This document shows positions 1 to 64,000 of a DNA stretch of 64,000 nucleotides, one piece after another. The stretch spans positions 902,143 to 966,142 of the forward strand of contig OZ316891.1 of the NCBI GenBank assembly GCA_973895155.1, given 5' to 3'. Each line of letters starts with the position of its first letter. Position 1 is the stretch's first letter. The stretch is from Marsupella aquatica (lineage: Eukaryota; Plantae; Marchantiophyta). The translations under genes were made by a program, and so were the position numbers. A model generated the notes under the pieces. That model had not been told where the DNA came from, searched no databases, and saw only the letters and a list, made by a program, of their open reading frames with translations.

Positions 1-429
1 ACCACGGTTGTGATTCAATGTAAGCATTGTAACTTTATTGATCTACGTAATTTCTAATTCAAATGAGATGTGTGAACTGATGACAATGGACATGAGTGAC
101 GTCCGTGAAATGTTTGTAATCAAGAAGGATTATGTGCAAGAGTGTGCAACTAGCTAACTAAACTATATGGTATCATACCGATAAGATTGCAGAATAATAA
201 AAAGGTAAAGGTGACATAGATTAGGGGGAAAAACCGTTCTGTTCCGGAGAACATATATGGACTAGCAGAGCGAAATGGGAGGCAATATTGGAATCTACAA
301 GCTTGACGAAGCTCGCATCAGAAATTAAGGCAATGCTGTCTGAAGCTGGCGTGTCGGTGCTTGAGCTATCTACTACATATGAGCAGCTCGTTGGAGGGCC
401 AAATTGCAAAAGAGATTCTGCGATTTCTT

Positions 430-1455
430 TCAGTTGCTAGGATCGTAGGATGAAGGTGCGGTACTGGGGTACCAAAGAGGCTCTGGTGCGGAGGTATCTA
501 TATCCCAACCAGCGACAAGGTTTTCCAAGGTATCACCTAATTGAAAATCCTTTTTCAATTTCAAGTTACTGCTGGCCCGCCGCAAATTGGCCTCATGCAC
601 AGGATAGGTTGCAGTTTGAGAGTAACCTTGTGTTTCAGGAATCTGAGTGCGGCCAACAAACGAGAAATTGGGTTTTACGGAATGAAAACTGGCACCCTCA
701 ATACTTTGGAGACCAGGAAGAAAAGAGCCAGGTTGAACATTCCCGTAGTCGGAGTTGATGCTGGGTTCTGCAGCTCTCTTTTTGAGTGCAGGACTCTTCT
801 CAGTGCTCCCAACAAACGAATAATTGGGTTTTACGGAATGAAAGCTGGTAGATTCCCTCCGCTGGGTACCGGGAACGAAAGAACCAAGCGCAACATTACC
901 GTACTCTGAGTCGGAGCTGGGTTCTGGAGCTGTAAACTTTTTGATTGATGAACTCTTCTCGAAGACTCGACAGACCACCCATTCTTGTTGATCGGATCGC
1001 GATTCATCCTCGAGCCTGTACTCGTGCATTACCCAGTTAGTCTTCTGTCCTTTGGGAGCACGGCCAGTGTAGAACACCAGAGTCTTCTTCATTCCTGTGA
1101 GCCGCCCGGCGCTCCTCGCCACAACTTCACGATCTTTGCCTGTGGCTTTCCAGTAGCCTGCCTCAGTAGCACGGTTTGTGCGCATGCCCGTAGGGTACTT
1201 CCTATCCTTGAGAGTGAAGAAGTAAAACGCGCTGTCATCTGTTTGTGCCCTTGCTTGAAGATCCCAAGGCTCGCACTTGTTGAAGTCCACCACTCCAATG
1301 GCTTGAAAAGTCTCACTACTGTTCAGAATTTTCTTCGTCAGATAATAACTTACGAGCTCCTCATCTGTAGGGTAGAAGCGGAAGCCAGGCGGTAAACGTG
1401 AACTCTCATAAGTCTGACCACCCCAACTATTGGGGTCGGAGTTCTGGAAAGACAT
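430..1455 (-). CDS. NAC (NAM/ATAF/CUC) transcription factor, CUC/NAM-like, intronless, 341 aa
   Basis: Complete NAM domain in one ORF: [78 protein letters not shown]. Ser/Pro-rich C-terminus. Confidence 0.95.
646..924 (-). repeat. In-frame internal duplication (156-bp / 52-aa period) in the NAC C-terminal region
   Basis: GGGTTTTACGGAATGAAA occurs at 670 and 826; protein [27 protein letters not shown] occurs twice. Confidence 0.9.
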
Positions 1456-4400
1456 CCCCTCAGAACGTACGCTTGAGACGTGCTTTCTACTCCTGCACCA
1501 GCACCAAATGTGTTGACAAGAGGTAAAATCAACGAGCTATCTTCTCGTTTGCTTCGTCGACGGGGCACTGCAGACTAATTGCAGCTCAGCCGCTCCAAAT
1601 CCAACGAACGCAAAATTCATGTAAGCCCTACCGCGAAAGATTTCTTCCTTCGCTTTCGTCGATCGAGGCCAGTGAAACTTGAGGTGCTTGAAGCCAAAAT
1701 TGGAGATCAGATCTCTTATAAGCAGGCCGTTTCGCCACTTTCTAGATACACCAATGAAACTCTATGATTGTAATCAGTTGCAAATAAAACTCGACAGCGC
1801 CACTCCCAAACTGCCCCTCCTGGATCTACAGATGACAACACAATTTCCTATCAACAATAGAGCCAAAATCAAAGCTGCCTGGAGGCTAAGCCTTCACCTC
1901 CCCTATTGCCGACGATGACTGGAACGAATCAGTCGGGCCGTCATATGGGAACTCTCTCGGGAACTTGCCTTCTATACAACCGAGTACTTCGTCAATCGGA
2001 AACCACGTACTGCGTCCGGTGGGACCCGGAACCACTCCACGTCGGTAAAGCATAGAGTGTCCCAACAAAGCTTCTTTCAGAAGCCCAGTCGGGCAAAAGG
2101 AGGGAACATGATTGACTTGGTGACGACATCTGCGGTACCGTACTGGACCGTACTGGACAGCAGGTCTACTGAATCGAAGCGATTGAACTGGATTTGCGCG
2201 TGGGTGCTGGAAAATAGGGAGCACAGTACGTACGTGGGGCCCAGCTTCATTCCCTCCGGCTAGCCGATAGGGGGGAAAAGAGTACATGGCAAGAAACGCC
2301 CACCAAGCTACAGTACTCTGACTAGCTTCGTTGTCACAAGTTGTCGTTCCTCAGGTTGTTTCGCACTTATTATTGTACTCCATATAATTTTTCCAATCCC
2401 TCCGCGTCTTCCTGACACTGTTTCTTTCGCTGACAGGACCGACGATGCGTGAGTCAAGTCCCTGCCAAGCTCGTGACTACAAGACCATGATCAAGGTACC
2501 TGAGGGTCTAGCGGCACCTGGGTGGCTCTCTCTACTTGGGATATTAGAAGTCTTACTGCTGTGTTTGATTTGCATTGAGCCTACCGTAACCCGGCGAAAA
2601 TTTGAAAGCACAACTGGATCGGATGTACATGCATAACAATTCTCAAGCTTTCATCTACTTGGAATTGCATGTATGAACAGTTCTGAATGGATTCATATAT
2701 ATTCATTCTGGTGTCGTCCTGGGTTCCATTATCTGATTTGCCGTAATGGCCAAGAAATGACAGCAAAAGTTTGTTGTGGTAACTTCTCCAATCAGTAAGA
2801 TTGGTCATTAGATCCTCGGCGTACGACACACCGGAAATTCGGATATGGTCCGGCAAATTGTCTTAGTGTACGTGGGTTCGTAGAGTCCTCTGACAAATCG
2901 ACGTGCTGTAGGAATATATGCAACAAAAAGAGGAAATATAAAATGAAGATACGACCCACGTCTCTCCGACGTACGTTTCTAGCTGACATGAGAAATTTGA
3001 TGTTTGATGATGGCGTCGTTTTTTCTCCGTTCCCTCAACTTTTGTCGATCCGTACTTTTAGAGAAGGTTTTATTTTGGAGTAGAGGAACTTTTCTGCTGC
3101 AAGTGTACTGTTGAACAGAAGGGAGATCTGAGCGTGCACTTTTCAAACGATTGCTTGATTCGAAGAAACCCCAACCGATCCCGAATTTCATCAAGGTTCG
3201 TATAAATAATGTTGCAGAAATCTTCATGACACGCAATACAGTTAATTCACGCAGAGGTTTCACAGCAGTGAGTGCTAGAGATCAAATTGATCATTCTGCA
3301 AGAGGTATGTAAAATTATACTGCTTCAGATTGCAAGAAAGATTTCCCGGGCACAAAAACTTTCCTTCCTATATACACGGCGATCGGATGGAATCAATTCG
3401 ATAACTCCTATGGATATATCTTCTTTCTAGTGGTCTCCCTGTCCGGATTGGTGAGAACCTCCCTGTGCAGCGTGCAAAGCGTTGAACAAAGAGTTTAAAA
3501 AGAAGCGCTAGCCAAGAAGGCGCGGAGGGAAGCCGCCAAAATTCCACGAAAGAAAGATTCAACCCTTCTTGGATACACAAACCATGCCTAGCTTCGGGCG
3601 CAAGAAAGCTCAAACATGAACACACTTTTGGCAAGTACAACACCGTGGAGGAACTAGAGCCTCCCATATGTATAAATATATATAGAGATGTATACACTCC
3701 CTCAGAACCTCCGACCTGCAGTTCCTTCGTCAGTGCACACAGCATCCAGCTTGGAGCCAGAAATTCCTTCCTGTGACTATGCAAAACGTAATCGAAGTCG
3801 AGACCAGAGGTGGACTAACTCAGCAAAGCGAGAGACTTCCCACTTCCCTACGCATGTCAGTGTCGCGTGACTTACGTGCATTCTGTCAGAAATTCGTTTG
3901 TGAAGTTTAAAACGCATCAGGAGACCAGATCCGGAGATCGAGTTAAAATTGAATTGGACAATTGGAGCTGCAAGAGAAAGAGCCCAGAAACTCTGACCAC
4001 TTTCCCTCTGCCGATCAAAGATTCATAACGTGGAACATTTATACCCAGCTTGAGCATCCAAATAATAGCATCGGGCCCGGCTTAGGGAGATGTTCCTCAT
4101 ATACTTCCCCGACAATTCCTGTACCATATGGATTCCGTTCTCGATATCTCCTAGCTCCTCTCCCAGTCTTCAATAGGGTAGCTTCCCATTTTCTGCGGCC
4201 TCTAGGTTTATGTCTCGATGTCGGTGTATTTTGGTTTTCTCCTTTCAACCGAGGTCTCGATCGCAAAGACAAACTAAGATGGCCTGTATTCGGACTGTTT
4301 TTCTCAATTACAGGCACGGTCCAACTTTTGAACACAACGCCCAGCTGCTGTGCCATAGAGGAGGGGAAGGGGGGGGGGGGGCGGGGGGGGGGGGGGGTTT

Positions 4401-4773
4401 GTTACATGAAATGAGCAAAAGACATTTCGTCTTTTTGCAAAACCCCCATGTCACACCCTCATTGACTGAACCCCACCATACTGGGAAATCAATAAATACA
4501 AATCAAGCAGCCAACGACAAATTAAGGCCACCTTTGGAAGGTGGTATAAAGTGTTCATTCTTTTAGTTGTTTAAGACCAGGTTTGACCTACATTCCAACA
4601 AAAGTATAAAATTTCCACATAACAAATAGCCCTTAACACTATTGATTAGGTGTCACCCCTTTGTAAGACTAGCTTGCCCCTCCCCAAACCTAGCTCCTCC
4701 CCATGCAAACTATCACCGTCCTCCCTGGCTGTAATCCTATGCACCTCAGAGCTACAACCCTCCTTGCAACCCC

Positions 4774-5460
4774 GAGTTAAATCTACGTCAAGTTAATGCG
4801 CCCCCACTTTCCCAAAGGCGCCGTACACTGCCCGTCCCACTCCCTGATGCTGCTGCCCACTCCGGCCCGAGTTTGCCAGAATATAAACTAATACTCCAAC
4901 ATTTTGTCGCCCGTTCCGGCCCGATCAACTTTGTGTCGTCGACTTTGGGTTCATGTTTTGGCACCCATCACTTTTTGTTGCGCGCTCTGGCCCAATTGAC
5001 TTTGTGTCATCAACTTCTTCGTTGTGGAGTCATGGTTTATGTTCTGGCAAAACTTCTTTCCAATGGAGTCATACCTATTTCATGACAGAGTAAGTGTTCA
5101 AGGGGAGCCTAATACCTTGAATGAGATCATGATTAATAGAGTCTTGATTTATGTTTTCCAAAACATTTATTCTCTATGGAGCTGGTGTTTATGTTTTGGC
5201 AAAATTTCTTTCCAAAAAGTTGATGGCACAAGTCGATCGGGCCGGAGTGGGCGACAAATTGTGAAGGGTGCCAAAACATAACCCAAAGTCGATGGCACAA
5301 AGTTGATCAGGCCGGAGCGGGCGACCAAATGTTAGACTATTGGTTTATGTTCTAGCCGGAAAACTCAGGCCGGAGTGGGCAACAGCATCGGGGACTGGGA
5401 CGGACAGAGTACGGTGCCCCAGGAAAGTGGGGGCACATTAACTTGACGTAGATTTAACTC
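4774..5460. mobile_element. Foldback/MITE-like non-autonomous DNA transposon with ~245-bp imperfect terminal inverted repeats (TIRs)
   Basis: GAGTTAAATCTACGTCAAGTTAATG... at 4774 mirrors ...CATTAACTTGACGTAGATTTAACTC ending 5460; inverted similarity continues ~245 bp inward. No clear TSD. Confidence 0.8.
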
Positions 5461-5873
5461 ACAGTATCCTTGCACCTTGCCCGGCACTCCATTGATGAAA
5501 GAATGATGGCCGAGACTTACCGCAAAGCAAACTAAGGTTCATTTCCCATCTGTTGTAAGTTTGTTGTAGACAGCATTGTCTACAATGCTTGAATGGCCAT
5601 CCAGATGTAATTAGATAGATTACAAATTTCATACTATGCTGTAAAAGATGACTTCATAAAACATAGGCAACATATAGGCCAGCTGGCTACTGCATTTATA
5701 TATATATATATAGTGTTTTTTTTCTTGGGTAAGGGGAACAATGGCTTCCAAAAAAATGACTCTCTAGCTTGTAAGGGAAGATGCAGTCAAAGCCACTGAT
5801 TTCAGAGGAAGTGTATTTTTTATAAATCTTACTGTCTTATAAAGCATGAAACCCAAGCTAGAGTTGGGGTCTA

Positions 5874-6581
5874 CCGTCTTCCCCCACACACAATGCCCAG
5901 GCACTATATTCGAATAGTGGGCCATGGGGCGCTGTATTCAAATAGTGCGCCTAGGGCATTGTGTTTGAGTTTTGACTCTATGTTTTGGAATTTTTTACCT
6001 TGTGGCATTGTGTTTGTATAGTGGTGTTGTGTTCAAATTTAGACATTGTGATGAATTTAGGATGTAAGCAGGAATGATAGGCATAGAATTTAGGGTGTCA
6101 GCAGGAATGAAAGGCTAATGCTTCCAGACCATTTCAGCCCTGGCCAAATTTGGTGAGACAAAATAAAACAATGGTTTAGAAAATCATTCTCTGATTTCTA
6201 TTGCGTTTGCACATGGATGTAACTAAGAGTTGTCAAGTGCCATTTCAATTGAGTATGTGTGGGAAATATTGCTCCTAGCATTGTTGTCAAGATGTGAAGG
6301 TTATCAACAGTTTTTTTTGTTTACTTTGCTTATGCTTTGATTGTAATTCATGAACTTGCACTTTTTGTGCTCAATGCTGTCAAGATTAGGAAAAACTGAA
6401 ACACAACCCTGAATATTCAAACACAATGCCATATTTAAACACAACGCCATATTCAAACACAACGCCCGGGCGTTGTGTTAAAATGACATTGTGTTTGAGT
6501 TAAAACTACTTTTTCTTACCAAGACTAAAAAATTTCAACTTTCAAAGACAACGCCCGGGCACTGTGTTCAGGGGAAGACGG
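5874..6581. mobile_element. Tc1/mariner(pogo)-type MITE with TA TSD
   Basis: C-TA-[CCGTCTTCCCC ... GGGGAAGACGG]-TA-G; subterminal ACACAATGCC / GGCATTGTGT repeats in both orientations. Confidence 0.8.
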
Positions 6582-7526
6582 TAGGCTTTTAGAATGAAGT
6601 CTCTAGACTAGAGCTCTATCATGGCCCACCATGTGGATGGGAAGACTCGTGAGTATGATATTATATGGCAAATATATGATGCATACTTTTGTCATGCTTT
6701 CTATTTACATACAAAGAATGGGCATTCCAACAGGCTCATATTCAATCAAATCAATATAATGATTTAAGGAATCATGTTAACACCTCACAGGCTGCCATAC
6801 TTTTCACATACTTATGCACAATTGAAGCGTGAACATCACATATTACCAAAAGCAACAACAAATATATAATTCAGAATTCCTAGTGTGGCTCCTGAAATTT
6901 TTAGAAGAAAGTTTTTATTGTGAAATTGGGAGCTTACTTGATAGCAGACAAGTAGAAACGCCCTCAGCTGTAATGGCTCCAAAAGATGGCCAACTGTTAA
7001 AATGCATGTTTCTAACTAGCAACAAATAATTAAGTAGAAATTCCTTCACAGACTCTAGCTTCTGGCCCACCTGAATAGGGGACTGCTCAGGGGACTGCAG
7101 CCCATTGTTCCTTTGCCAGATTTTTGCCAAATTCTTAAACTTGCTAAACCCTTAACTTGTTTGCTGGAGTGATTGATGCAAAGGAGAACACGATTGAGGC
7201 ATGTAGTACTAAAGTTGCCAAATACCTCGGTAGATGCAGTGACAAACTGGCAGATGTAATGGTTCAAATTACATCTAGGAAGATTGGATGGCTACATGCA
7301 TTTGTGACTAGTACATATTTGACAAAAATACCTCGCCTATCAAAAATGGAATTGCCAAACTACCCTCAGTCTCTGAAAAAGTTTAAATACGAAGGCTGAT
7401 CAAGGTCGCTGTTCTAGTACTTTTTGTATATAAGAATGTACCCTTTCCAGAGTTAGAGAAACTATTATTCCCAACAATGCTAGTAACAAGGACTTAATAC
7501 AATTTTATTCATAAATCGTTTTAATG

Positions 7527-7975
7527 CCAGAAGGGCGTTGGGATGTGCTTTGCTCATTTCTCAGTTGATGTACGTACTATGGATTAGAATAGTGGCTGAA
7601 ATTGTTAGAATGGCTTTGGGATGTGCTTTGCTTAGTACTCACTTGATCTACTCTGAATAGGAATAGGGGCCGAAATTGCCAGAAGGAGGGGATGTGCTTT
7701 GCCCATTTCTCACTTAAATCACACCTGCCCCTATAAAGGGCTACGGGTAACCCGTAGCTCTCATTTTGTAGAGTACAAGTTCAGAAATGGGCTTTGAGCT
7801 CCACAAAAGATGCTAACTGCAAAAGCTTTTTTTGGCAAGTACTCCACAAAAGGTGCTAGTGTTCCACTTTTTATGGTGAGTAGTGAGCCATGGAATGAGA
7901 CTTTTATAGTGAGAGGTGTGGTTTAACGTACTCGGGATTGGAATAGAAGCTGAAATTGCCAAAAGGTTTAGGGGT
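7527..7975. repeat. Degenerate ~80-bp tandem repeat (3-4 units), interrupted by a MITE
   Basis: Recurrent GCTGAAATTG(C/T)(C/T)AGAA..GG..GGGATGTGCTTTGC motif. Confidence 0.7.
7718..7922. mobile_element. ~205-bp MITE flanked by TTAA, with an internal hairpin
   Basis: TTAA-[ATCACACCTGCCCCTATAAA ... TTTATAGTGAGAGGTGTGGT]-TTAA. Removing it restores the host repeat unit (CACTTAACGTACT). Hairpin GCTACGGG-TAA-CCCGTAGC at ~7740. Confidence 0.65.
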
Positions 7976-9071
7976 GTCCTCTTCAGACCTGCTTGAGAAG
8001 AATGAGACAGCTTCAAGTTTGTAGCGCTACCCCATAACCTAAGCAGAATTTCGTGCATCAATTCTTGGTTACTTATTTGGCTCAACCATAGTAATATCAC
8101 ACAGCCCCCAAAACTGACCAGAGTTTCATGAGTAGATTCTTGGATACAGTTTTTGGGCTTCTCTATAGTCATCACCCTTCTTTTCACCCCTTCATTTCTT
8201 TGCTCATTTGCTCATTTAGAGCGAAAATTCTAAATTCTGCAGAAGGAGAATCAAGCATTTGTCGGAGCATTTTGCAGACATAGATCATTTATGGTTAAAA
8301 GCTTTCACCGTGGAATTCTTGTAGTCATATACTGTCGATAACTGCAATTCATATCGATAGTCAATGGCAAAAGCGTGGTTTTGTCTAGCTGAAATTCTTA
8401 AACGAAGCCCCGACTGCATCAATTAGAAGTGGCATCCATCAATTAGAGAGGATTTCCTCTTCATACTATCTAATGTGCTCTGTTTCACTTCACTCTGTGG
8501 GTAAGTTACTGTGGCCTGAGATCTCATCATCCGGTCATTACCTCAATGAATCCGACTTCTCTTAAATGAAATGAAAATGTTCTTCTCCAGGAATCCATTA
8601 ATCTCCAGGATAATTTACAAGTATTTCGTCCACTTGAGTCAACACGGACATGGGCTAGAAAATTTCAAAGTCTGAAATCGAAATCTGTAATAACCTTGTT
8701 CGATCCAGAATGGTCATCAGGTGCCAAATAGATGCGCATGCTGTGTGATCGGTGACGAATTGACCGACGATCATAAGACTTTGGTTTATTTACCAATCGA
8801 TCTCCAACTACAAAAGAAATTGAATATCTGAAAAAAATTGAGGTCCCTTCACCACAATTGAACTACTACTAAAATTGAAAAGGACAGAACTAACCATAAA
8901 CTCTGGTCCATGGACTGCTCTTGAACTCCAACTATTGGAAACCTTTTTTTACAGAATTGACCAATGAATTGGCATGGTCAAATCTAAACCAGATCCACTA
9001 AGTTTCTAAGTCTAAGAGAAAAGGACATACCACAGTCTACAAGCTGTAACTCAGTTCCAAAGTATTCTGCT

Positions 9072-9896
9072 TTAAGCCCCTTCCTTTAACAGTGCTCGAT
9101 CCCAGTAGTACACACCATGGCCATCATGCCCAATCCTCCGTAATTGGGCGACAAGTTCAGAAACCTCCCTGATGGATTCAATCTGTTCTGTCAGCCACAC
9201 GCTCTTTACGTAGTGCGCCAGTTCCACATCATGCGCCTCCTCAGCAGCCTTATGTAAAGCGTATAGTTTCTCTGTGACTAACTTCTCCAGAGACAGAGTA
9301 AGCTCCATGGCGAACAGCGCATCACCCTTCTCGGCATTATCAAATTCCATCTGAGGTAAGAGAATAGACTGCAATTTCACCCGGCCTCCCCTCTTGTTTT
9401 GGTAAGTCATGAACATCTCCGCATGCTGCCTTTCTTCCTCACTCTGTTCTCTGAAGTACTTAGCCAGCCCCGGGAGTGCGACGTTATCCCGGTCGAAGTA
9501 TGAGAACAAGGTGTGGTAGACATAAGAAGCGTTGTACTCCACATTGATCTGGTTGTTGATAGCGGACTCGCAAGAAACGTCGAACCTCTGGCGAGCCAAG
9601 GACTCATGAGCGTTCCCCGGCAGCTGCACAATCTGGGTAGAAGCGACCTCTCTGAAGGGCTCGAAGACCACTCCTGCCAGAGTCTTCTCACCTTGTTCAC
9701 GTGCTGCAGTAGCTCTGACGGCCACGAGAGTCGACGGAGTCACCTGATGTCGAAGAAGACCACCAGAACGTGCTGCAGCACTTTCAAAGTTCACTCTCTG
9801 CGTGAATCCTCGAGAAGAGTCGCCGACGCACCCTGCAGCCAAAGCGAGCGAGGAGCAGCTGCCCGCCATAGGAATCGACATCACGTTGGCCGACAT
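9072..9896 (-). CDS. FER: Ferritin, plastid-targeted plant type, intronless CDS (~274 aa from first ATG)
   Basis: Ser/Ala/Arg-rich transit peptide; GVVFEPF extension peptide; [54 protein letters not shown] (ferroxidase ligands present). Probable 5'UTR acceptor TTTCGCAG at ~9938. Confidence 0.95.
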
Positions 9897-10419
9897 ACCT
9901 TGACTTGGTACCAACCCACAAAACGATCCGCTCTGGCCCTGCGAAAGGAACTCAATTCAACCTCGACTCGACTCGACTCAATGGGCTCCCCCGGTTATTA
10001 TTGATTTTTGAACAAAGCCTTTCTTTTTTCCTCGAGAATTTTCGCTCAATCACATGAAGAAAAGCAACAGACGAAGTGGTTAGCTCTCCAGGGAATGAAC
10101 AGAGATCTTCGGCAACGATCGGGACAAATTCGTATCGATGAGCGAAGGGAACAAGAACTACTGGAGCGGAGCAAAGAATTCAATCAAGCTCAGCTTTGCT
10201 AAGATCGATTCAAAGGAGCTCCACCGGGATTGTCAACAAAAGTTTTCAAAGATCTTCGAAGTACAGTCGTGCCGATCAGTGACGGGAGAGCATGAACCAG
10301 ATGTCAAAGGGATTGCACGCTGGGTGAATTGGTTGGAAGTGCGGATCGGGGCGGCCATCAGCTGCATGCTCGCAACTTGTTGCTTCCCACTACACTTGTC
10401 GAGCTCGCTTAGCTGCCAT

Positions 10420-10806
10420 TTGTCCCTCCTCAGAAATGCCAACAATGCCTGCGGACTTCTAAGGGCCCATCTTTTTGGCTCCTCCAGGGAGTCTTGGTCC
10501 CTCCTCAGAAAGGCCAACAATGCCTTGGGACTTTCCAAGGGCCCTGGGTTTTGGCTCCTCTAGGGAGTCTTTGTCCCTCCTCAGAAAGGCCCAACAATAC
10601 CTAGGGACTTCTAAGGGCCCTGGGTTTTGGCTCCAGACCTCTAACCAGGGAGTCTTGTCCCTCCTCAGAAAGGCCAACAATGCATACTTAGGGACTTCAA
10701 AGGGCCCTGGGTTTTGGCTCCAGACCTCTGGGAGTCTTTGTCCCTCAGAAAGGCCAACAATGCCTGGGACTTCTAAGGGCCCTGGGTTTTGGCTCCTCTA
10801 GGGAGG
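10420..10806. repeat. Minisatellite, 5 units of 75-84 bp
   Basis: GTCCCT(CCT)CAGAAAGGCCAACAATGCC..GGGACTTCTAAGGGCCCTGGGTTTTGGCTCC starts at ~10422, 10497, 10573, 10657, 10740. Confidence 0.9.
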
Positions 10807-11219
10807 CAATACCCGTGACAACAACTTTGTGGTTACTCAAGCAGTACAGTTGATACTGGCGACGACACCTTTTATTTAGTTTACTCCCTTCAGCTGTAAG
10901 AAGAGACAATGAGAGGTGGAAAAAAGAGGCATTAAAGACAAACGTAATTTCCCCTTATTTCTTGTTTATCTTTGCCCCCATCCTTATTTTTTGTCTGCAT
11001 CCTCACTTTCAATCCTGCCTTCACTTAGAGTTCTGATCTGGAGGCTTGACTCTATTAAACAGTCGGCCAAGGATATAATTTTTATCACACTTTATTAGTT
11101 CAATTGTAAGTAGCAATAGATACTGGTGAGGACACCTTGTTTTTAATTTATAGTAACTAGCAATTATGGTCAAATGATAGTCAGCGCCAACCTTGTTGAA
11201 CATAATTTTCTCTTGCATT

Positions 11220-11870
11220 TGAAATAAGCTTCACATCACCCTGGCCACATTACAATCTTCAAAACAGACCAAAGACCCCAATAGAAACTAAACAGTCTGA
11301 TTATATTAATGTCTCCCGGACTTAGATCCAAAAAAGCTAAAAGACCCTATCCCGACAGTTCTAGTCAAAATAAGCATCAGTATTCCCTTGGGCCCACAGT
11401 GTGCCATCTACGACATGTAGACTCAACACCATACTTGATTAGGGCTCCATTCTAGATTTAATCCCAGAGGGATTGTCAAAAAGAAGGAACATGAGCTAGC
11501 CCCAAAAGTCTTTTAAAGCCGCCCTGAGAATGCTTAATAATGTCCTACTCCCTAACCCCCAAATAAAACTTATTATAAACAATTAATGATGAGAGAAGCT
11601 GTTAGTTATATTGGTTGGGAAGCTCGCTCTAATAAGGCATAATTAGATACCAGGTGAATGGATCACAGAGCACCCCCACAGGCCAAGCTCTAGTCAGGAC
11701 AAAATTGAGTTGGAGTGGAAATCTGTTTACATCTCCAATAGGACTAATTTGGCCGGCCAACTTCTCCACGTACCTCTCTAAAACACTTTATATTGAAGCA
11801 CCACCTCAAATCTTAGTGAGGGCAGTAAAACTTTTGCACAAGACAACAAAGTTAGACTTCTGAGGGGGAT
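11220..11870 (-). mobile_element. Possible highly decayed LINE endonuclease remnant
   Basis: Minus strand shows a degenerate GG(D)FN-like motif (~11800) followed by FTW (~11650), the order seen in APE domains. Many stops. Confidence 0.3.
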
Positions 11871-12956
11871 GTGAGAGGTACACTATATTGTTGTTCATGC
11901 CAAAGAAAGAGGGGAAGCAAAATGGGAGGCAAAGAAGAAAAAAAAAGAAAAAGGTAAGGGTGAATGCAAAAGGGCATGATGGGAAAATCCACTCATTTTC
12001 CCATCACTAGGACCGAGGAGTATCCTCTCCTGTCTTATCCATGCGCAGGAGGGGGAGGGTGAAGACCGAGGAGGACCCACCCATTTGCACTATTGTAGTG
12101 GAGAAATGAGAAATCAATTCAAAGCTCCCATGGACCACAAGGTTGGGAGTTGAAATCCATAAACTGCATTTACCAAAATTTTAGTTGATAACCTAAAGTT
12201 GATATTCCTTATTCAAATATTCTAGTTTGGGGATACCCTAGAGGATTAGGTATATTAACTAAGCTACACTTCCATCAAAGTGACAGTGATTCTGTTGCCC
12301 TTTTGGCTGACTGAGTTGTTTTATCCTAAAACGAGGAGGGGTAAATTCTATTAGATTGATTTCCATGAATGATGTTAATATGGCCATTTGGGATTGTGTT
12401 TTTCAACGTCTCCTCCTTCTCTAGTTGCCTTACAGATGCAAAACAAATTATGGACTAGTCATCCTCAAATTATGGAGTAGTCAAAGATGGCCCCAGAATG
12501 CCATGGGACCACCCAAATGCAGTCCACCGGAGTCCTATGTCCAAGAAAGTGGTCCATCTTGGCGTTGGTTTAGGAGATATAGTCTGAATTCTTAATTAGA
12601 AAACGTGCATGCACACAATGTACAGGATAAGATGAGTCCAAATAACAGACGTCCGTGAAGAAAATCAAATTAACCTATGGAAATGATTGCTTTCGTCTCA
12701 TTTTCGCCTGGAGGATAGCTCATGATCGTAGAACCTGAATCAATCAGAAACCTTTGGAAGTTTGTAGTCTTAGTTCCGTCGTTGAATCAAAAATCAGTGC
12801 CCAAAGTTTGGCTTCAAATCTCGTGTATATTAAATGGCTCGACTTCAGAGTCAAAGATGGGTCCTCAAGAGTTGCCCAAACTACATTGATACCACGACCT
12901 GACTTAATGAGAGGTCCTCAATAAGATTTAATTAGCTCCTACGTAGAATCTGCTAA

Positions 12957-15900
12957 CTAAAACAACTGCTGGAGGACTTTTTTGCATTCTCTCAAAACAT
13001 CCACCCGTTTGTGCAACGTCTGTCGCTTCTGAAGGGTGGATGCGTTCTCCTCCATGAGAGTAGCCATATCCTGACCCATCTGGCCCTTCAAGGTGACACT
13101 CCAGAGGCTGCTATGAAGCGCGTTTTCCAGTGCAAATCGGATCTCCAAGGGAATGCCGTCGGCCATTCGTTTGTACACGACCTTGCAGTACGCTGCCAAG
13201 TTCACTTTCATGTCGAAGGCTGACTGATATTCGTTCGACTTATTGAGAACTAACTCTTCGAAATATATGGGTTCATACCCTTCTACTTTGACCGCACTAT
13301 ATAAAGGAGATCTTGGATTCGATTTGAAATTGGTCACAGCCTCTCTAATCTTCTCAACATTGGCCATGTAGTAATCGTTCATAGTGAAAACATTTGATCG
13401 CTCTTTCTGCAGGACACGGGCGACATATTTCCTACACTTGTACTTAGATTTGTCGAGAACGTTGCCTGCATCCTGCAATTGAACATATAGTACGTCAAAG
13501 TCAGATGCGATAAGGAAAATAAGAAATGCCGATTTGATCTCGATATTTTTTGTGGGTAGATGTATTGTTCTGGAATTATGGAGACAGATTCTTGAACCTT
13601 GCGCGTAGATCATTCACGTGTGATACTTACCACGAATTGCGCATTATCCAAAAAGCAAATATCACAGGGTTGCAATCCATAACTTGAAGGACGTACTTGT
13701 TTGTATGCCGCGTTTAATTTTGGAAAAGCACTCGTCGAGCTCTCAATGATCTCGAACACAAACGTCCTGGCGTACTTATGGGTCTCGGCCACCAGCTCCT
13801 CGCACACATCGGCGACCTTGTCAATCTCGTGTCTGACAAGACGTTTCATAAGTGCGGGGGACTGAAAATTTGGTAGTGTCAATCCTCTCATCTCGCTCAT
13901 GTCCAACAAGATGTTCATTGTTTTAGTCTCTGTTAATATTTCTTTCATGTTTTCATGCAAGCTGTCGCTGAACTTCTTGAACATTTCGTCTAGCCTTGCA
14001 GGATAATGCATTTCGATTTGGTCTCCGAATTTGTCGTAGTTTCCATTCAGCATCACATCCTGCATTAAGCTTTTGTTGCGGTCAACGATATTAAAAAATA
14101 CAGTAGTCAAATCTTCGCCGCCTAGCACGCTCTGAGGAAGAGCTTCCAGTTCCCTCTTTCTTTCGAGCAATGCCTTGTTAATCTGCTGTTGAATCCCTGG
14201 AAAGAATTAAGGTCCGGCATATGAGATTGTCAGCCATAGAAATATTATACAGCTATTTATAGTCTCGCTCGTGCGGCTTGGCCAGTAACTAAGAACTGTC
14301 TTGCTGTACTAGGATATTGGACAAATGATCTTGTAACTGAGCGTGTCCAGATCGAATGGTGTAATTCCTCATCTACTCCAGCAACAGATACAACGCAGGT
14401 CAGATCTACATATCGTTATAGCGAGGACCCTGCTCAATTCTACTGTAGTTCTCTATCAAATGCCGCAGGCCAGATGTCCATGGCGTTCGCCATCAATCAG
14501 TCCCTCTCACACTGACAAGATATTGGAACAGTTCGTGATCCAGTATGATGTGGGGCTAGCTGGCTAGCTACAGTTAGCTGGTTCTTAACTTTAGTTGTAG
14601 GTGTTGATTAGTGCATTTCTCCGGCTAAGAAGTTCTCACCTGGTAGGCTAAAGCGAATGATGTTCGCTTGAATTTGTGTGAGACGTTCGGCCAAGGATGG
14701 GATCCCCACAGAGCTTTTGTGGAGCTTCGAGAGAGAAGGATGTGTTTCGAAAAGCTTTCTCTCCTGCTCTCGCGCTTCCTCATGAGATGCATCGCTGTCT
14801 GTTTGGTTCCTGCAGCGTAAAACAGCCCAAGTTGTTTGCCTTACGAGGACAGACTCAAATTCATCTCAAGCAACTTGAGAGATCCGATGACTGTTCTGCC
14901 AGCATGCCCTACGAGCTTATTGAATTCCTAGGTATTCATGCGGCCACATCGTACAGTCTTAATTCATCAATTATATATGCTATTTTGAGTTGCAAGCTTA
15001 CGAAAAAATAAATAGTTGTACATGAGCACTCTTTTTCTTTGCAGTACACATTTGTTATCAGTTGTAGGAAGATTTATGAAAAGAGTAACTCGATATGCAT
15101 GTCACCAATTAATTTGAGTCGGACGACACCCAAATGCTGACGCACTATATAGGTTATAGGTAACTTAATTTTATGCTCATATATTCCACCGAGGCAATGA
15201 AATCAGAGAGACTTACCGCATTCGCTACCCATTAACTATACCGATGGAACAACCAATATATGATCCGAAAGACTTACCGCACACAAATGTACCCTAGACC
15301 GATGTTGACATCATCCGTTGTCACTTTCTCGTAAACGTGGTCGGGGGCTTGATCCACTTTGGTCACCACAGCCAACGTTCTCTGACCTTTCTTATCCGCC
15401 TCTTGCGACATCCTGATCGATTCGCATGTGGAAAAGTCCACAGTTGCCGATAGTACATTCAGTATCACCGTTTCTTTTGGTTTCACGTACTTCTGAATCA
15501 TTGCCTTAATCTGATCGTAGATGTCATCTGGCTGCCCGTGGACTGGTACTCGGGTGATACCTGCGTTTTTATCCATCCATCCTGCAAGTTAGTTCATTTC
15601 GACAGTATAGCTACGATTAAGCATTTTAAGCCAGTTGCCTAGCTCGAATCCCGGTAAAAGAAACCGAATTTGACCATAGAGCCTCAACTCGTTAAGACCA
15701 TCCAACGTTTTACCCGAACGCAACTTGTCAAACTTTTTGATGTCAAGAAAAGTAACTCCTGCACTTCATGTCTTCTAGCTAGGAATGAAGTGCTGTATAT
15801 AGACCTTTAGGTAGGCTAGCCAGATGCGCATTCATAACCTTCTGCTACAAGTCAATTAATATGGACCATGTAACCCGATTCATGTAGATCAATACATATG

Positions 15901-16349
15901 TAATTAAATGGACCTGGGAGATCAATCATCGTGAGGTCAGGCGCGTCTGGCTTTCGTATGTGCAGAGAAATTTTTCCATCGGTAAGAACGCCTTTTCCAG
16001 TGCCGGCCAGGGCATTTGTCGCAGCATCTACCTGCTCCTTGATCTGATCTTCTCTTATAGCTCTAGCTTCAATGTCCTTGTACGAGATGGTAATCGAGCT
16101 CTCTTCGGAATCAGGACATCTCTCCAATCGGAGTACAAGGGGAACTCTGGTGGCGATACCCTGTCCCCTGGGTAAGTTGATCGTGGCAAGCGATTCCAGA
16201 ACAGAAGACTTGCCACTGGACTGATCCCCCACAACAACTATGCTGGGGAGAGGAATGCCCTCGCTGGTGACCTTCAGATTTCGCAGCTTGTCCACGGCAT
16301 CAAGAAGAGGGCGGATGTTTCTATCGAACTTTTCGCTAAGGTCCGCCAT
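12957..16349 (-). CDS. Mx-like / DRP4 dynamin-related GTPase, copy Mx1, 5 exons, 634 aa
   Basis: Exons 16349-15914, 15560-15278, 14809-14640, 14196-13697, 13472-12957; all GT-AG; sum 1905 nt. G1 GDQSSGKS, G2 T, G3 DLPG, G4 TKVD; middle domain and GED; no PH or PRD domain. Confidence 0.93.
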
Positions 16350-16691
16350 AATTCTGGCTGAAACAGCGAATTGAAGTGCTTCCGATCCACGTTGTCGTTC
16401 AGGAAGCGATTGAACTCACCAACAATTGAAATAGACGTGGTCAGGATCGAGCTTCTGAAATCTTTCAATTACGGTAGAGTTTCGATGTGCCAAACTAGAC
16501 AGCACAGCGGAGTGCTCTATCTTAAGTCGTAAGATCCACAGGGATATCTATAGCGGACAAAGATGCAGAATGTAAGGATGACAGACTAGCGAATTTTCCT
16601 GCCTGATCATGAATTGTGAGCATGAATTGTGAGCTTCTCGAGGTTGAGAAGTGCAGGATACCCTAAGTCCAGTTTTTACTTTGCCATGCCA

Positions 16692-16698
16692 TTATATA
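16692..16698 (-). promoter_or_regulatory. Putative TATA box of Mx1
   Basis: CCTATATAA ~340 bp upstream of ATG; equivalent boxes precede Mx2 (26884-26890), Mx3 (44532-44538) and Mx4 (60686-60692). Confidence 0.55.
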
Positions 16699-16704
16699 GG
16701 TCAC

Positions 16705-17350
16705 TAGGAATTCGAGAGTGTTCTCTAGGGTCGATCTGTACACCAACTGGTTCCTTTGCAGCCACGGAGTAAAATTGAAAGACTGAACACCAGAAGTTCA
16801 GCGCATCGTTGTCCAGATCAGGAATTTGAGAGTGTTCTTGATCGGTATACCAACAGTGAGTTTTCAGTGACGAAGTGGAATTCCCAACACCGTGAACTCT
16901 CGACGGTGATAAGTTCGGAATACTGCATGACGTCCAGCTTTTAGTGTGTACGGACTAATGGTTGGAGAGGGTTTCTCAGTATATCAACAGGTTCTGATCC
17001 GTGAAATGGAATTTCAAACACCGTGAAGCTGATACGTCGGAATACCCGACGTCCACGTTTCAGTCTACGTACCGTTATACAGACCAAGAATTTGCGAGTG
17101 TTCTGATCAGTATATCAACAGGTGAGTTTTTAGTGACGAAGTAGAATTCAAAGCATCGTAATATAAGAAAGCTGTCATTCTGTTCTCAAACAGTAATACG
17201 CTAAAAGCAATTATATTGAGTTTGCACTAAAAATTGAAAATACTGTTTGATACACTAGAAACAATAATACGCTAAAAGCAAACTATTTGAGCTCGCACGA
17301 AATATTTCTAACCAGTTCCCCATTGAGCTCGCACGAACTTTGAGCTCGCC
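16705..17350. repeat. Degenerate tandem repeats upstream of Mx1 (~130-bp units, then shorter repeats)
   Basis: GAATTT.GAGTGTTCT, GTATA(C/T)CAACAG, GTGACGAAGT(G/A)GAATTC and ACACCGTGAA recur in 16705-17160; AATACGCTAAAAGCAA x2 and TTGAGCTCGC x3 in 17190-17350. Confidence 0.65.
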
Positions 17351-17676
17351 TGTCAACAACGACGCAAAGGTTCAGTTCGTGAATGGAGCACTCTTTTGCC
17401 ATCGTGTATCACGATTTCTAGTTTACGAGATGGAATTTATTTGCCCAGGAAAATATTGTCTCGTGTAAGTTGAAGATGACAAACGCGCGGGTGGATCTGG
17501 GCAGCAAGGATGTCCAGCCTAATGAGCGTACTCAAACTGGGATAAGTGTTTTGCCGGGGATTGAACTTCTATCACACATTTCTGCACGAAGTCATGGAAA
17601 GTTGGATATTGGAGACATATTGGCCGGTACACAAAGATCGCTTACATTCATTTTCGCCTAGACGATGGTATATAAC

Positions 17677-17954
17677 TGTTGGAAATAAGGACAAACTGTC
17701 CTTATTGGACTCCCTTATTACTCGCTGTTAATTAGATAGTTGCTAACTGTAATTAGGTAGAGATTAATAGTTGCCGTTAGGAATACCGGTGATCTGCGTT
17801 GCCACTTGTCTTACATTACATTTACTTAGTGGGTAGGCCGTTTCTCCTGGCACGCTTGTGCCCGTTGCCTTCTGGGCCTGCCCCTCTCCGTTCCTCTGTG
17901 TATATTACTTCCCCCATTCGGGAAGACTAATTAAGTTTTACAGAAATTTTCACA
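17677..17954 (+). repeat. Copia-1 5' LTR
   Basis: TGTTGGAAATAAGG...TTTTCACA, followed by the tRNA-iMet PBS. Confidence 0.95.
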
Positions 17955-18006
17955 TGGTATCAGAGCAGAGTAATTCTTAGAGTCCTCGCACAGCAAGGAA
18001 CTCACC

Positions 18007-21000
18007 ATGTCTTCTTCCGATGCTACGAAGATTTCATTCTCTGATAGCGATAAGGTAGTGGGTAATCAGAATTACACCATCTGGGCATTTCACGTCGAAC
18101 AGATCCTCAGAGAGAAGGATCTATGGTACATTGTTGATCCAGCTGCTGTCCAGGCCACGTCTCAGACGTCACCTGGAGGCAGCGGACCACCAAGCACTGG
18201 CGGACCCTCTTCCACTGGCGGAGCTTCATCCACTTCGGGATCAACTGTTGGTGGCACTGGAACTACTCCATCAAGCAGTGGAGGGACCGTTGGCACTAGT
18301 TCTGGCACGACTCCAGGATCTGGCACCACCGGTCCCCTCACTCACGCTGGAGTCACGGCCACTGTTCACCCCGACACACAGAAGCACAAGGAACGGGTAA
18401 TTATAATACTCACCAAAACTGTCACTGCCTCCATCTTTCCCATTGTCAGTAGGATACGCACTGACCCTGCCAAGCTATGCGCCACGCTCAAGAAGAAGTA
18501 CGAATCCTCTGCCATTCAACGCAAGCTAGACCTCAAGACAACTCTCATTGAGCTCAAGCTGTCTGAAGGAGCATCGATTGAAGACTACCTCAAAAGGGTG
18601 GAACATCACGTGATGGAGCTAGCCTCAATCGGAGAAGAAATTCCCGATAAGGAGCTCATTCAGATTGTTTTGAGGAATCTCCCTGATAGTTGGTCGTCGT
18701 TTATATCTGTGTATGGAGTAATGTACTTGAAGGACACACAAGCTACGTTTGCAGATCTCGAGGAGTACCTGCAAGCGGAGGAATTTCATCGCAGAATCCG
18801 CAATGGAGAGCCCAAGGAGCAATCGCTCATTGCAGCAACATATGATCATCGACGAGATGGCGGCAGAGGAGGCCGTGGCCGAGGCCATGGCCGGTTCAAT
18901 CGGTGGGGCCCTCGACGCGTCGACCCTGGCAGACGAGACCCTGGCAGGCCAGCCCCTGACAGGAGAGGGGATGCGTGCAACTACTGCGGGAAGAGAGGAC
19001 ACTGGGAACCAGACTGCTTTGAGAAACTTGCTCACGTTGAGATGAAGTCCATGAGTGGAGCCCAGATGCGGGAGCTCTCACAGAGCATCAAGGACATAAA
19101 GGGTCTTGGTCCTAAGTCCTTCTTTGCTGTCCAGGGCGACATCGGGGATAGTAGCCCTGACAAAGCTGATGGCGGTGGTGAAGATCTAACGGCTCTTACT
19201 GTAGAAGCCATGCTTAGCGAGTTTGAAAAAAGTAGTTCAAACAATCAGACTTGGATTTTGGATAGTGGAGCTTCAGCCCACATTAGTCACGATAAGACTA
19301 GCTTTGCTTCACTTAGCAGCACTCCATCCACCTCAAACGTCCTGACCGCCAATGGCTCTAAAATGCCTATCTCAGGATCCGGATGTATTTCTCTTTCAAA
19401 GAATAAAACCATCTCTGATGTTCTTTACGTGCCGAGTGTTACCAGAAAATTTAATCTGATCTCAGTCGGAAAGCTCACCGACCAGGGACATAATGTCCTA
19501 TTCAATTCCACACATTGCTATGTCTTAGATAAGCATTCTCCATTCATTGTCAGACTCAGAGGTACAAGGGATCCATCCAGTAAGCTGTATAAGCTCCAGG
19601 CCCCGTCTATGTCACCGATCAAGCAAGGCTCGGCTCAACTCAACAAAAATTTTATTCTCCACCCAAAGGTAGCGACTCAGTGCAACCGTGCTGAACCTCG
19701 ACTATCTCAACATGATCTTTGGCACCAGCGTCTAGGCCACTCGAGCTCTCAGCGCATTACGTACATGACTCGCAACAAACTCATTGTTGGGGCTCCTCTA
19801 CTCGCGCTCTCCACGGATGTTTGTGACACCTGCGTACAGGGGAAGCAAACTCGACAACGAATCCCTAAGGCCACCTTCAGAGCAACACGGCCTCTGGAGT
19901 TAGTTCATTCTGATCTTTGCGGGCCTCTCCCTGTCTCATCTATTTCCGGAGCCAGGTATGTTATCACATTTACTGATGACTACTCTCGTTATACCTGGGT
20001 CTACTTTCTGAAGTATAAGAGTCAAGCTCTTGATACATTTAAAGTCTTCAAGCAACGAATTGAGACGTCACTCGGGTGCAAATTATCCTGCCTTCGCAGT
20101 GATAGAGGAGGAGAATACACGTCTGAATTATTTCGTTCTTTTTGCGATCTACATGGCATCACTCGCCAGCTCACTGTAGCTCGAACACCTCATCAAAATG
20201 GAGTGGCCGAGAGAAAAAATAGAACCCTGCTTGAAATGGTCCGTAGTCTATCACTTGGGTCTAATGCCCTTGCCATTCTCTGGGCGGAAATATTACAAAC
20301 GGCCAACTACATCAACAATCGATGCAGTACTAGGGCTCTTAATCTGTCCACTCCGTTTGAATGTCTCACTCTGACCAAACCAGATGTAAGTCATTTCAGA
20401 ATTATTGGTAGCACTGCTCATGTCCATATCCCCAAAGAAATGCGCAACAAGCTGGGATCCAAGTCTATAAAGTGCGTACTCATAGGATATGACGAACAGA
20501 GTAAGGCCTATCGCTGCTTCAATCCTTCCACTCGTCAGATACTTGTCTCAAGAGACGTCATTATTGATGAGGCCACTCCAGGGGGCTTCTCCCGATCAGT
20601 CAGTGAGAATAGAGAGAGTCTGTATGACTTGGTCTCATCTGCCGACATTGGTTCAAGCTTGTCCCATGTGGACACTATTGTCTCTCACACTACTAACGAC
20701 TCTGATTCAACTGCTGCTGCTGATTCTACCACGTCAATACAAGATACCCCTTTAGAGGAGGTCTCTCAGGAACTCGATAACATACCCCTAGAGGTCTCTC
20801 AGGAACCTGCTACGACTCCTTCTGACTCAGAAATAAGCCATCCACCGGCTCATGAGTCTCGCCCGGTTCGCCGTGCACGTCAAAGAAGTCTCCAGCGAAG
20901 TCTTGAGAGAACTCGGCCCCCATCCGGGAGAATCACTTCACTTCCCTACAAATATTCAGATTTCCATATTTACTTGTCCACTGAGCATGCTAACGACTGT

Positions 21001-22665
21001 CTTGCCATGTTAGCTGACTCGGCTAATGACATCCAGCTTAGCGACGCATTGGTTGACCCGCGCTGGGTAGCTGCCATGCAACTAGAACTCCTTGCTCATG
21101 AGAAGAATGGAACCTGGGAGCTAGTTGAGCTTCCCCCGGGCGAGAAAGCACTGTCAGCTAGGTGGGTGCTTCGAGAAAAGATCGACCATGCTGGCAAAAC
21201 CAAGTTCAAGGCACGAGTGGTAGCACGTGGAAATGAGCAAGTTGAAGGCCTAGACTATGAAGAGACGTTCGCCCCGGTAGTCCGATGGTCAACAGTTCGC
21301 ATCATCGTTGCTCTGGCTGCTATGTTCGGATGGCCACTGTTTCACATGGACGTAGTGATGGCATTTCTCAATAGCATGCTTAAAGAAACCATCTACATGA
21401 GACAGCGCGCCCCCGGGGTTTCTCAAACAGGGACAACGCGTGCTAGTGTGCAGATTGAGACGCTCAATTTATGGGCTCAAGCAAAGTCCCAGGGCATGGT
21501 ATGAAGAAGTTGATTCCTTCTTAAGATCAGTCGGCTGTGTGCGAAGTTCGCTAGATCCCAATCTCTACTTTAAGCAAGAGGGAGACAAGACAGCCATCGT
21601 TCTACTCTTTGTAGACGACTTGCTGATCACCGGTAGCGGCTCAAAACTCATTGCCGAACTCAAACATCAACTACAGTCCAAGTATGAGATGAAAGACCTT
21701 GGCACTGCCAAACGCTACTTGGGAGTCGACTTTCACAACTCAGAAAAGGGAATTCTTCTGCACCAGCAACCTTATGCTAATCAACTGGTGCTCGACCTTG
21801 GAATGGAGAACTGTCGCCCAGTCTCTACTCCACTTCCTGAGAGCTTGGAGTTATCTTCTGAAACTAGCACTCCAGATATAGATGTCACGACCTATTGCAG
21901 ACTAGTTGGCAAGCTAATCTATCTTACTCACACCAGACCTGATCTCTCTTTTGCCGTAGGACTAGTAAGCAGGTTTATGAGCCAACCTCAACAAGCACAC
22001 TATGACACAGCTGTGCACATCGTAAGGTACATCAAAGGCACCACCGACTATGGAGTCTTCTATAAAAAAGGAGGGGAGCTGGATCTACAAGGGTACACTG
22101 ACTCCGATTGGGGTAATTCTTGTCCCGACACTCGAAGGTCAACAGGAGGATACATTTACCAGATAGCAGGGGGACCGGTGACCTGGAGTAGTAAGCGTCA
22201 GCCAACAGTATCTCGCTCCACCACTGAAGCTGAATATCGAGCCTTGTCGGACGGAGCCCAAGAAGGAGTCTATCTGAAACGTCTAGTAGAGGAACTACAG
22301 CAGCATGCGATCAGTCCCACAACCTCAAATGTAAAAATGCAGACATAGCACATGATCTGAGGGAGTCATCCATTCCCACTCAACAGGATTTACACATACA
22401 TTGTGATAACATGAGCTCCATCAAGCTTGCGAAGAACGCAGTATTTCATGCGAGGACGAAGCATCTCGAAATACACCATCACTTTATCAGGGAGAGAGTA
22501 CTTGACGGAGAAATCTCTGTTCAACATATCAAGTCTGAAGACCAGGTCGCTGACATACTCACAAAGGTGCTCTCGAAGGTCAAGTTCGACAAAAATCGAG
22601 ATTACTTAGGGATGAAATCCCTGACTCAACTTGAGTCAGCTGGATCCTCGTCCTTACGACGGTAG
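18007..22665 (+). pseudogene. Copia-1 gag-pol with two frameshifts
   Basis: CNYCGKRGHWEPDC zinc knuckle; WILDSGAS protease; HQRLGH..CDTC and HSDLCGP/SDRGGEY/NGVAERKNR integrase; YGLKQSPRAW and LFVDD RT; TDSDW..ADILTK RNase H. Apparent 4-bp insertion (CGCG) at ~21406 and a 1-bp deletion at ~22322. Confidence 0.92.
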
Positions 22666-22726
22666 TCACATCTTTTTACAGCATCTACTTCAGATCATTC
22701 TCTCCTAGACCTAACAAACGAGAATG

Positions 22727-23245
22727 TCAGCGAAATCTACCTACATCGCGATCTATGTACGCCTCCGCTTCCTGCCTAGTCCTAAAGGATTTGAATTTAT
22801 TCCCACGAAATCCATTCACTAGGGGCTCTACCTCATCCCAGGACGTGTATATCCCTGGGCGCCTCCCCCGTGCCACGGCATAGTATCTCCGCGGCATCTC
22901 AACTGCGCCAGCATGTAACTGCACTGATAGCGGCTCAACATCGACATTCACCATTGGTGATCGCTTCAGAAGATCACTTGGTGGCACTTCTGTAAGCTGT
23001 CGACCATTATCTTCTCCATGCTGTTCACTAATCACGCCCCCGATCACACTGTCTCTGGAGCATTGTGCCCTTGGCACATCTTGGATTACTGATTCCGCTG
23101 CCAGGACCAGTTCTGTCTCGGGTCCTGCATTACGGTTGCCCCTTAACGTATCACATAGAAATCGTGCTACTGCTGATATGAACCCCAGCATCGCTAGGAG
23201 TAAACACAACGCTGATTCCCGCAAAGAGGCTTCTTCCTGCGCCAT
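22727..23245 (-). CDS. Antisense accessory ORF of Copia-1: hydrophobic N-terminal helix plus RNase H1 N-terminal (caulimovirus viroplasmin-like) hybrid/dsRNA-binding domain, 172 aa
   Basis: ATG-initiated intact ORF between pol stop and PPT. C-terminus RRYYAVARGRRPGIYTSWDEVEPLVNGFRGNKFKSFRTRQEAEAYI fits the RNase H1 hybrid-binding consensus; N-terminus ALCLLLAMLGFISAVARFL is hydrophobic. Confidence 0.85.
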   Translation of the reverse strand: MAQEEASLRESALCLLLAMLGFISAVARFLCDTLRGNRNAGPETELVLAAESVIQDVPRAQCSRDSVIGGVISEQHGEDNGRQLTEVPPSDLLKRSPMVNVDVEPLSVQLHAGAVEMPRRYYAVARGRRPGIYTSWDEVEPLVNGFRGNKFKSFRTRQEAEAYIDRDVGRFR

Positions 23246-23337
23246 TTCTCGTAAGAAACGTAATAGTGTGCCCCGTGGAGCTACGCTGTCTCTCCCTTGT
23301 ATCTGTCTCTGACCAGCGAAATGCGGTCGAGAGGAGG

Positions 23338-23615
23338 TGTTGGAAATAAGGACAAACTGTCCTTATTGGACTCCCTTATTACTCGCTGTTAATTAGATAG
23401 TTGCTAACTGTAATTAGGTAGAGATTAATAGTTGCCATTAGGAATACCGGTGATCTGCTTTGCCACTTGTCTTACATTACATTTACTTAGTGGGTAGGCC
23501 GTTTCTCCTGGCACGCTTGTGCCCGTTGCCTTCTGGGCCTGCCCCTCTCCGTTCCTCTGTGTATATTACTTCCCCCATTCGGGAAGACTAATTAAGTTTT
23601 ACAGAAACTTCCACA
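23338..23615 (+). repeat. Copia-1 3' LTR
   Basis: TGTTGGAAATAAGG...CTTCCACA, followed by TSD ATAAC. Confidence 0.95.
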
Positions 23616-23837
23616 ATAACATGCATATTTCCGTAAGCCAGTTCTATGTTCTGCGCGAAAAGTTTGGTTCAAAGCCCCGTCTGCTAGTCTGACGGTACAG
23701 GGCTGATGAACAGCCTAAATACTACACATGGAAACTACCACCTGCTATTAAACAGGCTAGGGAACACATCGATAACTATACTACCTCGATCACTAGATGA
23801 GTTCAAGTTCCACATATTTCTGGTTCTCAGGTGGCAC

Positions 23838-26594
23838 CTAGAATAACTGCTGCAGGACTTTTTGGCATTCTCTTAAAACGGCCACCCGTTTTAGCAACGT
23901 CTGTCGCTTCAGACGGGTGGAGGCGTTCTCTTCCATGAGAGCACCCAGATCCTTCCCCATCTTGGCCTTCAACAAGCCACTCCATAGACTCCTCAGAAGC
24001 GCATTTTCCAGCGCGTATCGGAGTTCCAACGGAATTTCGTCGGCCATTCGCTTGTGCACCACCTTGCAGTACGCCGCCAAGTTCACTTTCATGTCGAAGG
24101 CGGATTGATTTTCCGTCGACTTATTCAATGTCTCTTTCAAAAAGAAGGGTTCCTTGAAACCCTCAACTATGACACCGTCATTGATATTCCCCGCTTGGAA
24201 CTGTGTGACAGAGTCTCTAATCTTCTCGACATTTGTCATGTAGTACTCATTCATGGTAAAAACATTTGAGCGCTCTTTGTCAAGGACACGGCGAACAAAT
24301 TTTGCACACTTTCTCTGACATTGTGCCAGAACGTTCTCTGCGTCCTGCAAATCAACACATACGGCATATTAAAACACAAGAAGGAAAATACATATCACGT
24401 ACCAACATGATTCCCCGGCATGATTCTTAAAAGAAGTCTCCTAGCAATCTATTAGTAAACCGAAGGACGTACCAGTTTATAGGCCGCATTCAGGTTCGGG
24501 AACACACTGGTAGAGGTGTCAATTATGTCGACGGCAAACTTGCGCGCGTAATCATGTGCCTGTGGCACCAGATCAGTGCACACTACAGAGATCTTGTCAA
24601 TCTCCTCACTGACAAGTGTTCTCATCAGCGTGGGGGACAGAAAATTTGGTAGCGTCAATCCTCGCATCTCGGACATGCGCAGGAAGATTTCCTCCGTTTT
24701 TGTTTCGGGTAGTATTTCTTTCATGGCTTCATGAAGGTCGTCACTGAACTTCTGGAACATCTGGTCTAGCCTTGCAGGGTAGTGCATTTCCTTACGGTCT
24801 ACTAACTTGTCATAATTGCCATTCAGCATCACATCCTGCATTAGACTTTTGTTATGATTGACAATATTCAAGAACACGTTTGTCGGATCTTCGTCGCCTA
24901 GCACGCCCTGGGGAAGATCTTCCAGTTCCCTCTGCCTCTCTAGCAACGCCTTGTCAATCTGCTGCTGAATTCCTGGACAAGTTACCATCCGGCCAATGAA
25001 GATTTTCAGCCCTGAGATTATAGAACTATAGCTCCCACTTGTGATTTGTGTGTGCTGGGCCGGCTACCTGATGAGACTGACATGTTTCGAACTCATTTTT
25101 CGGCATTGGTGTAATAGGCCGTAAATTCTAATTAAAACTCCAGATCGAATCATTTCCCCATTACCTATTCTCACCAATGCAATCTCATGCAGTGCATTAA
25201 GCTTTACTAAGTGCGTGCCTCCTTCCTTCGTAAACCAAGTGAAGGCTTCGTTACCTGGTAGGCTCATTCGAATGATGCTAGCTTGGATTTGAGTCAGGCG
25301 TTCTGCCAATGCGGGGATCCCTACACAGCTTTTGTCCAGCTTCGAGAGGGAAGGATGTGTGTCAAAAAGTCTTCTCTCCTGCTCACGTGCTTCCTGATGA
25401 GAATCATCGTCATCTGTTTGGTTCCTGCAGCGCAGACAACAGCTCGAAATGTTAGTCCTTTGCGTTAGAACACACAGTTTCTGCAAAGAACAGTCACTTA
25501 GTGCAAGCAATCCCATCCGGGGAACACTCAGCTAGCTATCTCAGTGTTTGGACATCGCTATTTGCGCTAATCCTTAACCCGAAACAACAAACAACGAGAA
25601 CCTTACCGCACACAAATGTATCCTAGACCGATATTGACATCGTCCGCTGTCACTTTCTCGTAAACGTCGTCAGGGGCTCGATCCACTTTCGTCACCACAG
25701 CCAACGTTCTCACACCTTTCTTATCCTCCTCTTGTGACATTCTGATGGATTCGCATGTGGAGAAATCCACAGTTGCTGATAGGACATTCAGTATTACGGT
25801 TTCTTTCGGTTTCAGGTACTTCTGAATCATTGTTTTTATCTGTTCGTAGATATCGGCCGGCTGACCGTGGACTGGTACTCGTGTGATGCCTGCATTTCTT
25901 ATCACCAGATCTGCACGTTAGTTCAACTTGACAATACAACCACATTTAATCACACGAAATAAATGAATGGTGCTCGTCTGATCGAAATAGGGTGACGCGC
26001 TGGAGGAAAACTCATTTCTCTCTTTTCAAAGCCTTCAATTATAAGAAAGCCCTGCAGTTCCTCGAGTTCTATGGGAGTGTAGTGTTGAAAACACAGGCAA
26101 CCAAATGCACTCCACAACAAGTATATATCATCACTATACATAAGTCAGTATATCATTGTACCTGGGAGATCAATCATCGTCAGATCTGGCGCGTCTGGCC
26201 TCCGTATGTGGAGGGAAATTTTCCCGTCAGTGATGACACCTTTCCCAGCGCCCGCCAGGATACATGTCGCTGCATCAACCTCCAACTTGATCTCATCTTC
26301 TCTGATGGTTTTGATTTGACCATCGTACGATATGGTAATCGAACTCTGTTCCGAATCACGGCAACTCTCGAGTCGAAGGACAAGAGGGACTCGGGTAGCG
26401 ATGCCCTGTCCCCGGGGTAAGTTTATGGTGGCAAGCGACTCCAGAACAGAAGACTTGCCACTTGACTGATCGCCCACGACAACTATGCTGGGCAGAGAAA
26501 TGCCTTCGTTCGTCACCTTCAGATTTCTTAGCCTATCCACGGCATCCAGGAGAGGGCGGATGTTTCTATCGAACTTTTCGCTGAGGTCTGCCAT
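23838..26594 (-). CDS. Mx-like / DRP4 dynamin-related GTPase, copy Mx2, 5 exons, 630 aa
   Basis: Exons 26594-26162, 25889-25607, 25424-25255, 24972-24473, 24344-23838; sum 1893 nt; same intron phases as Mx1; G1-G4 intact. Confidence 0.93.
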
Positions 26595-28389
26595 ATTTCT
26601 CGCTACAACAACGAAGCGCTTCCACGGAATCCGTCCGGGATCTGATCGAATTCTCCAATGATATATCGATACCTGTCAGGAGCTGCTAGAGTTATATATC
26701 AACTAGGGAAGAGCTTAATGGGAAGATCGAGCGGCAGTACTGGAAGAACTAGGACAGCACACCGGAGTGCTCTGTCGTTACAAGATGCATGTACCACAAT
26801 TGTAGTTGGGCTAGACTGGCACGTCTACAGATTGTTGCACATTTGAATGCCGGATCATGAATCGTCTATAATTTAGTATACCGTTTTATAGGCAAAGAAA
26901 CTGAGCAGGAAACTTAGGAGAACGATCTACGACTGTTCGGCGGTACTCATAAGCACCATCATGAATGACCGTCAAATTTCCAAAGCGTGGGGAAAGAGAT
27001 GCGCAGTTTGACAAAGGTTTCTACGCACGCCGATATCGTACTGGAAAATAATCACGAGAGGCCCAATCATGGAAAGGCAAGGCTACCTTCACCGTCAGGG
27101 CAGCCAAAATTCCATGTAGAGGCTAGGGAAAGGATGAATTGAAGATTACAGGTACCCACTCAGTTGCTTATCACTGGTACGCCGCGGGCATAAATTCTAA
27201 GACTCGGCTACAATCAATTAGTTTCTCTCTCTGGGAGGAGCGAAAACTAAATAATATTACTTCCGCTTTGATTTCGTTCAAAGTGTTGTGAGAGATTTCG
27301 TTAGCATGTGCCTAAGAAGTCTGCCCTGTGAGGAGGGCCAAGGTCCTGAAAATTACTTGATGAGATTGTATGTTATTAACGGGCACTGTCACCCTATGGA
27401 CATGACATCTAAGTTGTGTCTTGCTGGAGTTTAGGATTACCCCAGCAGTACTTGCTTATTGGGAGGCAGAACCAGGCATGCAACTAAACAATACTCACGC
27501 GAGTCAAAACTATACCCCTCTTGCTTTGCAGAAACGTACCTAAGTAAAATCTCAGCAGTCTTATCAAAAAGATAACTCTCTTGCTTTGCAAAAACCTACG
27601 TAAATTCTCAGCAGTTTTAGAAAAAATGCACATTCGAGAATCCTGATCCAGCCCGCATATATAGGAACTCATCTCATCAATTGTTCGCTTTCTAAAGTCA
27701 AGAGCTCGTTGTACTCCATCGATTCTCAGCATGTCAATAACTCCTTGATGCAACATGCATGGGGATGCTTCATCTTAGTTGTAACATTAGAAGGACTCAC
27801 AGCATTCTTTCGTATCGATTGAGGTATCCTGTACGGTTTTCCCCTTTGTGTAGTGTGCTACGTCGTCCAAGGCAATTTAATATTTCACTCAAGAAAATAA
27901 TTAGTATATCCATTTGCGGTTTAGGGTTGTAAATGTTATAAGATCGGGGCTGAAAACGATTCTTTGGAACGTACGCTGCCTATTTTTTATAAACCTTTGA
28001 ACTACTTATGATACCTAGCCCAGGAAGGTGACTTAGAGTACAGTTTCGTGAATCTTATGCTTGGTTATTATCTGATCTGTTCGCCTGTTATATTGGACAA
28101 AATTGAAGCCTTACTAGTCCAAGTGTGGAGCTGGGTGGAGAACGCATGCAAATCCGAAATTCCTTTTTAGGGTTTGCGCTTATGGGTTTAGGGTTTTCTT
28201 CGTATTTGTTTAACTGCAAATTTTCCTTTGTAGATGCTTTTTTCTTTGTTAAACTGTGCATTTATCCACTTGTGCACTTAGGGTTGCAGTTATGGTTTAT
28301 GTTTACTCTTGCATTGGTTAGGTGCATATGCAGCTTTGTAAAGTAAATTTCCTTTGTTACGGAATGCACGTATGGAGGTTTTGCGGTTA

Positions 28390-29345
28390 TATTGCAGTTA
28401 TGTGGCGTGCACTTAGCGGTTTTCGTTCTGGCTCGACATTCCCTCGATGTTTTTGGACTTTGATGTTGCGCTTGTCTTTCAGGTTCCTATCGGCCACTGC
28501 TGTGCTTCTCGAATCCAGGCTGTTTCGAAGGTCCTGAATCTCTCTCGTTCGATGTTGTGCCTCAGTCATGAGCGCCTCGATCTGGGTCGATTTTGTTCCA
28601 TTGATTGTCCATGCTGAATGATACTGAGGCCAGCTTTCGCTGATTGGGGCTCTCGCTTCGGCCTGCTTCGATCCTTATTCCCGGATCTGCCTTACTCGGT
28701 CTTCCTCTTCTCTATGGGCGATCGTTATAAGGCCGGGTCGAAGCCATGTAGTTACTTGATAGCTTCCCCCGCGCTCTCTTTCCTTCCGTTTTCGCAAGCC
28801 TTTGTCCTTCGCCGTCTGCTCACCGGCGACTAAAAGTTTCGTGTATTCCCTTGTCTCTTGCGGTTTGTTTTTGAGATTTCTTAGGCTGCGAGAAATCCGA
28901 GTACGATTTCCTATCTCCTCCTTCCTTCGATGGTTCAATTTCGCTGGGGAGTTATCGATGTTTCTTCGGCCCTATCTCCTTCGATTTTTTAAGAAGGTCT
29001 TAATTGCGCTGCGTTCCTATTCCTTTTCGCCTCTGTCATGTGGCCTCTCAGTTCCCGATCTCCTCCAATTATGTTCGATCTCTCTCAATGCAGGCATCGT
29101 CTCTCGATTCAGGCATCATCTCCTGATTCATCCCTATCGGACCCTTTCGCTTTGCATTTTTCGGAAGTCCTAATGGTTTCTTCATTGTACTCACTCGCTT
29201 GCGGTCTTTTTAATTTCTTCTTGCTCAATCGTTACTCAATTCGCCATAGGATTTCTTCTCGATTCTCTGCTGTTCTCTCTTTGGATTGTTCCTCCCGATC
29301 CTTCATTCAACCTTTTAAAAAACTTTCAATGTTCCATGGTCTTCT
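28390..29345 (-). pseudogene. Decayed E/K/R-rich (coiled-coil-like) reading frame, probably transposon-derived
   Basis: Strongly purine-biased minus strand giving charged fragments broken by many stops and frameshifts; no recognisable domain. Confidence 0.3.
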
Positions 29346-29999
29346 CCTTTCTTTCTTGGCTCCGCTGGTAAGTCCTCGTGCTGATAACGTGTTTGATGAG
29401 AATGAATATCGATCTCTGTATAGTCTGTATAATGGTACATATAGTGGTGCCAGGATGACCGGCTGATCCGGTCATCCGGTCAAGGTAGAGTCTAACAAAG
29501 TGAAAATAACTTGGTTGAAAGGCATTGAGGGTGCGGAAGATATATCTGAGCTTTCATGGAGGGGCTGAGGAGTGGGCTTGGTTGAAGTGCCTCAGCAAGG
29601 ATTCACCAACACCCTTGAGCGTCGTGTTCTCTCATAATTACAGACACATGACGGGTACTCGACTCGCTCAATTCACTTGATCTTGCATCAGTCTTTGTGT
29701 TCTGAGGTGACAGCTGGCCGTATGATATATTCATTTCAAGCTGTGGGAGGTCTCGGATCGATAGTAGAGCGTAATTTCTTTCCTACGTACATATAACACT
29801 CGTATGGAAATGACATATATAGCAAACTCTAGCTGATATGACTTGTCGGTTTGTACACTTTTGCAATCATCACAGCCCACTAGTTACTTTCATTTGACTT
29901 GAATTCTGGTTCAGTAGTACCAGGCCGGACACCTATCCCAACAGTCCTCTGAAAACGTCTAGTGCATTCTGCATCAGTCTTCTAGGTTTTCGCGGTTTC

Positions 30000-30830
30000 T
30001 TGTACAGTGCTAGCTACGAGGGGAACGGGGCAGGCTTCATGGGGCGAAATTCTTCATGAAAGCACAGTACATCGCACGTAAACTTCCTTGACTGGCTGTA
30101 AGACGATTTATCAATAGTGAGAACCTTTAGCTTGTCAGAGCCTATGGCAAGAACTCATTAGCTTTATGCGTTGTCTCCAGACGGAAGAGAGAACTCCACT
30201 CACTAGAACGTTTCAATCAGCAACTTTCCGCAAGGTAGAAGACTGACCACAACAAGGCTGAATGTAAATGTAGAGTCAATCGGTGCCGTCCATCCATTTC
30301 GATCAAAGAAGTCAGGATACGAAAGCAAGAGCCAAAACTTGAGGGGAACATGCTAAACTAAGAGCTGAGAAGGCTAAAACAAAACAGGACGAGCACTGAC
30401 TGAGACGGGATAAGACCAAACTGCGAGCAAAGACGAAGCCTCTGGAAACTGCTGAAGGCCTTAACCTATAAGGGAGAACAACAGACTGCTCGTCAGAAGA
30501 TCAGCTTTCTCAGCAAGGATTTGAAACGGGGTTTGGAAATTGCTGAATCAAGTCAAAGCGCTAGAGGGCGGGCTAGAGGGAAACAAACTGCGAGAAGGAC
30601 CACTTAGTTAGCATCTGAAAATTAATTCCTCAAGCCATACATACTAGTCCACTAGACTATAGAGAACAACCGCATGCACGATAAGAACAACAGTCAGCTT
30701 CTCATGAAATTGGGATCCAGAACTTGTATATACCGAGAAGAATCTGAAGTACATAAAAGCGTGCGCTACATCTGTCAGGACTCCCCAGAGTTGATAGTCC
30801 ATCTGTTTCCGCTGCGCACATATTTCAATT
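30000..30830 (+). mobile_element. Possible decayed LINE 3' region (zf-RVT-like)
   Basis: A-rich broken frames ending in ICQDSPELIVHLF, resembling the C..C...E...HLF zinc motif at the end of LINE ORF2. Confidence 0.3.
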
Positions 30831-32472
30831 ATTGACTCAACTGCTTAGTAAAACACACTAGCTTACTTTAGCAAAACCCACATTTCTTCGTAGTCGACCC
30901 TAGCAACCATTTTGGTTTGTGGCTTTATGGGGCCAAGAGTATTCATTTGTCTTCGCGAATATGGACGTCCACCATTTTACTAAACACTTAAATTTTGGAG
31001 TTGCACAGACTCTACAAGCACTGTAACCAAGACACTATCATCCAGAAATAAATATAATGAACTGATTTGAAACTTCCATTTTCCCATATTTCCCATTCAT
31101 TTACATCACGCGTTCTTTGTGGTGAGTTTACAAGAGCTGGAATTTTGAGTTCATTTATCTGGCGTAGTAAAGAACACATATCATGTCATAAGGAGCAATT
31201 TAAATTAGCATTTTACAGTACTGTAAAGAGATTACAAAATTGGCTGCAGCCTGTATATGATTCGTATATCAAAGAAAAATGTGTGCTGCATATCCAGTCT
31301 CAATTGAAGAAGATCTATAAGTCTCAAGGGCTTATCCAGAACCACAATAAGTGGGTTGCTTACTTCAAATTTCAGTATTGAGGGGAGGACATGGAGACAT
31401 TTCCTACTCAATACCGGGATGCTCTTGATTCGATGTGCGGCTGCGGGCATTGTCATTGATACTGTTGTTCAAACCATTGATAACGTTTGCCCCTTTGATC
31501 TGTCTGACTGTCTATCTAGCTTCTGGGCACAACAAAATTTAAATAAACACGCCCCCCCCCCCCCCTCCCCCAACTTCTTTCTTCTCCCCTCCCTTGCACT
31601 TTAAATTTTCCTTTCCTTCCCACACTCAGCCACTCTCTTACCTTTTGCTACATTTGCAAACTATTATCAATCTAGAATGCTTGATACAAAAGTGGGCACA
31701 AAAGACTATGGGCAAACAATTGTCTGGCCGGTCTCAGCCGGTTTCAAAGAAAATCAATCCTAGCTACGGGAAAGGCTAAAAACAAAACTTCATGCTAACA
31801 AAGGTCTCAGTGAGCGGGTTTCAAAGAAAATCCCTGAGAAAATCGATCCACCCAACCCATTCTTTTATAATTACTCAAACCAAAATCTAGATTTCTGTTT
31901 AAAAATAGGTGAGAAGTTTAGAAAAGGGGGAAAATTAGATTTTTAATTTTATTTTAATTTTAGAATTAATTATGTACTTTGTTTAAAAATGCCCTCTCGC
32001 AAGGAAAAACATATAAACAAAGACCATTTTGCAAAAAAATGTATAACCTGGGCCCCTCAATATTACGTCAACCCCCTGAGAATAGACACTCCCCATGTAC
32101 CCCTTCTAAATGTTTTTGCTGACAAAGTTTTTCAAGGAATTGAAAACACCCTTGAATTTTTTTTTTTAATTCAAATATCATAAGGAAACAGATAGGGGAC
32201 CTGTATGTTACGCCCGATGTTGAAGGTATATATTTTATATAGATAAATAACATTATTTAGTACCAGAGAATTATAGTTCTTCCTATTAATATAGTATGTG
32301 ATTGTAACTCTGGTAACTTGTAGACCACGTAGAGATAAACCTCTGGGCTCTTGGGATTTGGAACATAATCATTTGATTTACCGCCAACTCTCTTTCCTCA
32401 TACTTTTCCTCTATGTGCTCGCGAAAGTGCCTCTGAACTTCTAGCTTCATGAGTACTATATATATGTACATC

Positions 32473-32749
32473 CTCGTGGGTCTCACTATATGGATGCCTC
32501 CCAATCACCTGCAATGTTTTTAGGTCTCAGACCCCCTAAAATGTAAGAAAAAATTTATTTTTTTGAACCCTATAAAGTTAGAAAATTTTGGTTATAAGGA
32601 CCCTAATGTTCTTATAAGTCCCAAAATTGGATTTAAAAAACCTTATTGTTCTTTTCAGAAAATTCTTAAGTCTTCCCTTCGAACCAATCAAATGACCCTA
32701 TACTACGTCGCACGTGATATGTCATTTTTGTGGAAGTAAAACCCCCAAG
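32473..32749 (+). mobile_element. MITE family A (8-bp TSD, hAT-like), copy 1
   Basis: TIRs CTCGTGGGTCTCAC / GTAAAACCCCCAAG; perfect TSD TGTACATC; homologous to 50313-50609. A more diverged inverted relative follows at ~32803-33010. Confidence 0.85.
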
Positions 32750-35700
32750 TGTACATCATCTAGGAATAATTCTCCATAGTCTGCAACAAATATTGTTTGA
32801 GCCCCGGGGTCCTCACTTCTTTTTTTCCAACCCATCACGCGCAAATAAGTATAGGGTTTTTTTATTGGGTTAAATAGTGATTGAAACTCTTATTGAAAGA
32901 CTTTTTAAAAAAATTTGTTGAAGAACATTAGGGTTCTTTTAATCCAATTTTGAGAATTATAAGAATCATAGGATTTTTGGAAACAAAAGTTGAGAATATT
33001 CCATTAAGTTAGGGATAAAACAATCGCTCAAAAAAACTTTATTGACTTAAGTTTAGGTGTTTATTCCCCAAAACTGTGCGCATGATATGGGACACCCCTT
33101 GGATTGAGGCCCCTATGCTAGGTTTGAGCACCCAGTACCCCCCTCCAGGCCTCCACCCCAATGATCAAGGGAGTACACCGCCCCCCCACACACACACAAA
33201 CACGTCTGGCCTCATACCTGGCCGTTTGATTCAAGGCCCGGATTCAAGGGAATTCAAAAGTAATCCTATCAGTCTGTGCGATTGATCCGTGCATGGGTCC
33301 CCATCAATCCCAAAATCCCAACCAAGTTGGCCAAAGATCATGGCCCAACATTTACTCAACTACCCAACTTAACTCCTAATCATGCAGGTAAACATGTCTA
33401 CCCAAACCCATTTGTCGCACCATAAGGAGGCCACAAAACCAAACTTGCCTTAAGATGACAAATTATTAAATGTCTGATTTACTATATGGACATGTGTGCC
33501 AATGAAGTGATGACATGTGTGCCAACCATATAGTGACATGTGTCATTGGCATTTTGGGTACCATTGCATAAGTTAGATAAATGTGACATGTATTTGATAA
33601 GAGCCTTCATATTAATATTGTACGTGCCGAATGTATAATTATACAGGGATTTCTTAACCATTAAAGGAAAAAAAATTCCTTACCCTTTTTTATCCCTCCC
33701 CTTAAGGTACCTAAGTAACCCTTAATGCTCCATCCTAGCTCCATCCCAGCTCAAAGAATCAAAATGTCTCTTTTTAATTCCTCCTCTCCTTTCAGTACCC
33801 TTAATTCTATCCCTGCCCCACATTTAATTTAGAGAAAAAAAGAATGTAAAAGTGACCATCCATGCATGTTGTCTGTGTCCATCCTTTCTCCTAAATAGAA
33901 AGGAAGAAAAAGGAATAGAAACACAAAAAGGTCACTTAAAAGATGCTCTTAATTATTTAGCCCCTTCAAAAGTCCGAGTAGTCTCTCTTCCGTGTGAAGA
34001 ACGGGGTGAAGAATAATATTAATATCTTAATTTCTTAACAATTATTCCTCCAATCTTACTTAATTAGCCCCCTCAAAAGAGTCGTCCCTCTTCCAGGTGA
34101 CCCATTTCACCCAAATGAAAAGAAATTAAAAAGAATGAAATTAAAACAAGGATAAAACAAAACATGGATTGCTCCCACACAAACAGCTAGGTCTTTTAAA
34201 AAGAGTCGCCCCTCTTATTCAACCCCTTGGAAAGAGTACGTGTCCCAGGTGACCCATTTCATCCAAAGAAAAGAAATAAGAAGAAACAAACACATTGAAA
34301 GTTGAAGAAAATAAAGTATGAGGGAGCCATTGATGCCATTGATAATAGTACGCACTCGAGAAGAGGGGCTGGCTGAATGGCTTGTTAGATGTAGGCAACA
34401 TGTCTATTGTTGGTCTGCTGTCATCCACTGCGGGGAAGGAACCTTTGACTTACTTTGCGTCTCTTCCTCTTGTATCAATCTCTATGGTGTATATGACTGG
34501 CGAGGAATTTTCAGACCTTTGACCAATCCAAGTTGTCTGAGGATTTTTGATCAGTTGCTGGTCTTTTCTAAGACCCTTGTCATGACCACTTGAATGCTAT
34601 AGCTGCAGCCTTTGCCTTGGGCAGGAAGCACCGATCATAGCTTATTCAGGCCATCTTCATCTTAGCTGAAGAACAACTTAGTTAGGATTCTTGGCAGCGA
34701 TGTACGCTGCACTGTTACCCATTGACTAGTGTTAATTTCGAGGTTAATTTGGGCTGATGTTGCTTTTGATGTGCTGAACTAGGTAAATTCCTTTGCCCTA
34801 ATATTTTACACTTGGCTTGGGGTTTTTGTAGTACAATGGCCTGAGCTAGGATATGGTGAACACTGTTCGGACCCTAATTGTTGATTCTCTCATCTAAACA
34901 CTACCGTTAGCGCTAGTGGTGGACCTTGTCACCCAACGCCCTTGCCAATCCTAGCACCCACACCTAATAAGTGCTATGGGTGCCCAAATGCCTCCACAAA
35001 ACTCCTTGAGCAAGCAACTTGGTGCCCCTTGCACCCCCAGTGGTCACTCCTATACAAAATCACACTTGCTCCCTAACACAACTGTCAGTCAACGGTCCTC
35101 ACTATCTACACAAGCAACCAAACACCTCGGCAAGTAAGCCCCAAGTAACCCAAAGGATCTAGGCCTTCCAAGAATAACATTGTAACTCAAGCTCAACAGA
35201 CATTGGTAAGTTAGTAGGACAACAAATAGAACCTCCCTGACCCGCATGGCCTTGCCATAAGCTGAAGCTAGGGCTAACATCCACTATTTGTCCTGGACAA
35301 CCCCTCTTTGGGTGTCATCAGTGCTTCCCCACTTTCTATCAATCCCTGGCTGACTGCCCTAATCCTACAACATGCTCATGGCCCAATAATGTAGCTTGTC
35401 ACAAAGCTTGTCTCAAGCTTGAATGTCCTAAAACGCAAAGACCAAATTGGCCTTGACTCTAGCAACCAACTCAAGGTTCTCACTCAATTGAAAGCCTAGG
35501 GCCCAAGTGCACTTGGAACTCAACCTCCATGTCTACTTGGCTTTGCCTCCCCAATGCAAGCTCACATGGGAAACTGAACCCCGAACTGAACGTGGCTTGA
35601 TTGTTGTTTTGGCAGAATTTGGCAAGCGGGCGAGATAGCCTCCACAAACCTCGAGAATCCATGACACCCCAAAACCCAGACGAGCTAGAGGATGTATTCC

Positions 35701-36012
35701 TCCTCAGGATCTAAACCCTAAGTATTTCCCCAGATCTTACCGTATGTCCGAACACCCCCAAGTTCCATCTTCCATTTGTTGATTTGATTACATCCTTCAG
35801 TCCCAAGGTCTTTTAATTACACCCATACATCCTCTAGAGGTAGATACAAATAATTGTCAGATAGGCAAAAAATATCATTACCAATGTTCGAGCCCCTCAC
35901 AAGGAAGCCTGAGGAAATCCTTGAAAACTTCAAGACGGGCTCCACATTTATACCTGGTTTGGACTTGTTGGACAAATAGGGCCATTTGGGGCGACAAATG
36001 ACATATGTCGCC

Positions 36013-36495
36013 CCCGGGTACACAACTCTTCTATAATAGATAGGGGTCTACATTTTTATAATTATGGACTAAAAAGTTGGCTATACAAAATAATTAAAAT
36101 TTGAAAAAAACCTAGGTTTTCCACTTTTAAAAATTTTCAAGTCATATAAAAGGTTTGGTTTTCTTCTTTCTCCATATGAAATTAAAAAACATTCCTATAC
36201 ATGTTGTAATTTTTATTAAAAGATTTTTAAATTTCAGTAAAAATCCTAAAAAGCTGGCTAGTTTGGCTATGGACCCCTGTATTAAAAAAAACCCATATAA
36301 TTTGCTTTTGATCAACTTTTTGTACATCAAAACATGTTTTTATTTTTTATTTTTAAGTTACATTTTAGGATTCCTGGAGTCAAGAGGTACAAGACTTTAG
36401 TAGACTAAAATGAAATCTAAGATGGTCAATTGGATATAAGGCCATTATAAGGAATTACAAACTTGCCTTATAAAAAGGGGAGTTGCATACCTGGG
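36013..36495 (+). mobile_element. MITE family B (8-bp TSD), copy 1
   Basis: TIRs CCCGGGTACACAACTC / GAGTTGCATACCTGGG; perfect TSD ATGTCGCC; homologous (inverted) to 55921-56395. Confidence 0.88.
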
Positions 36496-36681
36496 ATGTC
36501 GCCCGGTCTATCCCGGCCGGGATTGGGCGGGGAGGGCCAGCTCACTTAACAGGGGGTCGGTGGATTGGCTGGCTCACTTAACCCGGAGTCCGACCGGGGG
36601 AGTCCGGGACCGGGGCAGGAGACCTGGATTTATAGGTTGTAGTCTCTGGTGATAAGAGACCGGGATTTATAGGGTTCTAGT

Positions 36682-36954
36682 CAGGGTTTTTAGTGGCGAA
36701 AATTTGCTAGATTCCACCTCCCCAAAAATCCTTCACCACTTTTGGCTAAAATTTGCTACTTTTTGGCTGTCTCATTAGCCAGTGTTCCACCTAATCCCAG
36801 GCCCCATTAGCCAAAATCTAACTGTCCGCCTTAAATCTAGGGAGATCTAAAGGTCAGGAAAATAATTGAATACAGAATCTTTGGAGCATCTTCTCCTTGA
36901 CACACTTTACATTCGCCACCTTGGCGAAAAAGTGAAATCCTTAAAAAAACACTG
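36682..36954. mobile_element. hAT-type MITE family C
   Basis: TIRs CAGGGTTTTT / AAAAAACACTG; TSD GTTCTAGT / GTTGTAGT (7/8); inserted in the second unit of a short tandem duplication. Confidence 0.7.
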
Positions 36955-37679
36955 GTTGTAGTCTCTCGTGATAAGAGTGCAGGTCACCAATTAGCGTCCA
37001 TCATAGTAAAGGAATAAATTGGCGGAAGCTACAAGGAAGGAGCGCGCCGCGACGAGCTATCCTAGGAACAATTTGTCATGATGAGTAAACTGTACATAAA
37101 TGGTGCGTCGATCTTGATGACTATGCTGGCGGCGGCATGCTCATTGCTCGATGTCGTCGACCTAGTCGACTCTAACTATCGCCGACTTTATTCAAGTTGA
37201 ACTATCTATCGGGAGATCACATTGCAAACTGCATTTTCTGTCATGCGTGGAAGTAGTACGCATCCAGGCCGCATTGCACTCTCGAGGTTCTGTGCATTTC
37301 TGTGATTTGAACTTGGTTGATACTACTGCCTTGTGGAGAGTGTGCAGGGCCCAAAGCCCTGGGTCTCAGAAGGCTCGGTTTAACTCGGCATGATCGTGTG
37401 AATACGAAGGTTATATCATCGACTCGAGTCACAGCAATTCTGTGCGTGTGTGATTTCAATTTGATTGATAACGATGCCTGTGGCAATGTGCAGGGTCCTA
37501 ATTGCTGAGTACCAGAACGCTCGGCTTAGCATGGCATGATTGTGAACAATAAAATTACAGCATTGACTCCCGTCGTGAGGCCAGGTCGACTTTGAATTCA
37601 GTGGGCTACCATCGTCGATGCGCAAGTGGGCTACCGTTACAGTACAGTAGCTGAGTTGGCTGACGACGCGAGGACTGAA

Positions 37680-38754
37680 ATGGCTGCCAAGACGGTGAAA
37701 ATACTGAAAGCGGTCAAGAAACGGAAAACAGAAGGCGAGACGACGGATACCTCACTTGTGGAGAACGAGATTGACCCACCCGCAGCAAGGCGCAGGATAG
37801 GTACAGCCCAGGTTGGACCTGAGATGACCAACGCAGCTCAAGCTGATGCGGGAAAGGGTACGAATACTACTGGCCCGGCCACCTGCGACTAAAGAAGTAA
37901 GGAGTGTGGTGATTTCACTGCCAGACCCGTCTTGTGTTAGCTATGAGGAGGACCAGGGTCAAAATGCAAATGCAAGCGGAATCAAGCTCAACAAATTCAG
38001 AAAAGAGATGGAGAGTCTTCGATTCAAACTTCCAAGAAAGAACAGTACGTAGCACTAAACGCAGATATACTGGAGAAACTACACACAAGGGAGTTGATAT
38101 TGTACATTCGTTGCAAAGTGAGCTCGATGCTACACGGGTTGCTATGCGGGTCGCGCAGGCTGCTAGTGTTACTACACTGGTCAAAGTGGAAAACGAATTA
38201 GTTTCCGTTAAAGACGAATTGCTTGCCGCACAGGTTGAATTGAACAATCATCGAGTTCGGGAAAAATGGAGCACGGAAGTGATATCACGTTCGAGAAAGG
38301 CCTGTTTTGAAATAGAATGTCGGAAAGTGAAGACGGAGCGCGATCTCAGTGTCATGCGCGCGGAATTGGAAAATGTCAGCAAATCTGAGCAGACGCACGC
38401 CAGAGACTTGGAACAAGCTAAGTGCGCCTTTGAGACAGTCAGGCAAATCTTGCTAGAGGATGTAACCGAGGCGGTAAAGAAGACAATTGGTCTGGAAGAG
38501 AAGATCATTTCCATGGAAGCGGAACAGAATCGTCTTCAAGCTTCTCTGGAAACAAGCTTGAAAGATCTCGAGCAAGAAAGAGAGAAGACCGTGTGCCAGA
38601 TATGTATGGAAAGACGCAAAGATACCGTCTGTTTCCCGCGTCTACACATGCAGTTTTGCTTTCCTGCTTGGAGAAACATAGAACAAATGCTAAAAATAAT
38701 ACTTGTCCTGTATGCCGAGCCACGATTACTGATTTCAAACTCGTTCACTGCTAG
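37680..38754 (+). pseudogene. Coiled-coil plus C-terminal C3HC4 RING (E3-ligase-like) pseudogene
   Basis: Long heptad region, then CQICMERRKDTVCFP(R)LHMQFC. Restoring one base at ~38661 gives FSCLEKH...CPVCRATITDFKLVHC*. One Zn-ligand Cys is mutated to Arg and upstream frames are broken. Confidence 0.75.
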
Positions 38755-41046
38755 GAAATCTTTGACTGAAAGGATATGTACACCTCGTGAAGTTGCACAG
38801 GCACAATAGATGTTCAGGAAGTGCGATGGCCAATATGTTACAATTGTGGATAAGATGTTGGTCGCATTGTCCTGTTCTGCCGACAATTTCAGTCACAGCT
38901 TTTGCTTTTTGGATTGGAAGAGTTACAGAGTGGATTATTGTATTAATTGTGATTCCGCAATATGCTACAATTGTGTAGAAGGTGGTCCGTGGCATTTTGT
39001 ACTGTTCTGTCGAAAAATTTAGTTTATTAGCGAATTGATAGTTTACAGACTTTACCATCACTGCTTTTGCTCTCTGGATTGAAGGAGTTCTTTCCCAGCA
39101 AATTTAGGATATTTGATTGTCAATGATCCAACTGTCTATTGGGAATATACATATAGTCGTTTTTAAATGGCCCTTCGATTTTGCAAAGAAACTAACCCGA
39201 CTCGAAGCGGCAGAGTCATCTACGAGGTAAAATTAATCCATTGTATAGATGCTAGCCAATTCTTCAGTATGGTGCTGGAAGAAACCCGGCGAGAAGCAGC
39301 ACTTTATCTACGAGGTAAGGCGAAAGTGTTATGCATATGCTGGCCATTTCTTCACTGTGGTACTTGTTTGAAGTCTTTCATCTTAATGCTATGCGTAGTA
39401 GAACATGTCTTACTGCTAGAATTAAGCTGTTGCTCGTGCTTAGCTGACATTGTTCACCCGTGCGAGCTAGCAATGTTCTCGTAGAAGGTCTGGTCTGAAA
39501 GTACCGCGCTAAAAATCCCATGACTAAGCAGTTAGGAACTCCGAGCAAATCGCGGTTGCAGCCAACGTCCGCTTGTACGAAGTGAATACTTTACGGAACA
39601 GAGATTGCCGTAATTGTTCGTTGAATTTGATTTTCACGACGTAGAGAGAGAGCGAAGCATTGGCTACAATGCCAGCAAATTTTGAGGTGATGGGTCTTGA
39701 ATAATTGGCTCGAAGGTTGCTATTGACAACCTGCTCCGTATGCACTTCTCTTGATCATGATGTCCATCGATCGATCATCTGCGAGGTCTAAATATCGGCG
39801 CCCATTTAAGAGATCGATCGTGACTTCGAGGTAATTAAATTTAAGTTTCGGTCAAGACGTTTGGGACTTAGAAGATACCTGTTGTAGGCAGGAGAACAGT
39901 TTCCAGGTCTAGTCACAGGGTTTCGAAATCCTTTTGCATTATCTCGAAGAAACACAACGGGGACTGGTAATCTGCTTTTTGTGCTTGAGATCGAGTCCAA
40001 TTAAGACAATCCAGGCGAGATCCCAGTACTGATTTGAGGCCCGTTTTTGGTTGCAGAGTTTGACCTCGAATTGGGTGACGGTATTGTATATTACCAGAGA
40101 TGACATAGGGGAGGCCTGATCGAGAATTTTCAGTCAGGATAGAAGTGAAGATTTGGACAGGTTGGTATGGGTTGTCGTTTAATGATGGAAACATGCAGGG
40201 GATTAACCGATAAACTTAAAAGTTAACATACCAAATCCCACCCTCTTGGGAGTGTGCTACAACTTTCACTTGAGAGTCTTCCTCTGCATATACATGATTC
40301 TATGTCTGGCAGATACGGATTATTTTCAGCGACGTTGTGCGAGTTCGATGAATAGCAGTGAGAGCAACAAAGCGTTGGAAAGCTGCAGTAGTAGCCAGCT
40401 GATCGATCAGTTGGAGGCCTGGAGCAATCCCCACAACCCTAACTAAACGATAGCAAAATGTCCCATATATGCAACTGTCTACGATTTTATCAGTTCTGTG
40501 GATTGTAACACCAGACACCGCGTACCGCACAGTTACCTCGCAGCTTTGAATGTTCAACAAGTGCATCACCCAGATTGAAGTTGACTCTCTCGCGACCAAA
40601 TTTGATTCATAGACTTTTAGAAATCCACCTTTATTAATAGAACGAACGGATGCATCCACGTGGGAATCCGAAGTTGCTTTTCACATTTCAAGCAAAGACC
40701 AGGCGGCTGGGGGAGGTAATCCAAGAAGTTCAGATCCAGTAAATCATCAAAACGTCTACGTAGAAACCGAAGAAACCATAGACCCACAGTCACTTCTGCT
40801 CTTATTCTACGTCCAGGGACTACGTAACGTACTCTGAGAGTCTACGATGCATATACCGGCTCATAGCTAGTGTCCAACCTTTGATTCCATGGCCGAAATT
40901 CCATTGATCCAGTGGTTTCATCAGAATCCGGCAGTGATTTCAGTGATTTCACAGTGCCGTCTGGAGGCCTCCGACGAAATTCCAACCAATACTGTTCACC
41001 TGACCTGACTCAATGAGAAATTCCACATATGGTTTTCAGGTCGAAC

Positions 41047-44000
41047 CTAAACTGTCTGCCGTAGGACTTGTTTGTAATCTTCAAAAACAGCCACCCGCTC
41101 GAGCAACCTCAGTCGCTTCTGACGCGTGGAGTCATTCTCCTCCATGAGAGTAACCAGATCCTGCTCCATATTGGCTTTTAACAAGCCACTCCACAGATTC
41201 CTAAGAATCGCAGTTTCCAGCGCGTATCGGAGTTCCATCGGAATCCCGTAGGCCATTCGGTCCTGCACCACCTTGCAGTACGCCGCCAATTTCACTTTCA
41301 TGTGGAAGGCTGAGAGATATTCGTTCGACTTATTCGAAGTCTTCCGAAGAACGAAGGGTTCCTCGAACCCTTCAACCTCGACCCCATCATTATTAGCATT
41401 TTCCGAGTGGAGCTGTGCGAGAGAGTATCTAATCTCGTCAACATTGGCGATGTAGTCATCACTCGTTGTGAAAACATTTGATCTTTCTTTGTCGAGGACG
41501 TGCTGAACAAAAATTGCACACTTTCCTTGGCATCGTGCAAGAACGTTCTCTGCCTCCTGCAAATCGAGACGTAACAAAAAATAAGATACGTGAAAGTAAT
41601 AATTAATATGATTTCTATATGATTGTCTTCACCCTAAAATCAGTCTCACACAGGTAGCAATTTGTAAATCGAATGACTCACTGCTTTATAAGCCGCGTTC
41701 AAGTTCGGGAATCCGTTGGTGGAGCTGTCAATGATGTCCAATACAAACTTCCGAGCGTAATGATGTGTCTGGAGCACCAGATCGGTGCACACTTCAGAGA
41801 CCTTGTCAACCACCTCGCTGACAAGTGTCGTCATCAGCGTGGGGGACAAAGTATTTGGTAGCGTCAATCCTCGCAGCTCAGACATCCGCAGCAAGATTTC
41901 CTCCGTTTTGGTCTCAGGCAGAATTTCTTTCATGATGGTTTCATGAAGGTTGTCACTAAACTTTTGGAACATTTCATCTAGCCTTGCAGGGTAGTGCAAG
42001 TCTTCGCGGTCTGCTAAGTTGCGAAAGTTTCTATTCACCATCACATCCTGCAATAGGCTTTTGTTCTGGTTACCGATGTTCGAAAACACATTTGTCGGGT
42101 CTTCGTCGCCTAGCACGCCCAGTGGAAGAGCTTCTAGTTCCCTCTGCCTATCTAGCAACACCTTGTCAACCTGCTCGCGAGTCCCTGGAAATAAACAACA
42201 TCCAGCCAACGAGATCTTCAGCCAGAGTACATATACCTTCGATTCGTGTGTGCTGGGCCAGTTGCAAAAGGGTTACGCTAGGCTCTCGAAAACATAACCT
42301 TTAAACTCTCAGTTTCTCATAACTAAGCGTGTGTCTAGATTTGTTTCCCCATCTACTCTCCATCCACATGCCTCGACGAAGTGCGTGTTCCAATGGCTCA
42401 TACGTTTCATAACTGAGCGCAGACTTCCTTACCCGGTAGGTTCTGGCGAATGATGTTCGCTTGGATTCGAGTCAGGTGTTCTGCCAACGCTGGGACCCCT
42501 ACGAATTTCTTTGCCAGCTTCGAGAGTGCAGGATGTGTGTCAAAGAGTCTTCTCTCTTGCTCACGTGCCACCTCATGAGAACTATCATCGTCTGTTTTGT
42601 TCCTGCAGCGCAAAAACAGCTCGATTCATATACACTTGCATTAATGTGCCGATTGATCATCTCAATTCAATTCCACAGATTCTACGACCCCTCTGCGCCT
42701 CCATAATTTTAGACCCGTCGATACTTTACGCCCCCCCATCATACAGTCTATATCAATTTTATGTTTGATTGCAACCGACGTAATTATATAGAAACATTTT
42801 ACATGTTGGCTGACTTCGGATTATCCATCCCTTTATAAGTACCCTGATAAGTACTTTTCACGAATTTGGATTACCAACAAGTTTATTGTATGGTCAGTCG
42901 ATATGCCCTGTAACTCTACAAACTGAAGGAGAGTGGAATGCTGGCACCCTATTTTCCACCGGGGCACAATCATTGAAAGAGGATAAAGCTAATTCAAAGT
43001 TTTGGCATCGTTCTTTGAACTAATTACTGACCCGAAACAAACATTCGAGCAGAAAACCTTACCGGACACAAATATACCCTATCTGACCAATGTTGACATC
43101 GTCAGCCGTCACTTTCTCGTAAACGTCGTCGGGGGCTCGATCCACTTTCGTCACCACAGTCAACGTTCTCACACCTTTCTTATCCTCTTCTCGGGACATG
43201 TTGATGGATTCGCACGTGGAGAAGTTCACAGTTCCGGATAAGACATTTAGTATTACCGTGTCCTTTTTTCTGAGATAGGTTTGAATCATCGTTTTGATCT
43301 GCTCGTAGATATCAGCTCGCTGGCCGTGGACAGGTACTGTTGTGATGCCTGCATTTTATCATGAGACGTGAACGTTAGTTCAACTTCGCAATACAACTTC
43401 TCTTAGCCATGCAATGCAATTGCCCTAGTCAAATTCTGGTAATGAAACTAGGTTTGAACATTGCGCCATCCAACATTATATTATCAGAAGGAAGCTGAGA
43501 TTTGTGGGTGCATAGACGGAAACAAAACATAGCCTGATGTATGTATCGTAAAACTCTACTCATGAGACATTATCGAACAAATAAACTGAGTGGTGCTGGT
43601 CATCGGCGACAAGAAACCCCTGCAGTTCATGGAGTTCTAGGAATGAAGTTGAAAGCGTATTTTCAGAGAGCCATAATTGTCCACCATCTCGCAGCTTACA
43701 TATAAAGTGAACCAGTAGAATGCATTCAAACTTAAAATGCATGATTCAGATACTACTTTATTGGACCTGGAAGATCAATGATCGTCAGATCTGGCGCGTC
43801 GGGCCTCCGTATGTGCAGCGAAACATTTCCTTCCGTGATGACACCTTTTCCAGCCCCCGCCAGGATACAGGTCGCTGCATCGACCTCCAACTTGATCTCA
43901 TCTTCTCTGATGGCTTTAGTCTGACCATCATACGAAATGGTAGTCTCATCTGAATCACGACATCTCTCCAATCGAACGACAAGGGGAACTCGGGTAGTGA

Positions 44001-44193
44001 TGCCCTGTCCCCGGGGTAAGTTGATGGTAGCAAGCGACTCCAGAACAGAAGACTTGCCACTGGACTGATCCCCGACTATCACTATAGTGGGCAGAGAAAT
44101 GCCTTCGTTGGTCACCTTCAGTTTTCGGAGAAAATTCACGACATCCAGAAGAGGGCGGATGTTTTTGTCGAAGTTTCTGCCGAGGTCAGCCAT
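41047..44193 (-). CDS. Mx-like / DRP4 dynamin-related GTPase, copy Mx3, 5 exons, 631 aa
   Basis: Exons 44193-43767, 43348-43063, 42602-42433, 42184-41682, 41556-41047; sum 1896 nt; GT-AG. G1-G4 present, but DLPGITTVP and LSGTVNFS variants. Confidence 0.9.
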
Positions 44194-46315
44194 TTTCTCA
44201 CCACAACAACGAAGCACCTAGGTTCCGCTCGAATTCCACGAACAATGGATCGAGACTGGTCGGAGCTGCTAGAGATATCAACTACCGACGGTAAAGCTCA
44301 GCTGCTGAAAGAGCGAGAGTTGGAAGAACTAAGACACCAAACCCGTCGAACTTTATCAACAATATACTCGCCGGGCAAGAATGGCAAGCTTACAGAATGT
44401 CGAACAATGCTCGATGCCGTTAAGTTCACAACCCCTGATGTCTACGTTATCGTCTACTCTGTCACAAGCGAAGGATCTCAGGAAACTTGGACTGTAATGC
44501 GGGTTGTGAGCAGCACCAGGAATGACCGGGCTTATATAGGGACGCTCGTCTGGTCGGTTTGATGTTTAGGTTTGTCACCTGTTCTGTAGTCATTCGCACA
44601 TCTAAATATTAGGGTTTATCACATCGGTCATGTGATTATGATGTTTAGGTTTGCCAGATGTTTTGGAGTGACTCACAACCATCTGTAGTGCCTCATCACA
44701 TGTACAATGTGATTGTCATGTCATGGAGTAACCATCACATCTAACTATCATGGTTGGTATGGTAAAAGCTATGTAGTTAGACCTAAGTTGCCCTTTGTGA
44801 TCTGCACAGTCAATCATCATTTATACCTTTATCAAATCACATATATATGTTATCGATGGCAATAAAACGGGAATAAAAAGGAATAAAAACTTTTATCCGT
44901 CTCAATGGGTCACGAATATTTGTCCATGTAATAGTTATGCATTTTTGTAGAAGGTATGATCTTGCTTTTTTGTATAATTCAAATCTTCCTTTATCGGAAA
45001 GGGATATAAGACGGGGTAAATAAGGGAGAGCCTGGTAAGCTAAATTTAGTTTCCAGTTAGTACATAATGAGGGACCACGGTACCCTCTAACAGACCTATT
45101 CACCTATTTGTTTTTATGAAAGGTAGTCCCTCCATCGATCCAATAATTAGATCAACGGTTCAGGTGACAAATCAATGAAGGCCATACAAACTGGAGCAAG
45201 CTCATGGTCACCATTGCTCTATTATGTACTCTTCAACCAGTTTTAAGATTAAAGGTAGAGCTGACTATGAACTTTATATTTATTTTGGAAAAGAACTGAT
45301 CAAGAGGATAGATCAAGAGATGCAGTCATCTCCTCATCCATCGGTCTGAGTTTCAGTCAGACAGCTGTGGAGCAGAGATTGTGTGAGGAGTCTGTTGCAC
45401 TTGCTCTCTTTGGTCATACTTTCTCCGGAACCATCACCGGTGGTTGCATGGAGTCAAACTTTCAATTCCTTCCAGTAGCTCATCAGTTATGCTTTCAATG
45501 GGTTGAAAGGGGCTATTTCAGGAAGTCCCGGCTTCATTCCTCCTCATTGATCATTGTTGCAACTCACTTCCTACGATTCAATATTCTCTCCGCTTGCCTT
45601 GACTCAGCTTGGCAGTTTGAGCATTCACTATTGTGAGTTCCTTTCCCATATCCTCGCCCTGTTTTGCTCGCTGATAATCAAGTAGAAGTCCAGGGCTCTA
45701 TTTTGCTAGATGCTTGTGATTAGTTACGAACACAGCCAAATTATACTCTAATCGAATTGTTTCGTTTTGTCTCCTCAGCTTTCTCACGATCAATTCAGAA
45801 GCAAAATGACTAATTTTACAGACGAACTTCTTCCAGGGATCGTTGAAGATGCGACGTTGGCCCATATTGCTCCGAAGTTGTCATGGACAGATTTGCATGT
45901 GCTGGCATCGCTGAGTCCAACTTGGCAACAAGCAATTCAGAGCGGAAAGGTCTACGATGACAGAATTCGCTCGGAACAAAAGGAAACGTTTGTCATTGTC
46001 AAACACCGTGATGCTACTTCCGATAAGCCCGCAGTGTCTCTGTATTCCATGAGAACGAAAGCTTTCTATCCACTTCCTCCAATTCCCCCCAGTCTTGGTG
46101 AAAACTCTCAATTCTTCCAATTTCACGCATCAAATGGCACTCTATACATCATGGGGGTAGGTTGTCACTGCAAGTGTTCCGAGTGCACTGTTTGCTTGAC
46201 CAAAGCCGAACCAGCCAGTAGGATATATATGTTGGATGTTGCTGGGATGCGGGAACGGTGGGAAGAGTGTGTTGGAAATGAACCACACTCGAACGAAGAT
46301 GGATACAGCCACAAA

Positions 46316-46386
46316 GGGCCTGTAGCTCAGTGGTAGAGCACTATGATGTACACGGGAGGTCCTAGGTTCAATTCCTAGCCGGTCCA
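46316..46386 (+). ncRNA. tRNA-derived Pol III cassette in TRIM 5' LTR (not a functional tRNA)
   Basis: Acceptor stem GGGCCTG/CCGGTCC-A; D arm GCTC/GAGC with A box TAGCTCAGTGG; T arm CTAGG-TTCAATT-CCTAG with B box GGTTCAATTCC. Anticodon stem does not pair. Confidence 0.85.
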
Positions 46387-46510
46387 TGCTGTTGAAAGTT
46401 CCAACATGGTATCAGAGCCAAAGAAAAGGAGTTTCCCTTGTAGCGAGTGCGGCTCAAGGGTGGGTGTTGGAAATGAACCACACTCGAACGAAGATGGATA
46501 CAGCCACAAA

Positions 46511-46581
46511 GGGCCTGTAGCTCAGTGGTAGAGCACTATGATGTACACGGGAGGTCCTAGGTTCAATTCCTAGCCGGTCCA
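46511..46581 (+). ncRNA. tRNA-derived Pol III cassette in TRIM 3' LTR
   Basis: Identical to 46316-46386. Confidence 0.85.
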
Positions 46582-49500
46582 TGCTGTTGAAAGTTCCAAC
46601 AGAGTGCTCCACAGGTGTTCCACTAAATCGTAAGGGCACAATTGATATGAATTGTGGTTCCATAGTAGTGGACGATGAAACTTTCATGAGGAGTGGGTGC
46701 CGATGCTGTTTCCCCACTTCTTGGTTTGCACTTGATCCAGTGGAAGGTCAATGGGAAATGCTAGAATCAGATTCTGAGCAGCTTACTTTGGACAACCTTC
46801 CGCAAAAGTGGTTTTCGGCTGCAGAAAAACGCTATGACATCGTAGCATGCCGCAACCATCTCGATTTTTATTCCCCGGATCCTATTACAAGACTAGCTAC
46901 GCATATGCACTCTGTCTCAAGCACAATTGAACCTGCAGAAGGAAGCATCTGCTACCCAATCCAGGTTGAACCGTTGTTTATCCTTCCGCTGAACAACGAG
47001 CTTTTAGCAATTGCACGTCAGAGCGACGTCCTCACTGACGGTTATTGCATGATTCAAAGCATAGGGTTTGGATCTGCTGGAAAAGAGATTGCGTGGGAGA
47101 TAGTAACGGACTCTAAATTTCTGCTGGATAGGCGCACTACTTTTGCTATGTGCCCCATTCAGCTTTGAGATCTAGTGGAAATACACTTGGAAATCTTGCA
47201 TGCTGTGCCAAAGGGATAGATTTTGTTCAAGGTCTTGTTGTTTATAAATAAAAGAGCCTTGGTGACCTCTTATACGTGCATAATGCATCATGGAATAGCT
47301 TGAAGTGTTTTGAGGATGTAGTTATAGTAGAATTTATCTATGAGTCAGCCGAGCATATAGAAATGGATATACAAATTAACATTTGCTCTTTGATAAAGCT
47401 CCAGCTAATTTTCAATTTATTTACAGTACTGTCAATTTATTTATGCTAAAGTTTGAATGTGCTCCTTTGTCTTCATTGTTTATGGGATGATATGTGTTTC
47501 TTAATATGCATATGCCATGCCAATGACCTCCAATGAATTTCAGGTCATCAAAGCGTACATCAAAGAATGAAATAAAGGGAATTGCATATATATGACCCAA
47601 CTGGTATTGACATCTAAGGGGCCGATCAATCCAAGCGGGGGCCGTATCACCCGCAATATTGAGAAGCCTTATAGCTCAATCTAAGTCACCTCCTTCGATC
47701 TAAGTCAAGAGCTCAAGGTCGTCCATCCATTCTGGACTTGTTGACTCCTTTCTACAACAAGGGAGGTACGCAGGAGATGCTTCAGCCTGCCTGGAACTCC
47801 AGGAGGAGAGCAGTTAATTTGCATACAGGTGTCCTGGGGTCTGCGATTGGTAGCGGCCTCTGTGTGGCAGCTAGGAGATCGAGTACGTGTCTCGTCCGTT
47901 TTAGGGCCACATATACCACTGCGATGCAAGCTTCTCTTCTTCGAAAACGGGACAAGCAAATACCCTTGATCAGGACTTTTGTTCCGTTTGTTTGCAAAGT
48001 CGACGATTAGTTCTGCTGGTCCGCTTGCCATATGTTCTTCCTCGTCCAGAGCTCTTGATATATTGCTCTGCATTCTGCCATTTTCAGCATCTCCAGCAAA
48101 CTCCACACTTTTTCAAACCTCCTATTCTGCCATTTTCAGCATTCTCCAGCAAACTCCACACACTTTCAAACCTCCTCCCGACATCAACTAAGCCAGCGGA
48201 GATCTTGTTATCGAGAATCAGTTGCAGAAGAAGTTCCTGCAGCTTCCTTTCCGTGACCCATCTGAGCTTTTGGTGCCATGACTCCTGTCTTTCCGGATAG
48301 TTACCAGTTTTGACCCAATGAGTTGCATTTCAATAACAGGGTGATAGTCTAACACACACGAGAATGAATTCAGATCGATGTGATTTGACGACCTCCGGCC
48401 GCTTGAAGCTCTACTCTCTCCCTAGTTTGCCGTTCCAAAGGTCCTGATCATTATTTCAACCAAACGGAACAAAAGTGTTGAACCCCACGGATCCACTACA
48501 GCTGAAGAACGAAGGGAAAGTTGCACCACAGCAAGATCTGAGCTCTAAATCAACGGGACTCAAGGCCGTGTACCCCAGCAATTCTGCCCTGGGCTCACCT
48601 GAGGCGATAATCCAACTGAAGACCCTTCCCCTCCGGCTGCTGGTCAGCCCATTCAAGACAGCAAAATAAACGAGAAAACGTACTACAATGAAAGGTGTCT
48701 TGTCTAAAGTCTATTCGGACCCTGTATATTTAGCAGAAACTGCAAACTCTATTTTCAGAGGGCCAAGGTGAATTCTTGCACACCCCGTGTGGCCATTTAT
48801 TTGGTGTGGTGGATGATGTGGTCTCATAAGAACCATAGGGTCTAACACAATTATGAGACTTATAAGCCATTAGGGTCTTTTTAATCAGTGTTTGGAATAT
48901 TCCAATAATTTTCCAACTTTACAGGAGTCGTAAATTTTTCCCAATTTAAAATATCCTTACAGTCATTTTAAGGGATCCAAGGTCTAAAAACATCGCAGGT
49001 GATGTGGAGGCTCTAGATAGTTGTTAGATATTGCTATAGTCTTGTGACTCTTGTGCTAACCACAGTTAGGCTAACTCGGGTTAGGACCTAGCTAAGGTTA
49101 GCGGTAGTGCTGTTGTGCATATAGCCAGGGCTGATGCCAGACCCTGGTGGAACAAAGGCTCATTGTTATGGAGCTAGTTGAGAGATAGGGAGAGCTTGTG
49201 CTGTGGATGCTTGGTATGGCCGGTCGGCCTAGAGTGCAGTAAAGCTCTTGTGTATTCCCGTGGACGTAGCCTCATGTGGAGGTGAACCACGTATCTCTCT
49301 GTGTCGACTATTGTGCGTTGGATGATTCATGGGCTTGTCGTTGCGAATGTCGTCTATGCTCAACAAGTGGTATCAGAGCATGCCTGGGAGGTGACGAGGT
49401 TTTTTCGTGACGCGTTTTTCCAGCGTTCATTGTCGATGGTACATTCGGAGTTTCGTCGCATGAAACTTGAATGTGTGTGACTGTGCGGATAGGTTAGTGA

Positions 49501-50312
49501 AAGGGCTTTCTAACGGTGGTTAGAACTCGCTGATCGGTATCCGTGGTGCGGAGGAATCAAAGTTTGCGTCGTTCAGGTTTTATTCGTGTTTGACAGTTTT
49601 TTCGGGGGAGAGACCAGAGTTTGTGTTTTCAACAGTGTGAGCAGTGCGGTGCGGGAGGCGTCGCATGTTGTAGCTCAAGTTGAAGGTTGAAGCAAGCTGG
49701 TCGTTTTGGTAGCTGATTTGTTACCAAGTTGTTACCAAGTGTGACGTGACGAGTGACGGAGGCGTTCAGGTTTTTTCACAAGCTATGGAGCTTGTTCTCA
49801 TCTGAACCGGGTTTCTCTTCGTGATGTCCGACTCGGTGGAAGAAACGCGAAGTGCTACGGCTCAACGGTTTGATCGCGGCGAAGCGGTCATTTTGAGTCC
49901 GGGATTGGCACTTGACGCGGAGTGAGTGTGACGCACCGGAATTTTTTTTTCTCTGCTGGAGCTGCAGACTATGCTGGTGCAATTCGGCAACATTTCCTAT
50001 TGGCGGCGTTCACTTTACTCGTGAGAAGCAGCGGCGTTCAAGTATTGGACTCCTAGCTTCGTGGGCTACGCGGCGGTGTTGAGTTTTGAGTTTTATGAGA
50101 AGTTTCGAAAAAAGACGTTTTTTCGTGATTGTTTCATATGAGTGACTAAGAGGATACTGGAAGAATTGGCATCGGTGGAGCTTCACGATCGCGACGGTCA
50201 GACGGAGAGTCTGAGGAGGAGCTGCTATCGTTTGAGGAGGAACTTATAACACTGGTACGATCACCGGTGCGGCGTGCAGTGGAGGAAGCTGTGTTACTAC
50301 CAAAGTTGTCGG

Positions 50313-50609
50313 CTCGGGGGTCTCACTATATGGGAACCTCCCCATCGCCTGCGACGTTTTTAGGCCTCGGACCCCCTAAAATGTAAGAAAAAAATTTTAT
50401 TTTTTAACCCCTATAAAGTTGGAATATTCTTGGAATATTCTAAAAATTGGATTAAAAATACCCTAATATTCTTATAAGTCTCAAAATTCAATTTAAAAGA
50501 CCCTATTGTTCTTCTACAAAAATTCTTAAGTCTTCCCTTAGAACCAATAAAATGATCTTATCCTTCGTCGCACGTGATATGCCATTTTTGTGGAAGTGAA
50601 ACCCCCGAG
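50313..50609 (+). mobile_element. MITE family A copy nested in the Copia-2 5' leader
   Basis: TIRs CTCGGGGGTCTCAC / GTGAAACCCCCGAG; TSD GTTGTCGG / GCTGTCGG (7/8); homologous to 32473-32749. Confidence 0.85.
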
Positions 50610-50637
50610 GCTGTCGGTAGTAGGGAAGAAGAGGGAG

Positions 50638-53600
50638 ATGGCTAGATTTGGAGGAGTGAAGTTTGAGGTGGAGAAGTACGATGGTCATACTGATTACTTG
50701 CTGTGGGAGAAGCAAGTGAAGGGTGTTCTACGGGCCATGGGCTTAGCTCATCTACTTTCATCGCGAGAGCAGTATGATGGAGAGGAGGAGATTTCAGTGA
50801 GGCAATGGAGACAGGATTGCTGTCAATGCAGTGATGCTATATCTCAAGCCGCACATCATCAAGCAGCTGGATGATTATGCGGATTGCGCGTCACTGTTCA
50901 AGGCTCTAAGAGAGAAGTACTACCGGGAAGATGCGTCAGACCGGTTGTACAAGAAGTCTCTCTTGATGAGCCTCAGGCTCAAGGAAGGGAGCAAGATGCA
51001 GGATCACCTGGATAAGTTTGACAATCTAGCGGTTGATCTGTCAAACCTGGAAAAAGGAGTTGAAGATGAGGATAAGGCCTTGCTTCTGCTGAGCTTCTTA
51101 CCGCTGTCATATCAGGGCTTGAAACAGGTGCTCTTGTACAGAGATCTGAAGTCCATTTCGTATAATGAGGTGGTAAGCTCTTTACTGTCTGATGATGCTC
51201 AGAAGAAGCTGGGTCAATCACAGACAACATCTTCTTCTGGCACTACGCTCAATGTGAACAGGGGAAGAGCAACGCAGCGCACGAATGGGCAGAACAGGTT
51301 TAGATGTACATCTCGGGGAAGATCTAAATCCAGAGGAAAATTGCAAGAGAGGAAGCCTCTTGCATGTTGGAATTGTGGCAAGCCAGGCCACATGAAAAGG
51401 GATTGTCGAGTAAAGGTCCCTACTGCCTCTGCTAACGCAGCATCGAGCTCGCATGAGATAGATTTACTCGATGATGATGACATATTGTGATGTCAAGGTT
51501 ATGCTCTCAACGTAGTATCAAATCCAAGTAGTGATGACTGGATTCTAGATAGTGCATGTACTTTTCACATTTGCTCTAGGAGAGATTGTTTCAGTTCTTA
51601 CACGGTTTCCAACGGGTCAGTGTTGATGGGAAATGGAATCCCATGTCAAGTTGTTGGACTTGGATCTGTAAGATTTCAGATGTTTGATGGTGTTGTGAGA
51701 ACGTTGAGGAATGTGAGACATATTCCCAGCATGATGAAAAATCTCATTTCACTTGGAGTTTTAGAAGCAAATGGCCATCAGTGGAGATCTGCTAATGGTG
51801 TCCTTCAGGTTTCAACTGGTACTAAAGTTGTATTGAAGGGAAAGAGACATAGCAATCTATACGTTTTGGAGGGCAGTGTAGTTTGATCAAGCCAATGTAA
51901 CCTTATCTCATGAGGAGACGGCCCGGCTGTGGCACTTCCGTTTGGGCCACATGAGTGAAAAAGGTTTGGCTATTCTTCAGAAAAAAGGATTACTTTCTAA
52001 TTTGCAATCTTGTAAGTTGGAATTTTGTGAGCACTGTGTGCTAGGGAAGCAGCACAGGAAACCCTTCGGAGTTGGAACTCACACCAGCAAGGAGGTACTT
52101 GAGTATGTACATAGTGATGTGTGGGGTCCAGCCCCTACTCCCTCATATTCTGGACGGTTATACTATGTCACGTTCATAGACGATTAGTCAAGGTATGTGT
52201 GGATATACTTTCTACACAATAAGTCTGATGTTTTTGCCACTTTTAAGTAGTGGAAAGCCCAAGTTGAGAATCAGACTGGTAATAAGGTGAGATATCTTCG
52301 ATCGGATAACGGCGGTGAATACAATTTCGAGGAATTTGGAACGTATTGTAAGGAGCAGGGGATTACCCGCCATCTCACAACAAGTTATACTCCTCAGCAA
52401 AATGGTGTTTCTGAGAGACTCAACCGAACACTATTGGACCGCTCGAGGAGTATGTTGAGTCAATCATGCTTACCACATGAGTTTTGGGCTGAAGATGTCA
52501 ACACTACAGCTTATTTGGTAAATTTTTCTCCATCTAGTTCTATTGGATTCAAGACGCCATTTGAAATGAGGTACGGGCGTCCAGCAGATTACTCACATCT
52601 GAGGATTTTTGGATGTGATGCTTATGTGCTTACACCTTCCCAGCTTCGATCCAAGCTGGAGTCCAAGTCGAAGAAGTGCATTTTTCTTGGCTATCAGAAA
52701 GGTGTGAAGGGTTATAGGTTATGGGATCCAGTAACCTATAAACTAATTGTCAGTAGAGAATTTAGGGTTTAGGGTTTAGGGTCCTTTAATGAATCCAGAT
52801 CATCAAAGGAGGGGGAGAGTTCTCAGGACTCCCATACTGACAAGGGGAAATCTCCCATCCCGGACCGGGTTGAGGGGGAGATTAGTCATGATGCAGTTCA
52901 TGACAAGAGAGATGGAGAAGCTCCGGGCTTGGAGCTGGTTCCTGTGATGGAACAAGAGGAGCAGATTGTTGCTGGGGTACCTCAAAATCAGCCAGCAATA
53001 GCAGCAGATCAACCTGAGTCATCTACTAGAAGAACTTCCAGTCGTTCTACTAAAGCTCCTACCAGGTATGATCAATGGGCAGACTCATCTAAGCTAGATG
53101 ATATTGACATTGCACCTGATGATGATGACATGGCTTTGATCTTGGAAGAAGGAGAACCTTCTTCGTACAGTGAGGCTTGTGCTTCAAAACAGAAGCATGA
53201 GTGGAATGCAGCAATGCAGAGGGAGTTGCAATCTTTGAGTGACAACAAGACATGGGAGCTGGTGGAGCTTCCAAGAGGTCAGCAAGTGGTGGACAGCAAG
53301 TGGATTTACAAGTTGAAGAATAGTCCTTCAGAGGGTGGAGACAAGATCTACAAGGCAAGGCTTGTTGCCAAGGGATTCACTCAGGAGAAAGGAGTGGACT
53401 ACAATGAGGTCTTTTCACCGGTGGTGAAATATTCCACAATACGGATCTTGTGTCAGCTTGTTGTGTTTTTTGGTCTTGTGATGGATCAGATGGATGTTGT
53501 TACTGTTTTTTTCTATGGCAACTTGGAAGAGTTGATCTTCATGAGATAGCCACTAGGCTTTATGAAGAAGGTCCAAGAGAACTTAGTTTGCAGATTGCTC

Positions 53601-54725
53601 AAGTCCTTGTATGGATTGAAGCAGTCTCCCAGACAGTGGAACAAGCGATTTGATGATTTCATGCTTGCTCAGGGTTTTACAAGGATGGTGTATGATCCTT
53701 ATGTGTATACGAAATCAGTCAAAAATGATGTATTTGGTTTCATCATTCTGGTGATCTATGTGGATGATATGCTGATTGTGGCTAAAGATCAATCTGAGGT
53801 TGACAGTCTCAAGGCAAAATTGAGTGTTGAATTCAGGATGAAGGATCTTGGTAAGGTCAAGAGGATCTTAGGGATGGAGATTTTTAGGAACTCTGAGATT
53901 GGACAGTTGTGCTTGAGTCAAGGCCAGTATGCGAGGAAAGTACTTGCACGATTCAACATGGAAAATTGTAAGCCAGTGAGTATTCCTTTAGCTTCACATT
54001 TCAAGTTATCATCAGCTTTCTCTCCTACGGAGGCTGTGGAGAAAGGTCTGATGGCTAAGATTCCTTATGAGAAGGCAGTAGGCAGTATGATGTATTTGAT
54101 GACTTGTACTAGGCCTGACTTGGCCCTAGCGATGGGCAAGGTTAGCAGATTCATGTCAAATCCAGGGAAGGTACACTGGGAAGCTGTGAAATGGATTCTC
54201 AGGTATGTGAAAGGAACACAGGACTATGGATTACTATTTGATAATAGATCAGATAGAACGTTGGTTGGCTATGTAGATTCTGATTATGGAGGCTGTCTGG
54301 ATACAAGGAGGTCTACAACTGGGTTCGTTTACACTCTTGGAGGAGGATGTATCAGTTGGAAATCTACCTTGCAGAAGTGCATATCTCAGTCTACTGCAGA
54401 AGCAGAGTATGTTGCAGCAGCAGAAGCAACAAAGAAAGCAATTTGGTTGGATAAGTTGATCGCGGAGATGGGTTTATAGCATGGAAAAATGACTCTAAAC
54501 TGTGATAGTCAGAGTGCTCTTCACTTGGCTGCTAACCAGGTGATGGATAGCAGGGTGAAGCACATTGATATCAGGTACCATTTTATCAGGCAAGCAGTGT
54601 CTGATAAAACTTTTGAGCTAGTCAAGATTGATGGAAAGCTCAATCCCGCTGATGCCTTTACCAAAGTGATTCCTTTGGAGAGTTTCTCAAGACACCGTGC
54701 TACTTTGCAGGTTTTGCAGTTGTAG
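50638..54725 (+). pseudogene. Copia-2 gag-pol with multiple stops and frameshifts
   Basis: MARFGGVKFEVEKYDG gag start; CWNCGKPGHMKRDC; WILDS; HSDVWGP; SDNGGEY; YGLKQSPRQW; YVDD; DSDYGG; ADAFTK. Stops at ~51488, 51884, 52185, 52248, 53547, 54477. Confidence 0.92.
52761..52781 (+). repeat. Interstitial telomeric repeat (TTTAGGG)x3 inside Copia-2 integrase
   Basis: GTCAGTAGAGAA-TTTAGGGTTTAGGGTTTAGGG-TCCTTTAATGAATCC interrupts the conserved VSRDV.F.E motif. Confidence 0.85.
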
Positions 54726-55920
54726 TGCAAGTAGAGTTATTTAGCAATGTGTGACTATTTGTATATGGATTACTCATTCCTGCTAGGCTACGGCTTAGTT
54801 CTAGTTAACCCTTAGTTAACCCTTGTGGTTTTTAGGGGGAGACCTGGTTTGGTGATTGTCTAGAACTTCCCGCTGAGGATTCCATATGGTAGCATTTAGT
54901 CCAGTCCCCAAGACAAGAGTCAAGGGGAAGTTTGTTAGATATTGCTCTAGTCTTGTGACTCTTGTGCTAACCACAGTTAGGCTAACTCGGGTTAGGACCT
55001 AACTAAGGTTAGCGGTAGTGCTGTTGTGCATATAGCCAGGGCTGATGCCAGACCCTGGTGGAACAAAGGCTCATTGTTACGGAGCTAGTTGAGAGATAGG
55101 GAGAGCTTGTGCTGTGGATGCTTGGTATGGCCGGTCGGCCTAGAGTGCAGTAAAGCTCTTGTATGTTCCCGTGGACGTAGCCTCATGTGGAGGTGAACCA
55201 CATATCTCTCTGTGTCGACTATTGTGCGTTGGATGATTCATGGGCTTGCCGTTGCGAATGTCGTCTATGCTCAACAATAGTGAGACCCCCGGGAGCTAAA
55301 AAGGATACTCAAGATAATTTGTCAAGTTTCAGACAGTCCCGGACGGGTTTCATTTTAGTTCCTCTAATTGAGTGGTTTCTTGGCTCTCCATCTATATTCA
55401 TAATTTGAGTATATTTGATACAACATCTGGGCACACAGTCATTGCATGCATGGAGCCCGGCATGGAGTCTCAAAAGGTTTTGGTTTATAGCTTGAAATGA
55501 AACTTCTCCAATGCCATTGATTTGTGTTCATTTGCACACATGCTATCAAAGATATCACAGTATCTCAAATAATGAAATTAAGCTAGATTATTAAGCTAAA
55601 CCTTAATATTCTTTGCAAGATACTCATGTCAAACCTATAATGCCTTCTAGGAATTCATGTAGAGTCATATCTTTCTTACATTTACTAGTCAGGACAGGCT
55701 CAGTAGATATATGGTGGCAGGGATCAGTCCTTGATCATACACATGAGTTAAGCATAACACTTTGAGGGACTTTTATAATAGTATGGGAAATCTAATTCTT
55801 AAAATCTGGAAAAAAAATCCAACTGTCTTTTTTTCCAAGATTTTAGACTGCTTCTAGAGTTAAAATAATAATGCTTGCATATTAACCATACACAATTGAG
55901 TTGAATGTTCAATGATTCAG

Positions 55921-56395
55921 CCCAGGTATGCAACTTCCCTTTTTATAAGGCAAGTTTATAGTTCCTTATAATGATTTTATATCCAATTGACCATGTGAAG
56001 TTTCATTTTAACCTACCAAAATCTTGTACCTCTCAACTCAAGCAATCCAAATATGTGACTTTAAAAAAAGATTGAAATTGTTTTGATATGAAAAAATTTG
56101 ATCAAAACCAGATTATATGGCTTTTTTTTAATACAGGGGTCTACAGCCAATAGCCAACTTTTGGGGATTTTTATTAAAATTTTAAAAATCTTTTAATAAA
56201 AATTACAACAAGTTTAGGAATTATGTGTTTTAATTTTATGTGGAAAAATAAGAAAACCAAACCTTTTCTATGACTTAAAACTTTTAAAAGTGAACAACCC
56301 AAGTTTTTTTTAATTTTAATTTTTCTTATAGCCAACTTTTTAGTCCATATAAAAATGTAGACCCCTGCATATTATACAAGAGTTGGATACCCGGA
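55921..56395 (-). mobile_element. MITE family B, copy 2
   Basis: Reverse-complement homolog of 36013-36495; TIRs CCCAGGTATGCAACT / AGTTGGATACCCGGA; degenerate TSD TGATTCAG / TGTTTCAA. Confidence 0.82.
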
Positions 56396-56689
56396 TGTTT
56401 CAAAAGCGCTAGTATCATAGTCTACTTATTAAAAGCAGTAAGTTGGATTGCAACCTTTCAGGCTAATTTGAAGTCTGCATGGTTACTGCCAGGTTTAGAA
56501 AGTATAAGGTTTAATAATTAATTCATTACAATTGGGGTCCAGGACAGATCAAACGGGCAACATTTTCCTCTTTCCGCTTAGTTGATGTGTGGAGGAGGTT
56601 TGAAAGTGTGTGGAGTTTGCTGGAGAATGCTGAAAATGGCAGAATAGGAGGTTTGAAAAAGTGTGGAGTTTGCTGGAGAATGCTGAAAA

Positions 56690-57350
56690 TGGCAGAATGC
56701 AGAGCAATATATTGAGAGCTTTGGAAGATGAAGAACTTATGGCAAGCGGACCAGCAGAAGCTAATGATCAACTTCAGTATATATGCAACAACTTTGTTGA
56801 CTAGCGCAAACAGCCGGTTGCAAAGTGAATTAAGTCACCGCGTGAGGAACTATGGAGAGGAGAGGAGAGGAGAGGAGAGGAGAGGAGAGGAGAGGAGAGG
56901 AGAGAAAGCTCCTGGAAAATATATGCTAAAGCCTAAATAACTGCTAGGAGAGAACGACATACAACAGGAGGAGAACAAGCGCGACTCAGAAACAGGAGTA
57001 AAAGAATAAACTGCGAGAAGAGAAACGTCGTCTGGAATATTTTTGGGCAAGCAACTGCAGGAGAGCAGACTAATGCAACAGGAGACCTATTGGCTGTTTA
57101 TTTACTGCTTACATCAATGTAACAGTGGAGAACAAGAACTGGGAGAGCCAAGAAGAGACGGGAAGTTGCTGCTGGGATTGCAATTAATTGAAAGGCAACA
57201 AAACTAGCTTGTGTCAGATCTCTGTCTGGTGTCCCCCAAAAATACCATCTGTTTGCTTTGTGGAGATATCAGTTCTGGTTATTAGTGCTTGTGTACGTAG
57301 ATATCAAGAGTATTAATACTACAAGTTGCCCTACTTGCGGAATAGAATCC
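56690..57350 (+). pseudogene. Heavily decayed coiled-coil plus RING relic
   Basis: E/Q/K-rich broken frames, then fragments CQI.., PQNTICLLCGDIS, CL and NTTSCPTCG in RING order. The left-arm counterpart (~47900-48190) lacks most of it. Confidence 0.45.
56854..56904 (+). repeat. (GGAGA)n microsatellite, ~10 units
   Basis: Perfect pentanucleotide run. Confidence 0.95.
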
Positions 57351-58308
57351 ATCATAATTGAATACTATTTAACATATTAAGCTGTACTGTGAGTTGATAT
57401 TCAATAAATGGCACGTAGCCACTGAAGTAGACACAAATTATAGCAGTTTCGGGACGAAGGCATGCAATGAATGCTCGGGATGAACACTAAAATGCTTATA
57501 ACTCTTGATTGAAGCACCACGCAGAGGCTACCAATCGCATACCCCAGGGCACCTGTATGCAGATTAAATGCTCTCCTCCTGGAGTTCCAGGCAGGCTGAA
57601 GCATCTCCTGCGTACCTCTCTTGTTGTAGAAAGAAGTAAATTAACAAGTTCAGAATGGATGGACGACCTTCAGCTCTTGACTTTAAAGGAGCAACAATTT
57701 GTCAGATGAGTTCAGGCTATGCGCTGGTTTGCCTCCCAACCAGCGAGTAATTGGGTTACACTAAACTGCATCAAGACAGACTGAGATGACATAGAGGTTT
57801 AACATTGACCTTCAACAAGGCTAAATTCCAATACAAGACCAAACCAGTGTTTCTTTTCATTTGCTACCAAGTGAAGTGGCTTGCGGATCATACACAGTTC
57901 TTATTTTATGACTTATCGGCCAAAATCATCTCATCCTCCACAAAATAGCGGTCACAACTAGTGGTTTCATTGTGATATGTGATCCTACAAGTCAGGCATA
58001 CATTTTTAGAAGGGGATCGAGGCTTCTCAACAGTGCTGGTGATACGGCCCCGCTGGGATTGATCGAGGCCCCTTAGACGTCAATATCAGTTCGGTTATAT
58101 ATGTGCATGCAAATCCCTTTATAGCATTCTTTGATGTAAGCTTTGATGAGCTGAAATTCATTTGAGATCAATCGCATGACATATTAAAAAACACATACCA
58201 TCCCGTAAAGAATTAAGACAAAGGAGCACATTTATAAACAACATGACCTTGAACAAACCCATCCGTTTCGCACGGCAGGTAAGGATCTAAATGTATGTCC
58301 ACTACTGC

Positions 58309-59334
58309 TCAAAGGTGAATGGGGCACATAGCAAAATTAGTGCGCCTATCCAGCAGAAATTTAGAGTCCGTTACTATCTCCCACGAAATCTCTTTGCCAG
58401 CAGATCCAAACCCTATGCTTTGAATCATGCAATAACCGTCAGTGAGGACGTCGCTCCGACGTGCAATTGCTAAAAGCTCGTTGTTCAGCGGAAGGATAAA
58501 CAACGGTTCAACCTGGATTGGGTAGCAGATGCTTCCTTCTGCAGGTTCAATTGTGCTTGAGACAGAGTGCATATGACTAGGTAGTCTTGTAATAGGATCC
58601 CGGGAATAAAAATCGAGATAGTTGCGTTGTGCTACGATGTCATAGCGTTTTCCTGCAGCCGAAAACCATTGTTGCGGAAGGTTGTCCAAAGTACGCTGCT
58701 TAGAATCTGATTCTACCATTTCCCATCGACCGTCCACTGGACCAAGTGTAAACCAAGAAGAGGGGAAACAGCATGGGCACCCACTTCTCTTGAAAGTTTC
58801 ATCTTCCACTACTATGGAACCACAATTCATATCATCTGTGCCCTTACGATTTAGTGGAACACCTGTGGAGCACACTTCCCACCCTTCCCGCATCCCAGCA
58901 ACATCCAACATATATATCCTACTGGCTGGTTCGGCTTTGGTCAAGCAATTAGTGCACTCGGAACATGTGCAGTGACAACCTGCTCCCATGATGTATACAG
59001 TGCCATTTGATGCGTGAAATTGGAAGAATTGAGAGTTTCCACCAAGACTGGGGGGAATTGGAGGAAGTGGATAGAAAGCTTTCGTTCTCATGGAATACAG
59101 AGACACTGCGGGCCTATCGGAAGTAGCATCACGGTGTTTGACAAACACGAATGTTTCCTTTTGTTCAGAGAGAATTCTGTCACCGTAGACCTTTCGGCTC
59201 TGAATTGCTTGTTGCCAAGCTCGACTCAGCGATGCCAGCACATGCAAATCTGTCCACGACAACTTCGGAGCAATATGGGCCAACGTCGCATCTTCAACGA
59301 TCCCTGGAAGAAGTTCGTCTGTAGAATTACTCAT
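58309..59334 (-). CDS. F-box/kelch-like protein, intact right copy, intronless CDS, 341 aa
   Basis: N-terminal F-box-like LLPGIVEDATLAHIAPKL.W..L..LASLSRAWQQAIQS..VY..R, typical of plant F-box/kelch proteins; kelch-like beta-strand segments (SLYSMRTKAFYPLPPIP, ASNGTVYIMG, IYMLD....W, FTLGPVDGRW); Cys clusters. Confidence 0.8.
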   Translation of the reverse strand: MSNSTDELLPGIVEDATLAHIAPKLSWTDLHVLASLSRAWQQAIQSRKVYGDRILSEQKETFVFVKHRDATSDRPAVSLYSMRTKAFYPLPPIPPSLGGNSQFFQFHASNGTVYIMGAGCHCTCSECTNCLTKAEPASRIYMLDVAGMREGWEVCSTGVPLNRKGTDDMNCGSIVVEDETFKRSGCPCCFPSSWFTLGPVDGRWEMVESDSKQRTLDNLPQQWFSAAGKRYDIVAQRNYLDFYSRDPITRLPSHMHSVSSTIEPAEGSICYPIQVEPLFILPLNNELLAIARRSDVLTDGYCMIQSIGFGSAGKEISWEIVTDSKFLLDRRTNFAMCPIHL

Positions 59335-60685
59335 TTTGCTCAACTTTTGAATTGACGTGAGAAACCTGAGGAGACAAAACGAAACAATTCGATTAGAGTC
59401 TAATCCGGCTGTGTTCGTAACTGAACAGAAACATGTAGCAAAATAAAGCCCTGGACTTCTACTTGATTATCAGCGAGCTAAAGAGGGCGAGGATATGGGA
59501 AAGGAACTCACAATCGTGAACGCCCAAACTGCCAAGCTGAGACAAGGAAAGCGGAGAAAATATTGGATCGTAGGAAGAAAGTTGCAACAATGGATCAATG
59601 AAGAGGAATGAAACCGAGACTTCCTTAAATAGCCCCTTTCAACGCATGGAAAGCATAACTGATGAACGACTGGAAGGAAAGTTTGACTCCATGCAACCGC
59701 CGGTGATGGTTCCGGAGAAAGTATGACCAATGAGAGCAAGGTGCAACAGACGCGTCACACATTCTCTGCTCCACAGGTGGCTGACTGAAACTCAGACTGA
59801 TTGATGAGTAGATGACTGCATCTCATGATCAGTCCTCATGATCAGTCCTCGGGTTCATAGTCAGCTCTACCTTCAATCTTAAAACTGGTTGAAGACCTCT
59901 AGTCAGGAAGGTAAGGACGTAGAGCAATGGCGACAATGAGCTTGCTGCAGTTTCTATGGCCTTCATTTATTTGCCCCGAGCAAGGTATCTATAGTGAAGC
60001 GGCAGTGGTGTGCATAGTCGAGTTTTGTCAAAAACTCACCTGAACCGTTGATCTTATTCGTGGATCGATGGAGAGAGTTTAGGGTTTATAAACATTTCAT
60101 AAAAACAAATAGGTGAATAGGTCTATTAGGTGGTACTGTGGTCCCTAGTTATATACTAAACGTAATCTTAATTTAGCTTACCTCTCAATAGACCAGGCTC
60201 TCGCCTATTTATGCCTTCTTGTATCCCTTTTCCGACACAAAAAGTAAGATTTGAATACAAAAAGCAAGATTATATCTTCTACTAAAATACATAATTATTA
60301 CATGGACAAATATTTGTGATCCATTGAGACGGATAAAAATCTTTATTCCTTTTTATTGCCATCACTGATATAACATATATATGTGATTTGATAAAAAAAA
60401 TATAAATGATAATTGAATGTGGATTTAACAAAGGGAAACTTAGGTCTAACGACATAGCTTACCACACAAGCCATGATATTTAGATGTGATGATTACTCCA
60501 TCACATGACACACATTGTACATGTGATGAGGCACGACAGATGGTTGTGAGTCACTCCAAAACATCCGGCAAACCTAAATATCAAAATCACATGACCTATG
60601 CGATAAAGCCTAATGTTTGGATGTGGGAGTGACTACGGAACATGTGGCAAACCTAAACATGAAACCCCGACCAGACCAGCGTCCC

Positions 60686-60692
60686 TATATAA
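60686..60692 (+). promoter_or_regulatory. Putative TATA box of Mx4 (mirror copy for Mx3 at 44532-44538)
   Basis: CCCTATATAAG ~325 bp upstream of the ATG; conserved position across Mx paralogs. Confidence 0.55.
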
Positions 60693-61015
60693 GCCCGGTC
60701 ATTCCTGGTGCTGCTCACAACCCGCATTACAGTCCAAGTTTCCTGAGATCCTTCGCTTGTGAGAGAGTAGACGATAACGTAGACATCACGAGCATCGAGC
60801 ATTGTTCGACATTCTGTAAGCCTGCCATTCTTGCCCGGCGAGTACATTGTTGAGAAAGTTCGACGGGTTTGGTGTCTTAGTTCTTCCAACTCTCGCTCTT
60901 TCAGCAGCTGAGCTTTACCGTCGGTAGTTGATATCTCTAGCAGCTCCGACCAGTCTCGATCCATTGTTGGTGAATTCGAGCGGAACCTAGGTGCTTCGTT
61001 GTTGTAGCGTGAAAA

Positions 61016-64000
61016 ATGGCAGACCTCAACAGAAACCTCGACAAAAACATCCGCCCTCTTCTGGATGCAGTGAATACTCTCCGAAAACTGAAGGTGACCA
61101 ACGAAGGCATTTCTCTGCCCACCATAGTGGTAGTCGGGGATCAGTCCAGTGGCAAGTCTTCTGTTCTGGAGTCGCTTGCTACCATCAACTTACCCCGGGG
61201 ACAGGGCATCAATACCCGAGTGCCCCAGGTTGTCCTTCGATTGGAGAGATGCCGTGATTCAGAAGAGAGTTCGACTACCATTTGGTATGATGGTCAGACT
61301 GAAGCCATCAGAGAAGATGAGATCAAGTTGAAGGTCGATGCAGCCAGCTGTATCCTGGCGGCGGCTGGAAAAGGTGTCATCACGGAAGGAAATATTGCGC
61401 TGCACATACGGAGGCCCGACGCGCCAGATCTGATGATGATTGATCTTCCAGGTCCAATAGAGTAGCTAGTATCTGAATCATGCATTTTAAGTTTGGATGA
61501 TTTCTACGGGTTCACTTTATATGTAAGCTGGGAGATGGTGGACAATTATGGCTCTCTGAAAATACGCTTTCAACTTCATTCCTAGAACTCCATGAACTGC
61601 AGGGGTTTCTTGTCTCCGATGACCAGCACCGCCAGCACCACTCAGTTTATTTGTTAGATAATGTCTCGTGAGTAGAGTTTTATGATGCATACATCAGGCT
61701 ATGTTTTGTTTCCCTCTATGCACCCACAAATCTCAGCTTCCTTCTGATAATGTAATGTTGGATGGCGCAATGTTCAAACCTAGTTTCATTACCAGAATTT
61801 GACTAGGGCAATTGCATTGCATGGCTAAGAGTAGTTGTATTGCGAAGTTGAACCAACGTTCACGTCTCATGATAAAATGCAGGCATCACAACAGTACCTG
61901 TCCACGGCCAGCGACCTGATATCTACGAGCAGATCAAAACGATGATTCAAAACTATCTCAGAAAAAAAGAGACGGTAATACTAAATGTCTTATCCGGAAC
62001 TGTGAACTTCTCCAAGTGCGAGTCCATCATCATGTCGCGACAAGAAGATAACAAAGGCGTGAGAACGTTGACTGTGGTGACGAAAGTGGATCGAGCCCCC
62101 GACGACGTTTACAAGCAAGTGACGGCTGACGATGTCAACATTGGTCGAGGGTATATTTGTGTGCGGTAAGATTTCTGCTCGAATGTTTGTTTCGGGTCAG
62201 TAATTAGTTCAAAGAACTATGCCAAAACTTTGAATTGGATTTACCCTCTTTCTTTGTGCCCGGGTGGAAAATATGGTGCCAGCATTCCACTCTCCCTCAA
62301 TTTGTAGAGTTACAGGGCATATCGACTGACTATACAATAAACTTGTTGGTAATCCAAATTCGTGAAAAGTACTTATCGGGGTACTTGCTAAGTGATGGAT
62401 AATCCGAAGTCAGACAACATGTAAAATGTTTCTAACTAGGTCTGTTGCAATCAAACACAAAATTGATTAAGATTGTATGATGTGGGGGGGCGTAAAGTAT
62501 CGACGGGTCTAAAATTCTGTAGGCGGAGAGGGGTCGTAGAATCTGTGGAATTGAGATGACCAACCGGCAAATGAATGCAAGTGTATATGAATCGAGCTGT
62601 TTTTGCGCTGCAGGAACCAAACAGACGGTGATAGTTCTCATGAGGTGGCACGTGAGCAAGAGAGAAGACTCTTTGACACACATCTTGCACTCTCGAAGCT
62701 GGCAAAGACCTTCGTACGGGTCCCTGCGGTGGCAGAACGCCTGACCCGAATCCAAGCGAAGATCATTCGCGTGAACCTACCGGGTAAGGAAGTCTGTGCT
62801 CAATTATGAAACGTATGAGCCATTGGAACACGCACTTCGTCGAGGCAGGTGGATGGAGAGTATAGATTAGAATCGTGGGAATTGACAGTAGATGGGGAAA
62901 CAAATCTAGACACACGCTTAGTTATGAAATCTATGAGCCATTGCAGAACTGAGAGTTTAAAGGTTATGTTTTCGAGAGCCTAGCGTAACCCTTTTGCAAC
63001 TGACCCAGCACACACGAATCAATACCTGTATATAGTTATGTACTCTGGCTGAAGATCTCGTTGGCTGGATGTTGTTTATTTCCAGGGCTTCGCGAGCAGA
63101 TTGACGAGGAGTTGCTAGATAGGCAGAGGGAACTAGAAGCTCTTCCACTGGGCGTGCTAGGCGACGAAGACCCGACAAATGTGTTTTCGAACATCGTTAA
63201 CCAGAACAAAAGCCTATTGCAGGATGTGATGGTGAATAGAAACTTTCGCAACTTAGCAGACCGCGAAGAATTGCACTACCCTGCAAGGCTAGATGAAATG
63301 TTCCAAAAGTTTAGTGACAACCTTCATGAAACCATCATGAAAGAAATTCTACCTGAGACCAAAACGGAGGAAATCTTGCTGCGGATGTCTGAGCTGCGAG
63401 GATTGACGCTACCAAATATTTGGTCCCCCACGCTGATGAGGACACTTGTCAGCGAGGTGGTTGACAAGGTCTCTAAAGTGTGCACCGATCTGGTGCTACA
63501 GACACATCATTACGCTCAGAAGTTTGTATTGGACATCATTGACATCTCCACAAACTCATTCCCGAACTTGAACGCGGCTTCTAAAGCGGTAAGTCCTTCG
63601 ATTTACAAATTGCTACCTGTATGAGACTGATTTTAGGATGAAGAGAATAATATAGAAATCATATTAGTGTTATTACTTTCTCGTACCTTAGTTTTTGTTT
63701 CGTCTCAATTCGCAGGAGGCAGAGAACGTTCTTGCACGATGTCAAGGAAAGTGTGCAATTTTTGTTCAGCACGTCCTCGACAAAGAAAGATCAAATGTTT
63801 TCACAATGAGTGATGACTACATGGCCAATGTTCACGAGATTAGACACTCTCTCGCACAGCTCCACTCGAAAAATGCTAATCATGATGGGGTCGAGGTTGA
63901 AGGGTTTGAGGAACCCTTCTTTCTGCGGAAGACTTCGAATAAGTCGAACGAATACCTATCAGCCTTCGACATGAAAGTGAACTTGGCGGCGTACTGCAAG
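61016..64000 (+). CDS. Mx-like / DRP4 dynamin-related GTPase, copy Mx4 (3' end outside window)
   Basis: Exons 61016-61451, 61883-62165, 62614-62783, 63086-63588, 63716->64000; GT-AG; open frame. DLPGITTVP and LSGTVNFS variants as in Mx3. Confidence 0.9.

What the first reader, a model, noticed from the sequence alone, without database searches (positions are those of the whole stretch)
46270..46601. 332-bp TRIM whose LTRs are built around a tRNA-derived Pol III promoter; very recent gene-disrupting insertion
Seen: two identical 137-bp LTRs, an iMet PBS, a PPT, only 58 bp of internal sequence and a 5-bp TSD GAGTG. Each LTR holds a 71-nt tRNA-like unit with intact A and B boxes and paired acceptor, D and T stems but a scrambled anticodon arm, preceded by CAA. 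There is no T4 run (Pol III terminator) anywhere in the element, so Pol III starting in LTR1 could read through PBS, PPT and LTR2. The paralogous F-box gene shows the empty site. Established: Cassandra TRIMs carry 5S rRNA-derived Pol III promoters in their LTRs, and tRNA-bearing TRIMs have been described as Helenus. Inference: a recently active SINE/LTR hybrid, so the class is probably known but this family and host may not be.
Basis: partly seen in the sequence, partly recalled or inferred. Interest (0 to 1): 0.78.

Follow-up and report, generated by a model that had tools for sequence, protein, structure and literature searches.

The report
Liverwort Helenus mini-retrotransposon with tRNA-like ends
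A tiny gene-less jumping element, repeated many times in the genome of what is likely a leafy liverwort, has landed inside a gene and carries a tRNA look-alike in each end that likely serves as its promoter; the kind was described in 2024 (Helenus), but only once from a plant.

Summary
The anatomy is real: two identical 137-bp LTRs, a 58-bp interior with PBS and short PPT, a 5-bp TSD, a 71-nt tRNA-like unit in each LTR, and a paralog showing the empty site. Public contigs show a dispersed family with many unrelated flanks. A box, B box and PBS have no common variant, while U3 and the anticodon arm vary. The CAA motif is not conserved and the missing T4 run is unremarkable. It meets every Helenus criterion I could test (Kojima 2024); Pol III transcription is untested. 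The host is likely a leafy liverwort. The only published plant Helenus is from Selaginella, and by eye its tRNA-like unit matches ours at 48 of 55 positions outside the anticodon arm, with two compensated pairs. That suggests an old land-plant lineage. One lead I did not find in print: both plant families, and 40 of 59 fungal families read by eye, have a self-complementary word in the anticodon loop whose letters covary, a possible RNA dimer signal; animal families mostly lack it (7 of 50). This scan has noted Helenus-type elements before in other genomes. Verdict: new member of a known kind.

The parts
46265..46269 (+). 5' target-site duplication GAGTG
   Evidence: single copy of the site in the paralog
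46270..46406 (+). 5' LTR, 137 bp, TG...CA, 8-bp terminal inverted repeat
46270..46315 (+). Inferred U3: 46 bp upstream of the tRNA-like unit; most variable between subfamilies; first 10 bp identical to the LTR start of the Copia element at 17677
46312..46314 (+). CAA at -4 to -2; present here, not conserved across the family
46316..46386 (+). tRNA-like unit 1 (71 nt; G3-U70 pair, A73, no encoded CCA tail)
46323..46333 (+). A box
   Evidence: no variant at 12% or more
46341..46356 (+). Degenerate 16-nt anticodon arm; stem positions vary at CpG sites
46347..46352 (+). Self-complementary hexamer TGTACA in the anticodon loop (candidate dimer contact, untested)
   Evidence: comparison by eye
46365..46375 (+). 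B box
   Evidence: no variant at 12% or more
46387..46406 (+). Inferred U5, 20 bp, no T run
46407..46418 (+). Primer-binding site, iMet type (identity recalled); same 12-mer follows the 5' LTR of both Copia elements in the window
46407..46464 (+). 58-bp non-coding interior
46456..46464 (+). Short polypurine tract (8 of 9 purines)
46465..46601 (+). 3' LTR, identical to the 5' LTR; tRNA-like unit 2 at 46511-46581
46602..46606 (+). 3' target-site duplication GAGTG
45806..47168 (+). Interrupted single-exon F-box/kelch-like gene; the insertion gives a TAG at 46334, 176 aa instead of 341
58309..59334 (-). Uninterrupted paralog (88.6% aa identity) in an inverted segmental duplication; shows the empty site
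17677..23615 (+). Copia element (278-bp LTRs, 98.6% alike, 5-bp TSD, pol in pieces): same PBS, same first 10 bp, similar LTR end; its family is a candidate helper

Best explanation
[quoted passage not shown] Inferred cycle: TFIIIC binds the A and B boxes in the 5' LTR, Pol III starts just before 46316 and, lacking a T run, reads through PBS, PPT and the 3' LTR into the flank (first T4 here at 46812, about 500 nt). Host initiator tRNA primes at the PBS, the tRNA-like unit plus U5 serves as the repeat for strand transfer, the PPT primes the second strand, and a Copia integrase inserts the DNA with a 5-bp duplication. Shown: anatomy, dispersal, conservation pattern, gene interruption. Inferred: polymerase, helper, host group, age.
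For: Anatomy. Dispersal: contigs leave the LTR at its exact ends into unrelated flanks, 18 at 46270 and 23 at 46406 in run X1, 14 and 31 in X4; a full-length copy with 41 differing letters lies in a 2.5-kb X1 contig. Conservation: positions with a variant at 12% or more in any of X1, X4, X5, X12 number 1 of 50 in acceptor, D/A-box and T/B-box parts against 22 of 87 in U3, anticodon arm, variable loop and U5 (Fisher p 2e-4; 0 against 18 without CpG sites), and 0 of 12 in the PBS. Organism E holds the element, with fixed U3 differences. Copia link: 5-bp TSD, same PBS 12-mer as both Copia elements in the window, same first 10 bp as one; Kojima ties 5-bp-TSD fungal Helenus to Copia. Host: best named ferritin matches are Calypogeia fissa (68%, 391-401 bits) above Marchantia and Riccia (306-318 bits). 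Likeness to Selaginella Helenus-1_SMo: 48 of 55 positions outside the anticodon arm, same last 8 LTR letters, near-identical PBS, 5-bp TSD, 325 against 332 bp (by eye).
Against: With only rows carried by 5 or more contigs the contrast is 1 of 50 against 9 of 87, p 0.09. Contig ends hide differences and contigs drop rare variants. CAA is not conserved and I saw no TATA-like stretch in U3. No interior similarity to either Copia beyond the PBS, and Copia LTRs often start alike, so the helper is not identified. TSDs of other copies were not checked. The host assignment rests on best hits, not a tree. Kojima states that Pol III transcription of Helenus is not validated.
Confidence: 0.8

Rival explanations
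1. The tRNA-like unit is also kept as an RNA structure: its self-complementary anticodon loop would let two element RNAs, or the two units of one RNA, pair loop to loop for packaging or strand transfer. This adds to the best explanation and does not replace it.
For: Our loop holds TGTACA; the Selaginella loop holds a palindrome in the same register with all six letters different (by eye). In X1 and X4 the three listed hexamer positions vary in at most 3% of depth while neighbouring stem positions vary in 4-58%. In the Kojima file 40 of 59 fungal LTRs have a 4-letter palindrome at loop positions 32-35 (20 CTAG, 17 CATG, 2 GTAC, 1 CCGG) and 51 of 59 within one position; window background is 6% and 17% (by eye). 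Adjacent letters cannot pair within one loop, so covariation points to pairing between loops. Ours and the Selaginella unit differ by two compensated stem pairs. Palindromes are needed for Ty1 RNA dimers (PMC6844567, abstract).
Against: Counts are by eye, chosen after seeing the pattern, on related families; CTAG can be inherited from a tRNA with an AGN anticodon. Animal families: 7 of 50 at that position, 0 of 14 in the fish group. The plant palindromes sit two positions further 3' than the fungal ones. One divergent record in X12 (depth 421) has no palindrome, while one in X5 has a different one (read from equal depths). The arm does not fold on its own, the duplex is only -4.8 kcal/mol, and four of six letters are predicted paired. 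The same Ty1 abstract could not confirm an initial kissing-loop step.
Confidence: 0.27
2. The tRNA-like unit is a passenger, the relic of a tRNA-derived SINE that landed in an ordinary TRIM; the element is transcribed by Pol II from U3 or from host promoters.
For: CAA not conserved, no TATA-like stretch, no terminator; strict conservation test not significant; this copy lies in sense orientation in a gene.
Against: U3 is only 46 bp and is the most variable part; both boxes are unchanged across organisms A, B, C, E and nearly unchanged in Selaginella.
Confidence: 0.12
3. The liverwort and Selaginella families are not one old plant lineage: they arose separately from the same tRNA type, or came sideways from fungi.
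For: The agaricomycete Helenus-1_AmAr unit matches the Selaginella unit at 53 of 55 positions plus a 2-nt D-loop insertion, closer than ours does (by eye). U3 and interior show no clear likeness between the two plant families. Kojima argues for multiple origins.
Against: The two plant families share the shorter D loop, G3-U70, the last 8 LTR letters, PBS type, short U5 and overall size.
Confidence: 0.35
4. The unit is a working or chargeable tRNA (an alanine mimic) spread by the element.
For: G3-U70 and A73 in ours and in the Selaginella unit; G3-U70 is the major alanine determinant (PMC6451123, start of abstract).
Against: 16-nt anticodon arm, acceptor mismatch, no default ARAGORN call; no terminator; fungal families read do not show the pair as a rule; 3' processing would cut the retrotransposon RNA before the PBS; descent from a tRNA-Ala explains the pair without function.
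Confidence: 0.06

Closest known systems
Helenus (TRIMp3), above all Helenus-1_SMo of Selaginella moellendorffii; Kojima 2024, PMC10886601 (main text parts 1-4 of 6 read; supplement parts 2, 4, 5, 8 of 11 and two searches)
   Same: TRIM under 1 kb; tRNA-like unit with A and B boxes in each LTR; PBS and PPT; 5-bp TSD; 332 against 325 bp; 48 of 55 positions alike outside the anticodon arm (by eye).
   Different: Likely liverwort host (the paper lists one plant species); LTR 137 against 120 bp, interior 58 against 85 bp, no clear likeness in U3 or interior; no T run in U5, where SMo has T4; different loop palindrome.
Fungal Helenus, such as Helenus-1_AmAr (same paper)
   Same: 5-bp TSD, Copia-type priming, closely similar tRNA-like unit, palindrome in the anticodon loop.
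   Different: Longer LTR, 9-nt D loop, A3-U70, T runs after the unit; most rust families prime from a tRNA anticodon loop.
Cassandra (known here through Kojima's text; the original paper was not held)
   Same: Plant TRIM with a Pol III promoter from a small RNA gene in the LTR.
   Different: 5S rRNA-derived, 565-860 bp, transcription shown experimentally.
tRNA-derived SINEs (recalled)
   Same: Internal A/B-box promoter from a tRNA.
   Different: No LTRs, PBS or PPT; moved by LINE machinery with variable TSD and a tail.

Membership tests
Helenus | TRIM under 1000 bp with two LTRs and no coding capacity | tested here: met
   332 bp, two 137-bp LTRs, 58-bp interior
Helenus | tRNA-derived sequence inside the LTR | tested here: met
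   RF00005, 46.1 bits in both LTRs
Helenus | A box TRGCY...YGG and B box GGTTC conserved | tested here: met
   present; no variant at 12% or more in four runs; strict test p 0.09
Helenus | PBS and PPT between the LTRs | tested here: met
   12-nt PBS shared with two Copia elements; PPT 8 of 9 purines
Helenus | 5-bp TSD (plant and fungal families) | tested here: met
   GAGTG on both sides, empty site in paralog; one copy only
Helenus | Dispersed repeat family | tested here: met
   14-31 contigs with unrelated flanks at each LTR end in X1 and X4
Helenus | Unit unlikely to be a working tRNA | tested here: inconclusive
   short anticodon arm, no default ARAGORN call; no isotype models available
TRIMp3 | Transcription by RNA polymerase III from the LTR | not testable with these tools
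   needs 5' end mapping or occupancy data; unvalidated for all Helenus
Helenus-1_SMo family | About 75% identity over 75% of length (Kojima's clustering rule) | tested here: inconclusive
   by eye only: high in the tRNA-like unit, no clear likeness in U3 and interior; likely a separate family
Cassandra / Ajax | 5S rRNA-derived sequence in the LTR | tested here: not met
   no 5S match up to E 5 in Rfam
tRNA-derived SINE | No LTRs, PBS or PPT; LINE-like tail | tested here: not met
   LTR anatomy

The most novel reading that the evidence does not exclude
Plant Helenus is one lineage older than the split of bryophytes and vascular plants, and its tRNA-like unit does two jobs: promoter as DNA, and as RNA a tRNA-shaped scaffold whose anticodon loop has been turned into a self-complementary dimer signal, kept by paired changes in plants and fungi. 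A 332-bp parasite would then get transcription and packaging contact from one captured tRNA.
Probability: 0.2. Interest if true: 0.75.

Novelty: new member of a known kind. Interest (0 to 1): 0.45.

Why it matters
Kojima lists one plant species with Helenus and states that no Helenus has been shown to use Pol III. A young, dispersed family in a likely liverwort doubles the known plant range and, if it is one lineage with the Selaginella family, would be older than the roughly 250 million years given for Cassandra. Its small size and identical LTRs make the promoter claim easy to test. The covarying loop palindrome offers a testable answer to an open point in that paper: how these elements engage a helper with which they share almost no sequence. 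Such copies also score above the Rfam tRNA cut-off and can inflate tRNA gene counts.

Tried and rejected
No whole genome is held, so no direct copy count, TSD survey or tRNA donor search. Metagenome scan for PBS plus B box plus A box: 1 hit, a bacterial tRNA gene with no LTR, rejected. Sequencing runs: no RNA holder listed. X5 (organism C) is shallow (depth 5-14) and matches the flank exactly, so it is not counted as a separate host. Insertion polymorphism: contigs skipping 337 bp occur in X1, X3 and X4; the X4 joint fits the exact GAGTG empty site, X1 and X3 fit the paralog type; no contig joining the left flank to the LTR was laid in X1 or X4, but contigs show presence only and paralogs collapse, so this is suggestive at most. 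Summed depth over single-contig depth gives about 100-170 at the LTR start; the tool says this is no copy number. Absence of T4 as evidence: rejected. Folding z-scores 0.0-0.9: no support for extra stability. Interior against the two Copia elements: nothing beyond the PBS; TGTACA absent from the Copia at 17677 and not in the leader of the other. Bacterial promoter scan: not applicable, nothing found. Sequence look-up in earlier findings gave three unrelated prokaryotic or phage tRNA notes. Literature searches: Helenus + retrotransposon, 6 papers; TRIM + liverwort + tRNA-derived + LTR, 0; TRIMp3, only Kojima relevant; liverwort + TRIM, 2 reviews, listing only; self-complementary anticodon loop in non-autonomous LTR elements, nothing relevant besides Kojima; Jungermanniales genome + LTR + tRNA, 0. 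Kojima's main text has 0 hits for palindrome, dimer, kissing, self-complement, bryophyte. Repbase and most subscription journals could not be searched.
Full report
Observation. The element is as described. The LTRs at 46270-46406 and 46465-46601 are identical over 137 bp, end in an 8-bp inverted repeat, enclose 58 bp and are flanked by GAGTG. Each holds a 71-nt match to the Rfam tRNA model at 46.1 bits against a cut-off of 29. ARAGORN finds nothing at default and a flagged tRNA-Thr at a lowered threshold. The 12-nt PBS also follows the 5' LTR of two Copia elements in the window; that it matches initiator tRNA-Met is recalled. The PPT has 8 purines in 9. The element interrupts a single-exon gene, giving a stop at 46334 (176 aa of 341); a paralog at 59334-58309, 88.6% identical, runs through the site. 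The gene has no Pfam match; its only relatives are three Calypogeia fissa proteins at 24-36%, two with kelch domains. The two paralogs differ in 39 non-synonymous and 8 synonymous codons, so the pair shows no sign of constraint and the interruption may cost little.

Host. No genome is held. The best named matches of the window's ferritin are Calypogeia fissa (68%, 391-401 bits), then Marchantia and Riccia (306-318 bits), with most mosses and vascular plants lower (one 490-aa Salix entry scores 378 bits at 53%). A leafy liverwort is likely; no tree was built.

Family. Four runs hold most of the region. Laid on the region, their contigs pile up on the element at summed depths tens of times those of the flanks and leave it at the exact LTR ends into unrelated sequence: 18 and 23 such ends in X1, 14 and 31 in X4. 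X12 (organism E) holds the element with fixed differences in U3. Positions with a variant at 12% or more in any of X1, X4, X5, X12: U3 8 of 46, acceptor 5' strand 0 of 7, D arm with A box 0 of 18, anticodon arm 10 of 16, variable loop 2 of 5, T arm with B box 0 of 17, acceptor 3' strand 1 of 8, U5 2 of 20, PBS 0 of 12. Core against rest is 1 of 50 against 22 of 87 (p 2e-4); limited to rows carried by 5 or more contigs it is 1 against 9 (p 0.09). The CAA triplet, which helps Pol III in plants at -10 to -3 (PMC13578239, passages), is among the variable sites. The lack of T4 is met in 533 of 1277 window stretches of 195 bp.

Age. Identical LTRs bound divergence at 2.2%, about 0.8-3.6 million years under rates I assumed. 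57 of 255 laid pieces in X1 and 63 of 377 in X4 are 99% or more alike, so a young subfamily sits beside older copies. A contig with the exact empty target occurs in X4; it may be this locus or another paralog.

Mechanism. Most likely the A and B boxes of the 5' LTR recruit Pol III, the transcript reads through the 3' LTR to the first T run of the flank, initiator tRNA primes at the PBS, and Copia proteins copy and insert it. The 5-bp TSD, the shared PBS and the first 10 bp shared with the Copia LTR at 17677 point to Copia; no interior sequence is shared, so the helper is not identified. All these steps are inferred.

Comparison. Kojima 2024 (PMC10886601, main text parts 1-4 of 6) defines Helenus as TRIMs with tRNA-derived LTR sequence, 311-1263 bp, and lists one plant, Selaginella. 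Every feature I could test is met. By eye against the supplement, our unit matches Helenus-1_SMo at 48 of 55 positions outside the anticodon arm. Of seven differences, four form two compensated pairs (acceptor 5, T stem 3), one keeps a pair, one breaks acceptor pair 6, one is in the T loop. Both have G3-U70 and A73 and the same last 8 LTR letters. U3 and interior show no clear likeness. A fungal family, Helenus-1_AmAr, is closer still to SMo in the unit (53 of 55 plus a 2-nt insertion), so common descent in plants, a shared donor tRNA and transfer from fungi all remain open. These comparisons were not run by machine. Two later papers that name Helenus add no plant family in the passages read.

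The loop palindrome. Our anticodon loop contains TGTACA; SMo has a palindrome in the same register with all six letters changed. Reading supplement parts 2, 4, 5 and 8 of 11 (about 110 of roughly 230 entries), a 4-letter palindrome lies at loop positions 32-35 in 40 of 59 fungal LTRs (20 CTAG, 17 CATG, 2 GTAC, 1 CCGG), within one position in 51 of 59, and is absent in 8; background is 6% and 17%. Close oyster families switch CTAG to CCGG, two Coprinopsis families CTAG to CATG. Against: animals 7 of 50 (bivalves 6 of 12, fish group 0 of 14, other vertebrates and ctenophore 0 of 5, wasps 1 of 19, though 9 of 19 wasp LTRs have a longer palindrome further 3'); families are related; CTAG can be inherited; the arm is not predicted to fold and the duplex is weak; of two divergent records, one keeps a palindrome and one does not. 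Ty1 needs palindromes to dimerize, but an initial kissing step was not confirmed (PMC6844567, abstract). Kojima's text does not mention it, nor did my searches. I give it about 0.27.

Earlier notes of this scan report Helenus-type elements in at least 8 other genomes, among them diatoms and early-diverging fungi, none found under liverwort or palindrome terms. I did not check them.

Verdict. A real, young, dispersed Helenus family; new member of a known kind in a plant group where I found no report. Interest 0.45, carried by the range extension and the testable loop idea.

Noticed in passing
window 22727-23362 (-): Inside the Copia element at 17677-23615, between pol and the 3' LTR, an antisense 211-aa frame ends in a ribonuclease H1 N-terminal domain (PF01693, E 3e-20).
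   Followed up: no
window 17677-23615 and 49021-55277 (+): Two Copia elements with LTRs about 98% alike and pol in pieces; both have the iMet-type PBS.
   Followed up: partly
window 41272-48193 and 56574-64000: Inverted segmental duplication, about 90% identical, carrying a dynamin-like gene and the kelch-like gene.
   Followed up: partly
window 12957-16415, 23805-26763, 41018-44343, 60866-64000: Cluster of four dynamin-family genes, 72-85% alike in exons.
   Followed up: no
window 45806-47168 and 58309-59334: The kelch-like paralogs differ in 39 non-synonymous and 8 synonymous codons: relaxed or positive selection; no kelch motif is detectable by Pfam.
   Followed up: partly
window 9072-9956 (-) and 430-1536 (-): Ferritin and NAC-domain genes that each read as one uninterrupted frame; plant ferritins usually have introns (recalled).
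   Followed up: no
window 4774-5460; 32473-33003, 48828-49013, 50313-50609; 36014-36498, 55918-56394; 10419-10805: Long inverted repeat (84%), two small dispersed repeats and a tandem array of about 75 bp.
   Followed up: no
runs X12 and X5, laid on 46316-46392: Records that match only the tRNA-like unit, without gaps, with 11-12 differences (one at depth 421): possibly further related families.
   Followed up: partly
PMC10886601 supplement, parts 2, 4, 5, 8: Many Helenus LTRs, the Selaginella one included, have a T run right after the tRNA-like unit, upstream of the PBS, where Pol III would be expected to stop; this family has none. How those families make a full-length RNA is unexplained.
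   Followed up: no
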